DNA from: Mobula hypostoma | Lineage: Eukaryota | Assembly: GCF_963921235.1 (NCBI RefSeq) | Contig: NC_086101.1 | Span: forward strand, 15,872,001 to 15,936,000 | Reading direction: 5' to 3' | DNA length: 64,000 bases | Shown: in pieces, positions 1 to 64,000 of the stretch | Layout of the letters: each line of letters starts with the position of its first letter | Numbering within the stretch: the stretch's first letter is position 1 | Translations under genes and position numbers: made by a program | The notes under the pieces: generated by a model | Seen by the model: only the letters and a program-made list of their open reading frames with translations | Database searches by the model: none | What the model was told of the DNA's origin: nothing

Positions 1-370
1 AGTGAGTACAGCAGGGGGCTGAGTACACAGTCTTGTGGGGCACTGGTGCTCAGAGTGATTGTAGAGGAGAGCTTGTCCCCTATTTTTACAGCCTGAGTCC
101 TGTCTGTGAGGAAGTTGAAGATCCAGCTGCAGATCTGAGTGCTAAGGCCCAGGTTCTGGAGCTTAGGAATCAGTTTATTTGGAATGATAGTATTAAAGGC
201 AGAGCTGTAGAAAAGGAGCCTTACATATACGTCTTTATTCCCCAGGTGTTCCAAGGAGGAATGCATGGCCAGCGAGATGGCATCTGCCGTTGACCTGTTG
301 CTCTGGTAGGCGAATTGAGAAGCATCGGGGTTGACCGGCAGGCTGTGGTTGATGTGTGCCATAACGAATC
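1..370 (-). mobile_element. Rex1/Babar-type LINE RT fragment
   Basis: Minus strand reads [13 protein letters not shown], matching the STGAPQGCVLSP RT motif; decayed. Confidence 0.6.
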
Positions 371-469
371 GCTCGAAGCACTTCATAGCAATGTAATTTA
401 ATGCTAATGCAAATAAGAATAATATGTATATATAATAATATCATATATATTATTTGCACTGTTTCTACA

Positions 470-835
470 GACGGGTTATTGGCACCTTAAAACCTGTTTC
501 TCCGGGCGGATGGGGCTCGCCAGCCATGGTTGGCAGCTCATCCAGGAAAAAGTAAAACTCTGATCTCAAACCTCCGCTGCCTTGCAGCTATACCCCCTCA
601 TGGGGAGGGCTTTTGGCATAAACCCAGAGGGAGAAATCCATAGCTGGAGTCCCCAAGGCAACCCTCCATTGAGCTGACACATTTATTTGAACCAAACTGA
701 GTTCAATGCTGACTGATGCTCTTGCTACGCTGCTGGTATCGGTCTCTACCATTCCTTTGGGTTCAACAGATGCATGGAGAGCGGGACTTGCTCTCCATAT
801 CGTACTGCCCTGGCTTGCTTATCTAGACAGCTAGG
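470..835 (+). mobile_element. RTE-clade-derived repeat (5'-end-like)
   Basis: ggttggcagctcatccaggaaaaagtaaaactctgatctcaaacctccgctgccttgc resembles RTE 5' regions from recall; second copy at 55210-55425. Confidence 0.4.
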
Positions 836-1082
836 AAGCAATATCCATGGTGAACTCTGTCCGACGGAGGCCACAACTCAACACAACTCAAAGTTCATCC
901 CAAAGGGGGATGCAGAGGGGCAGCTTTCCTCTCATGCAGATAGACAGTTGGACACTTCAGAACAGAGGAAGTATCTCCACTGAGACGCTGACTGCCCATT
1001 TCCCTCCACAGGTTCTACCTGACCCAGTCAGAGGTCCTTCAGCACCTTTGTGTGGTGTTGGGTTTTCCAGCGCATAGCGCAA

Positions 1083-1100
1083 CACCGCCCCCTGCTGGCC
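1083..1100 (-). promoter_or_regulatory. CTCF-like motif, copy A
   Basis: Minus strand GGCCAGCAGGGGGCGGTG matches the CTCF core CCASYAGRKGGCRS. Confidence 0.6.
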
Positions 1101-1532
1101 GGCACCCTTTCACTGCAACTCTGTCCTCTACTGATGGGAGTACAGCGCTGCTGGACCAGAGGGGAGAAAAGAACATCTCACTTTGTCTCTTTTCAAGGTT
1201 TAACAGTCCAACTGCATTATTATTACCAAACTATATATACCACATGCAACACTGACATGGAGACTATTGCAGGCAGTCGGAAAACAAGAAAAGCACAGTA
1301 GAATACACGATTAAAAAAGAACCCACACAGCCAAGACATTCAAACATCCAATGTGTGAAAAAAGAACAAATGGTGCAAACAATTAATAGTAAACAAGTAA
1401 CAGATAGAACATGAACTGCAGGGTCCCCTAAAGTGAGTCCACAGCCACAGAGCCAGTTGGGTGCTGAGAACCTCACGGAGTAGTGAGCTGAACACTGGTT
1501 TGCTCTTTGCCCTCGGCCTCGACACCTTAACC

Positions 1533-1860
1533 TGTTGCAATGCCACGTGGCGAATGAGGCGAACCCAAGTGCAGGACACAGGCACGGAGATTGAGGATGC
1601 TTACACGGGCGTAAACGCCGAACAGTGAACAGGAGGGATCTTGACACGGAGCCCTGACATGGAGCCTTGACTCAGAAACCTTGAAACTGGAGCTAAACTT
1701 AGAACAAACGGCAAGGTTCTTAAAACTGCAGTTGCTGATGGAAACCCGGTGTGCCGTCATCAAAGAAAATTAAAAGCAGTTGGAAAATTAACCGTCGGAA
1801 CTGTGGCACAATTGAAGGAAATTAGAGGACACTAGGGAATAAACGATCAGGATGGTGCCA
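1533..1860. mobile_element. Solo LTR (gypsy-type), shared with block B
   Basis: TG...CA ends; flanked by taacc/taatg (decayed TSD); same position as 58021-58472; related to the LTRs at 48771-49815. Confidence 0.7.
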
Positions 1861-2074
1861 TAATGTTTTAAATCAGGTTCGGCGCTTAAATCGGCTAATT
1901 ATAGTTTTTTCGCTCTTAGGCCTGAAGTCTGCTCCAGCCATGGCTGCTGCAGTCATACCTGCATTCCAGAGAGTCCAGTTTGCTGAATCCTTCAGGACAC
2001 CGCAAAAATGTTTCAGATGGTACAGTGTACAGGAGATAGATACAGCAGCGAGCTGCGTGGCGTCATAGTAAGAA

Positions 2075-3348
2075 GCTGGCACTCAAACGTCAGTAAGACC
2101 AAAGAGCTGATTGTGGACTTCAGGAAGTGTAAGGTGAGGGATCACAAACCAATTCTCATAGAGGGATCGTAAGTGGGGAGAGTGAGCAATTTCAAGTTCC
2201 TAGGTGTGAAGATGTCAGAAGATGTAATCTAGTCCCGAAATATCGATGCAGCTATAAGGAAGGATGACAACGGATATATATATATCATTAGGAGTTTGAA
2301 GAGATTTGGTTTGTCAACTAAAACACTCGAAAACTTCTATAGATACACTGCGGAGAGTATTCTGACAGGCTGCATGACAGTCTGGTATGCAGGGGGGTGG
2401 CGGCAACCGCACAGGACTGATGAAACTACACCACGTTGTAGAATTAGTCAGCTCCATCTAGGGCACAAGCTTCCATAGTACCCAAGATATCTTCCAGACG
2501 CGGTGGGTCATTATTCAGGACCCCAGTCGCCTCGGGCATGTCCTCTATCTCATTGTTACTGTTAGGAAGGAAGTACCGAAGCCTAAAGGCACGCACTCAG
2601 CGATTCCAGAACAGGTTCGTCGCTCTGCTATCTGATTCATAAATTCACATCAAACCCATGAACACTACCCCACTCTTTCAAAAAATATACGATTTTTCTT
2701 TTTGCATTATTTTGATCTAGGCTCTCTATATACATTTACTGTATTGGAATTGAATTGATTTGCCTTTATTACTTACATGAAAAATGAAAATCTTTACGTT
2801 GCGACTCTATCTAAATATGCAGTGCATGATTTATGATAATCGATAATAAATAATATGTACAACAGGACAGTCAATATAACACCGAAACTCAATTGTATCA
2901 GCATGAATTAATCAGGCTGATGGCCTGGTGGAAGAAGCTGTCCCAAAGCCTGTTGGTCCTGGCTTCACGGAGGGCCTCACTTGGTCTGTGCACACCAGCT
3001 GTGTGGTGAAAAGGGCACAACAGTGCCTCTTTCACCTCAGATGGTTGAGGAAGTTTGGTATGGGCCCCTAAATCCTAAGAACTTTCTACAACGGCACATT
3101 TATTGGGAGCATCCTGACTGGCTGCATCATTGCTGGGTACGGGAACTATACCCCACTTAATCGCAGGACTTTGCGTGGAGCAGTGCGGACAGCCCAGCAC
3201 ATCAGTAGTTGTGAACTTCCATTGATTCAGGACATCTAAAAGGCCATGTGTGTAAAAACGCCCTTGGGATCTTTGGAGATTCAAGCCATCCCAACCACAA
3301 TCTATTCCAGCTGATACCATCCAAAAGCCAGGACCATCAGGCTCTGGG
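2075..3348 (+). mobile_element. Rex1/Babar LINE 3' fragments
   Basis: NVSKTKELIVDFRK and ESILTGC-type motifs; the second fragment resumes at 4569 after the solo LTR. Confidence 0.7.
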
Positions 3349-4568
3349 TGTCATGGTCCGGTCCGTGAATTCAGCATTCGGGTTCATGGTCCGGTCCGTT
3401 GACTCAGGACTCCGGGTCTTTCAGCTGTCCCTTGCTTTGATTGAGTTTATCATAGGTACCTGATTCCCATCTTGGGGCTTGGAATATAAGTAGCCTTGGG
3501 ATTGAGTGTGGACTGCTGGTTTGTCTTGTCAAGATTCCCTGGGAGCAACCTGCTGGTGGAAGGCTAGAGCGGCCACTTGCCACCTTTAGGCCGCGTTGGG
3601 GAACCATCCCCTTATGGAGTCTTGCTGTCAGTAGTCGGAGCTGTCTTTGCAGTATGGATTTGGCTGTTTCCTGGGCCAGCTGAGTGGCCGTCAGCCACTC
3701 CGATCTAGGTAGGGATCCGGCTGTTTCCGCAGCTAGCTGAGGTTGCTGGCCGTAACTGCTACTCGGAGCAACCCCGATGCAGAGATGGAACTGTCTGTCA
3801 TTCTTTGGTGTTTGTCTCTTCTTGTCCTTGCCTCCGTGGGGGTAAGTCTGGCCGTTCTGCCATTACCCGACAGATGATCCAGTCCCACCTTGGTGTGGAG
3901 AAGAAATTGAGTCCCGGCTTATCTAAGTATAAGTCCTGGCTCTGTGTCTATGTACTGTCCTGTTTCATGTTGGTGTCGTGTTAAGGATGAGTCCCAGCTT
4001 TTCAAAGGATAAGTCCCGGTTCAATGTTGATGTGGAGTTCCCAGTCTGTCTCCGAGCTCCAGCCTCCGCAGCCTCAAAACCTAAGACCCCAGTCTGCAAA
4101 CCTCAAGACGCAAGCCCCAGCCTGTCTCCAAGCTCTAGCCTCAAGACCCCAGCCTGGCTGCAAGCTCAAGCCTCAAGAGCCAAGACCCCAGTCTCAAGCC
4201 TCAAGAGCCAAGACCCCAACCTCTAGCCTCAAGAGCCAAGACCTCAGCCTCAAGCCTCAAGAGCCAAGACCCTAGCCATGTCCTGTACTGTAGCCATGAC
4301 ATGTCCTTGCCTAGTTCTGGGGTCCGAGCCCGAGGCAAGACCCAGGTCCTGGGTCCTTGTCCAGTCTCTGGCTCGGAGTCCAAGCCCAGGCTCCTAGTTC
4401 ATAGTTCCTTGTCTGGGTTCCCTGTGTCTAGTCCATGTCCTAGTCTGCATTCTTGTCCCTGCTCCTTGTCTGCATCCTGTCACGTCCCTACTCAAGTCAA
4501 GTCCTGGTCCTTGTACTTTGTGTCTGTTTTTTGCTTTTGGGTCCGCTACCAACGCCCCCATTGTGACA
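3349..4568. mobile_element. Solo LTR with internal tandem repeats
   Basis: TGTCA...TGACA termini; 5-bp TSD CTGGG at 3344-3348 and 4569-4573; empty site in block B (~59945); aagcctcaagagccaagacc-like repeats at ~4070-4270. Confidence 0.85.
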
Positions 4569-4939
4569 CTGGGATAGCTTCTTCCATCAGACTGATGAAC
4601 TCACGCTGACTTGAGTGTACAGTATATTGCACTGACTGCTCTATTTATTATAAATTACTACCATTGCACATTGTACATTTAGATGGAGACGTAACGTAAA
4701 AAAATTACTACTCATGCATGTGAAGAATGTAAGAAATAAAGTCAATTCAATCCAATTTTGTGCTGCAGTGTCATTTTCTGGATGGTAGCAGCTGGAACAG
4801 TTTCTGGTTGGGGTGATTCGGGTCCCCAATAACCCTTTGGGCACTTTTTACACAGCTATCTTGGTAAATGTCCTGAATAGTGGGAAGTTCACAACTACAG
4901 ATGCTCTGGGCTATCCGCACCACTCTCTGCAGAGTCCTG

Positions 4940-5540
4940 TGTTACGTACCAGCAGCAATAGATATGAAATTAGGTCCAGTTTTTATAGATAAACAACAAA
5001 ATTTATTAAACTCTACTCAAAAACATAGAAACGTAAACAAACGATTAACTTAAATCAACACACATCAAAGTTGCTGGTGAACGCAGCAGGCCAGGCAGCA
5101 TCTCTAGGAAGAGGTACAGTCGACGTTTCAGGCCGAGACCCTTCGTTAACAGTGTATGTTTCTATAGCTATCAAACAGTCGAACTTAGAGACTATTTTTC
5201 AACAGATCTTACTCAAGCACAGTCTTAAAGTGGAAGTCTAAAAGTCCAAGTGATTCATCATATAAGTGAGAAGACAGTCTTCACGAAGCAGCGATGAGGC
5301 GATTCTTGAAGAAACGAAGAATCCGTTGACGCCGATCCCAGCCGAGAAGTACCTTCTACGAAGAGTGAGTTTTCTCAAAGTAACTGACCTTTCGCCGAAG
5401 TAGTCACCACACAACACCCAAACCATCTAAGGGTTAACAAAAGTGTGTGCCACGTATGGATTATACGCAGTGTCAGTCACACCCGAAATGCAACAAATGC
5501 CGCCTGATTAACCCCAATCATTTGGGTTCGTCCGAAGTCT

Positions 5541-5595
<55 letters not shown>

Positions 5596-8425
5596 TTCTA
5601 CGATTACGTAACCACCGACTGCGACTACCCAACAAAGCGACTCCCAAAAATCGGTGGTCCCCCTTTTTATACCGTTGGGATATGCCATCACGTGACGCTC
5701 ACAGGTAACAAAGTCATGGGACACTCACGAGAATCACGAGACACTCACGGGAATCGATACTGTGGACAGGTAACACCTCCCCCCCCACAAAAGAAAAGAA
5801 AATCTTGATCTATCAGGCACAACATTTTAACTTCAATTTACAAAATATACAATTGTATAAAATCTACAGAATGGCTAATACACATACACTTATCTTACAG
5901 CACCCTACAAACTAATATAACATATGGCAGGGGTGTTCACAAGTATCAGAATTCCACACCATTAATAAAAATATACGTTGCAAATTCAACATCTGGACAG
6001 ACAGTCTGCAATTACATTATCTTTGCCTTTAATGTGAGTTATTAAGAGATCATATTCCTGTAAAATTAAACTCCAATTCAGCAACCTTCTATTTTCCTTT
6101 TTCAGTTTACTCAAATATACCAATGCGTTATGATCGGTGAAAATCACGAGTGGTTTCTGAGTTGCGCCAACATACACATCAAATGTTGCAGAGCCAAAAT
6201 AAGGGATAATAATTCCTTTTCTATGGGTGAATAATTTCTTTGAGGCCCATTAAATTTCTTGGAAAAGTAAGCCACAGGATGATCAACATCATCATAAGTA
6301 TCCCTTCGTATTAACATTGCTCCTGCAGCCTCGTCACTGGCATCCACAGCTAGAGAAAATGGCTTGGAAAAATCAGGTGACCTGAGCACAGGTTGGTGAC
6401 ATAAGATAGCTTTCAATTTATGATATGCCTCCTGACAAGGTTCTGTCCAAACAAGTTTTTCACCCTTCGTCAGGAGCTTAGTGAATGGGAGAAAAATATC
6501 AGCAAAGTTCTTACAGAACTTGCGGTAATATCCTACGATTCCCAAGAATCTTCTGAGAGCCTTTTTATCGGTTGAAGTGGGAACCGCTAAAATTGCCTGA
6601 ACTTATGCCTGAACAGGAGCCAAACTGTCTGGACCCACAATGTAACCAAGATAGGTCACATTGAAATGGTCAGATACACTTTTAGCTAAGTTAACGGTAA
6701 GGTTAGCTTTTGAGAGCCTTTCAAACAACTTCTCCACTGCAGAGATATGTGCCTCCCAAGTGTAATTCCCTGTGACTAAATCATCATTAGAGGCATCTGT
6801 GTGTGATAACCCTTGAATTACAGAATTAATCATTCTCTGGAAGGTTCCTTGAGCATTCCTCATTCCAAATGCTGAACTTTGTATTCAGATAACCCAGATG
6901 GCGTTAAAAATGCATCGGTTTTTGTTATAACATTCACCTTTCTGTAATAAGCACAAAACCGAATACTACCATCTGGGTTAGGCACCGTGACACGAGTTGA
7001 ACTCCAATCCGAAGCAGAAGATCTAATAATATGATTTTCTAACATATACTTAATTTCTTGTTCGGCATGTGTAAATTTTTCCACGTTCATTCGATATGGA
7101 TGTTGCTTTACGGGTTTGGCCTTTCCAACATCTTGGTCATGTGAAGCTACTGTGGTTTTCTTTGGAATGTCTGGAATTAAATCCCTAAATTTCATAATTA
7201 ACTGCTTCATTTGCTGCCGCTGCTGTGGCTGTAGATGAGCCAATTTCTCATCAATATTTTCCAAAATTGTTGAATTTGTTAGTCTGGCAGAAATAATGTT
7301 CGGTTTAAAATAAGCCTCAGATGGATCAACTACCAAGTTCCCAGGGAGGTCAGACTCATTGTTATTGACAACAACAGTCATAGCGGTGGACTGTTTTTCA
7401 TATTGTGGTTTTATCAGGTTTACATAACAAAGCTGCGTTGTCCTTTGTCGATCCCGTGTTTTTACCACATAGTCCACATTATTAACTTTAGATATAATCT
7501 CGTAAGCACCATGAAATTTAGCTTGCAAAGGGTTCGTTTGCACAGGGTAAAGAACCAACACCTTATCTCCCGGCTTGAATGACAACATTCTAGCTTTTTT
7601 GTCATACCAAATTTTCCTTCTTTCCTGAGCAGATTTTAAATTTTCCCTTGCTATGCTGCAAGCTTTTTGAAGTCTCTCCTTAAAATTTATGACATAATCC
7701 AACAAACTAGTATGTAGTTCTTTGTTAACCCACTGTTCTTTTAACAATGCCAAAGTTGCTCGGACTCTGTGCCCAAACACAAGTTCGAAAGGACTAAAGC
7801 CTAGGGACTCCTGCACTGACTCCCTTACTGCAAACAAAAGCAAATGAACTTCTTCATCCCAATCCTTCTCATTTTCAACACAAAACGTCCTAATCATGTT
7901 TTTGAGAGTAGAACAGAACGTTTCTAAGGCCCCTTGTCATTCTGGATGGCACACAGACAATGTAATCTGTTTGGCTCCCAGTTTATGAACTACCTGTTGG
8001 AATAATCCAGACATAAAATTACTGCCTTGATCAGAATGGATTTCTTCAGCCAACACAAATAAAGCAAAAAAGTTTATGAGAGCCTTTGACACAGTTTTAG
8101 CATTTATATTCCTGAGAGGTGTTGCTTCTGGGAACCTAGATGCTGTACACATGATGGTCAGTAAATATTGACGGCCAGCTTTATTTTTTGGCAATGGGCC
8201 AACACAATCCACAACAACTTTAGAAAACCGTTCACCAAATGCAGGCATAGGTTGCAATGGGGCCACTGGGGTGACTTGATTAGGTTTACCCCCAACCTGA
8301 CAAGTGTGACAAGTTCGGCAAAACGTCGCCACATCTTTCCTCAACCCAGGCCAGAAAAAGTGTTTAAAAACCTCGTTCACAGTTTTATTCACACCAAGAT
8401 GGCCACCCAAGGGCATTCTATTATC
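4940..8425 (-). mobile_element. 5'-truncated Gmr1-like Ty3/gypsy LTR retrotransposon (IN-RT-RH, PPT, 3' LTR 4940-5775)
   Basis: Minus strand order: integrase (GHLGVNKT..CRTCHTCQ, VVVDCVGPLP, IHSDQGSNF), RT (PDGSIRFC..RKVN, MRNAQGTFQRMIN), RNase H (VDASD, IEKELL, TDHNAL), PPT at 5776-5786, then an LTR with TG/CA ends; frameshifted. Confidence 0.85.
5545..5593. repeat. (CT)n microsatellite inside the LTR
   Basis: Uninterrupted tc run. Confidence 0.95.
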
Positions 8426-8453
8426 CAAACAGAAACAGAAATCCTTGTCATAT

Positions 8454-8537
8454 TCATGACCCAACTGCTGAGAGCATGGTTGAGGACCTGCTTCTCTCCC
8501 AATTTTCCTCACCACCTGTTGGTTCAGTCCCATCTTC
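8454..8537 (-). CDS. Putative terminal cytoplasmic exon (EDGTEPTGGEENWERSRSSTMLSAVGS*), frameshifted relative to paralog
   Basis: NAGNAG acceptor ccgtgttttcagtag|GAA conserved in the paralog at 63143; phase 0 matches the upstream exon. Confidence 0.55.
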   Translation of the reverse strand, partial: EDGTEPTGGEENWERSRSSTMLSAVGS

Positions 8538-9415
8538 CTACTGAAAACACGGAGGAGCCAAATTAATTCTGTTAAGTAGTGTGGCCTGACTGCTGGGAGG
8601 AAAGAACCAACTCCTCTGTAGTGGCAAGATACAGGAGGAGGATATTCGGCCCATCTAGCCTGTACTGGCTCTTGGAAAAACCAGCTTATCCCACTGTTCC
8701 ACTCTCAGTCCATCGACCTTCAGATGCTCTTCCAGCTCCTTTCTGCTCGATGTGACTGAATATAATCCCAGGTTCCATTAATTCACTGAGTGAAAAAAGC
8801 CCCTCTTGTCTCGTAAGGTCAGCAAAAAGGTTTTCTGGCCCATCGTGTCCATGCCAGTAATCAAACTGATCCTACCCTCACCGATTTTACCCTCTTTGCA
8901 TGCCTGAGAGCTCCTCCTCCACCAGACTCCGCCACTCATCTACGCAATTGGATAACTTACAATGGCCAATTATCCTACTGACACAACTCGCACATCGCTG
9001 GGGTCTGGGAGGCACAAATCATTGTCCTTATCGATAAGGTGAGAAGTTTCAGAATCACTTGTGTCAAGTGGCCTCTGATGTACACTCTCCCAGTAGAAAG
9101 CAGTTTTAGTTCCCACAGTTGTGTGAACACTCATGGTCTGGAATTTCTAGTTATTCTAGATTCAAGGGAATACAGGCCTCATCTACTCAATCTCCCCTCT
9201 CAGTTCTCCAGTTCAGGGATTTATTGGAAATAATTCAGCCACAGGGACAGGAAATGAAAAATGCTCTGACAGAGTTTAGCCCAATCACCACTTCATTTGA
9301 TTTTTTTCGAGCTAAGGGCCAAACACAGCTTAATTTAACATTTTTCAGCTACATTTTTGAATCTCTCCGGGATCTCACCACTTCCCCCGACTTCAGCAAA
9401 TGCTTTCTTTCTTAC

Positions 9416-9453
9416 TTGGTTTGTGTTTTCTTCAGGCTGGAGGCTACGTTTTG
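9416..9453 (-). CDS. 38-nt cytoplasmic micro-exon ((A)KRSLQPEENTNQ)
   Basis: Acceptor tttgtttctttctctaattcacag, donor CAA|GTAAGA; phase 1 to 0. Confidence 0.65.
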
Positions 9454-9724
9454 CTGTGAATTAGAGAAAGAAACAAATGAGGCATCTAAAGCATCAGTAA
9501 CCGTCACTGACAGATTCAGAGTAGGACAGAGTCGATCATTTAAGATTGAGGATGTTCTGCTAACTTGTTGCCATCTTCCGGCACCAACCCTATATCCTTT
9601 GATTTTTATCCCCACCGCCCATTTATCCCCGTCCCCATTTACCCCATTGCTGTTTTTATCCTTATTCCCCATTTTACTCAATTGTTTTAATCCCCAGTTC
9701 GCACTTAACCCATCCTGCTTAATC

Positions 9725-9900
9725 CTCAGTCCCTATTTAGCCCCATTCCTGTTTAACCCCTTCAGTCTCCATTTAGCCTCGTTCCTGTTTAACCCACTCT
9801 GTCCCCACTTAGTCCCATTCCTGTTTAATCTCCTCAGTACCCATTTGTCCCCATTCTTGTTTAATCCCCTCAGTCCCTATTTAGCCCAATTCCTGTCACA
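9725..9900. repeat. 36-bp minisatellite, ~5 copies, within a pyrimidine-rich tract (~9620-10190)
   Basis: Unit ctcagtccctatttagccccattcctgtttaacccc. Confidence 0.8.
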
Positions 9901-10212
9901 ATTTTAACACCTCTGCCTATTTTAACCAGTTCCCATAAGACCCGTATTCTCATTTTACTCCTCAATCCTCACTCTAATGACTGTATACATTTTAACCACT
10001 CCATCTTCATTTTAACCCCACTGATATATTTACCCCTATCCCCATTTTATTCCAGTCCCCATTTTAAATCTGTTGCCATTTTCACCCCACTGACTATTTT
10101 ACCCTAGCCCCCCATTTTAGCACCACAGACTATTTTACCCCAGTTCCTATGCACTCCCAGAGTCCCCTTTGCCCCAATCTCTCCACCATGCTTTACTACC
10201 CGCGATGCTCAC

Positions 10213-10247
10213 CTGTCACGTTCAGCTCGTCGTAGCCGTAATCCTGC
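10213..10247 (-). CDS. 35-nt cytoplasmic micro-exon ((R)QDYGYDELNVT)
   Basis: Acceptor cccacttcctctggcag (alternative AG 4 nt downstream), donor CAG|GTGAGC; phase 2 to 1; YxxL motif. Confidence 0.65.
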
Positions 10248-10421
10248 CTGCCAGAGGAAGTGGGGGAGGATGGGGTTAATGAGACCAGGACTCCGTGCTG
10301 GCGGCAGTTTATGTTTCTGTGGTGACTGGCGTCAGATGTTTACTTTACGAAACTCAACATCTGCCTCTTGTAGTGGGTGCATTGGGGCAGCCTCACAGTA
10401 TCTCCGTAATCCCACCATTAC

Positions 10422-10538
10422 CTGCTGCACCCGGTGCACAGTGACACTGGCTGCACTGGAGCCAGACCTGAGGTGCATTTTGTAACAGGCACCCATGCAG
10501 TTCTCTCTCCCCCAGTACTGTGTTTCTGCCGCAATGTT
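10422..10538 (-). CDS. 117-nt cytoplasmic exon
   Basis: Acceptor ttttgctccttttcctgcag, donor CAG|GTAATG; open in phase 2-2, matching both neighbours. Confidence 0.6.
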
Positions 10539-11159
10539 CTGCAGGAAAAGGAGCAAAACTACTCAAATCATTCAAGAGGCAAGTGAAGTCATGAAAAATA
10601 AGTATAATTTATGCTTTGCTTGAGAATAATGTTAGCACGATAAACACAGGAGATTCTGCAGAAGCTGGAAAACCAACGCAAAACAGACAAATGCCACCAA
10701 CCTTCCCTCTCACCTGGTCTCACCTATCACCTGCCAGATTGTATTCCTTACCCCCACCACCATTCCCTTCTCATTCCTGCTTCTCTACTTCTCCCCCCCC
10801 CACCCCACCCCACTTCCTTTTCAGTCACGATGACGGGTCTCAGCCTGAAACAGTGAGTGTATATTCCTCTCTATAGATGCTGCCTGACCTGCTGAGTTCC
10901 TCCAGCATTTTGTGTGTAACTCTGTTTACGTGATGTTATGTGATGCTGCTGCAATTAGGTGTTTCATTGCATCCGTGCATATGACAATAAACTCCAGTGT
11001 GACTTTTACTCACAGAATTCAACCATGTCAAAGGTGACCATTTGGTGTTCTTTTTGGTTATATATTAATGCACCGTTTATCATTATTTTAATTGTTTGAT
11101 TATTTCATTAAAATTAAAATTGAATAATTATAATAAACATCAAATACTAGAGGAAATGT

Positions 11160-11340
11160 AGCCCGCTGGTGGCGTAGTGGCATCAGCACTGGACTTCGGA
11201 GCGAAGGTTCCCGAGTTCAAACCCAGCCGGCTCCCCTGGCATGCTTTCCACCTGTGCTGGGTTGAGCATCAAGCTTGCAAATCGACCTAGTAAAAAAGAA
11301 ATTGCCTGCTACTGAAACGTCAACAGCAAAAAGTTGATGG
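11160..11340 (+). mobile_element. tRNA-derived SINE
   Basis: A-box-like tggcgtagtgg and B-box-like gagttcaaacc; no complete tRNA cloverleaf evident. Confidence 0.55.
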
Positions 11341-11972
11341 CTTATGCTGTCTTGTGAGTTTAAAGGCAATTTCTTCTTTTTTCTAGAGGAAATGCACTTA
11401 AGATGAGAGGGAGAAAGTTCAGAGGAGACTGTGGAGTAAGTGTTTTTTTAAACACACAGAAAATGGTAGCAGCCTGGAATGGTGCAGGTTGATATAGAAG
11501 TACATTTGAGAGGCTGTTAGATCATACAGACGGACACAGATACAGACACACACACACACACAGAGCCACTCATAAAGGCACACACAGTCACTCATACAGA
11601 CAGACACTCACACACACACACACATCACACATCACGCAGATACATACACTGACAGAAAGACACACACACAGACACTGTTTAAGGTGCTGATGATTTCTAT
11701 GTCTGCTGCCTTTTCACAAAAGGAGTTCTGGACTCCCGCTCCACTCTTGTGAAAACGTTGTTCCCAAAATTCTCTCCAATTCTTCCACCTATGATCTTTA
11801 CCTGACTCACGCACATCGAACGCTGTACAGTGAAATGTGTTGTTTGAGTCCTCAAACGACATAGTCCGAGGATTATGCTGGGCTGAAGGGCCTGTTTCTG
11901 TGCTGTGAGTCTCCATACTCAATGACTCTATGTATCCAGCCACAACTAGGCTAAGATAAGTAAGTAACTCAC

Positions 11973-12070
11973 TCCAAATCGCCATCTTCCACCGATGTTT
12001 TGGCAGGACCTTGGTATTTGGAGTAACTTGGATGTATCACTGCATACTGGATGCGCTCTACAGTGGGTAC
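11973..12070 (-). CDS. 98-nt cytoplasmic exon carrying an ITIM (VPTVERIQYAVIHPSYSKYQGPAKTSVEDGDL)
   Basis: Acceptor tctttttctccacaag, donor GGA|GTGAGT; phase 0 to 2; IQYAVI fits (I/V/L/S)xYxx(I/V/L). Confidence 0.7.
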
Positions 12071-14149
12071 CTTGTGGAGAAAAAGATTCGATTAGAATGA
12101 TCTGAGTACAATCAGCATGGAAATCTAAGCTTTTCACTGTAGGCACGGCAATTCAGTGAAGGATTAGATTAGACCAGGTCCATGTCTGCCCTGATGCTCC
12201 CCGAAGAGCCAGATCCAGAGCCAAGGGATACGACAGCCAATCACATCCCACATGATTGTAGCTGAAACGTCTGGAAAAATCTTGCCAAGCTGGCCGATCA
12301 ACAAAATTTCCTAATATCCCATCCTTCCCATAGCTGTCTGCCTCCAAATTCCACCCCTCTCTGTCATCTGCCGAGCATTATCTGCCTGTTATCCAGCAGC
12401 CCCGTCCAGTCACCTCCGTCACACCCTCATCTCTTTGTACAGGCCATCTCCACTTCCAAGCCCTGGTACAGGATTCAGGGTTTTGACAGGAAAAAGTCCC
12501 ACACCACCACCCCCCACCACAGAGGCTGCTCGACCCGATGAGTCCTCCAGCAGATTGCTTGACACTCCAGATTCTAGCATTTGCCTTCTCTTGTGTCTCC
12601 AGTTAGTTAGTTACACATCATGTCACAGAATAAAATTCAGCCCACCAGATCAATGCCAGCCTGCAATATTTTCTCTCCAATATTCCCAGACCCAGATTCC
12701 ATGGCCCACCTTTGCAATTTACAGCGGACTATCAAGTTATGATCGGGATGTTGGAGGAAAAGTACAGCACATGAGACTGATTAACAAGATAAGACCCCGT
12801 GGTATAACAGGAGAGATACTAACATGGTAGAAGATTGGCTGATTGACAAGAGGGTTGGAAGGTTTGAATAAAGGGGGCCAATTCTAGTTGACCATTTAAA
12901 CTGCCTAGTCCCATCGACCATCATCTGGACCAAAGCCATCCATCCCACTGCATTCCAAGTACCTATCCAAACTTCTCTTAACCATTGAAATTGAGCTTCC
13001 ATGCACCACTTGCACTGGCAGCTTGTTCCGCATTCACATGACCCGCTGACAGAAGAAGTCATATTGAATATGGATCTCTGGATTTTTGTGGCAACAGCTC
13101 TCAGTTCCAGCCACAAATTTTCCAGAACATTCGCCCAATCCACAATAAATTACATCAACTTCTACTCTTGGTTCAGGGTGTTGGGTCTCACACACAAAAC
13201 GCTGGAGGAACTCAGCAGGCCAGGCAGCATCTAAGAAAAGAGTACAGTCGACGATTTGAGCCGAGACCCTTTAGGAAGACTGGAGAAAAAAAGCTGAGGA
13301 GTAGATTTAAAAGGTGGGGGGAGGGGTGAAACCTGAATGGGGAGGGGATGAAGTAAAGAGTTGGGAAGTAAATTGGTGAAAGAGACAGAAGGTCCTGGAA
13401 GAAAGAAAAGGGGAGAAGTACCAGAGGACGGCAATGGGCAGACATGGAGATAAGGTGAGAGAGGGAAATGGGAATGGGGAATGATGAAGGAGAGTGGGGG
13501 GCATTACCAAAAGTTCAAGAAATTGATGCTGATGCCATCATTTCGGTGGCTACCCAAACAGAATATAAAGTGTTGCTCCTCCAACCCTTTGGGCGCGTTG
13601 CTTGGATTTCCAGCATCTGCAGATTTTCTCTTGTTTGAGGGTGTTGGGTCTGGTCATTTAGAATCGACATTCTTTGAAAGGCAAGAATGAAACAGAAAAG
13701 GTAGTAGCTACAATCGTTTTGCTAAGATTTACAAGAAAAAATGAACGCACAAAGAAAAGACAAAGGGAAATAAATGGTGATTGCCTCAGATTTAGACGAG
13801 AGAAAACAACATCCCAGTGACAGCAATGAACCTATAAAATAGACAGACTCAAGTGGCATGGTAACTGCTGTATAGAAACTTCTAGAAGCCTTTAGAAAAA
13901 TACAGAATCAGCTGTAGTCAAATTACTAGAAAATTTACTGAACGATTTCACCTGTATAGGTGATTATATAAAAATGCAAGCAAGCATAGGAAAGTAAATT
14001 TACAAGGAAAGCACTAGACTAATATCCAACAAGAAGCAGCCCAGTGGGAATGTGGGGAGAACAGGTTGCAGGGGATCAAGTGGAAGAATTGGGGCGGACA
14101 GACATGAACAGGCTGAATGGTCTCCTATTTGTCAAGGATATGAACTACA

Positions 14150-14930
14150 TGCTATATATATATGGGCAGACTATTATTTAAATGGGGAGAGAATTCAAAG
14201 TTCTGAGATGCAACTGGACTTGGGAGTCCTCGTACAGGATACCCTTAAGGTTAACCTCCAGGTTGAGTCAGTGGTGAAGAAGGCGAATGCAATGTTGGCA
14301 TTCATTTCTAGAGGAATAGAGTATAGGAGCAGGGATGTGATATTGAGGCTCTATAAGGTGCTGGTAAGACCTCACTTGGAGTACTGTGGGCAGATTTGGT
14401 CTGCTTATTTAAGAAATGATGTGCTGACGTTGGAGAGGGTACAGAGAAGATTCACGAGAATGATTCCAGAAATGAGAGGGTTAACGTATGAAGAATGTTT
14501 GTCTGCTCTTGGACTGTATTCTTTGGAGTTTAGAAGAATGAGGGGGGACCTCATAGAAACATTTCGAATGTTGAAAGGCATAGACAGAGTGGATGTGGCA
14601 AAGTTGTTCCCCATGATGGGGGAGTCTAGTACGAGAGGGCATGACTTAAGGTTTGAAGGGCGCCCATTCAGATGAGAGATACGAAGAATTTTTTTTTAGC
14701 CAGAGGGTGGTGAATCTATGGAATTTGTCGCCACGGGTGGCAGTGGAGTCCAAGTCATTGGGTGTCTTTAAGGCAGAGATTGATAGGTATCTGAGTAGCC
14801 AGACCATCAAAGGCTATGGTGAGAAGGCGGGGGAGTGGGACTAAATGGGAGAATGGATCGGCTCATGATAAAATGGTGGAGCAGACTCGAATGGCCGACT
14901 TCTGCTCCTTTGTCTTATGGTCTTGGTCTT
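14150..14930 (+). mobile_element. CR1 LINE 3' end
   Basis: LYKVLVRPHLEYC..LERVQRRFTRM..RGDLIETF, typical of the CR1 ORF2 C-terminus. Confidence 0.9.
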
Positions 14931-14939
14931 ATGGAATTC

Positions 14940-16000
14940 AACAGATTCATTACCTTCTGGCTAAAGAAATTTCTACTCATCTCTGTTCTAAATGTACATC
15001 CCTCTATTCTGACGCTGTTCTCTCTGGTCCTAGATTCCACCACTACGGGAACAATCCTCTCTGCCTTGGCCTTTCAATATTCATAGAGTTATAGAGAAGC
15101 ACAGCACAGAAAATGAACCTTCGGACATCTAACCATTTAAGCTGCCTACTCCCATCAACCTGTACAGGGACTATAGCCCTCTAGGTTCCTACTATTCATG
15201 TCCAAACTTCTCTTAAACTTTGAAGTCGATCTCGTGTGGAGCACTTGCACTGGCAGCTCATTCCACACTCTCATGACCATCTGAGTGAAGAGGTTTCCCC
15301 CCATGTTCCCTTAAACTTCTCATCTTTCACCTTTAAGCCATGAGAAATGGTTATAATCCCAGCCAACCTCAATGGAACAAAGCCTGCTTTTAATCATCCT
15401 ATCGATATCTCTCATAATTCTATAGATTTCAATGAGATCCCCCTTTGTTGTTCCAAGTTCCAGGGAGTACAGGCCCAGAGCCATAAAATGCTCCTCATAC
15501 CAAAAGCTTTTCATTCTGGATCATTCTCTTCAACCTCCTCTGGACTCTATCCAGTGCCAACACATCTTTTCTTAGATATGGGGCCCAATACCCCAAGTGC
15601 AGTCTGACCAATGCCTTATAAAGCCTCAGTATCACAAAGTTGCTTTTATATTCTAATCCTCTTGAAATGAATGCTAACATTGCATTTGCCTTCCTGACTA
15701 CTCAGTGGCATTTGCCACTGACTCAATCTGTAAGTCCACCTTTGGGAATCCTGCACAAGTTGCGCCTTTAATTTTGAATTTTATCCCCATTTAGAAAATA
15801 GTCTATGCATTTATTCCTTCTACCAAAGTTCATGACCGTACACTACTTTACACTATATTCCACCTGCCACTTTACCCATTCTGTCAGAGCCCCTGCTTCC
15901 TTAACATTACCTGTCCCTCCATCTATTATTGTATCATCTGGAAACTTCGCCACAACCCAATGAACTCTGCTATTCAAATTGTTATTTGAACTTAAAGCTG
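14940..16000 (-). mobile_element. Decayed CR1 fragments
   Basis: MLAFISRGLEYKS..LYKALVRLHLGY motif on minus. Confidence 0.75.
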
Positions 16001-16734
16001 TTCACCCTCTCAACCCCAGATCCATTGATGTCAAGAGGGGTTAGCCTGTCTCCATTCCACCTGTAATCCACAACCAGCTCGTTTGTTTTTGCGACATTGA
16101 GGGAGAGGTTGTTTTCTTTACACCACTGTGTCAGAGAGATGACTTATTCTCTGTAGGCTCATTATTATTTGAGATAAGGCCAATCAATGTAGTAGTACCA
16201 GCAAATTTAATTAACAGATTGGAGCTGTGGGTGGGTATGCAGAGAGTAAAAGAGTCCATTTACAGTCAAACATGAAGAAACAGCAACATACTGGATGAAT
16301 TCCTCTGTCATTAACTATTAAGAACAGTACATAGTATTATAGTCCCAACATTATCATCAAACTCACAGACAAAGGGGGTGCTGTTGTAGTGTGAAGGACT
16401 GATCTCTACCTTGCTGTGGCCAGGCGGTAACTCCCAGACACCTTCTCGTGCCTACCCTTTGAAGAGGATCCATCTCTGGGCCATCAGAAAACTTTTCTGA
16501 CACCATTACTGTCCTCATCAACTCTGGAGAACCCCATCGACTGCCACCAAACTTATAGTTTGCTTATTCCACACTGCTCATTTCTACCTCCTATCCAAGA
16601 TCTACAAACTTGGGTAGGCTTATTGTCTCCGCCTACTCCTGTCCCACTGAACACATGTTGTCTTTCCTCAAGCAACACACATCAAAGTTGCTGGTGAACG
16701 CAGCAGGCCAGGCAGCATCTATAGGAAGAGGCGC

Positions 16735-16770
16735 AGTCGACGTTTCAGGCCGAGACCCTTCGTCAGGACT
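16735..16770 (-). ncRNA. Minimal type-I hammerhead ribozyme motif
   Basis: agtc-CUGACGA-agg gucucgg ccu-GAAAC-GUC-gacu; stems I and II pair; stem III is a palindromic ACGU. Confidence 0.75.
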
Positions 16771-17816
16771 AACTGAAGGAAGAGTGAGTAAGGGATTTGA
16801 AAGCTGGAGGGGGAGGGGGAGATGCAAAATGATAGGAGAAGACAGGAGGGGGAGGGATGGAGCCGAGAGCTGGACAGGTGATAGGCAAAAGGGGATACGA
16901 GAGGATCATGGGACAGGAGGTCCGGGAAGAAAGACGGGGGGGGGGGGGATGACCCAGAGGATGGGCAAGAGGTATATTCAGAGGGACAGAGGGAGAAAAA
17001 GGAGAGTGAGAGAAAGAATGTGTGCATAAAAATGAGTAACAGCTGGGGTACGAGGGGGAGGTGGGGCCTAGCGGAAGTCAGAGAAGTCAATGTTCATGTC
17101 ATCAGGTTGGAGGCTACCCAGACGGAATATAAGGTGTTGTTCCTCCAACCTGAGTGTGGCTTCATCTTTACAGTAGAGGAGGCCGTGGATAGACATGTCA
17201 GAATGGGAATGGGATGTGGAATTAAAATGTGTGGCCACTGGGAGATCCTGCTTTCTCTGGCGGACAGAGCGTAGATGGTCAGCAAAGCGGTCTCCCAGTC
17301 TGCGTCGGGTCTCACCAATATATAAAAGGCCACATCGGGAGCACCGGATGCAGTATATCACCCCAGTCGACTCACAGGTGAAGTGATGCCTCACCTGGAA
17401 GGACTGTTTGGGGCCCTGAATGGTGGTAAGGGAGGAAGTGTAAGGGCATGTGTAGCACTTGTTCCACTTACACGGATAAGTGCCAGGAGGGAGATCAGTG
17501 GGGAGGGATGGGGGGGACGAATGGACAAGGGAGTTGCGTAGGGAGCGATCCCTGCGGAATGCAGAGGGGGGGGGGAAGGGAAAGATGTGCTTAGTGGTGG
17601 GATCCCGTTGGAGGTGGCGGAAGTTACGGAGAATAATATGTTGGACCCGGAGGCTGGTGGGGTGGTAGGTGAGGACCATGATCCTCTCGTATCCCCTTTT
17701 GCCTATCACCTGTCCAGCTCTCGGCTCTATCCCTCCCCCTCCTGTCTTCTCCTATCATTTTGCATCTCCCCCTCCCCCTCCAGCTTTCAAATCCCTTACT
17801 CACTCTTCCTTCAGTT

Positions 17817-17852
17817 AGTCCTGACGAAGGGTCTCGGCCTGAAACGTCGACT
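17817..17852 (+). ncRNA. Minimal type-I hammerhead ribozyme motif
   Basis: Same motif in the opposite repeat arm; predicted cleavage after C17848. Confidence 0.75.
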
Positions 17853-19369
17853 GCGCCTCTTCCTATAGATGCTGCCTGGCCTGCTGCGTTCACCAGCAAC
17901 TTTGATGTGTGTTGCTTGAATTTCCAGCATCTGCAGAATTCCTGTTGTTTGTCTTTCCTCAACTCCATTCTAGCCCCCTTGGTTCAGTTCCTTCCCACAT
18001 ACATCTGTGACACTTCTCATGCTTTCGATCTCCTCTTGCTCTCAATTCCTTGTGCCTGACCACCTCATTTTCACCACGGATGCAGTGTCCCTAAGCAGGC
18101 TTATCCTCCATCAAGAAAGCATTAACGGTCTTTACTTCTTCCTCAGTAGAAAAGCCATCTCGTGCCCCTCCACCACCGCCCTTCTCCGCCTTGAGGAACT
18201 GATCCTCACTCTCAACAACTTTTCCTTTGGCTCCTCCCACTCGAGGATCAATGGGTTACCATGGGCCTCGGCTAGGCCTGCCTTTTTGTTGGCTGTGTAG
18301 ACCATCCATGATTCAAGCCTTCCCCGGTAATGCTTCCCAACTCTTCCTCCACTGCATTGGCGCTGCTTCATGCACCCATGCTGAACTTGTCAATTTCATC
18401 AGCTTTGCCTCCAACTTCCACCCTGCCCTCAAATTCACTTGACCTATTTCTGACACCTCCCTCCCTTTACCTGATCTCTCTGTCTCCATCTTTGAAGACA
18501 ACCTGTCGATTGACAACTTTTAAAAACCTATCGATTCCAATTTATCTTGACCGTACTCTCCCTGTCCTCTCTCCTGTAAAAATTCACTTTTCTCAGTTCT
18601 TTCGTCTCTGCCATATCTGTTCCCAGGATGCGACTTTCCTTTCCGGGACATCAGAGATGTCCTCCTTCTTCAACGAACACGTACCCTTTCCTACACCATT
18701 GATGTGGCCCTCACCAACATCCCTTCCATTTCCCAAACATCCACGCTCACCCCATCTTCCTGCCGCCTTAACCGTGATAGAGCTCCGCCTGTCTTTACCT
18801 ACCACCTTTGACTGGATTCAACACATGATCCTCTGCACCTTCTGCCACCTCCAAAAGGATCCTACCACCAAACACATCTTTAAATCCCTCTCTCTCCCTC
18901 CATGATTCCCTTGTCTATTCAACCCCTCCTACTAATCTCCCTCTTGGCACTTATCCCCGCAAGCGGCCAAAGTGCTACACCTGCCCATTCACCTCCTCAC
19001 TCACCTCCATTCAATCCTTCCAGGTGAGGCAACACTTCACCTGCGAATCTGCTGGGGTTGTCTATTGTGTCTGCTGCTCCTGATGCAGCCTCCTCTAGAC
19101 TGGTGAGACCCTCCGTAAATAGGGGATCCTTCGTTGAGCATCTCCACTCCATCCGCCAAAGGCAGAACTTCCCAGTGGTCAAAGATTTTAATTCCCATTC
19201 CCATTTCTGTTCTGAAATGTTGGTGCGTGGCCTCCTAATTATGCCATGAGAAGACCACCCTCGGTGTGCAGGAGCAACACCTTATATTCCATCTAGGTGG
19301 CCTCCAACCTGATGGCATGAATATCAATTTCTCCTTCCGGTAAAAAAGAATTGCCCTCCTACTCCCATA

Positions 19370-22300
19370 GAAACCATAGAAACTACAGCACAAAAACAGG
19401 CCTTTTGGCCCTTCTTGGCTGTGCCGAACCATTTTCTGCCTAGTCCCACTGACCTGCGCACAGACCATATCCCTCCATACACCTCCCATCCATGTATCTG
19501 TCCAATTTATTCTTAAATGTTAAAAAAGAAGCCACATTTACCACCTCGTCTGGCAGCTCATTCCATACTCCCACCACTCTCTGTGTGAAGAAGCCCCCTC
19601 TAATGTTCCCTTTAAACTTTTCCCCCCTCACCCTTAACCCATGTCCTCTGGTTTTTTTCTCCCCTTGCCTCAGTGGAAAAAGCCTGCTTGCATTCGCTCT
19701 ATCTATACCCATCATAATTTTTTATACCTCTAACAAATCTCCCCTCAATCTTCTATGCTCCAGGGAATAAAGTCCTAACCTATTCAACCTTTCTCTGTAA
19801 CTGAGTTTCTCAAGTCCCGGCAACATCCTTGTAAACCTTCTCTGCACTCTTTCAACCTTACTTATATCCTTCCTGTAATTTGGTGACCAAAACTGAACAC
19901 AATACTCCAGACAACAGGAATTCTGCAGATGCTGGAAATTCAAGCAACACACATAAAAGTTGCTGGTGAACGCAGCAGGCCAGGCAGCATCTCTAGGAAG
20001 AGGTGCAGTCGACGTTTCATGCCGAGACCCTTCGTCAGGTCGGAGGGTCTCGGCCTGAAACGTTGACTGCACCTCTTCCTAGAGATGCTGTCTGGCCCAC
20101 AATACTCCAGATTCGGCCTCACCAATGCCTTATACAACCTCATCATAACATTCCAGCTCTTATACTCAATACTTCCATTAGTAAAGGCCAATGTACCAAA
20201 AGCTCTCTTTACGACCCTATCTACCTGTGACGCTACTTTTAGGGAATTTTGTATCTGTATTCCCAGATCCCTCTGTTCCACTGCACTCCTCAGTGCCTTA
20301 CCATTAACCCTGTATGTTCTACCTTGGTTGTCCTTCCAACGTGCAATACCTCACACTTGTCTGTATTAAACTCCATATGCCATTTTTCAGCCCATTTTTC
20401 CAGCTGGTCCAAGTCCCTCTGCAGGCTCTGAAAACCTTCCTCACTGTCTCCAATCTTTGTATCATCAGCAAACTTGCTGATCCAATTTACCACATTATCA
20501 TCCAGATCATTGATATAGATAACAAATAACAATGGACCCAGCACTGATCCCTGTGGCACACCACTAGTCACAGGCCTCCACTCAGAGAAGCAATTCTCTA
20601 CCACCACTCTCTGGCTTCTTCCATTGAGCCAATGTCTAATCCAATTTACCACCTCTCCATGTCTATCTAGCGACTGAATTTTCCTAACTAACCTCCCATG
20701 CAGGACCTTGTCAAAGGCCTTACTGAAGTCCACGTAGACAATATCCACTGCCTTCCCTTCATCCACTTTCCTGGTAACCTCCTTGAAAAACTCCAATAGA
20801 TTGGTCAAACATGACCGACCACGCACAAAGCCATGTTGACTCTCCCTAATAAGTCCCTGTCTATCCAACTGCTTGTAGATTCTGTCTCTTAGTACTCCCT
20901 CCAATAACTTACCTACTACCGACGTTAAACTTACCGGCCTATAATTTCCCGGATTACTTTTCGATCCTTTTTTAAACAACGGAACAACATGAACCACTCT
21001 CTAATCCTCCGGCACCTCACCTGTAGACAGCGACATTTAAAATATTTCAGCCAGGGCCCCCGCAATTTCAACACTAGTCTCCTTCAAGGTCCGAGGGAAT
21101 ACCCTGTCAGGTCCCGGGGATTTATCCACTTTAATTTTCCTCAAGGCAGCAAGGATCTCCTCCTTTTCGATCTGTACAGTTTCCATGATCTCACTACTTG
21201 TTTCCCTTAATTCCATAGACTTCATGCCAGTTTCCTTAGTAAATACAGATGTAAAAAACCTATTTAAGATCTCCCCTATTTCCTTTGGTTCTGCACATAG
21301 CCGAGCACTCTGATCTTCAAGAGGACCAATTTTATGCCTTACAATCCTTTTGCTCTTAATATACCTGTAAAAGCTCTTTGGATTATCCTTCACTTTGACT
21401 GCCAAGGCAACCTCATGTCTTCTTTTAGACCTCGTGATTTCATTCTTAAGTATTTTCTTGCACTTCTTATACTCCTCAAGCACCTTATTTACTCCCTGCT
21501 TCCTATACATGTCATATAACTCCCTCTTCCTCTTTATCAGAGTTGCAATATCCCTTGAGAACCAAGGTTCCTTATTCCTATTCACTTTGCCTTTAATCCT
21601 GACAGGAACATACAAATTCTGCACTCTCAAAATTTCTACTTTGAAGGCTTCCCACCTACCGATCACATCCTTGCCAGAGAACAACCTGTCCCAATCCACG
21701 CTTTTTAGATCCTTTTTCATTTCTTCAAATTTGGCCTTCTTCCAGTTTAGAACCTCAACCCTAGGACCAGATCTATCCTTGTCCATGGTCAAGTTGAAAC
21801 TAATGGTGTTATGATCACTGGAACCAAAGTGCTCCCCTACACAGACTTCTATCACTTGTCCTAACTCATTTCCTAACAGGAGATCCAATATTGCATCCCC
21901 TCTAGTTGGTCCCTCTATTTATTGATTTAGAAAACTTTCCTGAACACATTTTCCAAACTCTAAACCATCTAGACCCCTAACAGAATGGGAGTCCCAATCA
22001 ATATATGGAAAATTAAAATTCCCTACCACCACAACTTTATGTTTCCTGCAGTTGCCTGCTATCTCTCTGCAGATTTGCTCTTCCAATTCTCATTGACTAT
22101 TGGGTAGTGCGTAATACAATCCCACTAATGTAGCCATACCTTTCCTGTTCTCAGCTCCACCCATAAGGACTCAGTAGACAAGCCCTCTAATCTGCCCTGC
22201 CTGAGCACTGCTGTAATATTTTCCCTAACAAGCAATGCTACTCCCCCACCTTTCATTCCTCTGCCTCGATCACATCTGAAACATCGGAACCCTGGAATAT

Positions 22301-22600
22301 TAAGCTGCCAGTCCTGCCCCTCCTGTAGCCAAGTTTCACTAATTGCTGTAACGTCATAATACCACATGTCAATCCACGCCCTCAATTCATCCGCCCTCCC
22401 CGCAATACTCCTAGCATTGAAATATATACACCTCAGAAGATTTTTACCACCACTCACAACCTTTCTATTAGCGGATTTGTTTGAACTTTTAACATCATTT
22501 ATTTTCACCCCAGCCACACTGTCAGCTCTGGCACTCTGGTTCCCATCCCTCTGCAAATCTAGTTTAAAGCCTCCCCAATAGCACTAACACACCTCCCTGA
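19370..22600 (-). mobile_element. CR1 LINE with near-complete, disrupted ORF2
   Basis: Endonuclease (YFNARSI, ISETWLQEG), RT ([25 protein letters not shown]) and 3' tail near 19370. Confidence 0.9.
19912..20097. mobile_element. Short palindromic Penelope-derived element inserted in CR1
   Basis: Two head-to-head pseudo-LTR ends; 14-bp TSD cacaatactccaga at 19898-19911 and 20098-20111. Confidence 0.8.
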
Positions 22601-23749
22601 AAGGATATTGGTCCCCCTGTAGTTCCCCTCATCTTCAATTCCCAATCTGGCTTCTTATCTCCTCTCACCTGCCTATCAACTCCCCCCCCCACCCCCGGGT
22701 CACCTCCTCCTTCCCTTTCTCCTGTGGTCCACTCTCCTCTCCTATCAGATTCCTTTCTCTCCAGCCCTTTATCTTTCCAAACCACTTGGCTTCACCTATC
22801 ATCTTCTAGCTATCCTCCTTCCCCACCCCCTCACCTTTCTATTCTGATGTCTTCCTCCTTCATTTTCAGTCCCAAGGAAGAGTCTTGGTGCGAAGAGTCG
22901 ACTGTTTATTCATTTCCATAGATGCTACCTGACCTGCTGAGTTCCTCCAGCAATTTGTGTGTGTTGCACAGTTTTATCATATTGTAGCATTGGTAATATT
23001 CTAATTAATCCTATATTTCATTTAAATACCCGATTTGTTATTTAGCTAGTCTTTTTTTTAACATATTTTTATCTATTTCTAAGGAACTTTTACTAATTGG
23101 GGCAGCCACCTAATTGGGTCAAAATCTACTAGTCCCAATGTGTTCTAATTAAATGGAATCCACTGTACATTAAACAACACACAGAAAATACTGGAGAAAC
23201 TTCAATACTGAAGTAGCTTCTCGGTCCAAAATGTCCACTGTTTTCTCTTTTCTGTAGATACTGCCTGACCTGCTAAGTTCTTCCAGCATTTTGTGTGTGT
23301 TTCTTCGGATTTCCAGCATCTGCAGATTTACTCTTGTTTGTGAATCCACTGTGTATAATACAGTATTATATCTATAAAAATGGTATGTGTGTGCAGTATA
23401 GAAATATTATATTTATCATTTGCACAATTCGTCATCAGTATTTATTTATTTACTTATTTATGGAGATAATGCCTAGAATAGGCCCTTCATGCCGTGCCAC
23501 ACAGCAACCCCCGATTTAACCCTGTTTATGTATAGATTTTCATAAATTCTATTGTATTTCTTTATCTTTGCCTGTAGGAAGTTGAATCTCAAAGTCATAT
23601 ATACCCTGTCATGAATGGGGCAGGTGGAGTTAGGCCTGTCAAGGTCTTAAGAAGTAAGGCTAAACGATAATCCACCCAGTGATGTGTCCTCCGTTGGGCT
23701 CTAAATAGAGCGTTTGAGGGACTGGAGGATGCAGTGGTAATGCAAATGT

Positions 23750-24545
23750 TGAAGTCCATCCCAAAGGGTGATGCAGAGGGACAGCTTTCCTCTGATGCAG
23801 ATGGTCAAATGGGCACTTCAGAGTGGAGGAAGCTTCTCCACCTGTAGACGCTGACTGCCCATTTCCCTCCACAGGTTCTACCTGACCCAGTGAGGGGTCC
23901 TTCAGCACCTTTGTGTGCTGTTGGGTTTTCCAGCGCATAGCGCAACACCGCCCCCTGCTGGCCGGCACCCTTTCACTGCAACTCTGTCCTCTACTGACGG
24001 GAGAGCAGCACTGATGGACCAGAGGGGAGAAAAGCGCATCTCACTTTGTCTCTTTTCAAGGTTTAACAGTCCAAAGTACATCATTATTATCACAGTATAT
24101 ATACCACAATGCAACCCTGAGATGGAGATTGTTTCAGGCAGACATAAAACTAAAAAAAACAGTAGAATCCACGATAAAAAACAAACAACAAAGACCTTCA
24201 GACAAGCAATGTGCAAAAAAAAAAGAATAAACTGCAAATAATAAAAATTGACACACAGAACATGAACTGCAGAGTGTCCAAAAGTGAGTCCATGGCCACA
24301 GATCCAATTCAGTGCTGAGAACCTCACGGATCAGTGAGCTGAACATCAGTTGGTCTTTTGCCCTCGACTTTGACACCTTAACTTTTTAAATCTGACTTGT
24401 GTATAAATCCACTAAACATTGGTTCATTTTCCGCTCTTGGTCCTCGGCTATGCTGCTTCAATCCGGCCCAAAGTCCACTCCAGCAATGTCTGCTGTGGCC
24501 CAGCTGTATTCTTGAGGGTCCGAGTCATTTGGGTGTACTTAAAAC
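23750..24545. repeat. Third, older copy (block C) of the duplicated flank
   Basis: Similar to ~890-1530 and 57390-58020 and continues past the LTR site without the LTR. Confidence 0.85.
23946..23963 (-). promoter_or_regulatory. CTCF-like motif, copy C
   Basis: Identical to copy A (GGCCAGCAGGGGGCGGTG). Confidence 0.6.
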
Positions 24546-24689
24546 AAAACTGACATGTTCTTGATTGGTTTTGGTGTCAAAGGTTACGGGGAAGGCAGGT
24601 CGACGGGGTCGAGAGGGAAAAGAAAACACCCAATACGGAATGGTGGAGCAGACTTGATGGGCCGAATGACCAACTCCTACTATGTCAGA

Positions 24690-27030
24690 CGCTGGTGGGA
24701 GTTGTGTACAGGCCACCTAACAGTAGTAGTGAGGTCGGAGATGGTATTAAACAGGAAATTAGAAATGTGTGCAATAAAGGAACAGCAGTTACAATGGGTG
24801 ACTTCAATCTACATGTAGACTGGGTGAACCAAATTGGTAAAGGTGCTGAGGAAGAGGATTTCTTGGAATGTATGCGGGATGGTTTTTTGAACCAACATGT
24901 CGAGGAACCAACTAGAGAGCAGGCTATTCTGGGCTGGGTTTTGAGCAATGAGGAAGGGTTAATTAGCGATCTTGTCGTGAGAGGCCCCTTGGGTAAGAGT
25001 GACCATAATATGGTGGAATTCTTCATTAATATGGAGAGTGACATAGTTAATTCAGAAACAAAGGTTCTGAACTTAAAGAAGGGGAACTTTGAAGGTATGA
25101 GACGTGAATTAGCTAAGATAGACTGGCAAATGACACTTAAAGGATTGACGGTGGATATGCAATGGCAAGCATTTATAGGTTGCATGGATGAACTACAACA
25201 ATTGTTCATCCCAGTTTGGCAAAAGAATAAATCAAGGAAGGTAGTGCACCCGTGGCTGACAAGAGAAATTAGGGATAGTATCAATTCCAAAGAAGTAGCA
25301 TACAAATTAGCCAGAGAAAGTGGCTCACCTGAGGACTGGGAGGAATTCAGAGTTCAACAGAGGAGGACAAAGGGCTTAATTAGGAAGGGCAAAAAAGATT
25401 ATGAGAGAAAACTGGCAGAGAACATAAAAACGGACTGTAAAAGCTTTTATAGATATGTAAAAAGGAAAAGACTGGTAAAGACAAATGTAGGTCCCCTGCA
25501 GACAGAAACAGGTGAATTGATTATGGGGAGCAAGGACATGGCAGACCAATTGAATAATTACTTTGGTGGCTAATGTAACCCCAATTTTTAAAAAAGGAGG
25601 GAGAGAGAAACCGGGGAATTATAGACCGGTTAGCCTAATGTCGGTGGTGGGGAAACTGCTGGAGTCAGTTATCAAGGATGTGATAACAGCACATTTGGAA
25701 AGCGGAGAAATGATCGGACAAAGTCAGCATGGATTTGTGAAAGGAAAATCATGTCTGACGAATCTCATAGAATTTTTTGAGAATGTAACTAGTAGAGTGG
25801 ATAGGGGAGAACCAGTGGATGTGGTATATTTGGATTTTCAAAAGGCTTTTGACAAGGTCCCACACAGGAGATTAGTGTGCAAACTTAAATCATACGGTAT
25901 TGGGGGTAAGGTATTGGTGTGGGTGGAGAATTGGTTAGCAGACAGGAAGCAAAGAGTGGGAATAAACGGGACCTTTTCAGAATGGCAGGCGGTGACTAGT
26001 GGGGTACCGCAAGGCTCAGTGCTGGGACCCCAGTTGTTTACAATATATATTAATGACTTGGATGAGGGAATTAAATGCAGCATCTCCAAGTTTGCAGTGA
26101 CACGAAGCTGGGCGGCAGTGTTAGCAGTGAGGAGGATGCTAAGAGGATGCAGGGTGACTTGGATAGGTTGGGTGAGTGGGCAAACTCATGGCAGATGCAA
26201 TTTAATGTGGATAAATGTGAAGTTATCCACTTTGGTGGCAAAAATAGGAAAACAGATTATTATCTGAATGGTGGCCGATTAGGAAAAGGGGAGGTGCAAC
26301 GAGACCTGGGTGTCATTATACACCAGTCATTGAAAGTGGGCATGCAGGTATAGCAGGCGGTGAAAAAGGCGAATGGTGTGCTGGCATTTATAGCGAGAGG
26401 ATTCGAGTACAGGAGCAGGGAGGTACTACTGCAGTTGTACAAGGCCTTGGTGAGACCACACCTGGAGTATTGTGTGCAGTTTTGGTCCCCTAATCTGAGG
26501 AAAGACATCTTTGCCATAGAGGGAGTACAAAGAAGGTTCACCAGATTGATTCCTGGGATGGCAGGACTTTCATATGAAGAAAGACTGGATGAACTGGGCT
26601 TGTACTCGTTGGAATTTAGAAGATTGAGGGGGGATCTGATTGAAACGTATAAGATCCTAAAGGGATTGGACAGGCTAGATGCAGGAAGATTGTTCCCGAT
26701 GTTGGGGAAGTCCAGAACGAGGGGTCACAGTTTGAGGATAGAGGGGAAGCCTTTTAGGACCGAGATTAGGAAAAACTTCTTCACACAGAGAGTGGTGAAT
26801 CTGTGGAATTCTCTGCCACAGCAAACTGTTGAGGCCAGTTCATTGGCTATGTTTAAGAGGGAGTTAGATATGGCCCTTGTGGCTACAGGGGTCAGGGGGT
26901 ATGGAGGGAAGGCTGGGGCGGGGTTCTGAGTTGGATGATCAGCCATGATCATAATAAATGGCGGTGCAGGCTCGAAGGGCCGAATGGCCTACTCCTGCAC
27001 CTATTTTCTATGTTTTCTATGTTTTCTATG
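24690..27030 (+). mobile_element. CR1 LINE, 5'-truncated ORF2 with frameshifts
   Basis: ORFs 24695-25573, 25563-26267 and 26360-26929 cover EN to C-terminus; (tttctatg)-like tail at ~27005-27030. Confidence 0.92.
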
Positions 27031-27065
27031 TCTTAAGATCTTAAACTGATCGGAGAGGTAAAAGA

Positions 27066-27193
27066 TCAAATGCTATTACTTTCTGCTCTGAGGGTTTTGC
27101 TATGAAACAGGATGCTGCAGAGCAGGATGCTCCCTTGTATTCCAAAGGCCGCTAACAGGATCACCAGGTGAATCACGATGGCTGTCAGTTTGC
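27066..27193 (-). CDS. Transmembrane exon ((R)KLTAIVIHLVILLAAFGIQGSILLCSILFHSKTLRAESNSI*)
   Basis: Acceptor ttgtttctccccccacag; phase 1; ~23-aa hydrophobic stretch; stop at 27068-27066, or internal donor GAAA|GTAATA at 27080. Confidence 0.8.
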
Positions 27194-27993
27194 CTGTGGG
27201 GGGAGAAACAACTCAGAACACATGAGCACAAATGGGCCATTTGGCCCTTCGAGACTGGTGAGGAATGCAATGATATGGTAGATGACCTGGAAGTGTAGCC
27301 ACTGATGAAATCATTCCTGTCACTGCCGCAGCTCCTCCTCCCAATTCCAGGACAGAGGATGAGCGAGAGGTGCTAAAATCACATCCAGCATTGATCTTTG
27401 AGTAACATTTATCCCAGTCCTACACTAATCCCATTTATTTTCCTATTAATTTTACTAATAACTGATCCTCCCCACCATCCTTTCAAATCCCCTGAGTTTC
27501 TACCACTTCCGAACACACTGGGAGCAATTTACAGCAATCAGTTAAACCACCAACCCATACATCTTTGCTACGTGGGAGGAAATCAGAGCACCCGAAGGTG
27601 AGGGTTGGCCACACTGACACAGGAATAATCCATTGAAGATAGGACAGGACAGAGAGGGAGGCAGACAGTATGTGACCCACTGCCCCACCTAGTCCCAGTG
27701 AGGACAGAGGACAGTGTGTGACCCACTGACTTGCTCTATAATCTGCACACTGAGCCAATCATTGTTGATGTGTTGATAAGTGTTTGATCTCCAGCCAGTC
27801 ACCCCAATGTAATTCTTGTTATCTGTAGTCTCCCATCTACATTCAGCAATGGTCAGTCAGTCCCGTTGGTGATGACACTGGAAGTGAAGGTAGGAAATCG
27901 GACAGGGCTCCACGAATAGAAAGTTGATGGGATGGGTGGATGTTGGTGGGTGGTAATAAGCTCAGTATTGTCTCGGGCTGGGGAACCACTCAC

Positions 27994-28323
27994 GTGTGTG
28001 ACTCACTGTCAGCCATACTCCTTCTCCGATTTCCTCGCCAATCCCGTCTATCCGTACTTTGCAGTAGTACATTCCTGAATTGCTCTCCCTCACGTCCACC
28101 AGCTTTATGGAAGCTTTGAAGGAATCCTCCTGGTCAGGCCCAAGGACGCGCCCTGAGAACTCTGCCGTCCCGTTGGAGACTTCGGATGTGTTCCTGTACC
28201 AGCTGTAGAACACAGCGTCTCCGGTGTGATTGGCATTATGGCTACAGACCATGAGCACTGTTTCACCCTCACCTGCAAATATTCTGGCCTGGCCTTGCGT
28301 AACCGTGAAGCTCTTGCTTTTTC
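27994..28323 (-). CDS. NCR3-like: Ig V (VJ-type) exon 2 of NKp30-like receptor
   Basis: C-W-C core (MVC, SWY, YYC); EVSNGTAEFSGRV and KVRIDGIGEEIGEGVWLTV resemble NKp30 EVRNGTPEFRGRL and RVEVLGLGVGTGNGTRLVV; acceptor cccattgcag, donor C|GTGAGT; phase 1-1. Confidence 0.9.
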
Positions 28324-28759
28324 CTGCAATGGGAAAGGAGAAAGTCAATGCCTCCCGTTTGGAAGTTGGCCGTTGGGGTGAGAATTAAGGCCCAGTGCTG
28401 AAGACTGGACACATTCAATATTTCAGATTTTTTGTTGTCAATCGTTAGTTCAAGAGTTTAATGGAGGATGAAATCTTTGTTTCTCCAGTTCTGATGCAGC
28501 ATTAAAAAGAGACAATAAGAATAAAAACAAATAAATATATAAATATACACCCATCCTATAAAACACAATGTACAAGTAACTGTAAAGTGACAGGACGTGG
28601 GAAGGGTGCTGAGGGCTGTGGAGAGGAGTGGCTGATGTGGATGTAGTGGTGGTGGGGTGGGTTAATGGTGGAGGTGTTGGTCAACCTGATAACATTGGGG
28701 GAAGTATCTGCTTTTCAGTCTAGTCCTTGATGGTGGGCAGTCTGATGCCGAGGATGTGT

Positions 28760-29960
28760 TCCATATTTTGAAGAGTTCAGTTGACAAGCTCTTCATTGGC
28801 TCGTCATATGAAGAGTGTTTGATGGCTCTGGGCCTGTATTCTCTGGAACTTTGAAGAAAGCGGTGTGACCTCATTGAAACCTATCGAATGGTGAAAGGCC
28901 TGAGAATGTGGAGAGGATGTTTCCTCTGGTGGGAGAGTCTAAGATGTGAGGACACAGCCTCAGAAATGAGAAGCATCCTTTTAGAACAGAGATGAGGAGG
29001 AATTTCTTTGGCCAGAGAGTGGTGAATCTGTGGAATTCTTTGCCACAGGCTCCTGTGGGGGCCACGTGTTTATGTACATTTAAGGCAGAGGTTGATAGAT
29101 TCTTGTTTGGTCTGTGCGTTAAGGGATACGGGAGAAGGCAGGAGATTAAGGCTGAGAGGAAAATGGATCAGACATGATGAAATGGCAGATCAGACTCAAT
29201 GGGCCAAATGGACTAATTCTACACCTATATCTTGTGGTGTTATTTAACTACCTGCTGTAGAGTTGTCCTATCCATCACTGTGAGTTTCTGTACCACACAG
29301 CGATCCAGCATGTTAGGATGCTCTCTACTGTGCATTCAAACACGTTCCATAACCTGGGCATCTGAACTTCCCTCTGCAACTCTATTCTTGCCATCCTCAC
29401 TGGGAAACCAGAGTCTGTGCGGGTTGGAAATATCATCGCCGCCTCGCTGACGATCAACACTGGTGTATCTCAAGGATGCATGCTTGGCCCACTGCTCTAC
29501 TATCTCTACACTGAAATTTGTGTGGCTAGGCACAGCTCAATTGCAATTTATAAATTTGCTGTTGTCACATCTATTCTTGGCAAAATTTTAGATGGTGATG
29601 AGGAGGTGTACAGGAGTAAGAAAGACCAGCTGGTTAAGTGGTGTTGCAACAACAACCTTGAATTTAATATCAATAAGACCAAGAAATTGATTGTGTACTT
29701 CATGAAGAGGAAGCCAAGGGAACACACCCCAGTCCTCATCAGAAGTGGAAATGGTGATCAGTTCTTGGGTGTCACCATCCCTGTGGATCTATCCTGGGCC
29801 CGGTATATTGATCCAATTACAAAGATGGTACAACATAGGCTATATTGTATTTTGAGTTCTTGGAGATTTGGTATATCATCAAAGATACTTGCAGATTTGC
29901 AGATTTCTACCGAATTACTAACTGACTGCATTACTGCCTGACATCGAGCGGCCACTGCAC
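28760..29960. mobile_element. CR1 3' end (+) followed by inverted Rex1 fragments
   Basis: MRRNFFGQRVVNLWNSL; NTGVSQGCMLGPLLY; ESILTCWI on minus. Confidence 0.75.
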
Positions 29961-31384
29961 AAGACTGTAAAAAGTTGCATAAAGTTTTATTTATATCGTA
30001 ATCTATAGATTTTATTATTATGTATTTCATGACATCTGCCAGTGATATTAAACCTGATTCCATTCTCATTCTCATCCTACATGCTTCATCGTTGTGTGTT
30101 ATGGAAGTTTGTGAGTATTGATGTCCAGCTCTCTTCAGCATTCTCAGAAAATTGAGATTCCAGTGACAGACCACAAGTCTCTCTCTGAGATGCAGGGAAT
30201 ATCTTCCCCTATCAGGGATTATTGTCCTAGCAGGGTGGGGTCCAGTCTCAACAAAGGAGCTGGCTATTTGGGATACATGGGTCCATGAGCTGAGCTGCAG
30301 AGTATGTTCAAACAGAGTTTGACAGATTCTGCCTTCCACCACTGTGATTTTGGAACCAGAGTTTTCCCATTCCAATGAAGAACACACCAGATGCTGCAGG
30401 AAATCAGTGGGTCGGCCAGCCACTGTGGGGGGAGAAATTTCCGGTCGTCTGGACTGAAAGACTGAAGAGAATTGGCCAGAAACAAAAAGGTAATGGGGAA
30501 GGAGTGGAGCAAGTGCAGGCTGGATCCAGGTGAGGAGGAGGTGATAGGCAGAAGGAGGAAGGAAGATGGAGGTAGTGATGGAGGCTGGGAGGTGGGAGGT
30601 AGAAATGATAAAGTACTGCAGATGTTGGAGTTTTAGAACTGAGGTCTCAGCATTTCGTTATTGTGCGTTTCTTGCCCTGTTTGTAGGGATAACGGAGTAG
30701 ATCAGGAGGAGGGGAAAAGGGTCAGGGGGGAGCAGTTTGCAGGAGGTTCAAGAATTCAAAGTTCACACTGTCAGCTTGTTGACAATCCAGGGGGAAGTAG
30801 AAGATGACGTTCCTCTAGCTTGCGTTTGAGCTGACCCTGACTGAAGAGACTGAGGATAGATGCGTTTGTGTGGAGATGGGGAGTGGAAATGAAGTGGGTA
30901 GCAAATGAGAATGGGAACATCATCCATACAAGCTCGAGTGAGCTTGTGTCAGTCACCATAGAAGCAACAACTTGCCCAAATATCCTGCAGGCATCCTTCA
31001 AGGAGAGAAATGGATGATCTCAAACCGGGAATTTACCGCTCAACACTTCTTGGCCCATCTGAAAGTAGCTGCCCAGTTCAAAGGCAAAGGAGGGGGATAG
31101 AATCGCCCCACATGGTGGGTAATCTGGCAGACTTCAGAAAGGGTAAGATGAGAGAACGCGGAACAATCTGTATAAAGGGATCAGAAGTGGAGAGTGTAAG
31201 CAATTTCAAGTTCCTGAGTGTCAATATCTCTGAGGATCTAACCTGGCCCCAACATATTGATGCAGCGATAAAGAAGGCAAGGCAGCAGCTGCATTTTATT
31301 GGGAATTTATGGAGATTTGTTTTGTTAAGTAAAACACTTGTAAACTTCTACCGATGTACCATGAGGAGCACAATATAGTCCGGT

Positions 31385-31800
31385 GAAACTTTGGAAGAAT
31401 GAGGTGGTAAAACATGAGCAGAAATATTTTAACAAAGACTGTTATTGTGCTATGGACTGGGCAGTTCAGTAGTTACTATTTTAAAAATATTAGATAGTAC
31501 TGTACAGGAACTTCGGTAAACAATGCTGTGCCAAACTAATTGGTGAACAGATGTCCAATTAAACTAACCCTTCCCAACATAATGTCTGTATCCTTCATTT
31601 CCTGTACATCCATGTACCTGCTTAAGAGCCTGTTGAATGCCTGATTGTATCTGTCTGTGAAAAACACTTGCCCACACTTCTCCTTTGAACATATCCCCTC
31701 TCACTTAAAGTTCATGCCCTCTGGAATCGGACATTTCCCCTGTGACAATGATATCAATTGTCTGCTCTGTCTGTCTCTAATAAGCTATAAACCTCTATCA
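31385..31800. repeat. Local direct repeat, copy 1
   Basis: Similar to 38961-39430, including the gaaactttggaagaatgaggtggtaaaac head and the CR1 remnant that follows. Confidence 0.75.
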
Positions 31801-32149
31801 GCTTAGAGGCATCAGCGGCAACGGAAGACAGGCGGATCACCGCCAAACGCGCTGAGTCCCTTCTCCTTGTGTGAGGGTTTTTCTTTAAAACTGTAGCTGG
31901 TGCACAGGAGCAGGAAGTGTTGGAGGCATCGGCAGCAGTGGAAGGCAGGCAGAGCACCACCAAACGTAATGAGTTCCTTCTCCTTGAGTGGGGATTTTTC
32001 TTATTTTTTAAACCATTAAAGAGATGTTGGGTCCAGCGGAGTGGCTATCTTTGAAGTGGCCATCCTCAGAGTGGGACAAGAAGAGGCTGAGGCCAAAGAA
32101 ACAGGTAGGAAGGGTAGGTTATTTCCTTTCGTTATTGCTCATTTGTTCT

Positions 32150-35100
32150 TGGCTGCCCATAGTCCAGTGGAGGCAGGATGGCAGATATGGCAGTGGAATG
32201 CTGCTCTTGCAGGATGAGGGAATTCATGGAACCTGATAGTCTCCCTGATGACTACACCCGTGGGAAGTGCAGCCAACTCCAGCTCATGAAATACCACATT
32301 GAAGAGCTGGAACTGGAGGTAGATGACCAATGGATCATCCGGAGGGAGGCAAACTGATACATAAGACTATTGAGTTACACCGAGAGTGCAGAATTCAGGG
32401 AGGAGATGGGTGAACACCGAAAAGATAAAGAGAGAAAGAAATCAGTGCATGGTCCCCCTGTGGCCATTCCCTCAGCAACAGGTATAACCCTTTGGATACT
32501 GCTGAGGGGGGTGACCTACCTGGACAAGGCAGCAACAACCAGACCAATAGGACTGTGATCGGCTCTGAGCCTCAGAAGAGTAGGGTGAAGTCAGGCGAAG
32601 CAATAGTCATCGGGGACTTGATAGTTAGGGTGACAGATAGGAGACTCTGTGGCAGCAAAAGAGACACCAGGATAGTTGTCTTCCGGGTACGAGGGTCCTG
32701 GATGTCTCTGAGTGGTGGGAGAATATTCTTGAAGGGGAGGGTTAGAAGCCAGAGGTCTGGTTCCATTGTACTGGTACCAATGACCTAGGCAGGAGAGTGG
32801 TAGAGGTCCTGTGCAATAAGATTAGAAGGTTAGGAAGGTGGTTGAAGAGCAGGACTTCCAACGTCCTCTGGATTACTCCCTGTGCCACGAGCTAGGGAAG
32901 GCCAGGAAGACAGTGCTGAAGAATGAATGGCTGAGGAGATGGTACAGGGAGTAGAGTGTCAAGTTCTTAGATCATTGGAATCTTTCTGGGGAAGGGGTGA
33001 CCTGTACAAGTGGGACGGGTTGCACCTGAACGGGAGGGGAACCAATAACCTGGGAGGAAGGTTTGCTAGTGGGTTTAAACGGGATTTGCAGGGGGGTGGG
33101 AACCAAAGTGAAAAGGCAATGGATGGGGCGGTTGGTGCATAAGTAGAAACAGCTTGCAGGGAGTTTCTGCGGAAGGACAGGCAGATGATAGAGCAAAGAT
33201 GCACTCAGCCAGATGGTTTGAGATGTGTCTATTTTAATGCAAGGAATATCATAAATAAGGCGGATAAACTTAGGGAGTGGATCAATACATGGAACTATGA
33301 CATTGTGGGCATTATAGAGACTTGGCTATCTCAGGGGCAGGAATAGCTGCTGAGAGCGTTGGGCTTTAGATGATACAAAATGAACAGGGCCGGCGGTAAA
33401 ATAGATGGGTGTGTGACATTGCTAATCAGGGATAGTGTCACGGCTGCAGTAAAGGAGGAAGTCTTGGAGGGATTCTCTACTCAGTCTGTGGGGGGAGAAA
33501 CAGAAACGGAAAGAGGGTAATTACTCTACTGCGCGTTTTTATAGACCTTTCCCCTATAGTAACAGAGACATCGTGGAGCAGATAGGGAGGCAGATTCTGG
33601 AAGGGTGGAATAATAAGAAGGTTGCTGTGATGGGTGGTTTTAATTTTCCTAAGTGGCATCTCCTTAGAGCAAGGGGTTTGGATGGGGTAGAGTTTGTTAG
33701 TTGTTTCCTGATGCAATATGTAGATGCATCAACCAGAGGAGAGGCTATACTTGATCTGGTATTGGGAAATGTAGCTGGTCAGGTTTCAGATCTCCCGGTG
33801 GGAGAGTATTTTGGAGGTAGTGTTCGCAAATCTATCTCCTTTACCATAGGGCTGGAGAGGGATAGGTGCACACAATTTGGGGAAACATTGAATTGGGATA
33901 AGGGGAGATATGATGCTATTAGGCAGTAATTTGGGAGCAGATGTTTTCAGGGAAGTGCATGGCAGAAATGTGGTAAATGTTCAGGGAAAATTTGCATGGC
34001 GTTCCTCATAGGTGTGTTTCATTGAGGCAGGGAAAGGATGGTGGGGTTAAAGAACCATGGTGTACAAAGGATATAGAAAATATCGATAAGATGAAAAAAA
34101 AGTTTACGAAAGGTTCTGTTCTAGGTACTGTTCGAGCTCTAGAAAATTATAAGGTTGCTAGGAAGGATCTTAAGAATGAAAATAGGAGACCTAGAAGGAG
34201 CCACGAGAAGGCCTCAGTGAGAAGGATTAAGGAAAATCCCAAGGCATTTTACAAGTATGTGAAGAGCAGGAGGATGAGCCATGTGGGAATAGGACCAATC
34301 AGGTGCGATAGTGGAATCATGTGCATGGAGTCGGAGGCGGAAGCAGAGGTACTTAATGAAAACTTTGCTTCAGTATTCATTAGGCAAAGAACCTTGGCAG
34401 TTGTACGGATGGCGTACAGCACACTAAACCGCCTGAGCATATAGACCTTAAGAAAGAGGATGTGTTGGAGCTTTTGAACAGTATTAATTCAGATAAGTCG
34501 CTGGGACCAGACAAAATATACCCCAGGCTATTGTGGACAGTAAGAAAGGAGATTGCTGAGCCTCTGGTGATGATCTTTGCATCACTAATAGGGATGGGAG
34601 AAGCTGCAAATGCTGTTCCCCTGTTCAAGAAAGGGAGTAGAGATAACACAGGAAATTATAGACAAGTGAGTCTTATTTCAGTGGTGGGCAAGTTGTTGGA
34701 GAAGATTCTGAGAGGCAGGATTTATGAGCATTTGGAGAGGCATAACCTGATTAGGGATGTCAGCATGGCTTTGTCAAGGACAGGTCATGCCTTACAAGCC
34801 TGATTGAATTCTTTGTGGATGTAACAAAATATATTGATGAAGGTAGTAGTGGATGTACTGTATATGGATTTCAGCAAGGCATTTGATAAGGTTCTCCATG
34901 CAAGGCTCATTCAGAAATTAAGAAGACATGGTATCCAAGGAGACTTTGCATTGTGGATTCAGAATTGGCTTGCCCACAGAAGGTAAGGGCTGTAGATAGT
35001 TTGCATTCTATATGGAGGTCAGTGATGTGGTGTTCAGCAGGGATCTGTTCTAGGACCCTTTCCTCTTTGACATTTTTATAAATGACCTGAATTAGGAAGT

Positions 35101-35260
35101 AAAAATGTTGGTTAGTAAGTTTGCTGATGACACAGAAGTTAGAGGTGTTGTGAATATTCTGGAGGGCTGTCAGCGATTACAGCGGGACATTGATAGGATA
35201 CAGAACTGGCTGAGAAATGGCAGGTGGATTTCAACCGAGATAATGCAGACAGAAAATAAC
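32150..35260 (+). mobile_element. Old near-full-length CR1 (ORF1 with esterase-like region + ORF2), heavily decayed
   Basis: GKCSQLQL..ELELE and VIGDLIVRVTDRRLCG (ORF1); [17 protein letters not shown] and VSKFADDT (RT). Confidence 0.8.
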
Positions 35261-36257
35261 ATGCAAGGTAGATTGTGTTGTATTTTAATGCACACAGCAG
35301 AAGGAATAAAATGGACGATCTTGAAATTCAGCTACAGATCGGCAAATATGAAGTTGCGGCCATCTCTGAAACTTGACTAAAGGATTGCTGCCAGTGGGAG
35401 CTTAACGTCCAAGGATATACAGCATATTGGATAGATAGGTTAGTAGGCAGAGGGGGTGATGTGGCTCTGTGTATAAGATATAATATTAAATCATTGGAAA
35501 GAGATGACACAGAATTGGAAGGTGTAGAGTCTCTATGGGTTGAGTTAAGAAACGGCAAAGGTAAAAGGACCCTAATTGCAGTTGTGTACAGGCCTCCAAA
35601 AACAGCAGCCGGGATGTGGATTACAAATTACAGCAGAAGATTCAAAAGGGCAATGTCGTAATGATCTTTCTTTCTTTATTAATCTTTTTATTGATTTAAA
35701 AGGAACATAAATACAAACAAGAGGAGAATTACCTCAAAAAATATATATATCAATAACAATACAAACTGAGATTAAGATGGACATTATCAAAATCATACAT
35801 AGTGTTAAGCTAGTATATAACATATACTAAAAAAAGGAAACAGCGAACATCCTCTTATCAGTTCATGAAGAGGAAAGAAAAAACTTTGAATTTTAAATGA
35901 GGAACAATAACCCCACTACACTGTGCAAAAATAAAAGAAACAAACAAAAAAAGACAGGACTGGGCAGTTCATTCTGAGGATACGACCAAAAAAAAAGAAA
36001 GAAAGACTTTCTGATCAAATCTGAAACTTTGAAAAATAAGAGATTGAAAGAGTAATAAATCAAATTAAATGAAAATATTGGATAAAAGGTCACCAGATTT
36101 GCTCAAATTTAAAGGATGTATCAAATGTCCGACTTCTTATTTTCTCTAAACTTAAACATGACGTAATGGAGGAGAGCCAATAGAAGACCGTAGGTGGATT
36201 AGAATCCTTCCACTTCAATAAAATGGCTCTCCTCGCCAGTAAGGTCGAAAAGGCTCT

Positions 36258-36655
36258 CATACTTGTTGAAGGGATGGAACTGGACTCTCTCACGGTGGTG
36301 TCTGAAAAGAGGATGCTGTCTAAATTGCATGCCATCTTGGTCAATGTCTCCCATCCAATACATAATGTACTGGGTGGGCACAGGAGTACATTCAGCCAGA
36401 GACTCATTCCTCCAACATGCAGCACAGAGCGTCATTCCTGCCTGTGGCCATCAAACTTTACAACTCCTCCCTTGGAGGGTCAGACACCCTGAGCTGATAG
36501 GCTGGTCCTGGATTTATTTCATAATTTACTGGCATAATTTACATATTACTATTTAACTATTTATGGTTCTATTACTATTTATTATTTATGGTGCAACTGT
36601 AACGAAAACCAATTTCCCCCGGGATCAATAAAGTATGACTATCTATCTATCTATC
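36258..36655 (+). mobile_element. Rex1-type 3' end nested in L1
   Basis: LTVVSEKRMLSKLHAIL; (ctat)n tail. Confidence 0.65.
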
Positions 36656-37501
36656 TATACGTTGAGCGGAAACAGGAATATTTCCTGCTTCCGGTGGGAT
36701 AATCCCAAAAATTGCCATAAGCAAATTAGTTTGTAGATCCAGATCAAAACTTTTGATAGCATTTTAAAAACATCTCTCCAAAAGTTATCTAGCTTTATAC
36801 AAGACCAATAGATGTGAGTTAAAGTGGCCAGCTCTGTATTACATCCGTCACAAATAGGATTGATTTTGGAGAAAATACAAGCTAGTTTATCCTTTGACAT
36901 ATGGGCCCGATGCACGACCTTGAACTGTATCAAGGAATGACGGGCACAAATAGATGAGTTATTAACCAAATGAAAAACTTTACTCTTGAAATTCCGATTC
37001 CCAAGCGCGTTTAATTTTATCATTAGATATCATTCATGAGTTCAGTAACTGTTTATAGATTATAGCTGTCAACCCATTTTGAAATGGTTTAAACAGAAAG
37101 AGAAAGTCCGTCATATTAGGTGGATAAGCAGAAGGGTAATTTGGCAACAAACCATGTCAAAAATTCCTAATTTGTGAATATCTAAAAAAATATACATTTG
37201 ATAAATCATATTTATCCACTAACTGAAAAAAGACATTAAACAGTCCCCTAAAAACAAATCTGAAAAAGTTATTATTCCCTTGGTTTTCTAAATTAAAAAG
37301 GTCTTATCCAAAATTGATGGTTTAAAAAAAACAATTGAGATGGATATTACTAGAAAGGATAAAATTATTTAACTCAAAATCTGCGCAACTGAAACCAAAT
37401 TCTTAATGTATTTTAATAATGGGATTAAAATCTTGTCTACTAATCTTAGAAAACAAAAAGGGACGAGGAGCTCCCAGTATAGTGGCCAAACAGAATCCTT
37501 T

Positions 37502-37727
37502 GCAACACACATGAAAGTTGCTGGTGAACGCAGCAGGCCAGGCAGCATCTCTAGGAAGAGGTACAGTCAACGTTTTGGGCCGAGACCCTTCGTCAGGAGG
37601 AAGGGTCTCGTCCCGAAACGTCAACTGTACCTCTTCCTAGAGATGCTGCCTGGCCTGCTGCGTTCACCAGCAACTTTTATGTGTGTTGCTTGATATTCCA
37701 GCATCTGCAGATTTCCTCGTGTTAAAG
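37502..37727. mobile_element. Palindromic Penelope-derived element nested in L1
   Basis: Head-to-head pseudo-LTR ends; 10-bp TSD agaatccttt at 37492-37501 and 37728-37737. Confidence 0.8.
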
Positions 37728-37914
37728 AGAATCCTTTCACCAAGTTTTCCTCCAAATCCAACCATGAAGGACATTCATGTATATTCGAATAGTGAATCCA
37801 AAAAGTAATATATCGAATATTAATTGCCAAATAGTACATTCTATCATTTGACAAAGCCATAACACCATCCTTTTTTTAAATTTCTGTAGTAAGGGTTTAC
37901 TCAATCAAGGGTTT

Positions 37915-38190
37915 TTATTTTATAGGCATCCGTTAGTCTCATGAGACAATGGATTTGCGCCTTGGAAAGTTTCCAGGGCGCACACCTGGGCAAAGGTTGT
38001 ATGGAAGACCGGCAGCTGCCCACGCTGCAAGTCTCCCCTCTCCACGGCACCGATGTTGTCCAAGGGAAGGGGATTAGGACCGGTGTCGTCGCAGGTCAAT
38101 TTGTGATTAAGTGCCTTGCTGAAGGAAACAGCAGGTTGCCTCAGACCTTCAGATCGCTGGACTTATGCCTTAACCACTTGGCCAACCTAA
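37915..38190. mobile_element. Short interspersed repeat, probably RTE-related
   Basis: aggcatccgttagtctcatgagac..gtctcccctctcca recurs at ~63715-63860. Confidence 0.5.
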
Positions 38191-38960
38191 AAGCTAGGAT
38201 TTTTATTGTTCCAAATATAAGATAAGATTATAGAATCTACTCTATCAAAGAACTTTTTAGGAACAAAGGAAGGAACTGCTTGAAATATATATAAGAATTT
38301 CGGTAAAACTGTCATTTTAATAGCATTAATTCGACCTATTACTGATAATGTCATCGGCGACCATTTAGAAAGCATTTGTTTGGTGTAGTCAATTTATGGG
38401 AAAAAAATTATATTTATAGAGATCCTTAAAATTTTAATAATTTTAATACCAAGATAGGGAAAGTAATTTTTAGCAATGCTGAAAGGTACTTGATGTTTTG
38501 GATCCGAGTAGTTATTAATAGGAAGTAACTCAGTTTTATGTACATTTAATTTATACCTGGAGAAACTACTGAATTCAGAAAATATAGATAACATAGAAGG
38601 AATAGATTTCCTAGGATCTGAAATATAAACTAACAGGTCATCTGCATATAAAGAAACCTTGTGTATATTGTCCACTCTCTTAATACCCTGAAAAGTATTA
38701 GAATCTCTAAGAGCAATAGCAAGGGGTTCTAAAGCCAAGTTAAATAATAAAGGGCTAAGAGGACATCCCCACTGTGTATCTCTGTATAATCTAAAACAGG
38801 GAGTTTTTTTTATTATTAGTTATAACCGCAGCCATAGGAGCATGATAGATCAATTTAATCCAGGAAATCAAACGGCAGCCAGTGATATTAATCCCGATTC
38901 TGATACTGATGCCGTTTAAGGTTCGGAACCTGCCATCAGCCGGAGTTGTCATTTGGGGTA

Positions 38961-39430
38961 GAAACTTTGAAAGAATGAGGTGGTAAAACGTGAGCAGAAA
39001 TATTTTAACAAAGAAGTGATTGGGCCATGGACTGGATAATTCAGTGGTTGCTACTTTGAAAACATTAGACAGTACCGTACAGTAACGGGCCCTTCGGTAA
39101 TCAATGTTGTGACAAACTAATTGGTGACCAGATGTCCAATTAGACTAACCCTTCCCAACATAATGTCCATATCCCTGCACATTTCCTGCACATCCATGCG
39201 CCTGTTTAAGAGTCTGTTCAATGTTCTATTGTATCTGCCTCTACCTCGACCACCACCAGAGCATTCCAGGCACCCACCATTCTCCGTGTAAAACAATTGC
39301 CCACAGATCTTTGAACATAACCCCTCTCACTATAAATGCATTCACTCTGATATTAGACACTTTTGCCTATGAAAATGATATCAACTGTCTGCTCTGTCTG
39401 TGTCTCTTATAAATTATAAACCTCTACCAG
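38961..39430. repeat. Local direct repeat, copy 2
   Basis: See 31385-31800. Confidence 0.75.
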
Positions 39431-40299
39431 GTCTCTGCTCAGCTTCTGCTGCTCCAGAGAGAACAACCCACATTTGTCCAACCTTTCCTTATAGCACCTG
39501 CCCTCTAATCCAGATGGACTGCAGGTAAACCTCTTCTGCACCTTTTCCAAAACCTCATCCTCCTTCTTATAACGGGTGAACAGAACTGAATGCAATACCA
39601 GATGCAAACTAAATAATTATGTAAAGCTGCAAAACAACTTCGCAAGTCTGGAACTGATTACTTTGAATAATTATGGCAAGTAAGCCATAAGCCTTCTTTT
39701 CCACCCTATTAACATATCTGGCCACCTTCAAGGGAGATTTGGACTTGGACTCCAAGGTCCTTCTGCTCATTTGTACTGTTAAGGGACTTGCCACTAAGAG
39801 CGTACTCGGTGTATACATTTGAATAATATTAATGTTCAGGAGCGAACTGGGAGGTATTTGGCTGGGAAGTGTTTGCCAGGCTCTGGAGAAAAGCTGAAAC
39901 GTGGAATTGTTGGTGCATGGACTCAGTACAGGCAGAATGGGCCGAGTGTCCCCTTTTGAAAGGTCAACTCTCAATCTCCCGCCCTAGATTCTGCCTGACT
40001 TACGAGTTCCTCCTGCATTGTGTTTCGTTCATTCCAGGTTCCAGCACCTGCAGCCTCTTTGGAATTGGTATTGCTTTATTTTCTCATAATCTGAGGTACA
40101 GTGAAAAACTTGTCTTGCATACTATTCATTCTGATCAGATCATTACATGGCGCACAGTGAGGTAGTACTGTACTCGGTAAATCAATAGCAGAGTAATGTG
40201 TAACAGTGACAGAGAAAGTGCTGTGTAGGGAGACAATGTCGTAACGAGGTAAATTATGAGGTCCAGAGCCCATCTGATCATACCAGGGAACCAGTTAAT

Positions 40300-43200
40300 A
40301 GAATATAGAAGATAGAACAGTGCAGCACAGTACAGGCCCTTTGGCCCATAATGTTGTGCCGACCCTTAAACTCTGCCTCCCATATAACCCCCCGACCTTA
40401 AATTCCTCCATATACCTGTCTAGTAGTCTCTTAAACTTCACTAGTGTATCTGCCTCCACCACTGACTCAGGCAGTGCATTCCACGCACCAACCAGAGTAA
40501 AAAACCTTCCTCTAATATCACCCTTGAACTTCCCACCCCTTACCTTAAAGCCATGTCCTCTTGTATTGAGCAGTGGTGCCCTGGGGAAGAGGCGTTGGCT
40601 ATCCACTCCATCTATTCCTCTTAATATCTTGTATACCTCTATCATGTCTCCTCTCATTCTCCTTCTCTTGAGAGAGTAAAGCCCTAGCTCCCTTAATCTC
40701 TGATCATAATGCACATTCTCTAAACCAGGCAGCATCCTGGTAAATCACTGCTGTACCCTTTCCAATGCTTCCACATCCTTCCTATAGTGTGGGGACCAGA
40801 ACTGGGCACAGTACTCCAAGTGCGGCCTAACCAGAGTTTTATAGAGCTGCATCATTACCACGCGACTCTTAAGCTCTATCCCTCGACTCCATAAGCTTTC
40901 TTAACTACCCTATCTATCTGTGAGACAACTTTCAGGGATCTGTGGACATGTACTCACAGATCCTTCTGCTCCTCCATACTTCCAAATATCCAGCCATTTA
41001 CTTTGTACTCTGCTTTGGACTTTTTCCTTCTAAAGTGTACCACCTTACACTTCTCCGGGTTGAACTCCATCTGCCACTTCTCAACCCACTTCTGCATCTT
41101 ATCAATGTCTCTCTGCAATCTGCGACAATCCTCTAGACTATCCACAACACCACCAACTTTTGTGTCTTCTGCAAACTTGCCAACCCACCCTTCTACCCCA
41201 ACATCCAGGTCGTTAATAAAAATCAAGAAAAGTAGAGGTCCCAGAACAGATCCTTGTGGGACACCACTAGTCACATCCTCCAATATGAATATACCCCCTC
41301 CACCATGACCCTCTGCTTTCTGCAGGCATGCCAATTCTGAATCCATCTGGCCAAACTTCCCTGGATCCCATGCCTTCTAACTTTCTGAATAAGCCTACCG
41401 TGTGGAAACTTGTGAAATGTCTTACTAAAATCCATATAGATCACATCCACTGCACTACCCTCACCTATATACCTGGTCACCTCCTCAAAGAACTCTATCA
41501 GGCTTGTTAGACACGATCTGCCCTTCACAAAGCCATGCTGACTGTCCCTGATCAGACCATGATTCTCTAAATGCCCATAGTTCCGATCTCTCCGAATCTT
41601 TTCCAACAGCTTTCCCACCACAGACGAAAGGCTCACTGGTCTTTAATTACCCGGACTATCCCTACTAGCTTTTTTGAAAAAGGGGACAACATTCGCCTCC
41701 CTCCAATCCTCCGGTACTATTCCTGTGGACAACGAGGACATAAGGACCCAAGCCAGAGGCTCAGCAATCTCTTCCCTTGCCTCATGGAGCAGCCTGGGGA
41801 ATATTCCGTCAGGCCCCGGGGACTTATCTGTCCTAATGTATTTTATCAACTCCAACACCTCCTCTCCCTTAATATCAAAATGCTCCAGAACATCAACCTC
41901 ACTCATATTGTCCTCACCATCATCAGATTCCCTCTCATTGGTGAATATCGAAGAGAATTATTCATTGAGGACTTCGCTCACTTCCATCGCTCCAGGAAGA
42001 TCTTCCCACCTTTATCTCTAATCGGTCCTACCTTCACTCCCGTCATCCTTTTTTTCTTCACATGATTGAAGAATTCCTTGGGGTTTTCCTTTCTCCAACT
42101 CGCCAAGGCCTTCTCATGCCCCCTTCCTGCTCTCCTCAGCCCCTTGTTAAGCTCCTTTCTTGCTACCTTATATTCCTCAATAGACCCATCTGATCCTTGC
42201 TTCCTAAACCTCATGTATGCTGCCTTCTTCCACCTGTGTATATTCTCCATCTCACTTGTCACTCATGGTTCCTTCACCCTACTTATCTTCCTCACTGGGA
42301 CAAATTTATCCCTAAAATCCTGCAAGAGATCCCTAAACATTGACCACATGTCCATAATATACTTCCCTGCAAAAACTTCATCCCAATTCACACCCGCAAT
42401 TTCTAGCCTTATAGCTTCATAGTTTGCCCTTCCCTAATTAAAAATTTTCTTGTCCTTTCTGATTCTATCCTTTTCCATGATAATGTTAAAGGCCAGGGAG
42501 CGGTGGTCACTGTCCCCCAGATGCTCATCCGCTGAGAGATCTGTGACCTGTCCCGGTTCATTACCTAGTACTAGATCTAGTATGGCATTCCCCCTAGTCA
42601 GCCTGTCCACATACTGTGACAGGAATCCATCCTGGACACACTTAATAAACTCTGCCCTGTCCAAACTCTTGGAACGAATCAGGTGCCAATCAATATTAGG
42701 GAAGTTAAAATCACCCATGATAACAACCCTGTAATTTTTGCACCTTTCCAAAATCTGCCTCCCAATCTGCTCCTCTGTATCTCTGCTACTACCAGGGGGC
42801 CTATAGAATACTCCCAATAGAGTAACTGCTCCCTTCCTGTTCCTCACTTCTACCCATACTGACTCAAAAGAGGATCCTGCTACATTACCCACCCTTTCTG
42901 TAGCTGTAATAGTATCCCTGACCAGTAATGCCACCCCCTCCTTCCCTTTTCCCCCCTCTCTATCCCTTTTAAAGCACTGAAATCCAGGAATATTGAGAAT
43001 CCATTCCTGCCCTGGTGCCAGCCAAGTCTCTGTAATGGCCACTACATCATAATTCCATGTATGTATCCAAGCTCTCAGTTCATCACCTTTGTTCCTGATG
43101 CTTCTTGCATTGAAGTACATGCACTTTAGCCTTTCTGCCTTACTATATTTTCAATCATTATTCGGTTTCTCTTTCATCAAAGCCTCTTTATATGTTAGAT

Positions 43201-43660
43201 CTGGCTTTACTCCATGCACTATACTTGCAGTTCTCGCATGACCTTTATCCTTCTCCACCTTACTATCTGCTCGAACACTCTGGTTCCTGTCCCCCTGCAA
43301 ATCTGGTTTAAACACCCCGGAACAGCACTAGCAAGCCTTCCCGCAAGGATGTTAGTCCTCCTCCAGTTCAGGTGCAACCCGTCCCGTCGGAACAGGTCCC
43401 ACCTTCCCAGGAACAAGGCCCAATTGTCCAGAAACATGAAGCCCTCCCTCCTGCACCAACTCCTTAGCCACGTATTTAGCTGAATTATCTTCCCATTTCT
43501 AGCCTCACTAGCACGTGGCACAGGTAGTAATCCTGAGACTGCAACCCTGGAGGTCCTGTCCTTCAGCTTTGCACCTAACTCCCTAAATTCTCTTTGCGGG
43601 ACCTCCTCCTTCTTTGTATCCACGTCACAGGTCCCTACATGGACCACGACATCTGGCTGC
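40300..43660 (-). mobile_element. Near-full-length CR1 (ORF1 SGNH-esterase part + ORF2), disrupted
   Basis: VHVGTCD..DGLHLNWRRTNILAG (ORF1); YFNARSIRNK (EN); RT motifs; 3' tail at ~40300. Confidence 0.9.
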
Positions 43661-44316
43661 TCACCCTCCCTCTTGAGAATACTGTGAACTCGATCTGAGA
43701 GATCTCATAACAGTGGGATAGAAGCTGTCCTTGCGCCTGTCGGTATGATCTTTCAGGCTTTTGTATCTTCTGTCCAATTGGAGAGGGGGAAGGAGAGAAT
43801 GTCCTGGGTGGGTGGGGTCTTTGATTATTTTGGCGGCTTTACTGAGGCAGCAAGAAGTCAGCAGACAGAGTCCTTGGAAGGGAGATTTAATTTGTGACCA
43901 CTCACCCCCTCCACATTTTCTGTGCTGGACCAATTTTGTCATCATCCAGTTGGTGAAATTCTAACAATGAAAATTAAGAGCCTGCAGGTGCTGGAAATCT
44001 GAGGTAAGAAAACTGGATATGCTGGAAACGCTCAGCAGGTCAGGCAGCATCTATGGGAAGTGAAACAGAGTTAACACCCGAAGTGGAAGATCTTTCCTTA
44101 ACACTGGGCAACAATTGTTTACAAGATTCTACTTTCTACTTGATTACCCTCTAATACATGAGGATTGGTCACAGATCTGAACATTTTGCTGCTTCTCTCC
44201 CCAGAGTAGCTGACTGACCTGCTAAGTGACTCAAGCATTTTCCAGCCTTGACCAAATTCTGTTCGGGTGGTGGGCCTGATTTGCTTAGACAAGGAGATGC
44301 TTGATGATTGGCTTAC

Positions 44317-44655
44317 CTCTCACTGCGAGAATCGTCCCTGCCCCATACATTTTCCATTTTATTGTCTCCAACTTGCAGAAGTACATCCCAGTATCACTCG
44401 GCCGCACGTCCTTCAGTTGCATTGAAACATCTATGCTGTTAGTGGAGGGATCACCCCCTTGAGGTTTGAAGAAGCGGCCTCTGTACTCTGCTGTTTCATT
44501 GGTCACTTCTATTCCATTTTGGGCACCCTTGAACCAGTGGTATGACCATATCTTATTCGTGACATTGTGTCTGCATGGAATAACCACCGTCTCCCCTTCT
44601 GTGGCAACAATGCTGGACTTGTCCTGAATGACCACAAACTTCTCAGCACCAATGC
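44317..44655 (-). CDS. NCR3-like: Ig V (VJ-type) exon 1 of NKp30-like receptor
   Basis: IPC, YHW, YFC core; NGIEVTNETAEYRGRF; J-like YGAGTILAV; acceptor ccctgctttcag, donor G|GTAAGC; phase 1-1. Confidence 0.9.
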
Positions 44656-45199
44656 CTGAAAGCAGGGAGCAAACTTTAAAATTGGTAAATTGGTTAATTG
44701 TGGTCACATGTACTGAGGTACAGTGAAAAACTACGTTTTGTTTGCCATCCATACAGATCATTTCATCACACCGTTTCAATAAGTTAATGTAAAGGAGGAA
44801 CAATAACAGAATGGGGAAAGAAGTGTTACAATTACCGAGAAAGTGCGGATCGGAGCCTGGAAAAGAGGAACCCAGGAGTACGAGTGCACAGCTCATTGAA
44901 AGCGGCAGACAGGTAGTGAAGACAATGTTCAGTACGCTGAGCTTCAGTCAGAGCTTTGCGGACAGGAGTCCAGAAGCTATGTTTCTGTTGTACAAGTCGT
45001 TGGTGAGGCTGCACTTGGAATATTTTGTACAGAATTGGCCATCATGTTATAGATGTTATTAATTAGAAAGCGCGCAGATATGGTTTACCTGGATTTTGTC
45101 AGAATTTGGGGGCCTGAGTTACAAGGAGAGTTTGCATAGACTAGTACTTTATTCTCTGGAATGTAGGAGATTGAGGGGGTCGCCTGATAAGGGGGATGT

Positions 45200-48100
45200 A
45201 ACACAATAACGGGCATAGATATTCTGAAAACAGCATTTTTCACGGGGTGAGGATGTTGTTAACAAGAGTACATAGGTTCAAGATTAGACGGGAGAGTTTT
45301 GAAAGGGATATTAAACCATTTCTTCACGCAAATGGTTTTACATGGTTGAAATGAGCTGACAGAAATGGCGGTGGCGGCGAGTAAACTACAAACATTTTAA
45401 AGCCTTCTAGATAAGTTCATGAGTCGGAGGGATTTAGGGAGCTGTGGGGCAAACGCGGGCAGATGGGACGAGTTCGCTGGTTAACGCGATCGACAAGGAC
45501 GAGTTGGGCCGAAGGGCCTGTTTCCGTGCTAGGAGTCCACAATCACTGAGGCTAAAATTGTACAGAATAATCCAAGTGCGGCCTCACAGTCACTGGTACA
45601 TCTGTAACAAAACCTCCCAACTCCCGACCTTAAGGGATTCTGCACATGCGGGAAATCCAGAGTAACAGGACGAACTCGGGAAGTCAGGCAGCAGTTGTGG
45701 AAAGGAATAAACAGTTGACGTTTCGGGCTGAGACCCTTCATCAGAATTGGAAAGGAAGGAGGGAGAAACGAGAAGTCGACATGCTCAGCTTTCGACCTGG
45801 AATTCAGCACCCCCCCCCCAACCCGCCGTCGGCTAGTCAGGGGGTCGATGTCGGAAGCCTGGAGGCTAGAAGCCCGAACGTTTTTATTGCAGTTGGAGGA
45901 CTGTCCGTTTGTGCGCGTGGGAGGGAGGAAAGGGGCTTGTTTTGTTGCACTTTGTTGTGTTCTGTGTTGTTCTGCCGACATTGTGGACATTAATGTTGGC
46001 GCCGGAATGTGTGGCGACCCTCGCGAGCTGCCCACAGTGCCTCCGTAGGTGTGTTGGTTGTTAACGCAAATGAAGCAGACGAACCTTCCCGCTTTTCCCG
46101 CGCTGCCCATTGCCTTCTCCCCGAAGCTGCAGCCGTAAAGGAACAGAAAGCTACTTACCGGAGGAGACGGTCAGTAGCCACAGAATGGCGCCCACCTCCA
46201 TCGTTACTCCTCTAAAGCAGAGGAGATATTTAGTGTTCGCTGCTTCTCCCTTCTTACAGCCGCGCCTCCTCGTGCAACCTGTTAGAAAATTGGGAGGGAT
46301 TAAGTACTGGATTTTTCCAATTGATTTCCGAATCACTTCAGTGACGTTAGGGTCGTTGAGCGATGAGCCACGTCCTCTTCCTGGTAAGATGCCCTTTTGG
46401 ACTGATAGATTCCAAATACAGTTTCCCGTTCAAATCCCTCACCGCGCAGCGCGCGAAGAAGGCAATTCAGCCCACGCCGATCGCCTACACTACTCCAGTG
46501 CTGACTGAACCACTCATTCTCCCCAACTTCCCTTTCACCCCTCCCGTAATTCGCACCCACACTAGAGACAATTCTCAGATCCAATCCACATGTCGTAGGC
46601 ACGTGGAATGAATCGTAACACCCGGCGGTGTGGGGGGATCCGACACGGCTGGTGCACCTGCAGGGAAACAGGCGGAATATGCAAACTCCACTAATTAAAA
46701 CTGCACCAAATTTAGGGGACGAAGCCGTAGTCACAGGAGCTCCGAGAAAACAGCGCTAACATTTGCGGCAATGGTTCTACGTACCAAACCGAAATGGCTA
46801 GCGTAAGCTTACGAAACTGTCATATCTCAGTTAATGTAAATTATTTCGAATTTGACTTCAATCCCCACAACAACGTGTCACTTTAACGGAAGCGGTTAAA
46901 TAATTGGTAACATATCAATTGGTAGCTGTTGGTGAAATGGGCTGTCCAGGGAGGGGTAGCACCTCTGCTGAAGCGGCTTGACCTCTCCCGGGACAACTCA
47001 CCTACCTTTGGGTTCCACCAGACGCTCAGCTCCAAGTTCCTGTCTCCATGCGAAAGCGGCCACACTCGGTTACACCGCTTCGACAGGCGGGCTAAACCAG
47101 GTGAAGGCAGCCGGTGGACCTCATACTCGGGTGAGATAGGGAAATCCCCGTCCTATCATACGAAGGAAACTGATGGAAATCTATGGAATGGGAAACAGAA
47201 TTAATATTGATCTCATCCGCCCGACTGCACAGATGTGATCAACAGTGAGATCCAACAGCCAGGAAGGCGGTTCTGCAACACTCCGTGGACAGCGCACGGC
47301 ATTTCAATGCACGGAAGATGTCATGGTCACCCACTACAACAAAGGAAGACCCCAGTTTGTGTCGACTACTCGTACCACTGCACCCGGACATCCGAGGGCA
47401 AGAGTGTGGAACTGTCCCAGTTAACTTCCCCACGTTAGAAACCCTGCTCAGGTCTCCTGTGATTGTTGGTACGCCGGAAAACCGCCAACAAACGAATCAC
47501 GTCGTTCACACCTCTTGACCGAATAGATACAACGATTAATACAGAATATTGTAGATTTTGGGAATCTGAAATAGAAACAGAAAATGTTTTTAAAAACTCA
47601 GCAGGTCAAGCGCCATCTGCGGAGAGAGAAACAATTAATATTTCTATCCTGAGCCAGAGCGAGACGTTAACGTTTCCGTTTCGCCTGAAGGATCACAGAA
47701 CTGTAAACATTAATTCTGTTTCCCATTCCATGGACTCCCATTATTTTCTGTTTTATTAGGAATTAGGGAAGGTTCCACAATTCGATGCAGTCCGCAATTC
47801 GTCAGGGAATGGGGATTACGGGAGTTTTATATCGTCGAAGATAGATTCACCCCGATCCCTCCCGGAAGAGGGATAACCTTAATAATTAATAAAGGTTTAA
47901 TTCAAATTCTACCTTTGCTCTTTATCAGGTAAATTATCCGAAAGTCCACATGCGTCCGAGATGACAACTCCCTGCCGATAAATCCGGCTTGCTTTCAGAT
48001 GTCAACTAACTTTGCACTAGATCTTTACCCCGCTCCCACCCTTGCCTGTCTCACAGCGTCCGGTTTCCGGCCGCCTGTAAAACTAGTCGCTCAGCGTTCG

Positions 48101-48250
48101 GCAGCTGCGGTAGCGGTGTGAAGAGCTGATGCAGGCAAACCGCCCGCTCCGTGCTCAGCCCAGCGAGAAGCAGCTCTAACTCACTGCACCACCGATTATA
48201 GGATGATAGGAAGGATGAGGAGAGGGTGCAAAATAGGTTTACCCGGATTC
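45200..48250. promoter_or_regulatory. CpG-rich region around the leader exon (probable promoter/CpG island)
   Basis: Visibly more CG dinucleotides than the rest of the window; not computed. Confidence 0.6.
46159..46201 (-). CDS. NCR3-like: Leader (signal peptide) exon MEVGAILWLLTVSS(G)
   Basis: Kozak-like gtaacgATGG; hydrophobic core; donor G|GTAAGT in phase 1 joins V1 to give ...VSSGIGA/EKFVVIQ. Confidence 0.85.
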
Positions 48251-48770
48251 TGGCTAGATTAGATGGCTTCATATGGTTTGTATTATATTATGAGGACAGA
48301 CTAGACAAGTCGAGGGTGTACGATAGGAAATGCAGTAAATTATCAAAAGTATTGATAGGGTAGGTATTAATAAACTTCACAAAGGCAGCGGTGACTTATA
48401 CCAGAGAGAATGGGTTTAAGGAGAGGAATAAGAGAGGATCTCAGTGTGATTTTTTTTTTGCCTCAGAGGATGCTTGGAATCTGGGATACAATGTCTGAGG
48501 GGTGGTGGCGGCCAAAACTCTCGCTGCATTGAAGAAGGATTTGGATGAGCGTGAACTATAAAGGGGAAAAAGGCTGCAGACCACGTGCTGGTAAATGGGC
48601 TGAGTACAGAATGCGACTTGATGGTTAGTATAGATATAAATGGACAAAGGAGCTCTGTGCTGTGTGATTCTTTGGGTCACAGTCATGCACACACTCTTAC
48701 ACACAAATATACACACTCATACAGAAACACACAGACATACACACAAACACACATGCATTCACGCACAAAC

Positions 48771-49815
48771 TGTTACAAGGAGCGACATGTGCAGAACACA
48801 GGCACGGAGATACGGCTGAGAGGTGCTTGCACCGTCGCGAACGTGGAACAGATGGACAGGAGGAATCTTGACACGTTGCTCTGATATTGTGTCTTGGCAC
48901 GGAGACGGGGTTTTCATGGAATATCTTGAAACTAGAGCTGAACTTAGAACTAACGGTTCTAAGCGGTCGGGAAACGAAGTTATCACATGGGAATAGACCA
49001 ACGAACTGCGACCCGTGGTCGTGACGCCAGAGTTCTTATCCTGAACTCTCTGATGGAAACCAGGTGTGCTGTAACTAAGTGAACTGGCAGCAATTGGGAA
49101 TCTAACGACTGGAATTAAGGCATAATCAAGGCGATACGAGCGTGATGGGTAACAGCCAGACGGGACCATGACAGTACCCCATCCCCCTCAAAGGGAGCCT
49201 CCAGGCGAAACCCCGGCTGTTCTGGATGGTCCCGATGGAAGTCACGGATGAGGGGAGGGTCCAGAATGAAGGAGCGTGGAACGTTGCACCGGGCCGTATC
49301 TTTACCAGTCGACCATGTACTGGAGGCCCCTGCCGCGACGGCGCACATCCAGTAACCGCTGGACGGTGTACGCCGGGTGGTAGTCGGTGGTAGTCGATGA
49401 TCCGGGCGGGTGGAGTGGTCTTGGTCGGAGGGCACAAGGGGCTGATGGAAACCGGTTTTAACTGGGAAACGTGAAATGTCGGATGCATGTGCATATATTT
49501 AGGCAGTTTGAGTCGAACCGCCATGGGGTTACTCAACTTGTCGAGACGGGGTTTTCATGGAATAAATTGAAGCTGGACCTGAACTTAGAACTAACGGTAC
49601 TAAGCGGTCGGGAAACGAAGTTATCACACCGGAATAAACCAACGAACTGGCGACCCGTGGTTGTGATGCCAGAGTTCTTATCCTGCAGTCTCTGATGGAA
49701 ACCAGATGTACTGTAATTAAGTGAACTGGCAGCAATTGGGAATATAATGACTAGGATTAAGGCATAATCAAGGAGATAAGAGCGAGATGGGGTACAGCCA
49801 GACGGGACCATGACA
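48771..49815 (-). mobile_element. Internally deleted chromodomain-bearing Ty3/gypsy element
   Basis: 3' LTR 48771-49173, PPT ~49175-49190, integrase C-terminus ([11 protein letters not shown]; [14 protein letters not shown]), partial 5' LTR ~49538-49815; 5-bp TSD CAAAC. Confidence 0.85.
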
Positions 49816-50875
49816 CAAACATACACACTCAAACACAAACACACATAGAAACATACAAATTCACACACACTTACACAGAAAAACATACGTACTCATATGC
49901 ACACACACACACACAGTCATTCACAACAGGCACACACTCAATATACAAACATATACGTTCACGCGTGCACACACATTCACATACTCACATACACACTGAG
50001 AACAAATTACCTACAGAACAAATTTAATTTGCTTTAACCAGATGTCAATCGGAGAGTCACTCCGCCTGGGAGGAATGCTCCCCGATCCAAAGCTTCCATC
50101 GTTCCCATGCTCTGACTGATCTACATATCCCCCACTCTCTCCAGCCCGCATGCGCTGTGTATACTTAGAGTGAGGTAAAGCTTTGTGCATTGAGGAGCTT
50201 CGGTGCCTGTGTACCGCTGTGTGAGCTGCGAGCAGTTCCGTCGTTAACTTAAATATGCAACGGTAAAGGTCCTGCCCCGGAGTTTATGGGATAGTTGCAA
50301 AACCACTTTGGAGGTATCGGTGCCCTTAAAGCACATTAAGGTGGAGAAATACCCTAAACCTGATCAAATGCATTCTTGGATTTCATGTGAAGCTACGGAA
50401 GAAATTGCAGAGGCACCTGCAAAGATTCTTGGAACCTCCTTACCTACGGGAGAAATTCCAGGGGACTGGAGAATGGCTAAAGTTCCTTCATAGGGGCAGA
50501 AAAGACAAAAGATTAAAGATTAGTTTAATCTTTAATTAGTTAAAATGCGTCGCTTGCGTCAATTCATATCAGCGAGGATTGTCGCCACATTTCTGGGGCT
50601 AGCTTAGCATGCCGATAACTCACTAACACGAGCAATACCTGCACGCCTTTGGAATGTCGGAGGACATTGGCCTGCCCGTCGGAAACCCACATGGATTCCT
50701 TAGTGACAGCAGTGGAAATCGAACTCCGATCTAACAGCTAATCATTACATTACTCTGCCAGGTTAGCCTGACATCAGTGGTGATGAAATACTGGAATTAA
50801 ATCTGAGGGACGAGATCTACCGGCATTTAGATAGACAGGACTGATTAGCTTTATGTGTGAGAAATGACATCTCAC

Positions 50876-52357
50876 TGTCATGGTCCAGTCCGTAAAGGCC
50901 GTATTCCGGTTTCATGGTCTGGTCCATCGATCCTTATTCCAGGTGTTCCGGTTTCCCCCAGGTTCCGTTGGGCTCCTTAATTGAGGCACCTGATTCCTGT
51001 TTTGGGTTGGCACATAAATACCTCTGCAAACCAAGGATTCCCTGCTGGAACTGTTCCCCCTGCCCTTCCTTCGGAAACTTTCACCTGAAACCTCATCAGT
51101 ATCCCTGTCAAGTTCAACCGCCGGAGTGAGACCGGAGCCAACCACGCTAAGGTAAGGAACTATCTATTGTTGAGTTTGGAACTGTCTCTTTGTGTCCCCG
51201 TGTTTAGTGTCCGTGTTCTGTGTACGAATCCTGGCCCTACGTCCTGTCCCCAGGGTGGGGTCCTCACTCTGTGCTCCCTGTTCTTGTGCTCAAGTCCAAG
51301 GCTTTGTGTTACTGTGTTCCATGACCAAGTCCAGGCGCCCGTGTTCCAGCCCTGTCCAAGTCTGAGCTTCGTGGCCTCATCCAGTTTTGGTGCCTTTTCC
51401 AGTCCATGTTCCTCGCTCAGCGCAGGCGTATCTCACACAGCCCGGTGATGGAGATTCCTCGTCCAGTGCTGGAAATTCCTCGTCCTGTGCTGGATCTTCC
51501 CCATTGGAATCCTCGGCAGATTACCTCAACAGTTTACCTTGGTAGTTTACCTTAGCAGTCATCCTGGCTCTGCGTCCTAGAAAGGGTCCCGGCCCTGCGT
51601 CCTAGGAAGCATCCTGGCCCTGCGTCCTAGGAAGCATCCTGGCCCTGTGTTCAAGAAAGGGTTCCAACCCTGCGAAAGCAGCCTGGCCCTGCCTCCCAGA
51701 AAGGGTTCCGGCCCTGCTCTCCTAGGAGAAGTCCCGGCTCCGTACCCAAGAGCCTAACCAAGCCGAGTCCAAGAGGCCAGCCAAACCTAGTCCAAGAGCC
51801 TCGTCCTGCCCTGGAGTACCTCGTCCAGTCCACGTGCAAGGCTCTGAACGTCCAGTCCAAGTCCAAGGCTCTGTGTTTCTGTGTTCCAAGACCAAGTCCA
51901 GGCTCCATGTTCCAGCCCTGTCCAAGACTGAGCTTCCTGTCCTCATCCAGTTCTGGTTCCTCACCCAGTCCATTGCCGGTGATTCCTCGTCCTGTGCTGG
52001 AGGACCTCTTCCTGTCCTGTAGCCTAGTCCTGTCCTTGCCAAGATCTTGGTCCCGAGTCCTTGCCCAAAACCGGGTTCCTGTTCCGAGTCAAGACCCAGG
52101 TTCCGGGTCCTTGTCCAGACTCTGGTTCCAGAGTTCCGAGTTCCCAGTCCAGACTCCTTGTTCCTAGTTCCACGTCTGGACCCGTGCTTCCAGCTCAAGT
52201 CCTAGCCCGGGCCCTGAATCCTAGTGTAATCCAGGGCCTGTGTTAATATCCAGAGTCGTTTCTTCCTGACTCACCTTGCTATCTCGATATTCCTAGTCCT
52301 GTTCCTTGTACTTCAGCATCTGTGTCTTGCATTTGGGTCCGCTACCCCTTTGCAACA
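50876..52357. mobile_element. Solo LTR, same family as 3349-4568
   Basis: Starts tgtcatggtcc and ends gggtccgctacc...CA as at 3349-4568; 5-bp TSD CTCAC; splits a CR1 fragment; 25-bp tandem array at ~51570-51740. Confidence 0.85.
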
Positions 52358-52359
52358 CT

Positions 52360-54200
52360 CACAACGCTATTAGAAATTTTAAAAGAGGTAACCAAGAGGA
52401 CTGATGAGACCAAAGTGGTGGATGTGATCTATATGAACTTTAGCAAGACCTTTGATGAGGTCCCTTGTGGAAGGCTTGGGATCTGGGGTGAGAGAGCTAA
52501 GTGGATTCATCATTGATAGGAAGCAGAAGCTAATAGTGGAAGGTTGCTTTCCGGCCTGGAGGTCTGTGACTAGTGATGTACCACAGGGACTGGAGCGCCT
52601 ATTGTTGTTCATAATTTACATCAACAATTTGGTTGAGAATGGTTAGTTTGCAGTTGACACCAAAATAGCTGGTACCATATGCAGTGCACAAGGTTATGCA
52701 GAACTACAGAGGTTCTTGATCGGCTGACTAAGCAAGAAAATTATATTGGCGAATAACGTTGAATTCAATTTTGCGTGCTGTTTTGCATTTTAACCAAGGT
52801 CGAAATTTCACAGTTAGTGGCTGGTCACTGGGGAGTTCTGTAGAACAGAGGGACAGAGGAATACAAATACATAGTTCCCTGAAGTAATGTCACCGGTAGA
52901 CAAGGAGGTGAAGAAGGTATTTGGCACAGAGAATCAGAGTTGGAATGTCATCTTGCAGTTGTACAAGACATTGATGAGGCCGCTCCTCTTTTGGTCACCC
53001 TGCTCTAGGATAAGCTATCAGGTGGCGGGAAGGAGGTACATCTGCCAGACACCCTGGGCAAGGTGTAGCAACCTCACCCCCCAATTCCCACCGTCCCCTG
53101 AATCAGGGTCCAGTGAAGCCATGGGAGCAGGTGATGGATGGTCATATGGGCAGCTGGTACATATCACAAGTCCTGGCAATGTGCCCACTGAAGTCAGGCA
53201 AACAATCTCTGAAGAGACTGCGGTCACCCATTTCATGCTGATGGAATAGATGGCTTTGTTTCCAAGGTTACAGATGATATGAAGATTGGTGGAGGGGCTA
53301 GTAGTGTTGAGGAAACAGGTAGGCTGCAGAAGGATTTAGACAGATTATGAGAATGGGCAAGAAAGTGACAAACGGTATACAATGTTGGAAAATGCATGGT
53401 CATGCATCTGTAGTAGAAATAAATGTGCGGAGTATTTCCTAAATGGAGAGAAAATCCAAAACTCGAAGACACTAAAGGACGTGGGAGTCCTTGTGCAGAA
53501 CACCCTAAAGGGTAACTTGCAGGTTCAATCGGTGTTGAGGAAAGCAAATGCAATTGTAGCATTCGTTTCAAGAGGTCCAGAATACAGGAGCAAGGATCTG
53601 TTACTGAGGCTTTATAAGGCACCGGTGAGGCTGCACCTCGAGTATTGTGAACGGTGTGGGGTTCCTCATCTGAGAAAAGATGTGCTGGCTTTGCAGAGGG
53701 TCCAGAGGAGGTCCACAAGGATGATGTCGGGAATGAAAGGATTACCATGCGAGGAACATGTGATGGGTCTGGGTCTGTACTCGCTACAATTTAGAAGGAT
53801 GAGGGGGAATCTCATTGAAACCTTTCGAGTGTTGAAAGATCCAGGCAGACTAGATGTTGAAAGGATATTTCCCATGGTGGGGGAGGCTAGGACAAGAGGG
53901 TACAGCCTCAGGGTAGAGGGTCGTCCATTTAAAACAGAGATTTCTGTTAGAAATCTCTTTAGTCAGCGGGTGGGGAATTTGTGGAATTTGTTTCCACAGG
54001 CAGTTGTCGAGGCCAGGACTTTGGATATGTTTAAAGCAGAGCTTAATAGGTTCTTGATTGGACATGGAATCGAAGGTTACTGGGAGAAAGCCGGGGAGTG
54101 GGGTTGAGGAAGGGAACAAAGGATCAGCCATGATTAACGGCGAGGCAGACTCGATGGGCCAAATGGCCTAATTATGCTCCTCTGTCTAATGGTCTTATAC
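52360..54200 (+). mobile_element. CR1 RT and 3' fragments with an RTE-like insert (~53010-53250)
   Basis: LYKAPVRLHLEYC..RGNLIETF; typical CR1 3' UTR. Confidence 0.8.
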
Positions 54201-55429
54201 ACACCCGGAATCAAAGAAGGTAATGTCAAACCACTTCTGTAGAAATATTTACAAAGAACAATCATGGTCCTGGAAAGACCACGTGCGCAGTTGTTATAGG
54301 AAATGGCACATAATGATGATTATGCCCCAAGAAAGACGTCATTAAGCAGAAAAAGAAATGAAAAGAATATTTGCCAGGACTACAGAGGCCATGTTATAGG
54401 GAGAGGTTGGATAGGATAGAACTTTATTCCTTGGAACGTAGGAGACTGAAGGGTGATGTTAAAGAGGTGTATAGAATCACCAGTGCATAGATAGGATGAA
54501 GGCCAACGGAAAGACAACCACGGAAAGGGAACCAAAATCTAGAGGCCATAGATTTAAAGTGAGAGGGCAATAGGGAGAATATGTAATGAGCTGTCAAAGG
54601 AAATGATTGAGACAGGTACAATCGCAAAATTTAAAAGACCCTTAAATTTCCCCTCTCTCCTCTCTCCTCTCCCCTCTGCCCCCTCTCCTCTCCCTCCCCT
54701 ACTCTCCCTCCCTCACTCCGAGTATGATTTGCTTCCACTTCAGGTTTTCCGGTTTTGTGGTGGACAATGAGCCTAAAATGTGACCCGCTCATTCTTTCAT
54801 GGAAGGTATAGGATATGCCTGATATGGGTAGGTTGGTGCGTGTTTGTGAGCAGGGATATATAGCTACTGGTAGATAGAAATAAGGTACCCCCTCCCCTCC
54901 CCTCCCTCAAGATAATTACATAAATATTGTAGTATGTTCACACAGACAGGCTTCGCATGTATGATACATGGTGCTATTAATATAGATGTAGTGACGCTGC
55001 CAAAATACGTGCCGCTTTGTTATAAAGTCTGCTGAGCTATTCGTATGATATAAAGCCTTGCAGGTGCAGCCACATAGAACACACACGCACACAGACATGT
55101 GCACACAGACACATAATATAATGCAGTATCCTATACAAATATAATGTTAATGCACATAAGAATAATATGTATATATAATAATATCATATATATTATTTGC
55201 ACAGTTTCTACAGATGGGTTATTGGCACTTTAAAACCTGTTTCTTCGGGCAGATGGAGCTCGCCAGCCGTGGTTGGCAGCTCATCCAGGAAAAAGTAAAA
55301 CTCTGATCTGAAACCTCCGCTGCCTTGCAGCTCTACCCCCTCATGGGGAAGGATTCGGGCGTAAACCCAGAGGGTGAAATCCAGAGCTGGAGTCCCTAAG
55401 GCAACCCTCCATTGAGTTGACACATTTGT

Positions 55430-56940
55430 TTTTTAAATTTAAAAAATTTTTATTGAAGGAATGACAATACAGAATATATAATGGATTACATTTTCCTCCA
55501 TTTTGCTTTAATATCGTACCCCCAAAACAAACCTCCCCCTACCCATCCTCCCCAAACATATCATGGCAGCTAATATATTTACAACACAACACTTCACAAA
55601 TACAAGTACGGACATTTCACAACCATACCCCCACACTACTTCAAGACGACGGCTCACACACATCTGCAACATGTCAGATGATCCAAAATACACTCATATT
55701 TACAATTCATCAACCACTCTGTGAGGTAAATTATAAGCGTGTTAAATGGGAGGCAACTTCCTAAGTACAATCAAATGCCCTCAACTAGTAGGTAATTCCT
55801 TAAGACTCCCAAAATATGATAAGAAAGATCCCCATTTCGAATAGAACTTTTTCACAGACCCCCTCAAAGTGAATTTAATCTTTTCTAATTTCAGAAAAAA
55901 CATTACATCCTCTAACCAAGCAGCAGCAGTTGGGGGAGTGGCAGATTTCCAAACCAGCAAAATTCTCCTACTGGCCAATAGCGATGTAAATGCAATGATA
56001 TCCGACTGGCTTGCATTTAAACCCAAATCATCATCTGCCACACCAAGTATAGCTATAAGCGGGCAAGGTCTCAGTGTCATCCCCAAATAGGAATAGGAGT
56101 GGTGAACATGAGAAAAGAAAGAGAATTGCCTAACTGATGGATTCAAAAATCTCCAAGGATCCATATAACCATTTTGTTGCATAAACATTGAGAAGGCCTT
56201 TGCCATATCAGAAAATGTTCCCCTAGGGCAAGACCTATCAAGCAGTGGGTCAATAGCACAGTTCAAATCTCCAGAAAAGATTAGCTTATGTGTATTCAGG
56301 TTAGGTATTAATGACAAAACCTTATTTGCAAATTGGACATCGTCCCAATTAGGAGCATAAACATTTACAAAAATAACAGGTATCTGAAAGAGAGAGCCAG
56401 AGACTATAATAAAGTGACCATTAGGGTCACTGATTACATCAGATGGTGTGAACTGCATTCTTTTGGTGATTAATATTGCCACCCCCCTGGACCTACTATT
56501 AAATCTGGAATGAAAAACCTGACTAATCCATGCTTTACGAAGTCTATTATGGTCCTCCACTCTTAAAAGTGTCTCTTGTAGAAATAGTATATCTGCTTTT
56601 AATTGTTTCAGATGAGAGAAAACTTTAGCTCATTTAACCGGACCATTGAGCCCCTTTACATTCCAAGAAATAAACCTCACAGGGTGGCCTCCATCAGCAG
56701 CGCTCACGTTAACCATATCAAAAGACACACAGGGCCTACAATCCAAAACAGTGCGAGGGCATAAGTTGCACACAATAACGCACAATGAAAAGAAAGTCTG
56801 ATCAATTCATAACACACAAAAGAATAAACTGCCATGGTAATCCCACAAAACACTCCCCCCACCCCTTTACACAAACAACAAAAAAACCCAATTAACCCCC
56901 GAAACCTAGATCTATCTCCCCAATTGAGGAAATTGAAGAA
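55430..56940 (-). mobile_element. Internally deleted L1 (EN domain joined in frame to ORF2 C-terminus)
   Basis: ISWNVKGLN..FLQET..SRGVAILI..NVYAPN..SGDLN followed directly by LLVWKS..LKLEKIKF; absent from block A. Confidence 0.8.
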
Positions 56941-57584
56941 TTCTATGTTCATACTGCCATGATGAGGCTAAACTCAGGTTGGAGGAGCAACACCTCATAT
57001 ACCGTCTAGGCAGTCTCCAGCCCCTTGGTATGAACATAGAATTCTCCAGCTTCCGGTAATTCCCTCTCCCTCCCTTCCTCTATCCCTATTTCGCATCACC
57101 TCCCTCATAGTTCCGCCTTCTTCTACTATTGTTCTCCTGCCAATCACCTCCCTGCTTCCCCTCCCCCACTCCTTTGTCTTAAAAATTTCTGTTTTTTTCA
57201 ACTACCTGCATTCTTCAAACCCTCCCCAAAGTTCTTCCTTCAGTCCTGACGAAGGATTTCGGCCCGAAACGTCAACTAATCTTTTCAACTGTTGCTGACT
57301 GACCTGCTGAGTTCCTCCAGCGCATTGTGAGTGTTCCTAAGATGCAATATCCATGGTGAACTCTGTCCGACGGAGGCCTCAACTCAACTCAAAGTCCATT
57401 CCTAAGGGTGATGCAGAGGAGCAGCTTTCCTCTCATGCAGATGGCCAAGTGGGCACTTCAGACCCGAGGAAGGGTCTCCACCTGAGATGCTGACTGCCCA
57501 TTTCCCTCCACAGGTTCTACCTGACCCAGTGAGGGGTCCTTCAGCACCTTTGTGTGGTGTTGGGTTTTCCAGCGCATAGCGCAA

Positions 57585-57602
57585 CACTGCCCCCCGCTGG
57601 CC
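57585..57602 (-). promoter_or_regulatory. CTCF-like motif, copy B
   Basis: GGCCAGCGGGGGGCAGTG; two substitutions relative to copies A and C. Confidence 0.55.
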
Positions 57603-58020
57603 GGCACCCTTTCACTGCAACTCTGTCCTCTACTGACGGACCTGAGGGAAGAAAAGAACATCTCACTTTGTCTCTTTTCAAGGTTTAACAGTCCAAAGTA
57701 CATTATTATTATCACAGTATATATACCCATATGCAACCCTGAGATGGAGATTATTGCAGGCAGCCGCAAAACAAGAAAAGCACAGTAGAATACACGATTA
57801 AAACAAGAACCCACACAACCAAGACATTCAAACATCCAATGTGTGAAAAAGGAACAAATGGTGCAAACAATTAAAAGTAAACAAGTAACAGATAGAACAT
57901 GAACCGCAGGGTCCCCGAAAGTGAGTACGCAGCCACAGAGCCAGTTGGGTGCTGAGAACCTCACGGAGTAGTGAGCTGAACACTGGTTTGTTCTTTACCC
58001 TCGGCCTCGACACCTTAACC

Positions 58021-58472
58021 TGTTGCAATGCCACGTGGCGAATGAGGCGAACCCAAGTGCAGGACACAGGCACGGAGATTGAGGATGCTTACACGGGCGT
58101 AAACGCCGAACAGCGAACAGGAGGGATCTTGACATGGAGCCCTGATATGGAGCCTTGACACGGGGTCTTGACACGGAGCCTTGACTCAGCGATTTGACAA
58201 GGAGTCTCACAGGTAAACCTTGAAACTGGAGCTAAACTTAGAACAAACGGTTCTAAGCAGTCGGGAAACGTTAGTTATCACACAAGAAAAAGACCAAAGA
58301 TCTGGCAAATAGGGTTTGGAACACCGGGGTTCTTACACTGTAGGTGCTGATGGAAAGCAGGTGTGCCGTCATCAAAGAAAATTAAAAGCAATTGGGAAAT
58401 TAACGGTCGGAACCATGGCACAATCGAAGTAAGTTAGAGGAAACTAGGGAATAAATGACCAGGACAGTGACA
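58021..58472. mobile_element. Solo LTR (paralog of 1533-1860)
   Basis: TG...TGACA with perfect 5-bp TSD TAACC. Confidence 0.85.
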
Positions 58473-58679
58473 TAACCCTTTTAATGAGGTTCGGCACTTA
58501 AATCGGTTAAATATTGTTTTTTCGCTCTTGGGACTGAAGTCTTCTCCAGCCATGGCTGCTGCAGTTGTAACTGCATTCCTGAGAGTCCAGTTTGCTGACT
58601 CCTTCAGGATAACGCAAAAATGCTACAGATAGTACAGGAGATAGAGACAGCAGCTAGTTGAGTGACGTCATAGTAAGAA

Positions 58680-60700
58680 GCTGGCACTCAAACGTCAGTA
58701 AGACCAAAGAGCTGATTGTGGACTTCAGGAAGGGAAAGGCGAGGGATCACAAACCAACCCTCATAGGGGGACCGTAAGTGGAGAGAGTGAGCAATTTCAA
58801 GTTCCTAGGTGTGAAGATGTCAGAAGATCTAATCTAGTCCCGAAATATCGATGTAGCTATAAGGAAGACAAGAGAGCGGATATATATATTTCATTAGGAG
58901 TTTGAAAAGATTTAGTTTGTCAACTAAAACACTGGAAAATATCTACAGATACAGTGCAGAGAGTATTCTGACAGTCTGCATCACAGTCTGGAATGCAGGA
59001 AGGTGTCGGCGACTGCACAGGGCTAATGAAGCTACACAAAGTTGTAGAATTAATCAGCTCCATCTAGGGCACAAGCTTCCATAGTACACAAGACATCTTC
59101 CAGACGCGGTGGGTCATTATTCAGGACCCCAGTCGCCTCGGGCATGCCCTCTATCTCATTATTACTGTCAGGAAGGAGGCACCGAAACCCAAAGGCACGC
59201 ACTCAGCGATTCCAGAACAGCTTCTTCCCTCTGCCATCGAACCCATGAACACTACCTCACTCTTTTAAAATGTATTAAAAGAGTTGCAGTATTTTAATCC
59301 AGTCTATATACATACATTTACTGTATTGGAATTGAATTGACTTCACTTCATTACTTACATGAGGAGTAAAAATCTTTAGGTTACATCTCTGTCTAAATGA
59401 GCAGTGCATATTTTATGGTAATTTATAATAAATAATATGTACAACAGGACAGTCGATATAACATAGAAATTCAATTGTATTAGCATGAATTCATCAGTCT
59501 GATGGCCTGGTGGAAGAAGCTGTCCCAAAGCTTGTTGGTCCTGGCTTAACCGAGGACCTCACTTGATCTGTGCACACCAGCTGTGTGGTGAAAAAGGCAC
59601 AACAATGCCTCTTTCACCTCAGACAGTTGAGGAAGTTTGGTATAGGCCCCTAAATCCTAAGAACTTTCTAAAGGGGCACAATTGAGAACATCCTGACTGG
59701 CTGCATCATTGCCTGGTATGGGAACTATACCTCCCTTAATTGCAGGACTCTGCAGAGAGTGGTGCTGACAGCCCAGCGTATCTGTAGTCGTGAACTTCCC
59801 ATGATTCAGGACATCTACAAGACCAGGTGGGTAAAAAGGGCTTGTAGGATCATTGGTTGACCCAAGCCATCCCAACCAGAATCTATTCCAGCTGCTACCA
59901 TCAGGGAAGCAGTACTGCAGCATAAAAGCCAGGAACAACAGGCTCTGGGACAGCTTCTTCCATCAGAATGATGAACTCACACTGACTTGAGTGTATTCTA
60001 TATTGCACTGACTGTTCTATTTATTATAAATTACTATGATTTCACATTGGACATTTAGATGGAGACTTAAAGTAAAGATGTGTACTACTCATGTATGTGA
60101 AGAATGTAAGAAATAAAGTTAATTCAATTCAATTTTGTGCTGCAGTGCCATTTCCCGGATGGTAGCAGCTGGAGCAGTTTGTGGTTGGGGTGATTAGGGT
60201 CCCCAGTGACCCTTCGGGCCCTTTTTACACACCTGTCTTGGTAAATGTTCTGAATAGAGGGAAGTTCACATCTGCAGATGTGTTGGCCTGTCCGCTCCAC
60301 TCTCTGCAGAATCCTGTGATTGGGGGAAGTACAGTTCCCATACCAGGCAGTGAAGCAGCCAGTCAGGATGGTCTCAATTGTTCCCCTCTTGAAAGTTCGT
60401 AGGATTTGGGGGCCCATATCAAACTTCTTCAACAGCCTGAGGTGAAAGAGGCACTGTTCTGCCTTTGTCGCCACATAGTGGGTATGTATGGACCATGTGA
60501 GATCCTTGGTGATGTTTATGCTGAGGAATTTAAAGCTGTTCACCCTCTCAATCCCAGATTCATTGATGTCAATAGGGATTAGCATGTCTTCATTCCTCCT
60601 GTAGTCCACAACCAGCTCCTTTATTTTTGTGACATTGAAGGAGAGGTTTTCTTCACACCAGTGTCAGCGTGATGACTTCTTCACTGTAGACTGCTTCGTT
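58680..60700. mobile_element. Rex1/Babar fragments in both orientations
   Basis: ORF 60124-60609 (FKFLSINITKDL..TILTGCFTAWYGNC). Confidence 0.75.
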
Positions 60701-60769
60701 ATTACTTGAGACAAAGCCAATAAATGTATATTTAATAGATTTTTTTGTTTACATGCAAAAATCTACAGA

Positions 60770-61800
60770 TGATAGAAATCCAAAGCAACACACACAAAAT
60801 GCTGCAGGAACACAGCAAGTGAGACAGTATCTATGGAAATGGATAAACTGTTGACGTTTCGGGCCAAAACCCTTCTTCAGGATCGGAATAGAAGGGGGAA
60901 GACACCGGAATAAAAAGGTGGGGGTAAGGGAAGGAAACTAGCTCGAAGGTGATAGGTGAAGGTAGGTGGGTTGGAAAGATAAAGGGCTGGAGGAGAAAGA
61001 ATTTGATAAGGAGAGGATGGTGGACCATAGGAGAAAGGGAAGAAGAGGGAAGCCGGGGGAAGTGATAGGCAGGTGAGAAGATGTAGTAGGCCAGAGTGGG
61101 GAATAGAGGAGGGGAGGCAGAGGGATTTTTTTTATTGGAAGGAGAAATCAGTATTCATGCCAAATGGCTGGAGGGTACCGGCATTGCCACCCCACCCATA
61201 GGGTGGCGTCATCTAAGCACAAGGGGCCATGAACCAACATGTAGGAATGGGACTGGGAGTGGAATTAAAATGTCTGGGCACCGGGAAGTTCCACTTTTGG
61301 TGGATGGAGTGGAGGTGCTCGATGAATTGGCACCTCCCTCCCCCAATTTATGACAGGTCTCACTAGTATAGAGAAGGCCACAGCAGAAGAAATAGACACA
61401 ATAGACAACCCCAACAGATTTGCAGGTGAAGTCTTACTTACTTGGAAAGACAGTTTGTGTCCCTGAATAGAGGTGAAGGAGGAGGCAAATAGGCAGGTGT
61501 AACACTTTAGCTGCTAACAGGGATAAGTGCGGGGAGGGAGATTAGTGGTGAGGAATGAATAGACAAGGGAATTGCAGATGGAGTGATCCCGGTGGAGGTA
61601 AAGATATGTTCAGTGATAGGATTCTGAAGGAATTGGCCGATCTGCTTAGAGGTAGGGTCCCGTTGGAGATGGCAGATATGTTCAGTTGTAGGATCCCTTT
61701 GGAGATGGCAGATATGTTCAGTGCTGGGATCTCATTGAAGATGCTGGATATGTGTAGTGGTAGGATTCTGACTGAGTTGGTGGAAATTAATTTTGTTTAC
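60770..61800 (-). mobile_element. Decayed Penelope-like element (pseudo-LTR + GIY-YIG remnant)
   Basis: Pseudo-LTR/hammerhead-like segment at ~60770-60890; GIY-YIG-like remnant similar to 17068-17709. Confidence 0.7.
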
Positions 61801-61829
61801 TGCTCACAGAATGTTGCCTTGTCTCACCA

Positions 61830-62560
61830 GTAGCATCTTGGAGACTGGGACGGGGCAGAGAAGGAAGTAGAAAAGTGGCTTTAATATGCAAAACACTGCA
61901 GGCGCTCATCCGATTAGCACAACATGGTGATTTAGATTCAATGAGTCATAGAGGACTACAGGACAGGGCCAGGTCCTAGTAGGTTCTAGGATCCACATTT
62001 CAAATTCACCTATGGAGAGAATCGACTATCAATGTATCTGGTCAAGACTATTCACGAGATCTGAAATGTATAAGGAAGAGGGGACGTGGTTACTATATCC
62101 ATCCTATCTTTCAGTCTCTGACAACATTCTCACTCTCTGCCCCACCCACCGTTTTTGGGGAATAGTTAACTTGTCGGTCGAAAACCGCTTCCATTGTGAT
62201 GGTCATCGAATAGCCCATTTGAGGTATGAAGCAGCTCTTTCCCATTGTTTGTCTTGTGTGCCAGGTAACCGGTGTCCCATGTCAAGCACCTGGGGTATAA
62301 GGGTAGCTCACTTGGGAGGCTTGCTAGCTTTGCCTTTGTCTCCAGGGACTCTTCACATTGACGTTGTGACCTGTGCTAAAGAACCATTGGGAAAGTTTGC
62401 TCCAGACTTAAAAGGCCCCTGTGCACAAGGTTTGTGTTTGTTGAATATTTAGTTTTGTCATTTGTATAACTTGGGGACTTAGATGTTTGGTCGAATCTTT
62501 TACTGTTGATAAATAAATCATTAATATGCTTATTTGTAGTCAGTGTCTTCTGCCTGACTC
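61830..62560 (+). mobile_element. Possible solo LTR (ERV-like)
   Basis: TATA-like ggtataag (~62295) and AATAAA (~62511) in LTR order; no TSD found. Confidence 0.3.
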
Positions 62561-62837
62561 ACCAAACCCATGAACCTGCTTCCACTTTAGACCCCCATCT
62601 GCCGATCGCCCCTCTCACCTGCCAGCACATGCTCCATCTTTTTACATTTGACTATCTCCCCTCTAGTTTCCAGTGCAGAGGAAGGGTCTAAACCAGAGAC
62701 TTTGACTCTCCATTTCCCACCACAGATATTTCCGGACACACTGAGTTCCTCCAGCATTGTGTGTACTGCTCCGGATTCCAGCATCGGCCCGAGTATGTGT
62801 CTCTGGATGGCAATAAAGGGTATGATTCCCCTATAGG

Positions 62838-62843
62838 TTTATT
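62838..62843 (-). terminator. Candidate polyadenylation signal of the upstream paralog
   Basis: AATAAA on minus, 184 nt after the stop at 63027. Confidence 0.45.
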
Positions 62844-63026
62844 ATGCCAGCAATCCCACACTTGACTAGAGAGCTTGGTTAATCTGATGCTCTTTTAATT
62901 CAGAGAGAGTAACTGAGGTGGAAGCTGATGTAAGCACAGAGACAGAAACTCGAGCCATTAACAGATTTCTTTCCTCGAAGACGGGGAGCAGTTGTGAATA
63001 ATCTGATGCCATCCGGGGTTCAAGGT

Positions 63027-63143
63027 TCAATCAAAGGAATGGAAACTGGAATCCTTATCATATTCATCACCGAACTGCTGAGAGCACGGTTGAGGACGGT
63101 TGAGAATCTTCCTCACGACCTGTTGGTTCATGGACCCATCTTC
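63027..63143 (-). CDS. Terminal cytoplasmic exon of the upstream paralog (EDGSMNQQVVRKILNRPQPCSQQFGDEYDKDSSFHSFD*)
   Basis: Acceptor cctctgtgttttcagtag conserved with 8537; differences from copy A are mostly synonymous in this frame. Confidence 0.6.
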   Translation of the reverse strand, partial: EDGSMNQQVVRKILNRPQPCSQQFGDEYDKDSSFHSFD

Positions 63144-63344
63144 CTACTGAAAACACAGAGGAACCAATTTAATTCTGTGAAGTGGAGTCGCCCGACCGTT
63201 GGAAGGAAAGAACCAACTCCTTGGTAGTAGCAAGCAACAGGAGGAGGATATTCGGTCTATCTAGCCTGTACTGGCTCTTGCAAAAGCAATCCCACTGCTC
63301 CACTCTCAGCCCATTGACCTTCAAATGTTCTTTCACGTCCCTTC

Positions 63345-63500
63345 TTAAACACAAAATAATCTGCAGATGCTGGGGTCAAAGCAACACTCACAATACGCTG
63401 GAGGAACTCAGCAGGTCGGGCAGCATCCATGGAAATGACGAGTCGACGTTTCCATGGATGCTGCCAGACCTGCTGAGTTCCTCCAACGTGTTGTGAGTAT
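63345..63500. mobile_element. Short hairpin Penelope-derived element, block B only
   Basis: ~50-bp inverted arms around gagtcgacg; imperfect TSD ttcacgtcccttct/ttccatgtcccttct; absent at the equivalent site of block A (~8735). Confidence 0.7.
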
Positions 63501-64000
63501 TTCCATGTCCCTTCTGCTCATTGTGATGGAATCTAACCCCAGGTTCCAATAATTCAGTGAGTGAAAAAGCCCCTCTTGTCTCATAAGGTCAGAGAAAAGG
63601 TTCTGTGGCCCATCGTTTCCGTGCCAATGATCAAACTGATCCTACCCTCACCAATTTTACCCTCATTGCATGCCTGTCAGCTCCTCCTCCAGCAGACTCT
63701 GCCGCTCATCTTATTTTTAGAGGCATCCGTTAGTCTCATGAGACCATGGATTTGCGCCTTGGAAGGGTTCCAGGGCGCAGGCCTGGGCAAGGTTGTATGG
63801 ATGACCGGCAATTGCTCATGTTGCAAGTCTCCCCTCTCCATGCCACCAATGTCGTCCAACAGCTGAGCAAGAATCTGAGAAGAAGGGAGTGAAGAAATCA
63901 TGTACAAAAAGTCTTTTGATTTTACACATTACTCGGGGATAAGGGACTGCACTGCGCAGGTACGGGACGTAGCGCGCCAAGGTTTAAAAACAGAGCACTA

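Follow-up and report, generated by a model that had tools for sequence, protein, structure and literature searches.

A short-tailed NKp30-like receptor gene and probably orphaned ITIM tail exons in the lesser devil ray Mobula hypostoma

We analysed a 64-kb window (the whole stretch of DNA presented here) of the lesser devil ray Mobula hypostoma, in which a receptor gene, here called gene Y, and a set of tail exons lie on the minus strand. Gene Y is an intact four-exon open reading frame of 279 aa that runs from 46201 to 27066; all of its junctions have canonical splice sites, and the conserved Ig residues are kept. Its parts are given below, with a slash at each exon boundary.

46159 to 46201, minus strand: exon 1, ATG and signal peptide MEVGAILWLLTVSS; donor CCG/gtaagt; ends in phase 1.
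44317 to 44655, minus strand: exon 2, V1 domain; phase 1 to 1; acceptor ttcag/GCATTG, donor GAGAG/gtaagc.
27994 to 28323, minus strand: exon 3, V2 domain; phase 1 to 1.
27080 to 27193, minus strand: exon 4, stalk end and transmembrane (TM) segment; acceptor cacag/GCAAAC; encodes RKLTAIVIHLVILLAAFGIQGSILLCSILFHSKTLRAE.
27066 to 27079, minus strand: read-through GTAATAGCATT across a putative relic donor to the TGA at 27068-27066, adding S-N-S-I.

The V2 domain is a Pfam V-set domain (E 9.5e-12) whose top solved-structure match is NKp30/NCR3, the four best PDB matches all being NCR3 (E 6-8e-8), and it is separated from V1 by an intron of about 16 kb. For comparison we used the long-tailed proteins P0002 (M. 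hypostoma LOC134346462) and P0152 (Hypanus sabinus LOC132393824) as well as the short-tailed P0153 (Hemitrygon akajei). Relative to P0002, gene Y is a mosaic, with 100% identity in the leader (15/15 for exon 1), 96.6% in V1 (tblastn), 87.5% in V2 and about 48-60% in the TM region. The TM core, LTAIVIHLVILLAAFGIQGSILLCSILF, contains a His and neither Arg nor Lys, so the "activating-type" label that an earlier, sequence-only reading of this DNA had given to the short form is not borne out; an Arg-Lys pair is located at the outer TM boundary, as it is in most of the long-tailed paralogs, P0151 and P0152 among them. The cytoplasmic tail comprises 12 residues, HSKTLRAESNSI, with no tyrosine and no signalling motif.

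The limit of exon 4 at 27080 is the donor position of the receptor family (phase 1, GAAA/GTAATA). The TM-less member P0004, in which V2 is joined directly to "DVQLSQRQD", places the end of the family TM exon at the window's GAAA/GT. The sequence-only reading had proposed that this exon either ends in phase 1 at 27080 or reads through to a TGA to give a tail of about 12 aa, and the minus-strand sequence agrees. The donor AAA/GTAATA has a rough score of -0.5, under that of every tail-exon donor, on a scale of approximate consensus frequencies that is good for ranking only. We also considered the resemblance of the read-through "NSI" to "NSL" of the long tails as a sign of intron loss, but rejected it, as the downstream sequence is unrelated and P0004 has its exon boundary before that Asn. 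Past the gene Y stop, the gene strand first shows a poly(A) signal after 0.86 kb, an ATTAAA within an antisense LINE, and its first AATAAA after 3.6 kb; these distances tell against the gene ending at 27066.

Further along the minus strand, the window contains the following tail exons.

11973 to 12070, minus strand: candidate orphan tail exon T1, ITIM IQYAVI; phase 0 to 2; acceptor ctccacaag/GTACCC.
10213 to 10247, minus strand: candidate orphan tail exon T2, QDYGYDELNVT; phase 2 to 1.
9416 to 9453, minus strand: candidate orphan tail exon T3, AKRSLQPEENTNQ; phase 1 to 0.
8400 to 8540, minus strand: terminal tail exon, with tandem acceptors cag/TAG and tag/GAA.

T1 shows 82% identity to P0002 and 76% to P0152, and its IQYAVI can be read in phase 0 only, which is the starting phase assigned to it before. 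T1 to T3 are open, with good splice sites and the ITIM kept, and this counts against their being orphaned. In the terminal exon, the first acceptor leads to an immediate stop, and past the second 2 bp are deleted in comparison with copy B. The window also holds a second paralog tail with its flank (55138-63711).

The TM exon leaves in phase 1 and T1 requires phase 0, so their frames are incompatible: splicing 27080 directly to 12070 puts T1 out of frame, so that translation stops in T3 with no ITIM read. A single phase 1-0 exon had been thought to be missing, but the gap is larger. In the long-tailed P0002 and P0152, about 84 residues stand between the TM and ITIM exons, and this linker is probably spread over several exons. 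Five family members used as tblastn queries, at E up to 200, found no match to it in the window; likewise, a regular-expression scan of the six frames of the window for the motifs YxPM, STLND, KTFSNSM and DNGMD gave none. The earlier failure to find a convincing linking exon was thus confirmed. The interval and the one candidate proposed within it are as follows.

12071 to 23751, minus strand: spacer between block C (described below) and the ITIM exon, mostly transposon-derived, with no family exon.
12245 to 12270, minus strand: 26-nt candidate linking exon, NVSATIMWD; phase 1 to 0.

The spacer includes a LINE at 19440-22556 (EN and RT) and a GIY-YIG element at 17071-17709; CR1 fragments occupy 14052-14898 and 15250-15700. 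The 26-nt segment, already described as weak by the sequence-only reading, has rough scores of 0.4 (acceptor) and 0.1 (donor), against 1.8-5.4 and 1.9-7.0 for real sites here, and shows no homology to the family linker. The interval contains 1332 open AG..GT segments of length 3n+2, compared with about 806 in shuffles. Because its sites are weak and 1332 comparable segments exist, the 26-nt segment carries no weight, and we regard it as a chance occurrence. Another open segment, at 22291-22140, is LINE-derived and has passable splice sites.

We then compared the TM exon across two ray families, Myliobatidae (Mobula) and Dasyatidae (Hypanus, Hemitrygon). The gene Y TM exon matches the short-tailed P0153 at 33/42 positions and the long-tailed proteins at 20-25/42, while the long-tailed proteins match one another, Mobula vs Hypanus, at 33-37/48 over this exon. 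P0153 also has its stop at the same codon position as gene Y. It carries an Asn where the window has a Ser (AGT), and by the genetic code a donor GT would be impossible there in Hemitrygon. These data suggest that the gene Y TM exon belongs to a distinct short-tailed class common to the two ray families, a class represented beyond gene Y by one sequence, P0153, which is an unreviewed GenBank gene prediction. TM-region searches with P0002 and P0153 gave known members only and no extra short-tailed relatives. The long tails comprise about 150 residues with YxxM, ITIM (IQYAVI in P0002, IHYAVI in P0152) and YDEL motifs, and appear to be spread across many small exons. P0002, P0151 and P0001 are located on one 199-Mb record.

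The DNA flanking the two units includes the features below.

24695 to 27031, plus strand: CR1-like LINE with endonuclease and RT (Pfam Exo_endo_phos_2, RVT_1), antisense to gene Y.
24493 to 24680: older CR1 3' fragment, between the gene Y stop and block C.
23752 to 24387, minus strand: block C, gene Y's copy of a conserved inter-gene block; CTCF-like motif at 23947-23961.
831 to 1671, minus strand: block A, boundary block of the putative orphan tail unit; CTCF-like motif at 1084-1098.

Block C aligns to 891-1536 at 84% and to 57392-58024 at 82%, and its 23947-23961 segment is an exact match to the CTCF consensus as a sequence motif; it is therefore a real copy of the 3' flank with a CTCF-like site, as previously noted. 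The further statement that only one CR1 separates it from the TM exon needs correction: the gene Y stop and block C are separated by the LINE, the older CR1 fragment and some further sequence of about 0.1-0.3 kb. The LINE has very deep transposon contig coverage, and its 3' end, (TTTTCTATG)3, a tandem repeat at 27004-27031, lies 34 bp past the gene Y stop; with this young LINE discounted, block C lies about 0.4 kb past the stop. Contig coverage of block C (bins 23682-24469) is at most about 3, compared with hundreds to hundreds of thousands for transposons, and because it is next to nil, block C is not a high-copy transposon. Block A and block B (57337-58159) are close copies of each other, with K of about 0.06-0.08 between them, whereas the 5' part of block C has K of about 0.24-0.25 to both copies and its core about 0.08. 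This pattern points to block C as an older flank copy and to an association of the tail exons with the younger copy A. An Rfam search of 8000-28500 gave no family.

Expression was considered in four small same-species runs of uncertain type, none of them recorded as RNA. Over 22500-28400 their contigs covered only transposons, and the V2 and TM exons had no contigs in these runs, a result that speaks neither for nor against either splicing model. For the tail stretch, the fraction of words found was 0.01 in each of X3, X4 and X13, three of the four small runs of uncertain type (X2 was unlisted).

The absence of the linker, the separate short TM class, gene Y's own older block and the younger flank of the tail together favour the second of the two alternatives raised by the sequence-only reading, that the gene stops at 27066, leaving the tail orphaned. 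We consider it probable that gene Y is complete and that the tail exons were orphaned from a truncated paralog. Its protein would combine a signal peptide and two NKp30-like V domains with a membrane anchor and the 12-residue cytoplasmic tail, as a member of an old short-tailed class of the ray receptor family. Members of this class would make no productive use of the phase-1 donor that follows the TM exon in the family, and translation would continue for 4 codons of former intron before stopping. The ITIM/YDEL exons at 12070-8400 would be a truncated, more recently duplicated long-tail unit placed beyond gene Y's own CTCF-like boundary block; transcripts would end after the TM exon and leave the tail exons unused. 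Judged from the sequence, the contrast between ITIM-less and ITIM-bearing products would then come from separate paralogous genes and not from alternative splicing.

Gene Y may be silent or a recent pseudogene, as the annotated M. hypostoma proteins yielded none that carries its exon sequences. In the stronger form of this explanation, the tail was recently lost by rearrangement and the gene is dead or silent, its unexpressed reading frame not yet decayed. The lack of contigs over its exons, the LINE 34 bp past the stop and the distance to a canonical poly(A) signal fit such a dead or silent copy; however, the silence of small runs of uncertain type is weak as proof, and the four exons keep an open frame, canonical splice sites and the conserved Ig residues. 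Moreover, Hemitrygon shares the TM class and the stop position, which speaks for an old short form that has been maintained. On balance we find this explanation unlikely.

Somewhat more doubtful is a leaky direct splice from 27080 to 12070, which would yield a frameshifted 51-residue tail (STHCRAHPV...SKT) lacking the ITIM. Both sites are present, 12070 being the family's real acceptor, and the shifted frame is open through T1 and T2 up to the stop in T3, but the donor is weak, and 15 kb with a putative insulator would have to be crossed. Such a product would be a by-product and no switch, and could exist alongside the preferred reading of a complete short-tailed gene.

Much less credit can be given to the other of the original alternatives, one gene making both isoforms, in which the GT at 27079 is used in part and an unrecognised 3n+2 exon, which might be transposon-derived or the 26-nt segment at 12270, reaches the ITIM. 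This is very unlikely, although the window keeps a GT at the family donor position, the intact tail exons keep a conserved ITIM, long transposon-filled introns are normal here (as the 16-kb V1-V2 intron illustrates) and the LINE-derived segment at 22291-22140 has passable sites. No in-frame path was found; the window has no homolog of the family linker exons, the 26-nt candidate, with its poor sites, counts among 1332 chance segments, and the donor is weak. In addition, the TM exon falls into the short-tailed class, in which the Hemitrygon member has no GT, a conserved CTCF-like block stands between the TM exon and the tail exons, and the tail flank is younger than gene Y's own block. Least probable of all is the specific version in which some cell types use the GT at 27079 and a lineage-specific, possibly transposon-derived exon restores the ITIM frame across an intron of about 15 kb; if true, one locus would switch between a receptor without ITIM and an inhibitory one, both having the same ligand-binding domains.

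Paired receptors, which combine shared outer domains with signalling tails that are opposed or missing, are a recurrent outcome of host-pathogen conflict and, to our knowledge, are documented mostly in mammals and birds. NKp30 has a single V domain, and an Arg in its TM/stalk region couples it to CD3 zeta or FcR gamma. NKp30-like V-domain genes exist in shark, ray and frog, and Flajnik and colleagues reportedly described NKp30 homologs in cartilaginous fish in 2012. Like NKp30 (NCR3), gene Y has a V-set domain whose best structure match is human NKp30, and it belongs to a multigene family in a cartilaginous fish. In contrast to NKp30, it has two tandem V domains instead of one and no Arg in the membrane core, and long-tailed ray members carry ITIM/YxxM tails.

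Paired receptors are defined by similar ectodomains, with a long ITIM-tailed inhibitory partner and a short-tailed activating partner in which an Arg or Lys within the TM segment is family-defining and an ITAM adaptor (DAP12, FcR gamma, CD3 zeta) is engaged (PMC3533184). As in KIR2DS/KIR2DL, PILR beta/alpha, SIRP beta/alpha and Siglec-16/-11, the ectodomains here are near-identical, gene Y V1 being 96.6% identical to that of the ITIM-bearing LOC134346462, and one long ITIM tail and one short tail are found among adjacent paralogs in one cluster. KIR2DS2 retains a relic ITIM sequence behind an early stop (PMC3533184), and so does the gene Y region. The ectodomain homogenisation in the ray recalls the gene conversion of Siglec-11/16 (PMC5701461). 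Unlike paired families, gene Y has a TM core with only a His and without Arg or Lys, and unlike the mammalian families its host is a ray and its V domains are tandem and NKp30-like.

Overall, these results suggest that the cartilaginous-fish NKp30-like family shows a paired-receptor logic, with short and long TM classes each in two ray families and ectodomains kept alike within the species. The locus would preserve a genomic record of tail loss, still readable in its relic donor, the stop that follows after 4 codons, the lack of linker exons and the orphaned ITIM exons. It leaves the known picture unchanged and may serve as a useful example for the evolution of receptor pairs and the annotation of this cluster.

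Gene Y, the minus-strand receptor gene with two V domains, was rebuilt from the window sequence as four exons with an open reading frame of 279 residues. Its junctions are canonical throughout (donors gtaagt, gtaagc and gtgagt; acceptors cag, pyrimidine-rich), and its Ig exons run from phase 1 to phase 1. The V2 domain is of the V-set type (Pfam, E 9.5e-12), and its best solved-structure matches were four human NKp30/NCR3 entries (E 6-8e-8).

Exons of gene Y
46201-46159, minus strand: exon 1, ATG and signal peptide
44655-44317, minus strand: exon 2, V1 domain
28323-27994, minus strand: exon 3, V2 domain
27193-27066, minus strand: exon 4, stalk end, TM segment, short tail and stop

Upstream of the ATG, two minus-strand segments (46157-46281 and 48054-48149) showed a 62-90% match to the N-terminal extensions of the family proteins P0001 and P0153, suggesting conservation of the 5' UTR or promoter region among paralogs and across ray families.

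The sequence-only reading had proposed either that this gene switches between a short-tailed and an ITIM-tailed product, or that it ends at 27066 and the tail exons are orphaned from a deleted paralog. What it said of the sequence itself was all correct when we re-read the window. The TM exon, which starts at 27193, has two possible ends: one at 27080, in phase 1 (GAAA/GTAATA), the other by read-through of Ser-Asn-Ser-Ile to a TGA at 27068-27066, which leaves 12 cytoplasmic residues, HSKTLRAESNSI. The ITIM exon, starting at 12070 with VPTVERIQYAVIHPSY..., is readable in phase 0 only, and an upstream stop limits its acceptor to one AG. The tail exons are intact in their own frame (T1 12070-11973, T2 10247-10213, T3 9453-9416, plus the terminal exon). 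The last of these has two acceptors in tandem (cag/TAG and tag/GAA), of which the first yields ...EENTNQ-stop, as in the long-tailed family protein P0002; past the second, 2 bp are deleted in comparison with the paralogous copy at 63042-63711. Directly behind this exon, an open frame at 8300-8704 (minus strand) matches Integrase_H2C2 (E 7e-14), a retroviral or Gypsy-type integrase zinc-binding domain.

Relatives were collected with the V2 exon as query in a full HMMER scan and, for further ones, by a word-index search; the closest proteins were M. hypostoma RefSeq models (GCA_963921235.1). Both P0002 (M. hypostoma LOC134346462, 419 aa) and P0152 (Hypanus sabinus LOC132393824, 426 aa) have a V-V-TM architecture, and their cytoplasmic tails run to about 150 residues. 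In these two proteins the TM segment is followed by about 84 residues (in P0002 ...NSLLFQRQELSTLNDS...PEDELIYTPMQSLKTFSNSMDNGMD...), and then by the ITIM exon (VPTVENIQYAVIYPSYSK...), QDDGYDELNV and AKRSLQPEEATNQ.

Segments of P0002 matched in the window
46201-46157: leader, 15/15 identity
44659-44312: V1, 96.6% identity
28330-27995: V2, 87.5% identity
27197-27069: TM exon, about 60% identity
12073-11972: ITIM exon, 82% identity
10246-10217: tail exon after the ITIM exon, 90% identity
9454-9416: following tail exon, 92% identity

In P0004, a relative that lacks the TM segment, V2 is joined straight to DVQLSQRQD..., which aligns with NSLLFQRQE... of P0002. This alignment places the start of the post-TM exon within that Asp/Asn codon and the phase-1 end of the TM exon at the GAAA/GT of the window; judged by it, the donor named in the sequence-only reading is homologous to that of the family. 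This donor (AAA/GTAATA) is weak in the window, with a rough consensus score of -0.5, lower than all tail-exon donors.

The linker itself was missing, as had been reported; its description as a single exon did not hold, since the family counterpart comprises about 84 residues, which we infer to span several exons. Residues 279-361 or so of P0002 had no match in the window, the linkers of five family members gave none against 8000-27300 at E up to 200, and a six-frame search of the whole window found none of the conserved linker motifs. The 26-nt segment at 12270-12245, earlier offered as a weak candidate, is present and would turn phase 1 into phase 0. Its splice sites are poor (rough consensus score 0.4 for the acceptor and 0.1 for the donor, against 1.8-5.4 and 1.9-7.0 for real sites here), and it carries no evidential weight, as 1332 open AG..GT segments of length 3n+2 occur in the interval (about 806 after base shuffling). 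Splicing straight from 27080 to 12070 would read ...LRAE-STHCRAHPV... and, with no ITIM, run into a stop in T3 after 51 residues.

The TM exon itself falls into two classes, of which the short-tailed one comprises two sequences: that of the window and that of P0153 (Hemitrygon akajei, the submitter's gene prediction), which ends in ...RKLTHIVIHLVILLVAFGIQGSILLISILFRRKILRAENQGI-stop.

Identity across the TM exon
Window and short-tailed P0153: 33/42
Window and long-tailed P0002, P0151 and P0152: 20-25/42
Long-tailed proteins among themselves (Mobula and Hypanus): 33-37/48

The stop lies at the identical position in the window and in P0153, and the membrane core of the short class carries a class-specific His where the long-tailed proteins have Leu. 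Because both classes are represented in Myliobatidae and in Dasyatidae, the short-/long-tailed split would be older than these families. The codon spanning the family donor encodes Ser (AGT) in the window and Asn (AAY) in P0153; by the genetic code, Asn makes a donor GT impossible there, so that the short tail would be constitutive in Hemitrygon.

We then considered the DNA beyond the stop. Self-comparison of the window showed that a 3' unit is repeated, 395-4941 pairing with 55138-60318 at 86-92% and the terminal tail exon region 8432-8941 pairing with 63042-63711. As earlier suggested, block C (23752-24387) is a further, partial copy, the third, of the inter-gene block, matching 891-1536 in copy A and 57392-58024 in copy B. 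Between the gene Y stop and block C lie 34 bp of other DNA next to the stop, two transposon-derived pieces and about 0.1-0.3 kb of other DNA.

Transposons between the gene Y stop and block C
24695-27031, strand opposite to gene Y: LINE, endonuclease and RT
24493-24680: older CR1 3' fragment

Downstream of the stop, ATTAAA first occurs at 0.86 kb, within the antisense LINE, and AATAAA at 3.6 kb, just past block C. Between blocks C and A there are transposons and the tail exons, with no family exon ahead of the latter. The interval also contains what is probably a young element, Penelope-like or related, at 16668-17919: in it, a 244-bp inverted repeat of 99.6% identity (16668-16911 and 17676-17919) flanks a minus-strand ORF (17071-17709) that encodes a GIY-YIG nuclease domain (E 3.4e-5).

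Divergence of the block copies (K2P)
5' part: A-B 0.063, A-C 0.25, B-C 0.24
3' core (about 300 bp): A-B 0.078, A-C 0.088, B-C 0.078

By these distances, the core (23752-24070, 831-1150 and 57337-57700) is conserved against its surroundings, with K of about 0.08 in all three copies versus about 0.24 in the adjacent part of C. The CTCF-like site reported before was recovered, with perfect matches to the CTCF core consensus in copies C (23947-23961) and A (1084-1098), that is, 2 observed against 0.02 expected. The core was almost without contig coverage where transposons were very deep, which rules out a high-copy repeat. The block may be a boundary element, a putative insulator closing each receptor gene unit. 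Contig coverage over the transposon segments 22894-23090 and 24667-27030 was extremely deep in each of the four same-species runs, indicating abundant, and probably transcribed, LINE/SINE families.

Overall, gene Y probably ends at 27066 and the ITIM exons are orphaned, the second of the two alternatives posed at the outset. Gene Y would be a short-tailed family member closed by its own old block copy, C, while the orphan tail exons would go with copy A, recently duplicated from the 3' end of the neighbour (copy B). The ITIM exons would be the remnant of a truncated long-tail unit downstream of gene Y, one that arose by partial duplication or by duplication and then loss of its 5' part, and the short/long tail pairing would be between genes. 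That gene Y is silent or dying is unlikely, and would be compatible with this explanation; its exact exons were in none of the annotated M. hypostoma proteins found, and four same-species runs gave no signal on the V2 and TM exons, though runs so small and of uncertain type say nothing about expression either way. The public annotation of the cluster seems incomplete: the P0001 model has five V domains and no TM segment, the ITIM exon is missing from P0151 and gene Y has no corresponding protein. Leaky, frameshifted splicing from 27080 to 12070 is a rather improbable addition, equally compatible with a gene end at 27066. A true ITIM isoform of gene Y, the switch first proposed, is very improbable, given the absent family linker and a direct splice that yields no ITIM.

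Activating partners of paired receptors are defined by a short tail together with a TM segment containing Arg or Lys (PMC3533184). Gene Y has the short tail but not the charged residue, and on its predicted protein we do not accept the label 'activating-type' as demonstrated. Its identity to P0002 is mosaic (96.6% in V1 but 20/42 in the TM exon), a classical mark of paired receptors whose outer domains are kept alike (PMC3533184, PMC5701461). The locus would be a new case of a known kind, a short-/long-tailed paired set in an NKp30-like two-V family of rays, with its scar still legible.

Follow-up and report, generated by a model that had tools for sequence, protein, structure and literature searches.

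A two-V-domain, probably short-tailed NKp30-like gene of the NCR3 family in the ray Mobula hypostoma

The window, a 64-kb stretch of the Mobula hypostoma genome, carries on its minus strand an NKp30-like gene of four exons with two V domains (Table 1). In-silico joining of the exons from the ATG onward gave an open CDS of 840 nt, which is translated into 279 amino acids and a stop codon (27068-27066). The coding lengths are 43, 339, 330 and 128 nt, GT-AG sites flank the exons, and every junction is in phase 1; the splice flanks are CCG/GTAAGT for the leader, TTTCAG/..GAG/GTAAGC for V1, TTGCAG/..ACG/GTGAGT for V2 and CCACAG/ for the transmembrane (TM) exon. The translated 5' UTR of the family member P0001 aligned with 46279-46157 (tblastn). 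A preliminary description of this DNA had proposed a four-exon, all-phase-1 gene of 279 residues across a TE-filled intron of about 16 kb, and the coordinates, the frame and the LINE pieces within intron 2 agree with it. The two-V gene is confirmed as real and its structure looks intact; with 96.5% identity between V1 and a RefSeq protein, the match is far beyond chance. In total the window holds one leader exon, two V exons and one TM exon of the family; no further leader, V or TM exon was found in the 64 kb, intron 2 included, by tblastn and HMM scan. No other cellular gene was found in the window. Retrotransposon integrase domains were detected in it.

Table 1. Exons of the two-V gene, pieces of its large intron and downstream tail exons in the 64-kb window.
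Feature	Position	Strand	Description
Exon 1, 5' UTR and leader	46159..46279	-	ATG at 46201; 43 coding nt; donor CCG/GTAAGT at 46159/46158
Exon 2, V1, membrane-distal VJ-type V-set	44317..44655	-	113 aa; Cys42/Cys108; sequons NVT, NET
Intron 2, LINE-filled	28324..44316	-	15,993 nt
LINE esterase piece, intron 2	43222..43647		
LINE endonuclease piece, intron 2	42437..43120		
LINE RT piece, intron 2	38397..41636		
LINE RT piece, intron 2	34462..34800		
Exon 3, V2, membrane-proximal VJ-type V-set	27994..28323	-	110 aa; Cys154/Cys215; sequons NHT, NTS, NGT
Exon 4, TM segment IVIHLVILLAAFGIQGSIL and tail	27066..27193	-	His in TM; no stalk; 13-aa tail
Tail exon T1 (VPTVERIQYAVIHPSYSKYQGPAKTSVEDGDL..)	11973..12070	-	ITIM IQYAVI; 82% identical to P0002 residues 362-395
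Tail exon T2 (QDYGYDELNVT)	10213..10247	-	YxxL motif; 90% identical to P0002 residues 396-405
Tail exon T3 (AKRSLQPEENTNQ)	9416..9453	-	followed by donor CAA/GTAAGA; 92% identical to P0002 C-terminus

Both V exons run without interruption from strand A to the G.G..L.V end and include the J-like strand (YGAGT.. and IGEGV..), and both domains retain every Cys, Trp and YxC residue that defines the fold. Pfam V-set matches had E-values of 9e-11 (V1) and 5e-12 (V2), and the identity between V1 and V2 was 41%. The motif EVxNxTxE[FY]xGR is present in V1 (EVTNETAEYRGR) and in V2 (EVSNGTAEFSGR), the corresponding stretch of human NKp30 in the HMMER alignment being EVRNGTPEFRGR; a loose form of the motif occurred in 11 of 12 named NCR3 domains and in 29 of 37 V domains of the family, and in none of 40 distant Ig domains. 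The germline-joined VJ type, the NKp30-like motif in both domains and their strong divergence, all claimed in the preliminary description, were thus found again. When relatives of V2 were searched among 1.84 billion proteins, all 20 single-V matches that were looked up were elasmobranch family members or named NCR3, among them two published nurse-shark NCR3 and the NCR3 of bamboo shark, turtle, frog, lungfish, possum and guinea pig.

Regarding phylogeny, V1 and V2 fell inside an elasmobranch clade together with the two published nurse-shark NCR3 (UFBoot 85, SH-aLRT 84), and the batoid V1 clade and the batoid V2 clade each had a support of 100/100. The expected grouping with NCR3 therefore stood as far as the nurse-shark sequences are concerned, but the separation of NCR3 as a whole from other Ig domains was weak (52/71, in a tree built without named SIRP, TCR and Ig V outgroups). 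The ray V2 may correspond to the proximal V of sharks; the AU test on this point gave p = 0.17. The best PDB match of V2 was human NKp30 (E 6e-8); a profile of ten V1-type domains compared with solved structures ranked scFv and SIRP-alpha (1e-8) above NKp30, which counts, though not decisively, against the NCR3 placement of V1. Taken as sequences, V1 and V2 are supported as germline-joined, tandem, divergent domains of the NCR3/NKp30 family in one gene.

Contacts of human NKp30 with B7-H6 are made by Ile50, Gly51, Ser52, Val53, Phe85, Leu86, Glu111, Leu113 and Gly114 (PMC3135353). According to the alignment with human NKp30, these docking residues are mostly lost and replaced in the ray domains: V1 reads IWSY without the F-L pair, and V2 reads VFYS with one Phe kept and a gap of four residues. 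In shark multi-V relatives the distal V domains keep IGS and F[FIL]H, which correspond to NKp30 contact residues, and neither motif is present in the ray V1; the nurse-shark NCR3 retain IGS and F.. at these positions. The lost residues would argue against assuming a B7-H6-type docking, not against common descent.

The window gene is one copy of a gene cluster that databases have already modelled in rays and sharks. Leader-V1-V2-TM-tail models are P0002 (XP_062903900.1, Mobula hypostoma LOC134346462, an 'uncharacterized protein' of 419 aa) and P0156 (Hypanus sabinus); the order V1-V1'-V2 is found in P0155, P0157 and P0158, and in P0001 four V2-type domains come after V1. A V1-type domain is directly joined to a V2-type domain in five annotated ray proteins, and the V2-type domain is never first (six of six batoid proteins). 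LOC134346462 shares with the window gene the leader (15/15 residues), V1 (96.5%), V2 (87.5%), the order of leader, V1, V2 and TM, and V domains without a linker. It differs in its TM segment, which is only 60% identical and has no His, and in its tail of about 140 residues with IYTPM, the ITIM IQYAVI and YDELNV, whereas the window gene stops 13 residues past the TM and misses the middle tail exons.

In the window gene the V2 end (..SHTR) is followed directly by the TM start (KLTAIVIH), and the His, which is conserved in Hemitrygon, is the only polar candidate residue of the TM. The TM of Hemitrygon akajei P0157 (534-aa model; KLT.IVIHLVILL.AFGIQGSILL) is 78% identical, with the His in the same place, and its ending is equally abrupt (the pair ..LRAENQGI-stop and ..LRAESNSI-stop); P0157 differs in its three V domains (V1-V1'-V2), in a probably artefactual N-terminal extension and in belonging to a different genus. 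These two are the only known short-tailed members with His in the TM, and their tails carry no motif. In the three ray proteins whose TM lacks the His the tail is long, and two of these tails contain an ITIM; P0002 and P0156 carry I(Q/H)YAVI. The putatively ligand-binding V1 is thus nearly identical in members whose tails are of opposite kinds, with an ITIM in one of them, which is what marks paired receptors of the KIR, SIRP and PIR-like kind. Receptors that pair with adaptors normally use Arg or Lys in the TM, not His, so that adaptor pairing through the TM His is uncertain; in a hand alignment, the shark proteins P0006 and P0055 have Arg at this position.

Some shark relatives also have several V domains: three in 'protein turtle homolog B-like' of Heterodontus francisci, and two each in Scyliorhinus canicula LOC119975535 and Chiloscyllium plagiosum 'SIRP beta-1-like', the latter with Arg in the TM. 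They resemble the ray gene in having VJ-type V domains that stand in tandem and belong to one clade with it, and in the split into distal and proximal V types, and their long tail module (IY.PM.., ITIM, DYGYDELN) is conserved. The nurse-shark NCR3 family is deposited in GenBank as MT914154-61 (PMC12227049). The two nurse-shark sequences compared (QTT61898.1 and QTT61904.1) share the single-exon, non-rearranging VJ-type V and the motif EVxNxTxEFxGR, with V1 39% identical to QTT61898 and V2 36% identical to QTT61904, but have one V, a stalk between V and TM and, in one of them, Lys in the TM. Human NKp30/NCR3 (PDB 3NOI, 3PV6, 9FWW) resembles V2 in EV.NGT.EF.GR, DVR, Y.C.V and the J-like end G.G...G.G, and resembles the predicted product of the window gene in its type I orientation, its short tail and a basic residue near the outer TM end. 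Human NKp30 has one V with a stalk and Arg in the TM, in contrast to the two V domains, the lack of a stalk and the His of the window gene. The TM Arg of mammalian NKp30 pairs with CD3-zeta or FcR-gamma.

The window gene is probably a paralogue of the ray NCR3/NKp30-like cluster that encodes a two-V type I receptor, most likely with a short tail. If transcription occurs, the splicing order would be leader, V1, V2, TM. The resulting type I membrane protein would have two germline-joined, glycosylated V domains that differ from each other and follow head to tail without a linker, and V2 would lead into a single TM helix with one His. The distal V1 would bind a cell-surface ligand, and V2 may serve as a second site or as a spacer that replaces the NKp30 stalk. 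The protein most likely ends in the 13-residue tail without a signalling motif. It may then be the short-tailed half of a receptor pair, the other half being paralogues whose V1 is nearly identical but whose tails carry an ITIM. The number of V domains in the family (2, 3 or 5) would have changed by exon duplication, not by exon choice.

Assembled contigs from three RNA runs of the same species contain the joint of leader and V1 (46159/44655; contig X2, 96% alike) and the joints of a V end with the V2 start and of V2 with the TM, the last (27994/27193) in contigs of paralogues or relatives; contig X7 spans 46161-46262 in exon 1. The leader-V1 and V2-TM junctions named in the preliminary description were thus recovered, in copies other than the window gene: the contigs that bear the joints are 88-96% identical to it and so come from paralogues, and the 44317/28323 joint of the window gene itself was not among the contig alignments listed. 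We infer that the window gene itself is transcribed. That it is instead a silent or decaying copy, with open exons, nil or low expression, lost middle tail exons and ITIM exons as leftovers, is possible but doubtful. Such a copy would fit the findings that no contig at least 99% identical over a long stretch of the window-gene exons was present in the three RNA runs, that no annotated protein among the collections searched was the product of this gene, that the middle tail exons of P0002 (about 85 residues, including the IYTPMQSLKTFSNSM stretch) are absent from the window, and that no AATAAA lies nearby, in the 860 nt past the stop. It sits poorly with the uninterrupted 840-nt frame with four good acceptors and three strong donors, with the intact fold-defining residues, with only four changes in the 113 residues of V1 against the annotated paralogue, and with the same short ending modelled in another ray genus. 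Assembled contigs lose rare transcripts, so that a missing copy-specific contig proves little.

The 3' end of the window gene, and with it the 279-aa ending, is uncertain. Exons T1 to T3 are intact and lie about 15 kb downstream of exon 4; T1 has AG/../GT flanks and is in phase 0 at its start and phase 2 at its end, and the phases of T2 are compatible with T1 and T3. Exon 4 has an internal phase-1 donor (AAA/GTAATA at 27081/27080), with the stop lying beyond it, and the transcript of a related species, seen in the loose end of a contig, splices on after ..GCAGAAA in its own TM exon, at the matching place. The downstream ITIM exons and the use of this donor in a relative count against the 279-aa end. 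Together with a tail module conserved from sharks to rays, they would suit a product that is ITIM-tailed and inhibitory, in which the 27081/27080 donor is joined through unrecognised linking exons to 12070-9416 and the 279-aa form is a read-through by-product. This product is nevertheless unlikely: the TM donor is in phase 1 and T1 starts in phase 0, so that a direct joint of exon 4 and T1 is out of frame; no linking exon was found within 27066-12071 by tblastn and pattern scans, which did detect exons of 10-13 residues; and the donor lacks G at -1 and +5.

The short-tailed two-V reading was also weighed against the use of the V exons as cassettes. The preliminary description had suggested that exon choice diversifies ligand binding, which would require leader-V1-TM, leader-V2-TM and leader-V1-V2-TM forms in meaningful amounts. 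All three are indeed in frame when spliced in silico, but exons of the Ig superfamily are symmetric in phase 1 as a rule, the leader-V2 (46159/28323) and V1-TM (44317/27193) joints are not among the RNA contigs listed, the isoforms modelled in Heterodontus (3 V) and Pristiophorus (2 V) vary in the tail alone and not in how many V domains they have, and no batoid protein has an N-terminal V2-type domain; exon choice of this kind is improbable. Two separate single-V genes, V1 with a lost or unseen TM and V2 with an unseen leader, might be suspected from V exons 16 kb apart and so different in sequence, but are very improbable given the direct V1-V2 joining in annotated ray proteins and the single leader and TM exon of the window, where the separate V2 leader was sought in vain, so that the single gene of the preliminary description holds.

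NKp30/NCR3 is reportedly the one NK-cell receptor that can be traced from sharks to humans, as Kinlein et al. are said to have described in 2021. Its single-exon VJ domain is used to model the ancestral V gene of antigen receptors (PMC12227049, PMC10751288), and the accessible published picture of NCR3 shows one V domain per chain. It may be speculated, with more doubt than confidence, that rays possess a modular NKp30-like system, with one cluster on the MHC-bearing chromosome, ectodomains of 2-5 V domains made by exon duplication, and ITIM-tailed members paired with short-tailed His-TM members; the window gene would then be a short-tailed member that signals through an adaptor, or a tail-less competitor, with a ligand of non-B7-H6 type. 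If so, the oldest jawed vertebrates would have a paired NK-type receptor system that arose from the most anciently conserved family of NK receptors. Should rays express chains of 2-5 V domains with ITIM and short His-TM tails, the family would be structurally more plastic than described, the paired inhibitory and activating logic of the NCR3 family would be as old as cartilaginous fish, and the absence of a B7-H6 docking motif from the ray domains would point to new ligands. What the window locus itself contributes is smaller: it is a modest variant and no surprise, similar genes being already modelled in rays and sharks, and it brings to the family one unannotated gene and a second short-tailed His-TM example.

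The gene is composed of four minus-strand exons for the leader (L), the membrane-distal V domain (V1), the membrane-proximal V domain (V2) and the TM segment, which join (43 + 339 + 330 + 128 nt = 840 nt) into a single open frame of 279 codons plus stop. AG precedes every acceptor, the three donors are GTAAGT, GTAAGC and GTGAGT, and all junctions are in phase 1; the combinations L-V1-TM and L-V2-TM are likewise in frame. The four-exon, two-V frame of the preliminary description was thus confirmed at its coordinates, including flanks and phases, as was its transposon-filled V1-V2 intron of 16 kb, in which fragments of LINE endonuclease, esterase and reverse transcriptase (RT) were identified. 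Both middle exons match Pfam V-set (E 9e-11 and 5e-12) and show 41% identity to each other. Each carries the two canonical-position Cys, Trp, YxC and a J-like G.G..L.V end within one and the same exon, and V1 and V2 are therefore two divergent domains of the germline-joined VJ type, as had been described. The encoded protein carries N-glycan sequons at five sites and a single hydrophobic stretch, IVIHLVILLAAFGIQGSIL; a stalk is absent, V1 running directly into V2 (..AVRG|KSKSF..) and V2 into TM with no linker. As a type I membrane protein it bears two NCR3-type V domains that are unlike each other.

Positions of the exons and other elements within the window
Feature	Position	Strand	Remark
Leader exon	46201-46159	-	
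V1 exon	44655-44317	-	
V2 exon	28323-27994	-	
TM exon	27193-27066	-	
Tail exon T1	12070-11973	-	ITIM IQYAVI; 15 kb downstream of TM exon
Tail exon T2	10247-10213	-	DYGYDELNVT (YDELNV)
Tail exon T3	9453-9416	-	AKRSLQPEENTNQ
Match to P0157 extension	48149-48054	-	1.9 kb upstream of leader exon
Short repeat	45620-45761		Intron 1
Decayed CR1-like LINE	36658-43647	-	V1-V2 intron
LINE esterase	43222-43647	-	V1-V2 intron
LINE endonuclease	42437-43120	-	V1-V2 intron
LINE RT	38397-41636	-	V1-V2 intron
LINE zf-RVT	36658-37023	-	V1-V2 intron
Inverted repeat	37502-37689		V1-V2 intron
GIY-YIG/LINE block	17071-17709	-	
GIY-YIG/LINE block	20293-20997	-	
GIY-YIG/LINE block	24695-26264	+	
Retroelement integrase	6863-8533	-	Two adjoining ORFs just downstream of tail exons
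Leader-like peptide	3785-3820	+	MELSVILWCLSL

A separate leader for V2 had been named as the sign of two single-V genes. When the four exon products and eleven family proteins were compared with the window using tblastn, the only family exons obtained were the leader, V1, V2, TM and one tail exon at about 12 kb, and a V-domain HMM of the family, run over all open stretches in six frames, yielded no V domain beyond V1 and V2. Neither search revealed a leader of its own for V2 or a separate TM for V1 within the 64 kb. The leader-like string LWLLTL at 32754 was rejected, as it has no ATG-plus-donor context; the plus-strand peptide MELSVILWCLSL resembles the family leader, is followed by no V exon on that strand and is probably due to chance.

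Relatives were collected by searching 1.84 billion proteins, without a profile, for matches to V2. The paralogue P0002 (XP_062903900.1, M. hypostoma LOC134346462, 419 aa) has the order L-V1-V2-TM-tail; its leader is identical to that of the window copy, with 96.5% identity in V1 and 87.5% in V2. The same order is found in P0156 from Hypanus sabinus, whereas P0155, P0157 and P0158, from Mobula and Hemitrygon, are of the type V1-V1'-V2 (V1' being a second V1-type domain) and P0001 (XP_062903898.1, M. hypostoma, RefSeq name 'pIgR-like') begins with V1 and continues with four V2-type domains. A V2-type domain occupied the first place in none of the six ray proteins. In the P0001 model the V2-type domains are non-identical and TM is absent; the receptor family takes in such five-V chains, which may be secreted or incompletely modelled. 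Two-V to five-V relatives are thus already contained in the databases under uninformative names, and no published description of a tandem-V NCR3 was found in the literature accessible to the analysis. These sequence comparisons give good support to reading it as an NCR3-like gene with two V domains. Upstream of the leader exon, one minus-strand segment matches residues 2-33 in the odd N-terminal extension of P0157 (Hemitrygon akajei) at 62% identity; the two could have in common either an upstream exon or a repeat.

Regarding the placement of the two domains, the best match of V2 among solved structures was human NKp30 (E 6e-8), the alignment having EV.NGT.EF.GR, DVR, Y.C.V and the G.G...G.G end in common. 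The single-V matches looked up comprised shark relatives called 'NCR3-like', 'SIRP-like' or 'uncharacterized', and named NCR3 of nurse shark (QTT61898, QTT61904), bamboo shark, turtles, frog, lungfish, possum and guinea pig. In PMC12227049 the NCR3 genes of nurse shark are given as GenBank MT914154-61, a set to which QTT61898 and QTT61904 may belong. V1 shares 39% of its residues with nurse-shark QTT61898 and 44-46% with the distal V domains of sharks; with the V1 profile, scFv and SIRP structures ranked above NKp30. Two trees were built, a quick one with 143 domains and a careful one with 81. In both, the ray V1-type and V2-type domains each formed a clade with 100% support, both within an elasmobranch clade (85/84) that contains both nurse-shark NCR3 sequences, with tetrapod NCR3 outside it and other Ig domains farther off. 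The grouping of V1 and V2 with NCR3 put forward in the preliminary description is thereby upheld, though NCR3 in its entirety separates from other Ig domains at low support (52/71). The NKp30-like motif EVxNxTxE[FY]xGR that it had pointed out was present in loose form in 11/12 named NCR3 domains, 29/37 family domains and 0/40 distant domains, and is family-specific within this sample. The AlphaFold2 model of the V1-V2 pair of P0002 (pLDDT 86, pTM 0.58) gave only diabodies and scFv when compared with the PDB using Foldseek (TM about 0.37); the pair is predicted to form two V folds that are not Fv-packed, which has no bearing on family placement.

The B7-H6 contacts of human NKp30 are Ile50-Val53, Leu80, Ser82, Phe85, Leu86, Glu111, Leu113 and Gly114 (PMC3135353). 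The IGS and F-hydrophobic elements of the human protein are retained in mammals and turtle (alignment A2), an IGS-type motif and the Phe are retained in nurse-shark NCR3, and both elements are retained in shark distal V domains, whereas ray V1 has IWSY and lacks Phe-Leu, and ray V2 has VFYS, one retained Phe and a four-residue gap. This gap, together with a C(S/T)H(N/T) motif, is common to ray V2 and the membrane-proximal V domains of sharks. A single clade of V2 and shark proximal V domains was not rejected by the AU test (p = 0.17), so that a split into distal and proximal V domains older than the shark-ray divergence is possible.

RNA data of the species were available from three runs, and contigs of two species were aligned to two exon groups; its DNA runs contain 0.6-0.74 of the V2 words. 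The leader-V1 joint 46159|44655 was present in one RNA contig (set X2), and contigs of two Mobula-like species had the V2-TM joint 27994|27193, with a divergent TM start (e.g., letters coding KLKPVT). Contigs of two Mobula-like species also joined a V2-type exon end to a V2-type exon start (27995 to 28324, back 330), as expected from a P0001-like gene. With 4-12% divergence from the window, the joint-bearing contigs derive from paralogues. Two of the junctions that had been proposed for mapping were recovered, and they establish the splice logic for the family, not the transcription of this copy or its V1-V2 joint; among the contigs on the two exon groups, no long one was at least 99% identical to the exons of the window copy. 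One RNA contig (X2 record 9) extends 28 letters beyond 44317. No product of this gene was present in the protein collections, where window-encoded proteins would be flagged.

The TM exon ends in ..LRAE, followed by SNSI and a stop, and the codon after E begins at a possible phase-1 donor, AAA|GTAATA (27081|27080). Far downstream, the exons T1-T3 are cleanly flanked by AG and GT and agree with one another in phase; they match the tail of LOC134346462 (P0002) at 82-92% identity and would encode the conserved end of the elasmobranch NCR3-like tail. The cytoplasmic parts of P0002, P0156 and the family proteins P0004, P0018 and P0159 share ..IY.PM.SLKTFSNS.., an ITIM of the form [IV][QH]YA.[IL], and DYGYDELN[VI]T; this long module is common to sharks (Scyliorhinus, Heterodontus, Chiloscyllium) and rays, and has the appearance of an ancient inhibitory tail belonging to this receptor family.

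A product ending at the short tail is favoured, at somewhat better than even confidence. The Hemitrygon model P0157 has a TM of the same type as the window copy (78% identical, with His in the same place) and the ending ..LRAENQGI*, whereas the three ray proteins without the TM His are all long-tailed; a search for further short-tailed members with a His TM found none. Against the short form stand the lack of any AATAAA in the 860 nt that follow the stop, the onward splicing in a related species' transcript and the three tail exons downstream. As a third reading, silence of this copy has to be taken seriously, though it is rather doubtful. That the product carries the ITIM tail is unlikely: the transcript of a related species runs on after ..GCAGAAA into another exon and T1-T3 lie downstream with their splice sites, IQYAVI and YDELNV intact, but the P0002 exons for the approximately 85 residues between TM and the tail module were not found in the window, and joining TM directly to T1 would break the frame. 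Linking exons were sought in three ways: five family tails were compared by tblastn at E 50, CTGATT, which begins an exon in a relative, was looked up as an exact string, and acceptors were scanned with regard to phase. None of these gave an in-frame link from T1-T3 to the TM exon in the window. Look-alikes at 26877-26810 were rejected as lying within a repeat, and an AG|CTGATT site at 13911 because of a stop after six codons.

With the favoured short tail, the window copy would act as a short-tailed partner of ITIM-tailed paralogues, with which V1 is shared (96.5%) and TM is not (60%). V1 would be the ligand-binding tip, and V2 a second site or a spacer. Regarding the TM of shark relatives, Arg is present in P0006 and P0055 and Lys in P0069 and P0153; in a hand alignment the Arg of P0006 and P0055 falls on the TM His of the window copy, which may be a remnant of, or a substitute for, an adaptor-pairing residue. 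The gene belongs to a cluster, the members of which vary in the number of V domains (2, 3 or 5) and in the tail. Duplication of exons is presumably what altered this number; P0001 has four V2 copies that are mutually different and cluster together in trees. Exon choice among the V domains, which had been suggested from the phase-1 junctions, is unsupported: the shortened forms are in frame, but no sign of their use was found, and the isoform sets of Heterodontus and Pristiophorus keep the number of V domains unchanged.

Several further elements accompany the gene. The decayed CR1-like LINE of the V1-V2 intron lies on the gene's strand, and the same intron contains a near-perfect hairpin-forming inverted repeat with arms of 93 nt, 94% complementary, spaced by 2 nt. 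Between TM and the tail exons lie a GIY-YIG ORF of a Penelope-like element and two blocks of LINE RT/endonuclease, and the integrase comprises an H2C2 zinc finger, an rve core and a p58 C-terminal domain. Over the short repeat in intron 1 the RNA contig depth summed to 3,400-56,000 in each of the four runs; this is a very abundant transcribed SINE-like repeat unrelated to the gene.
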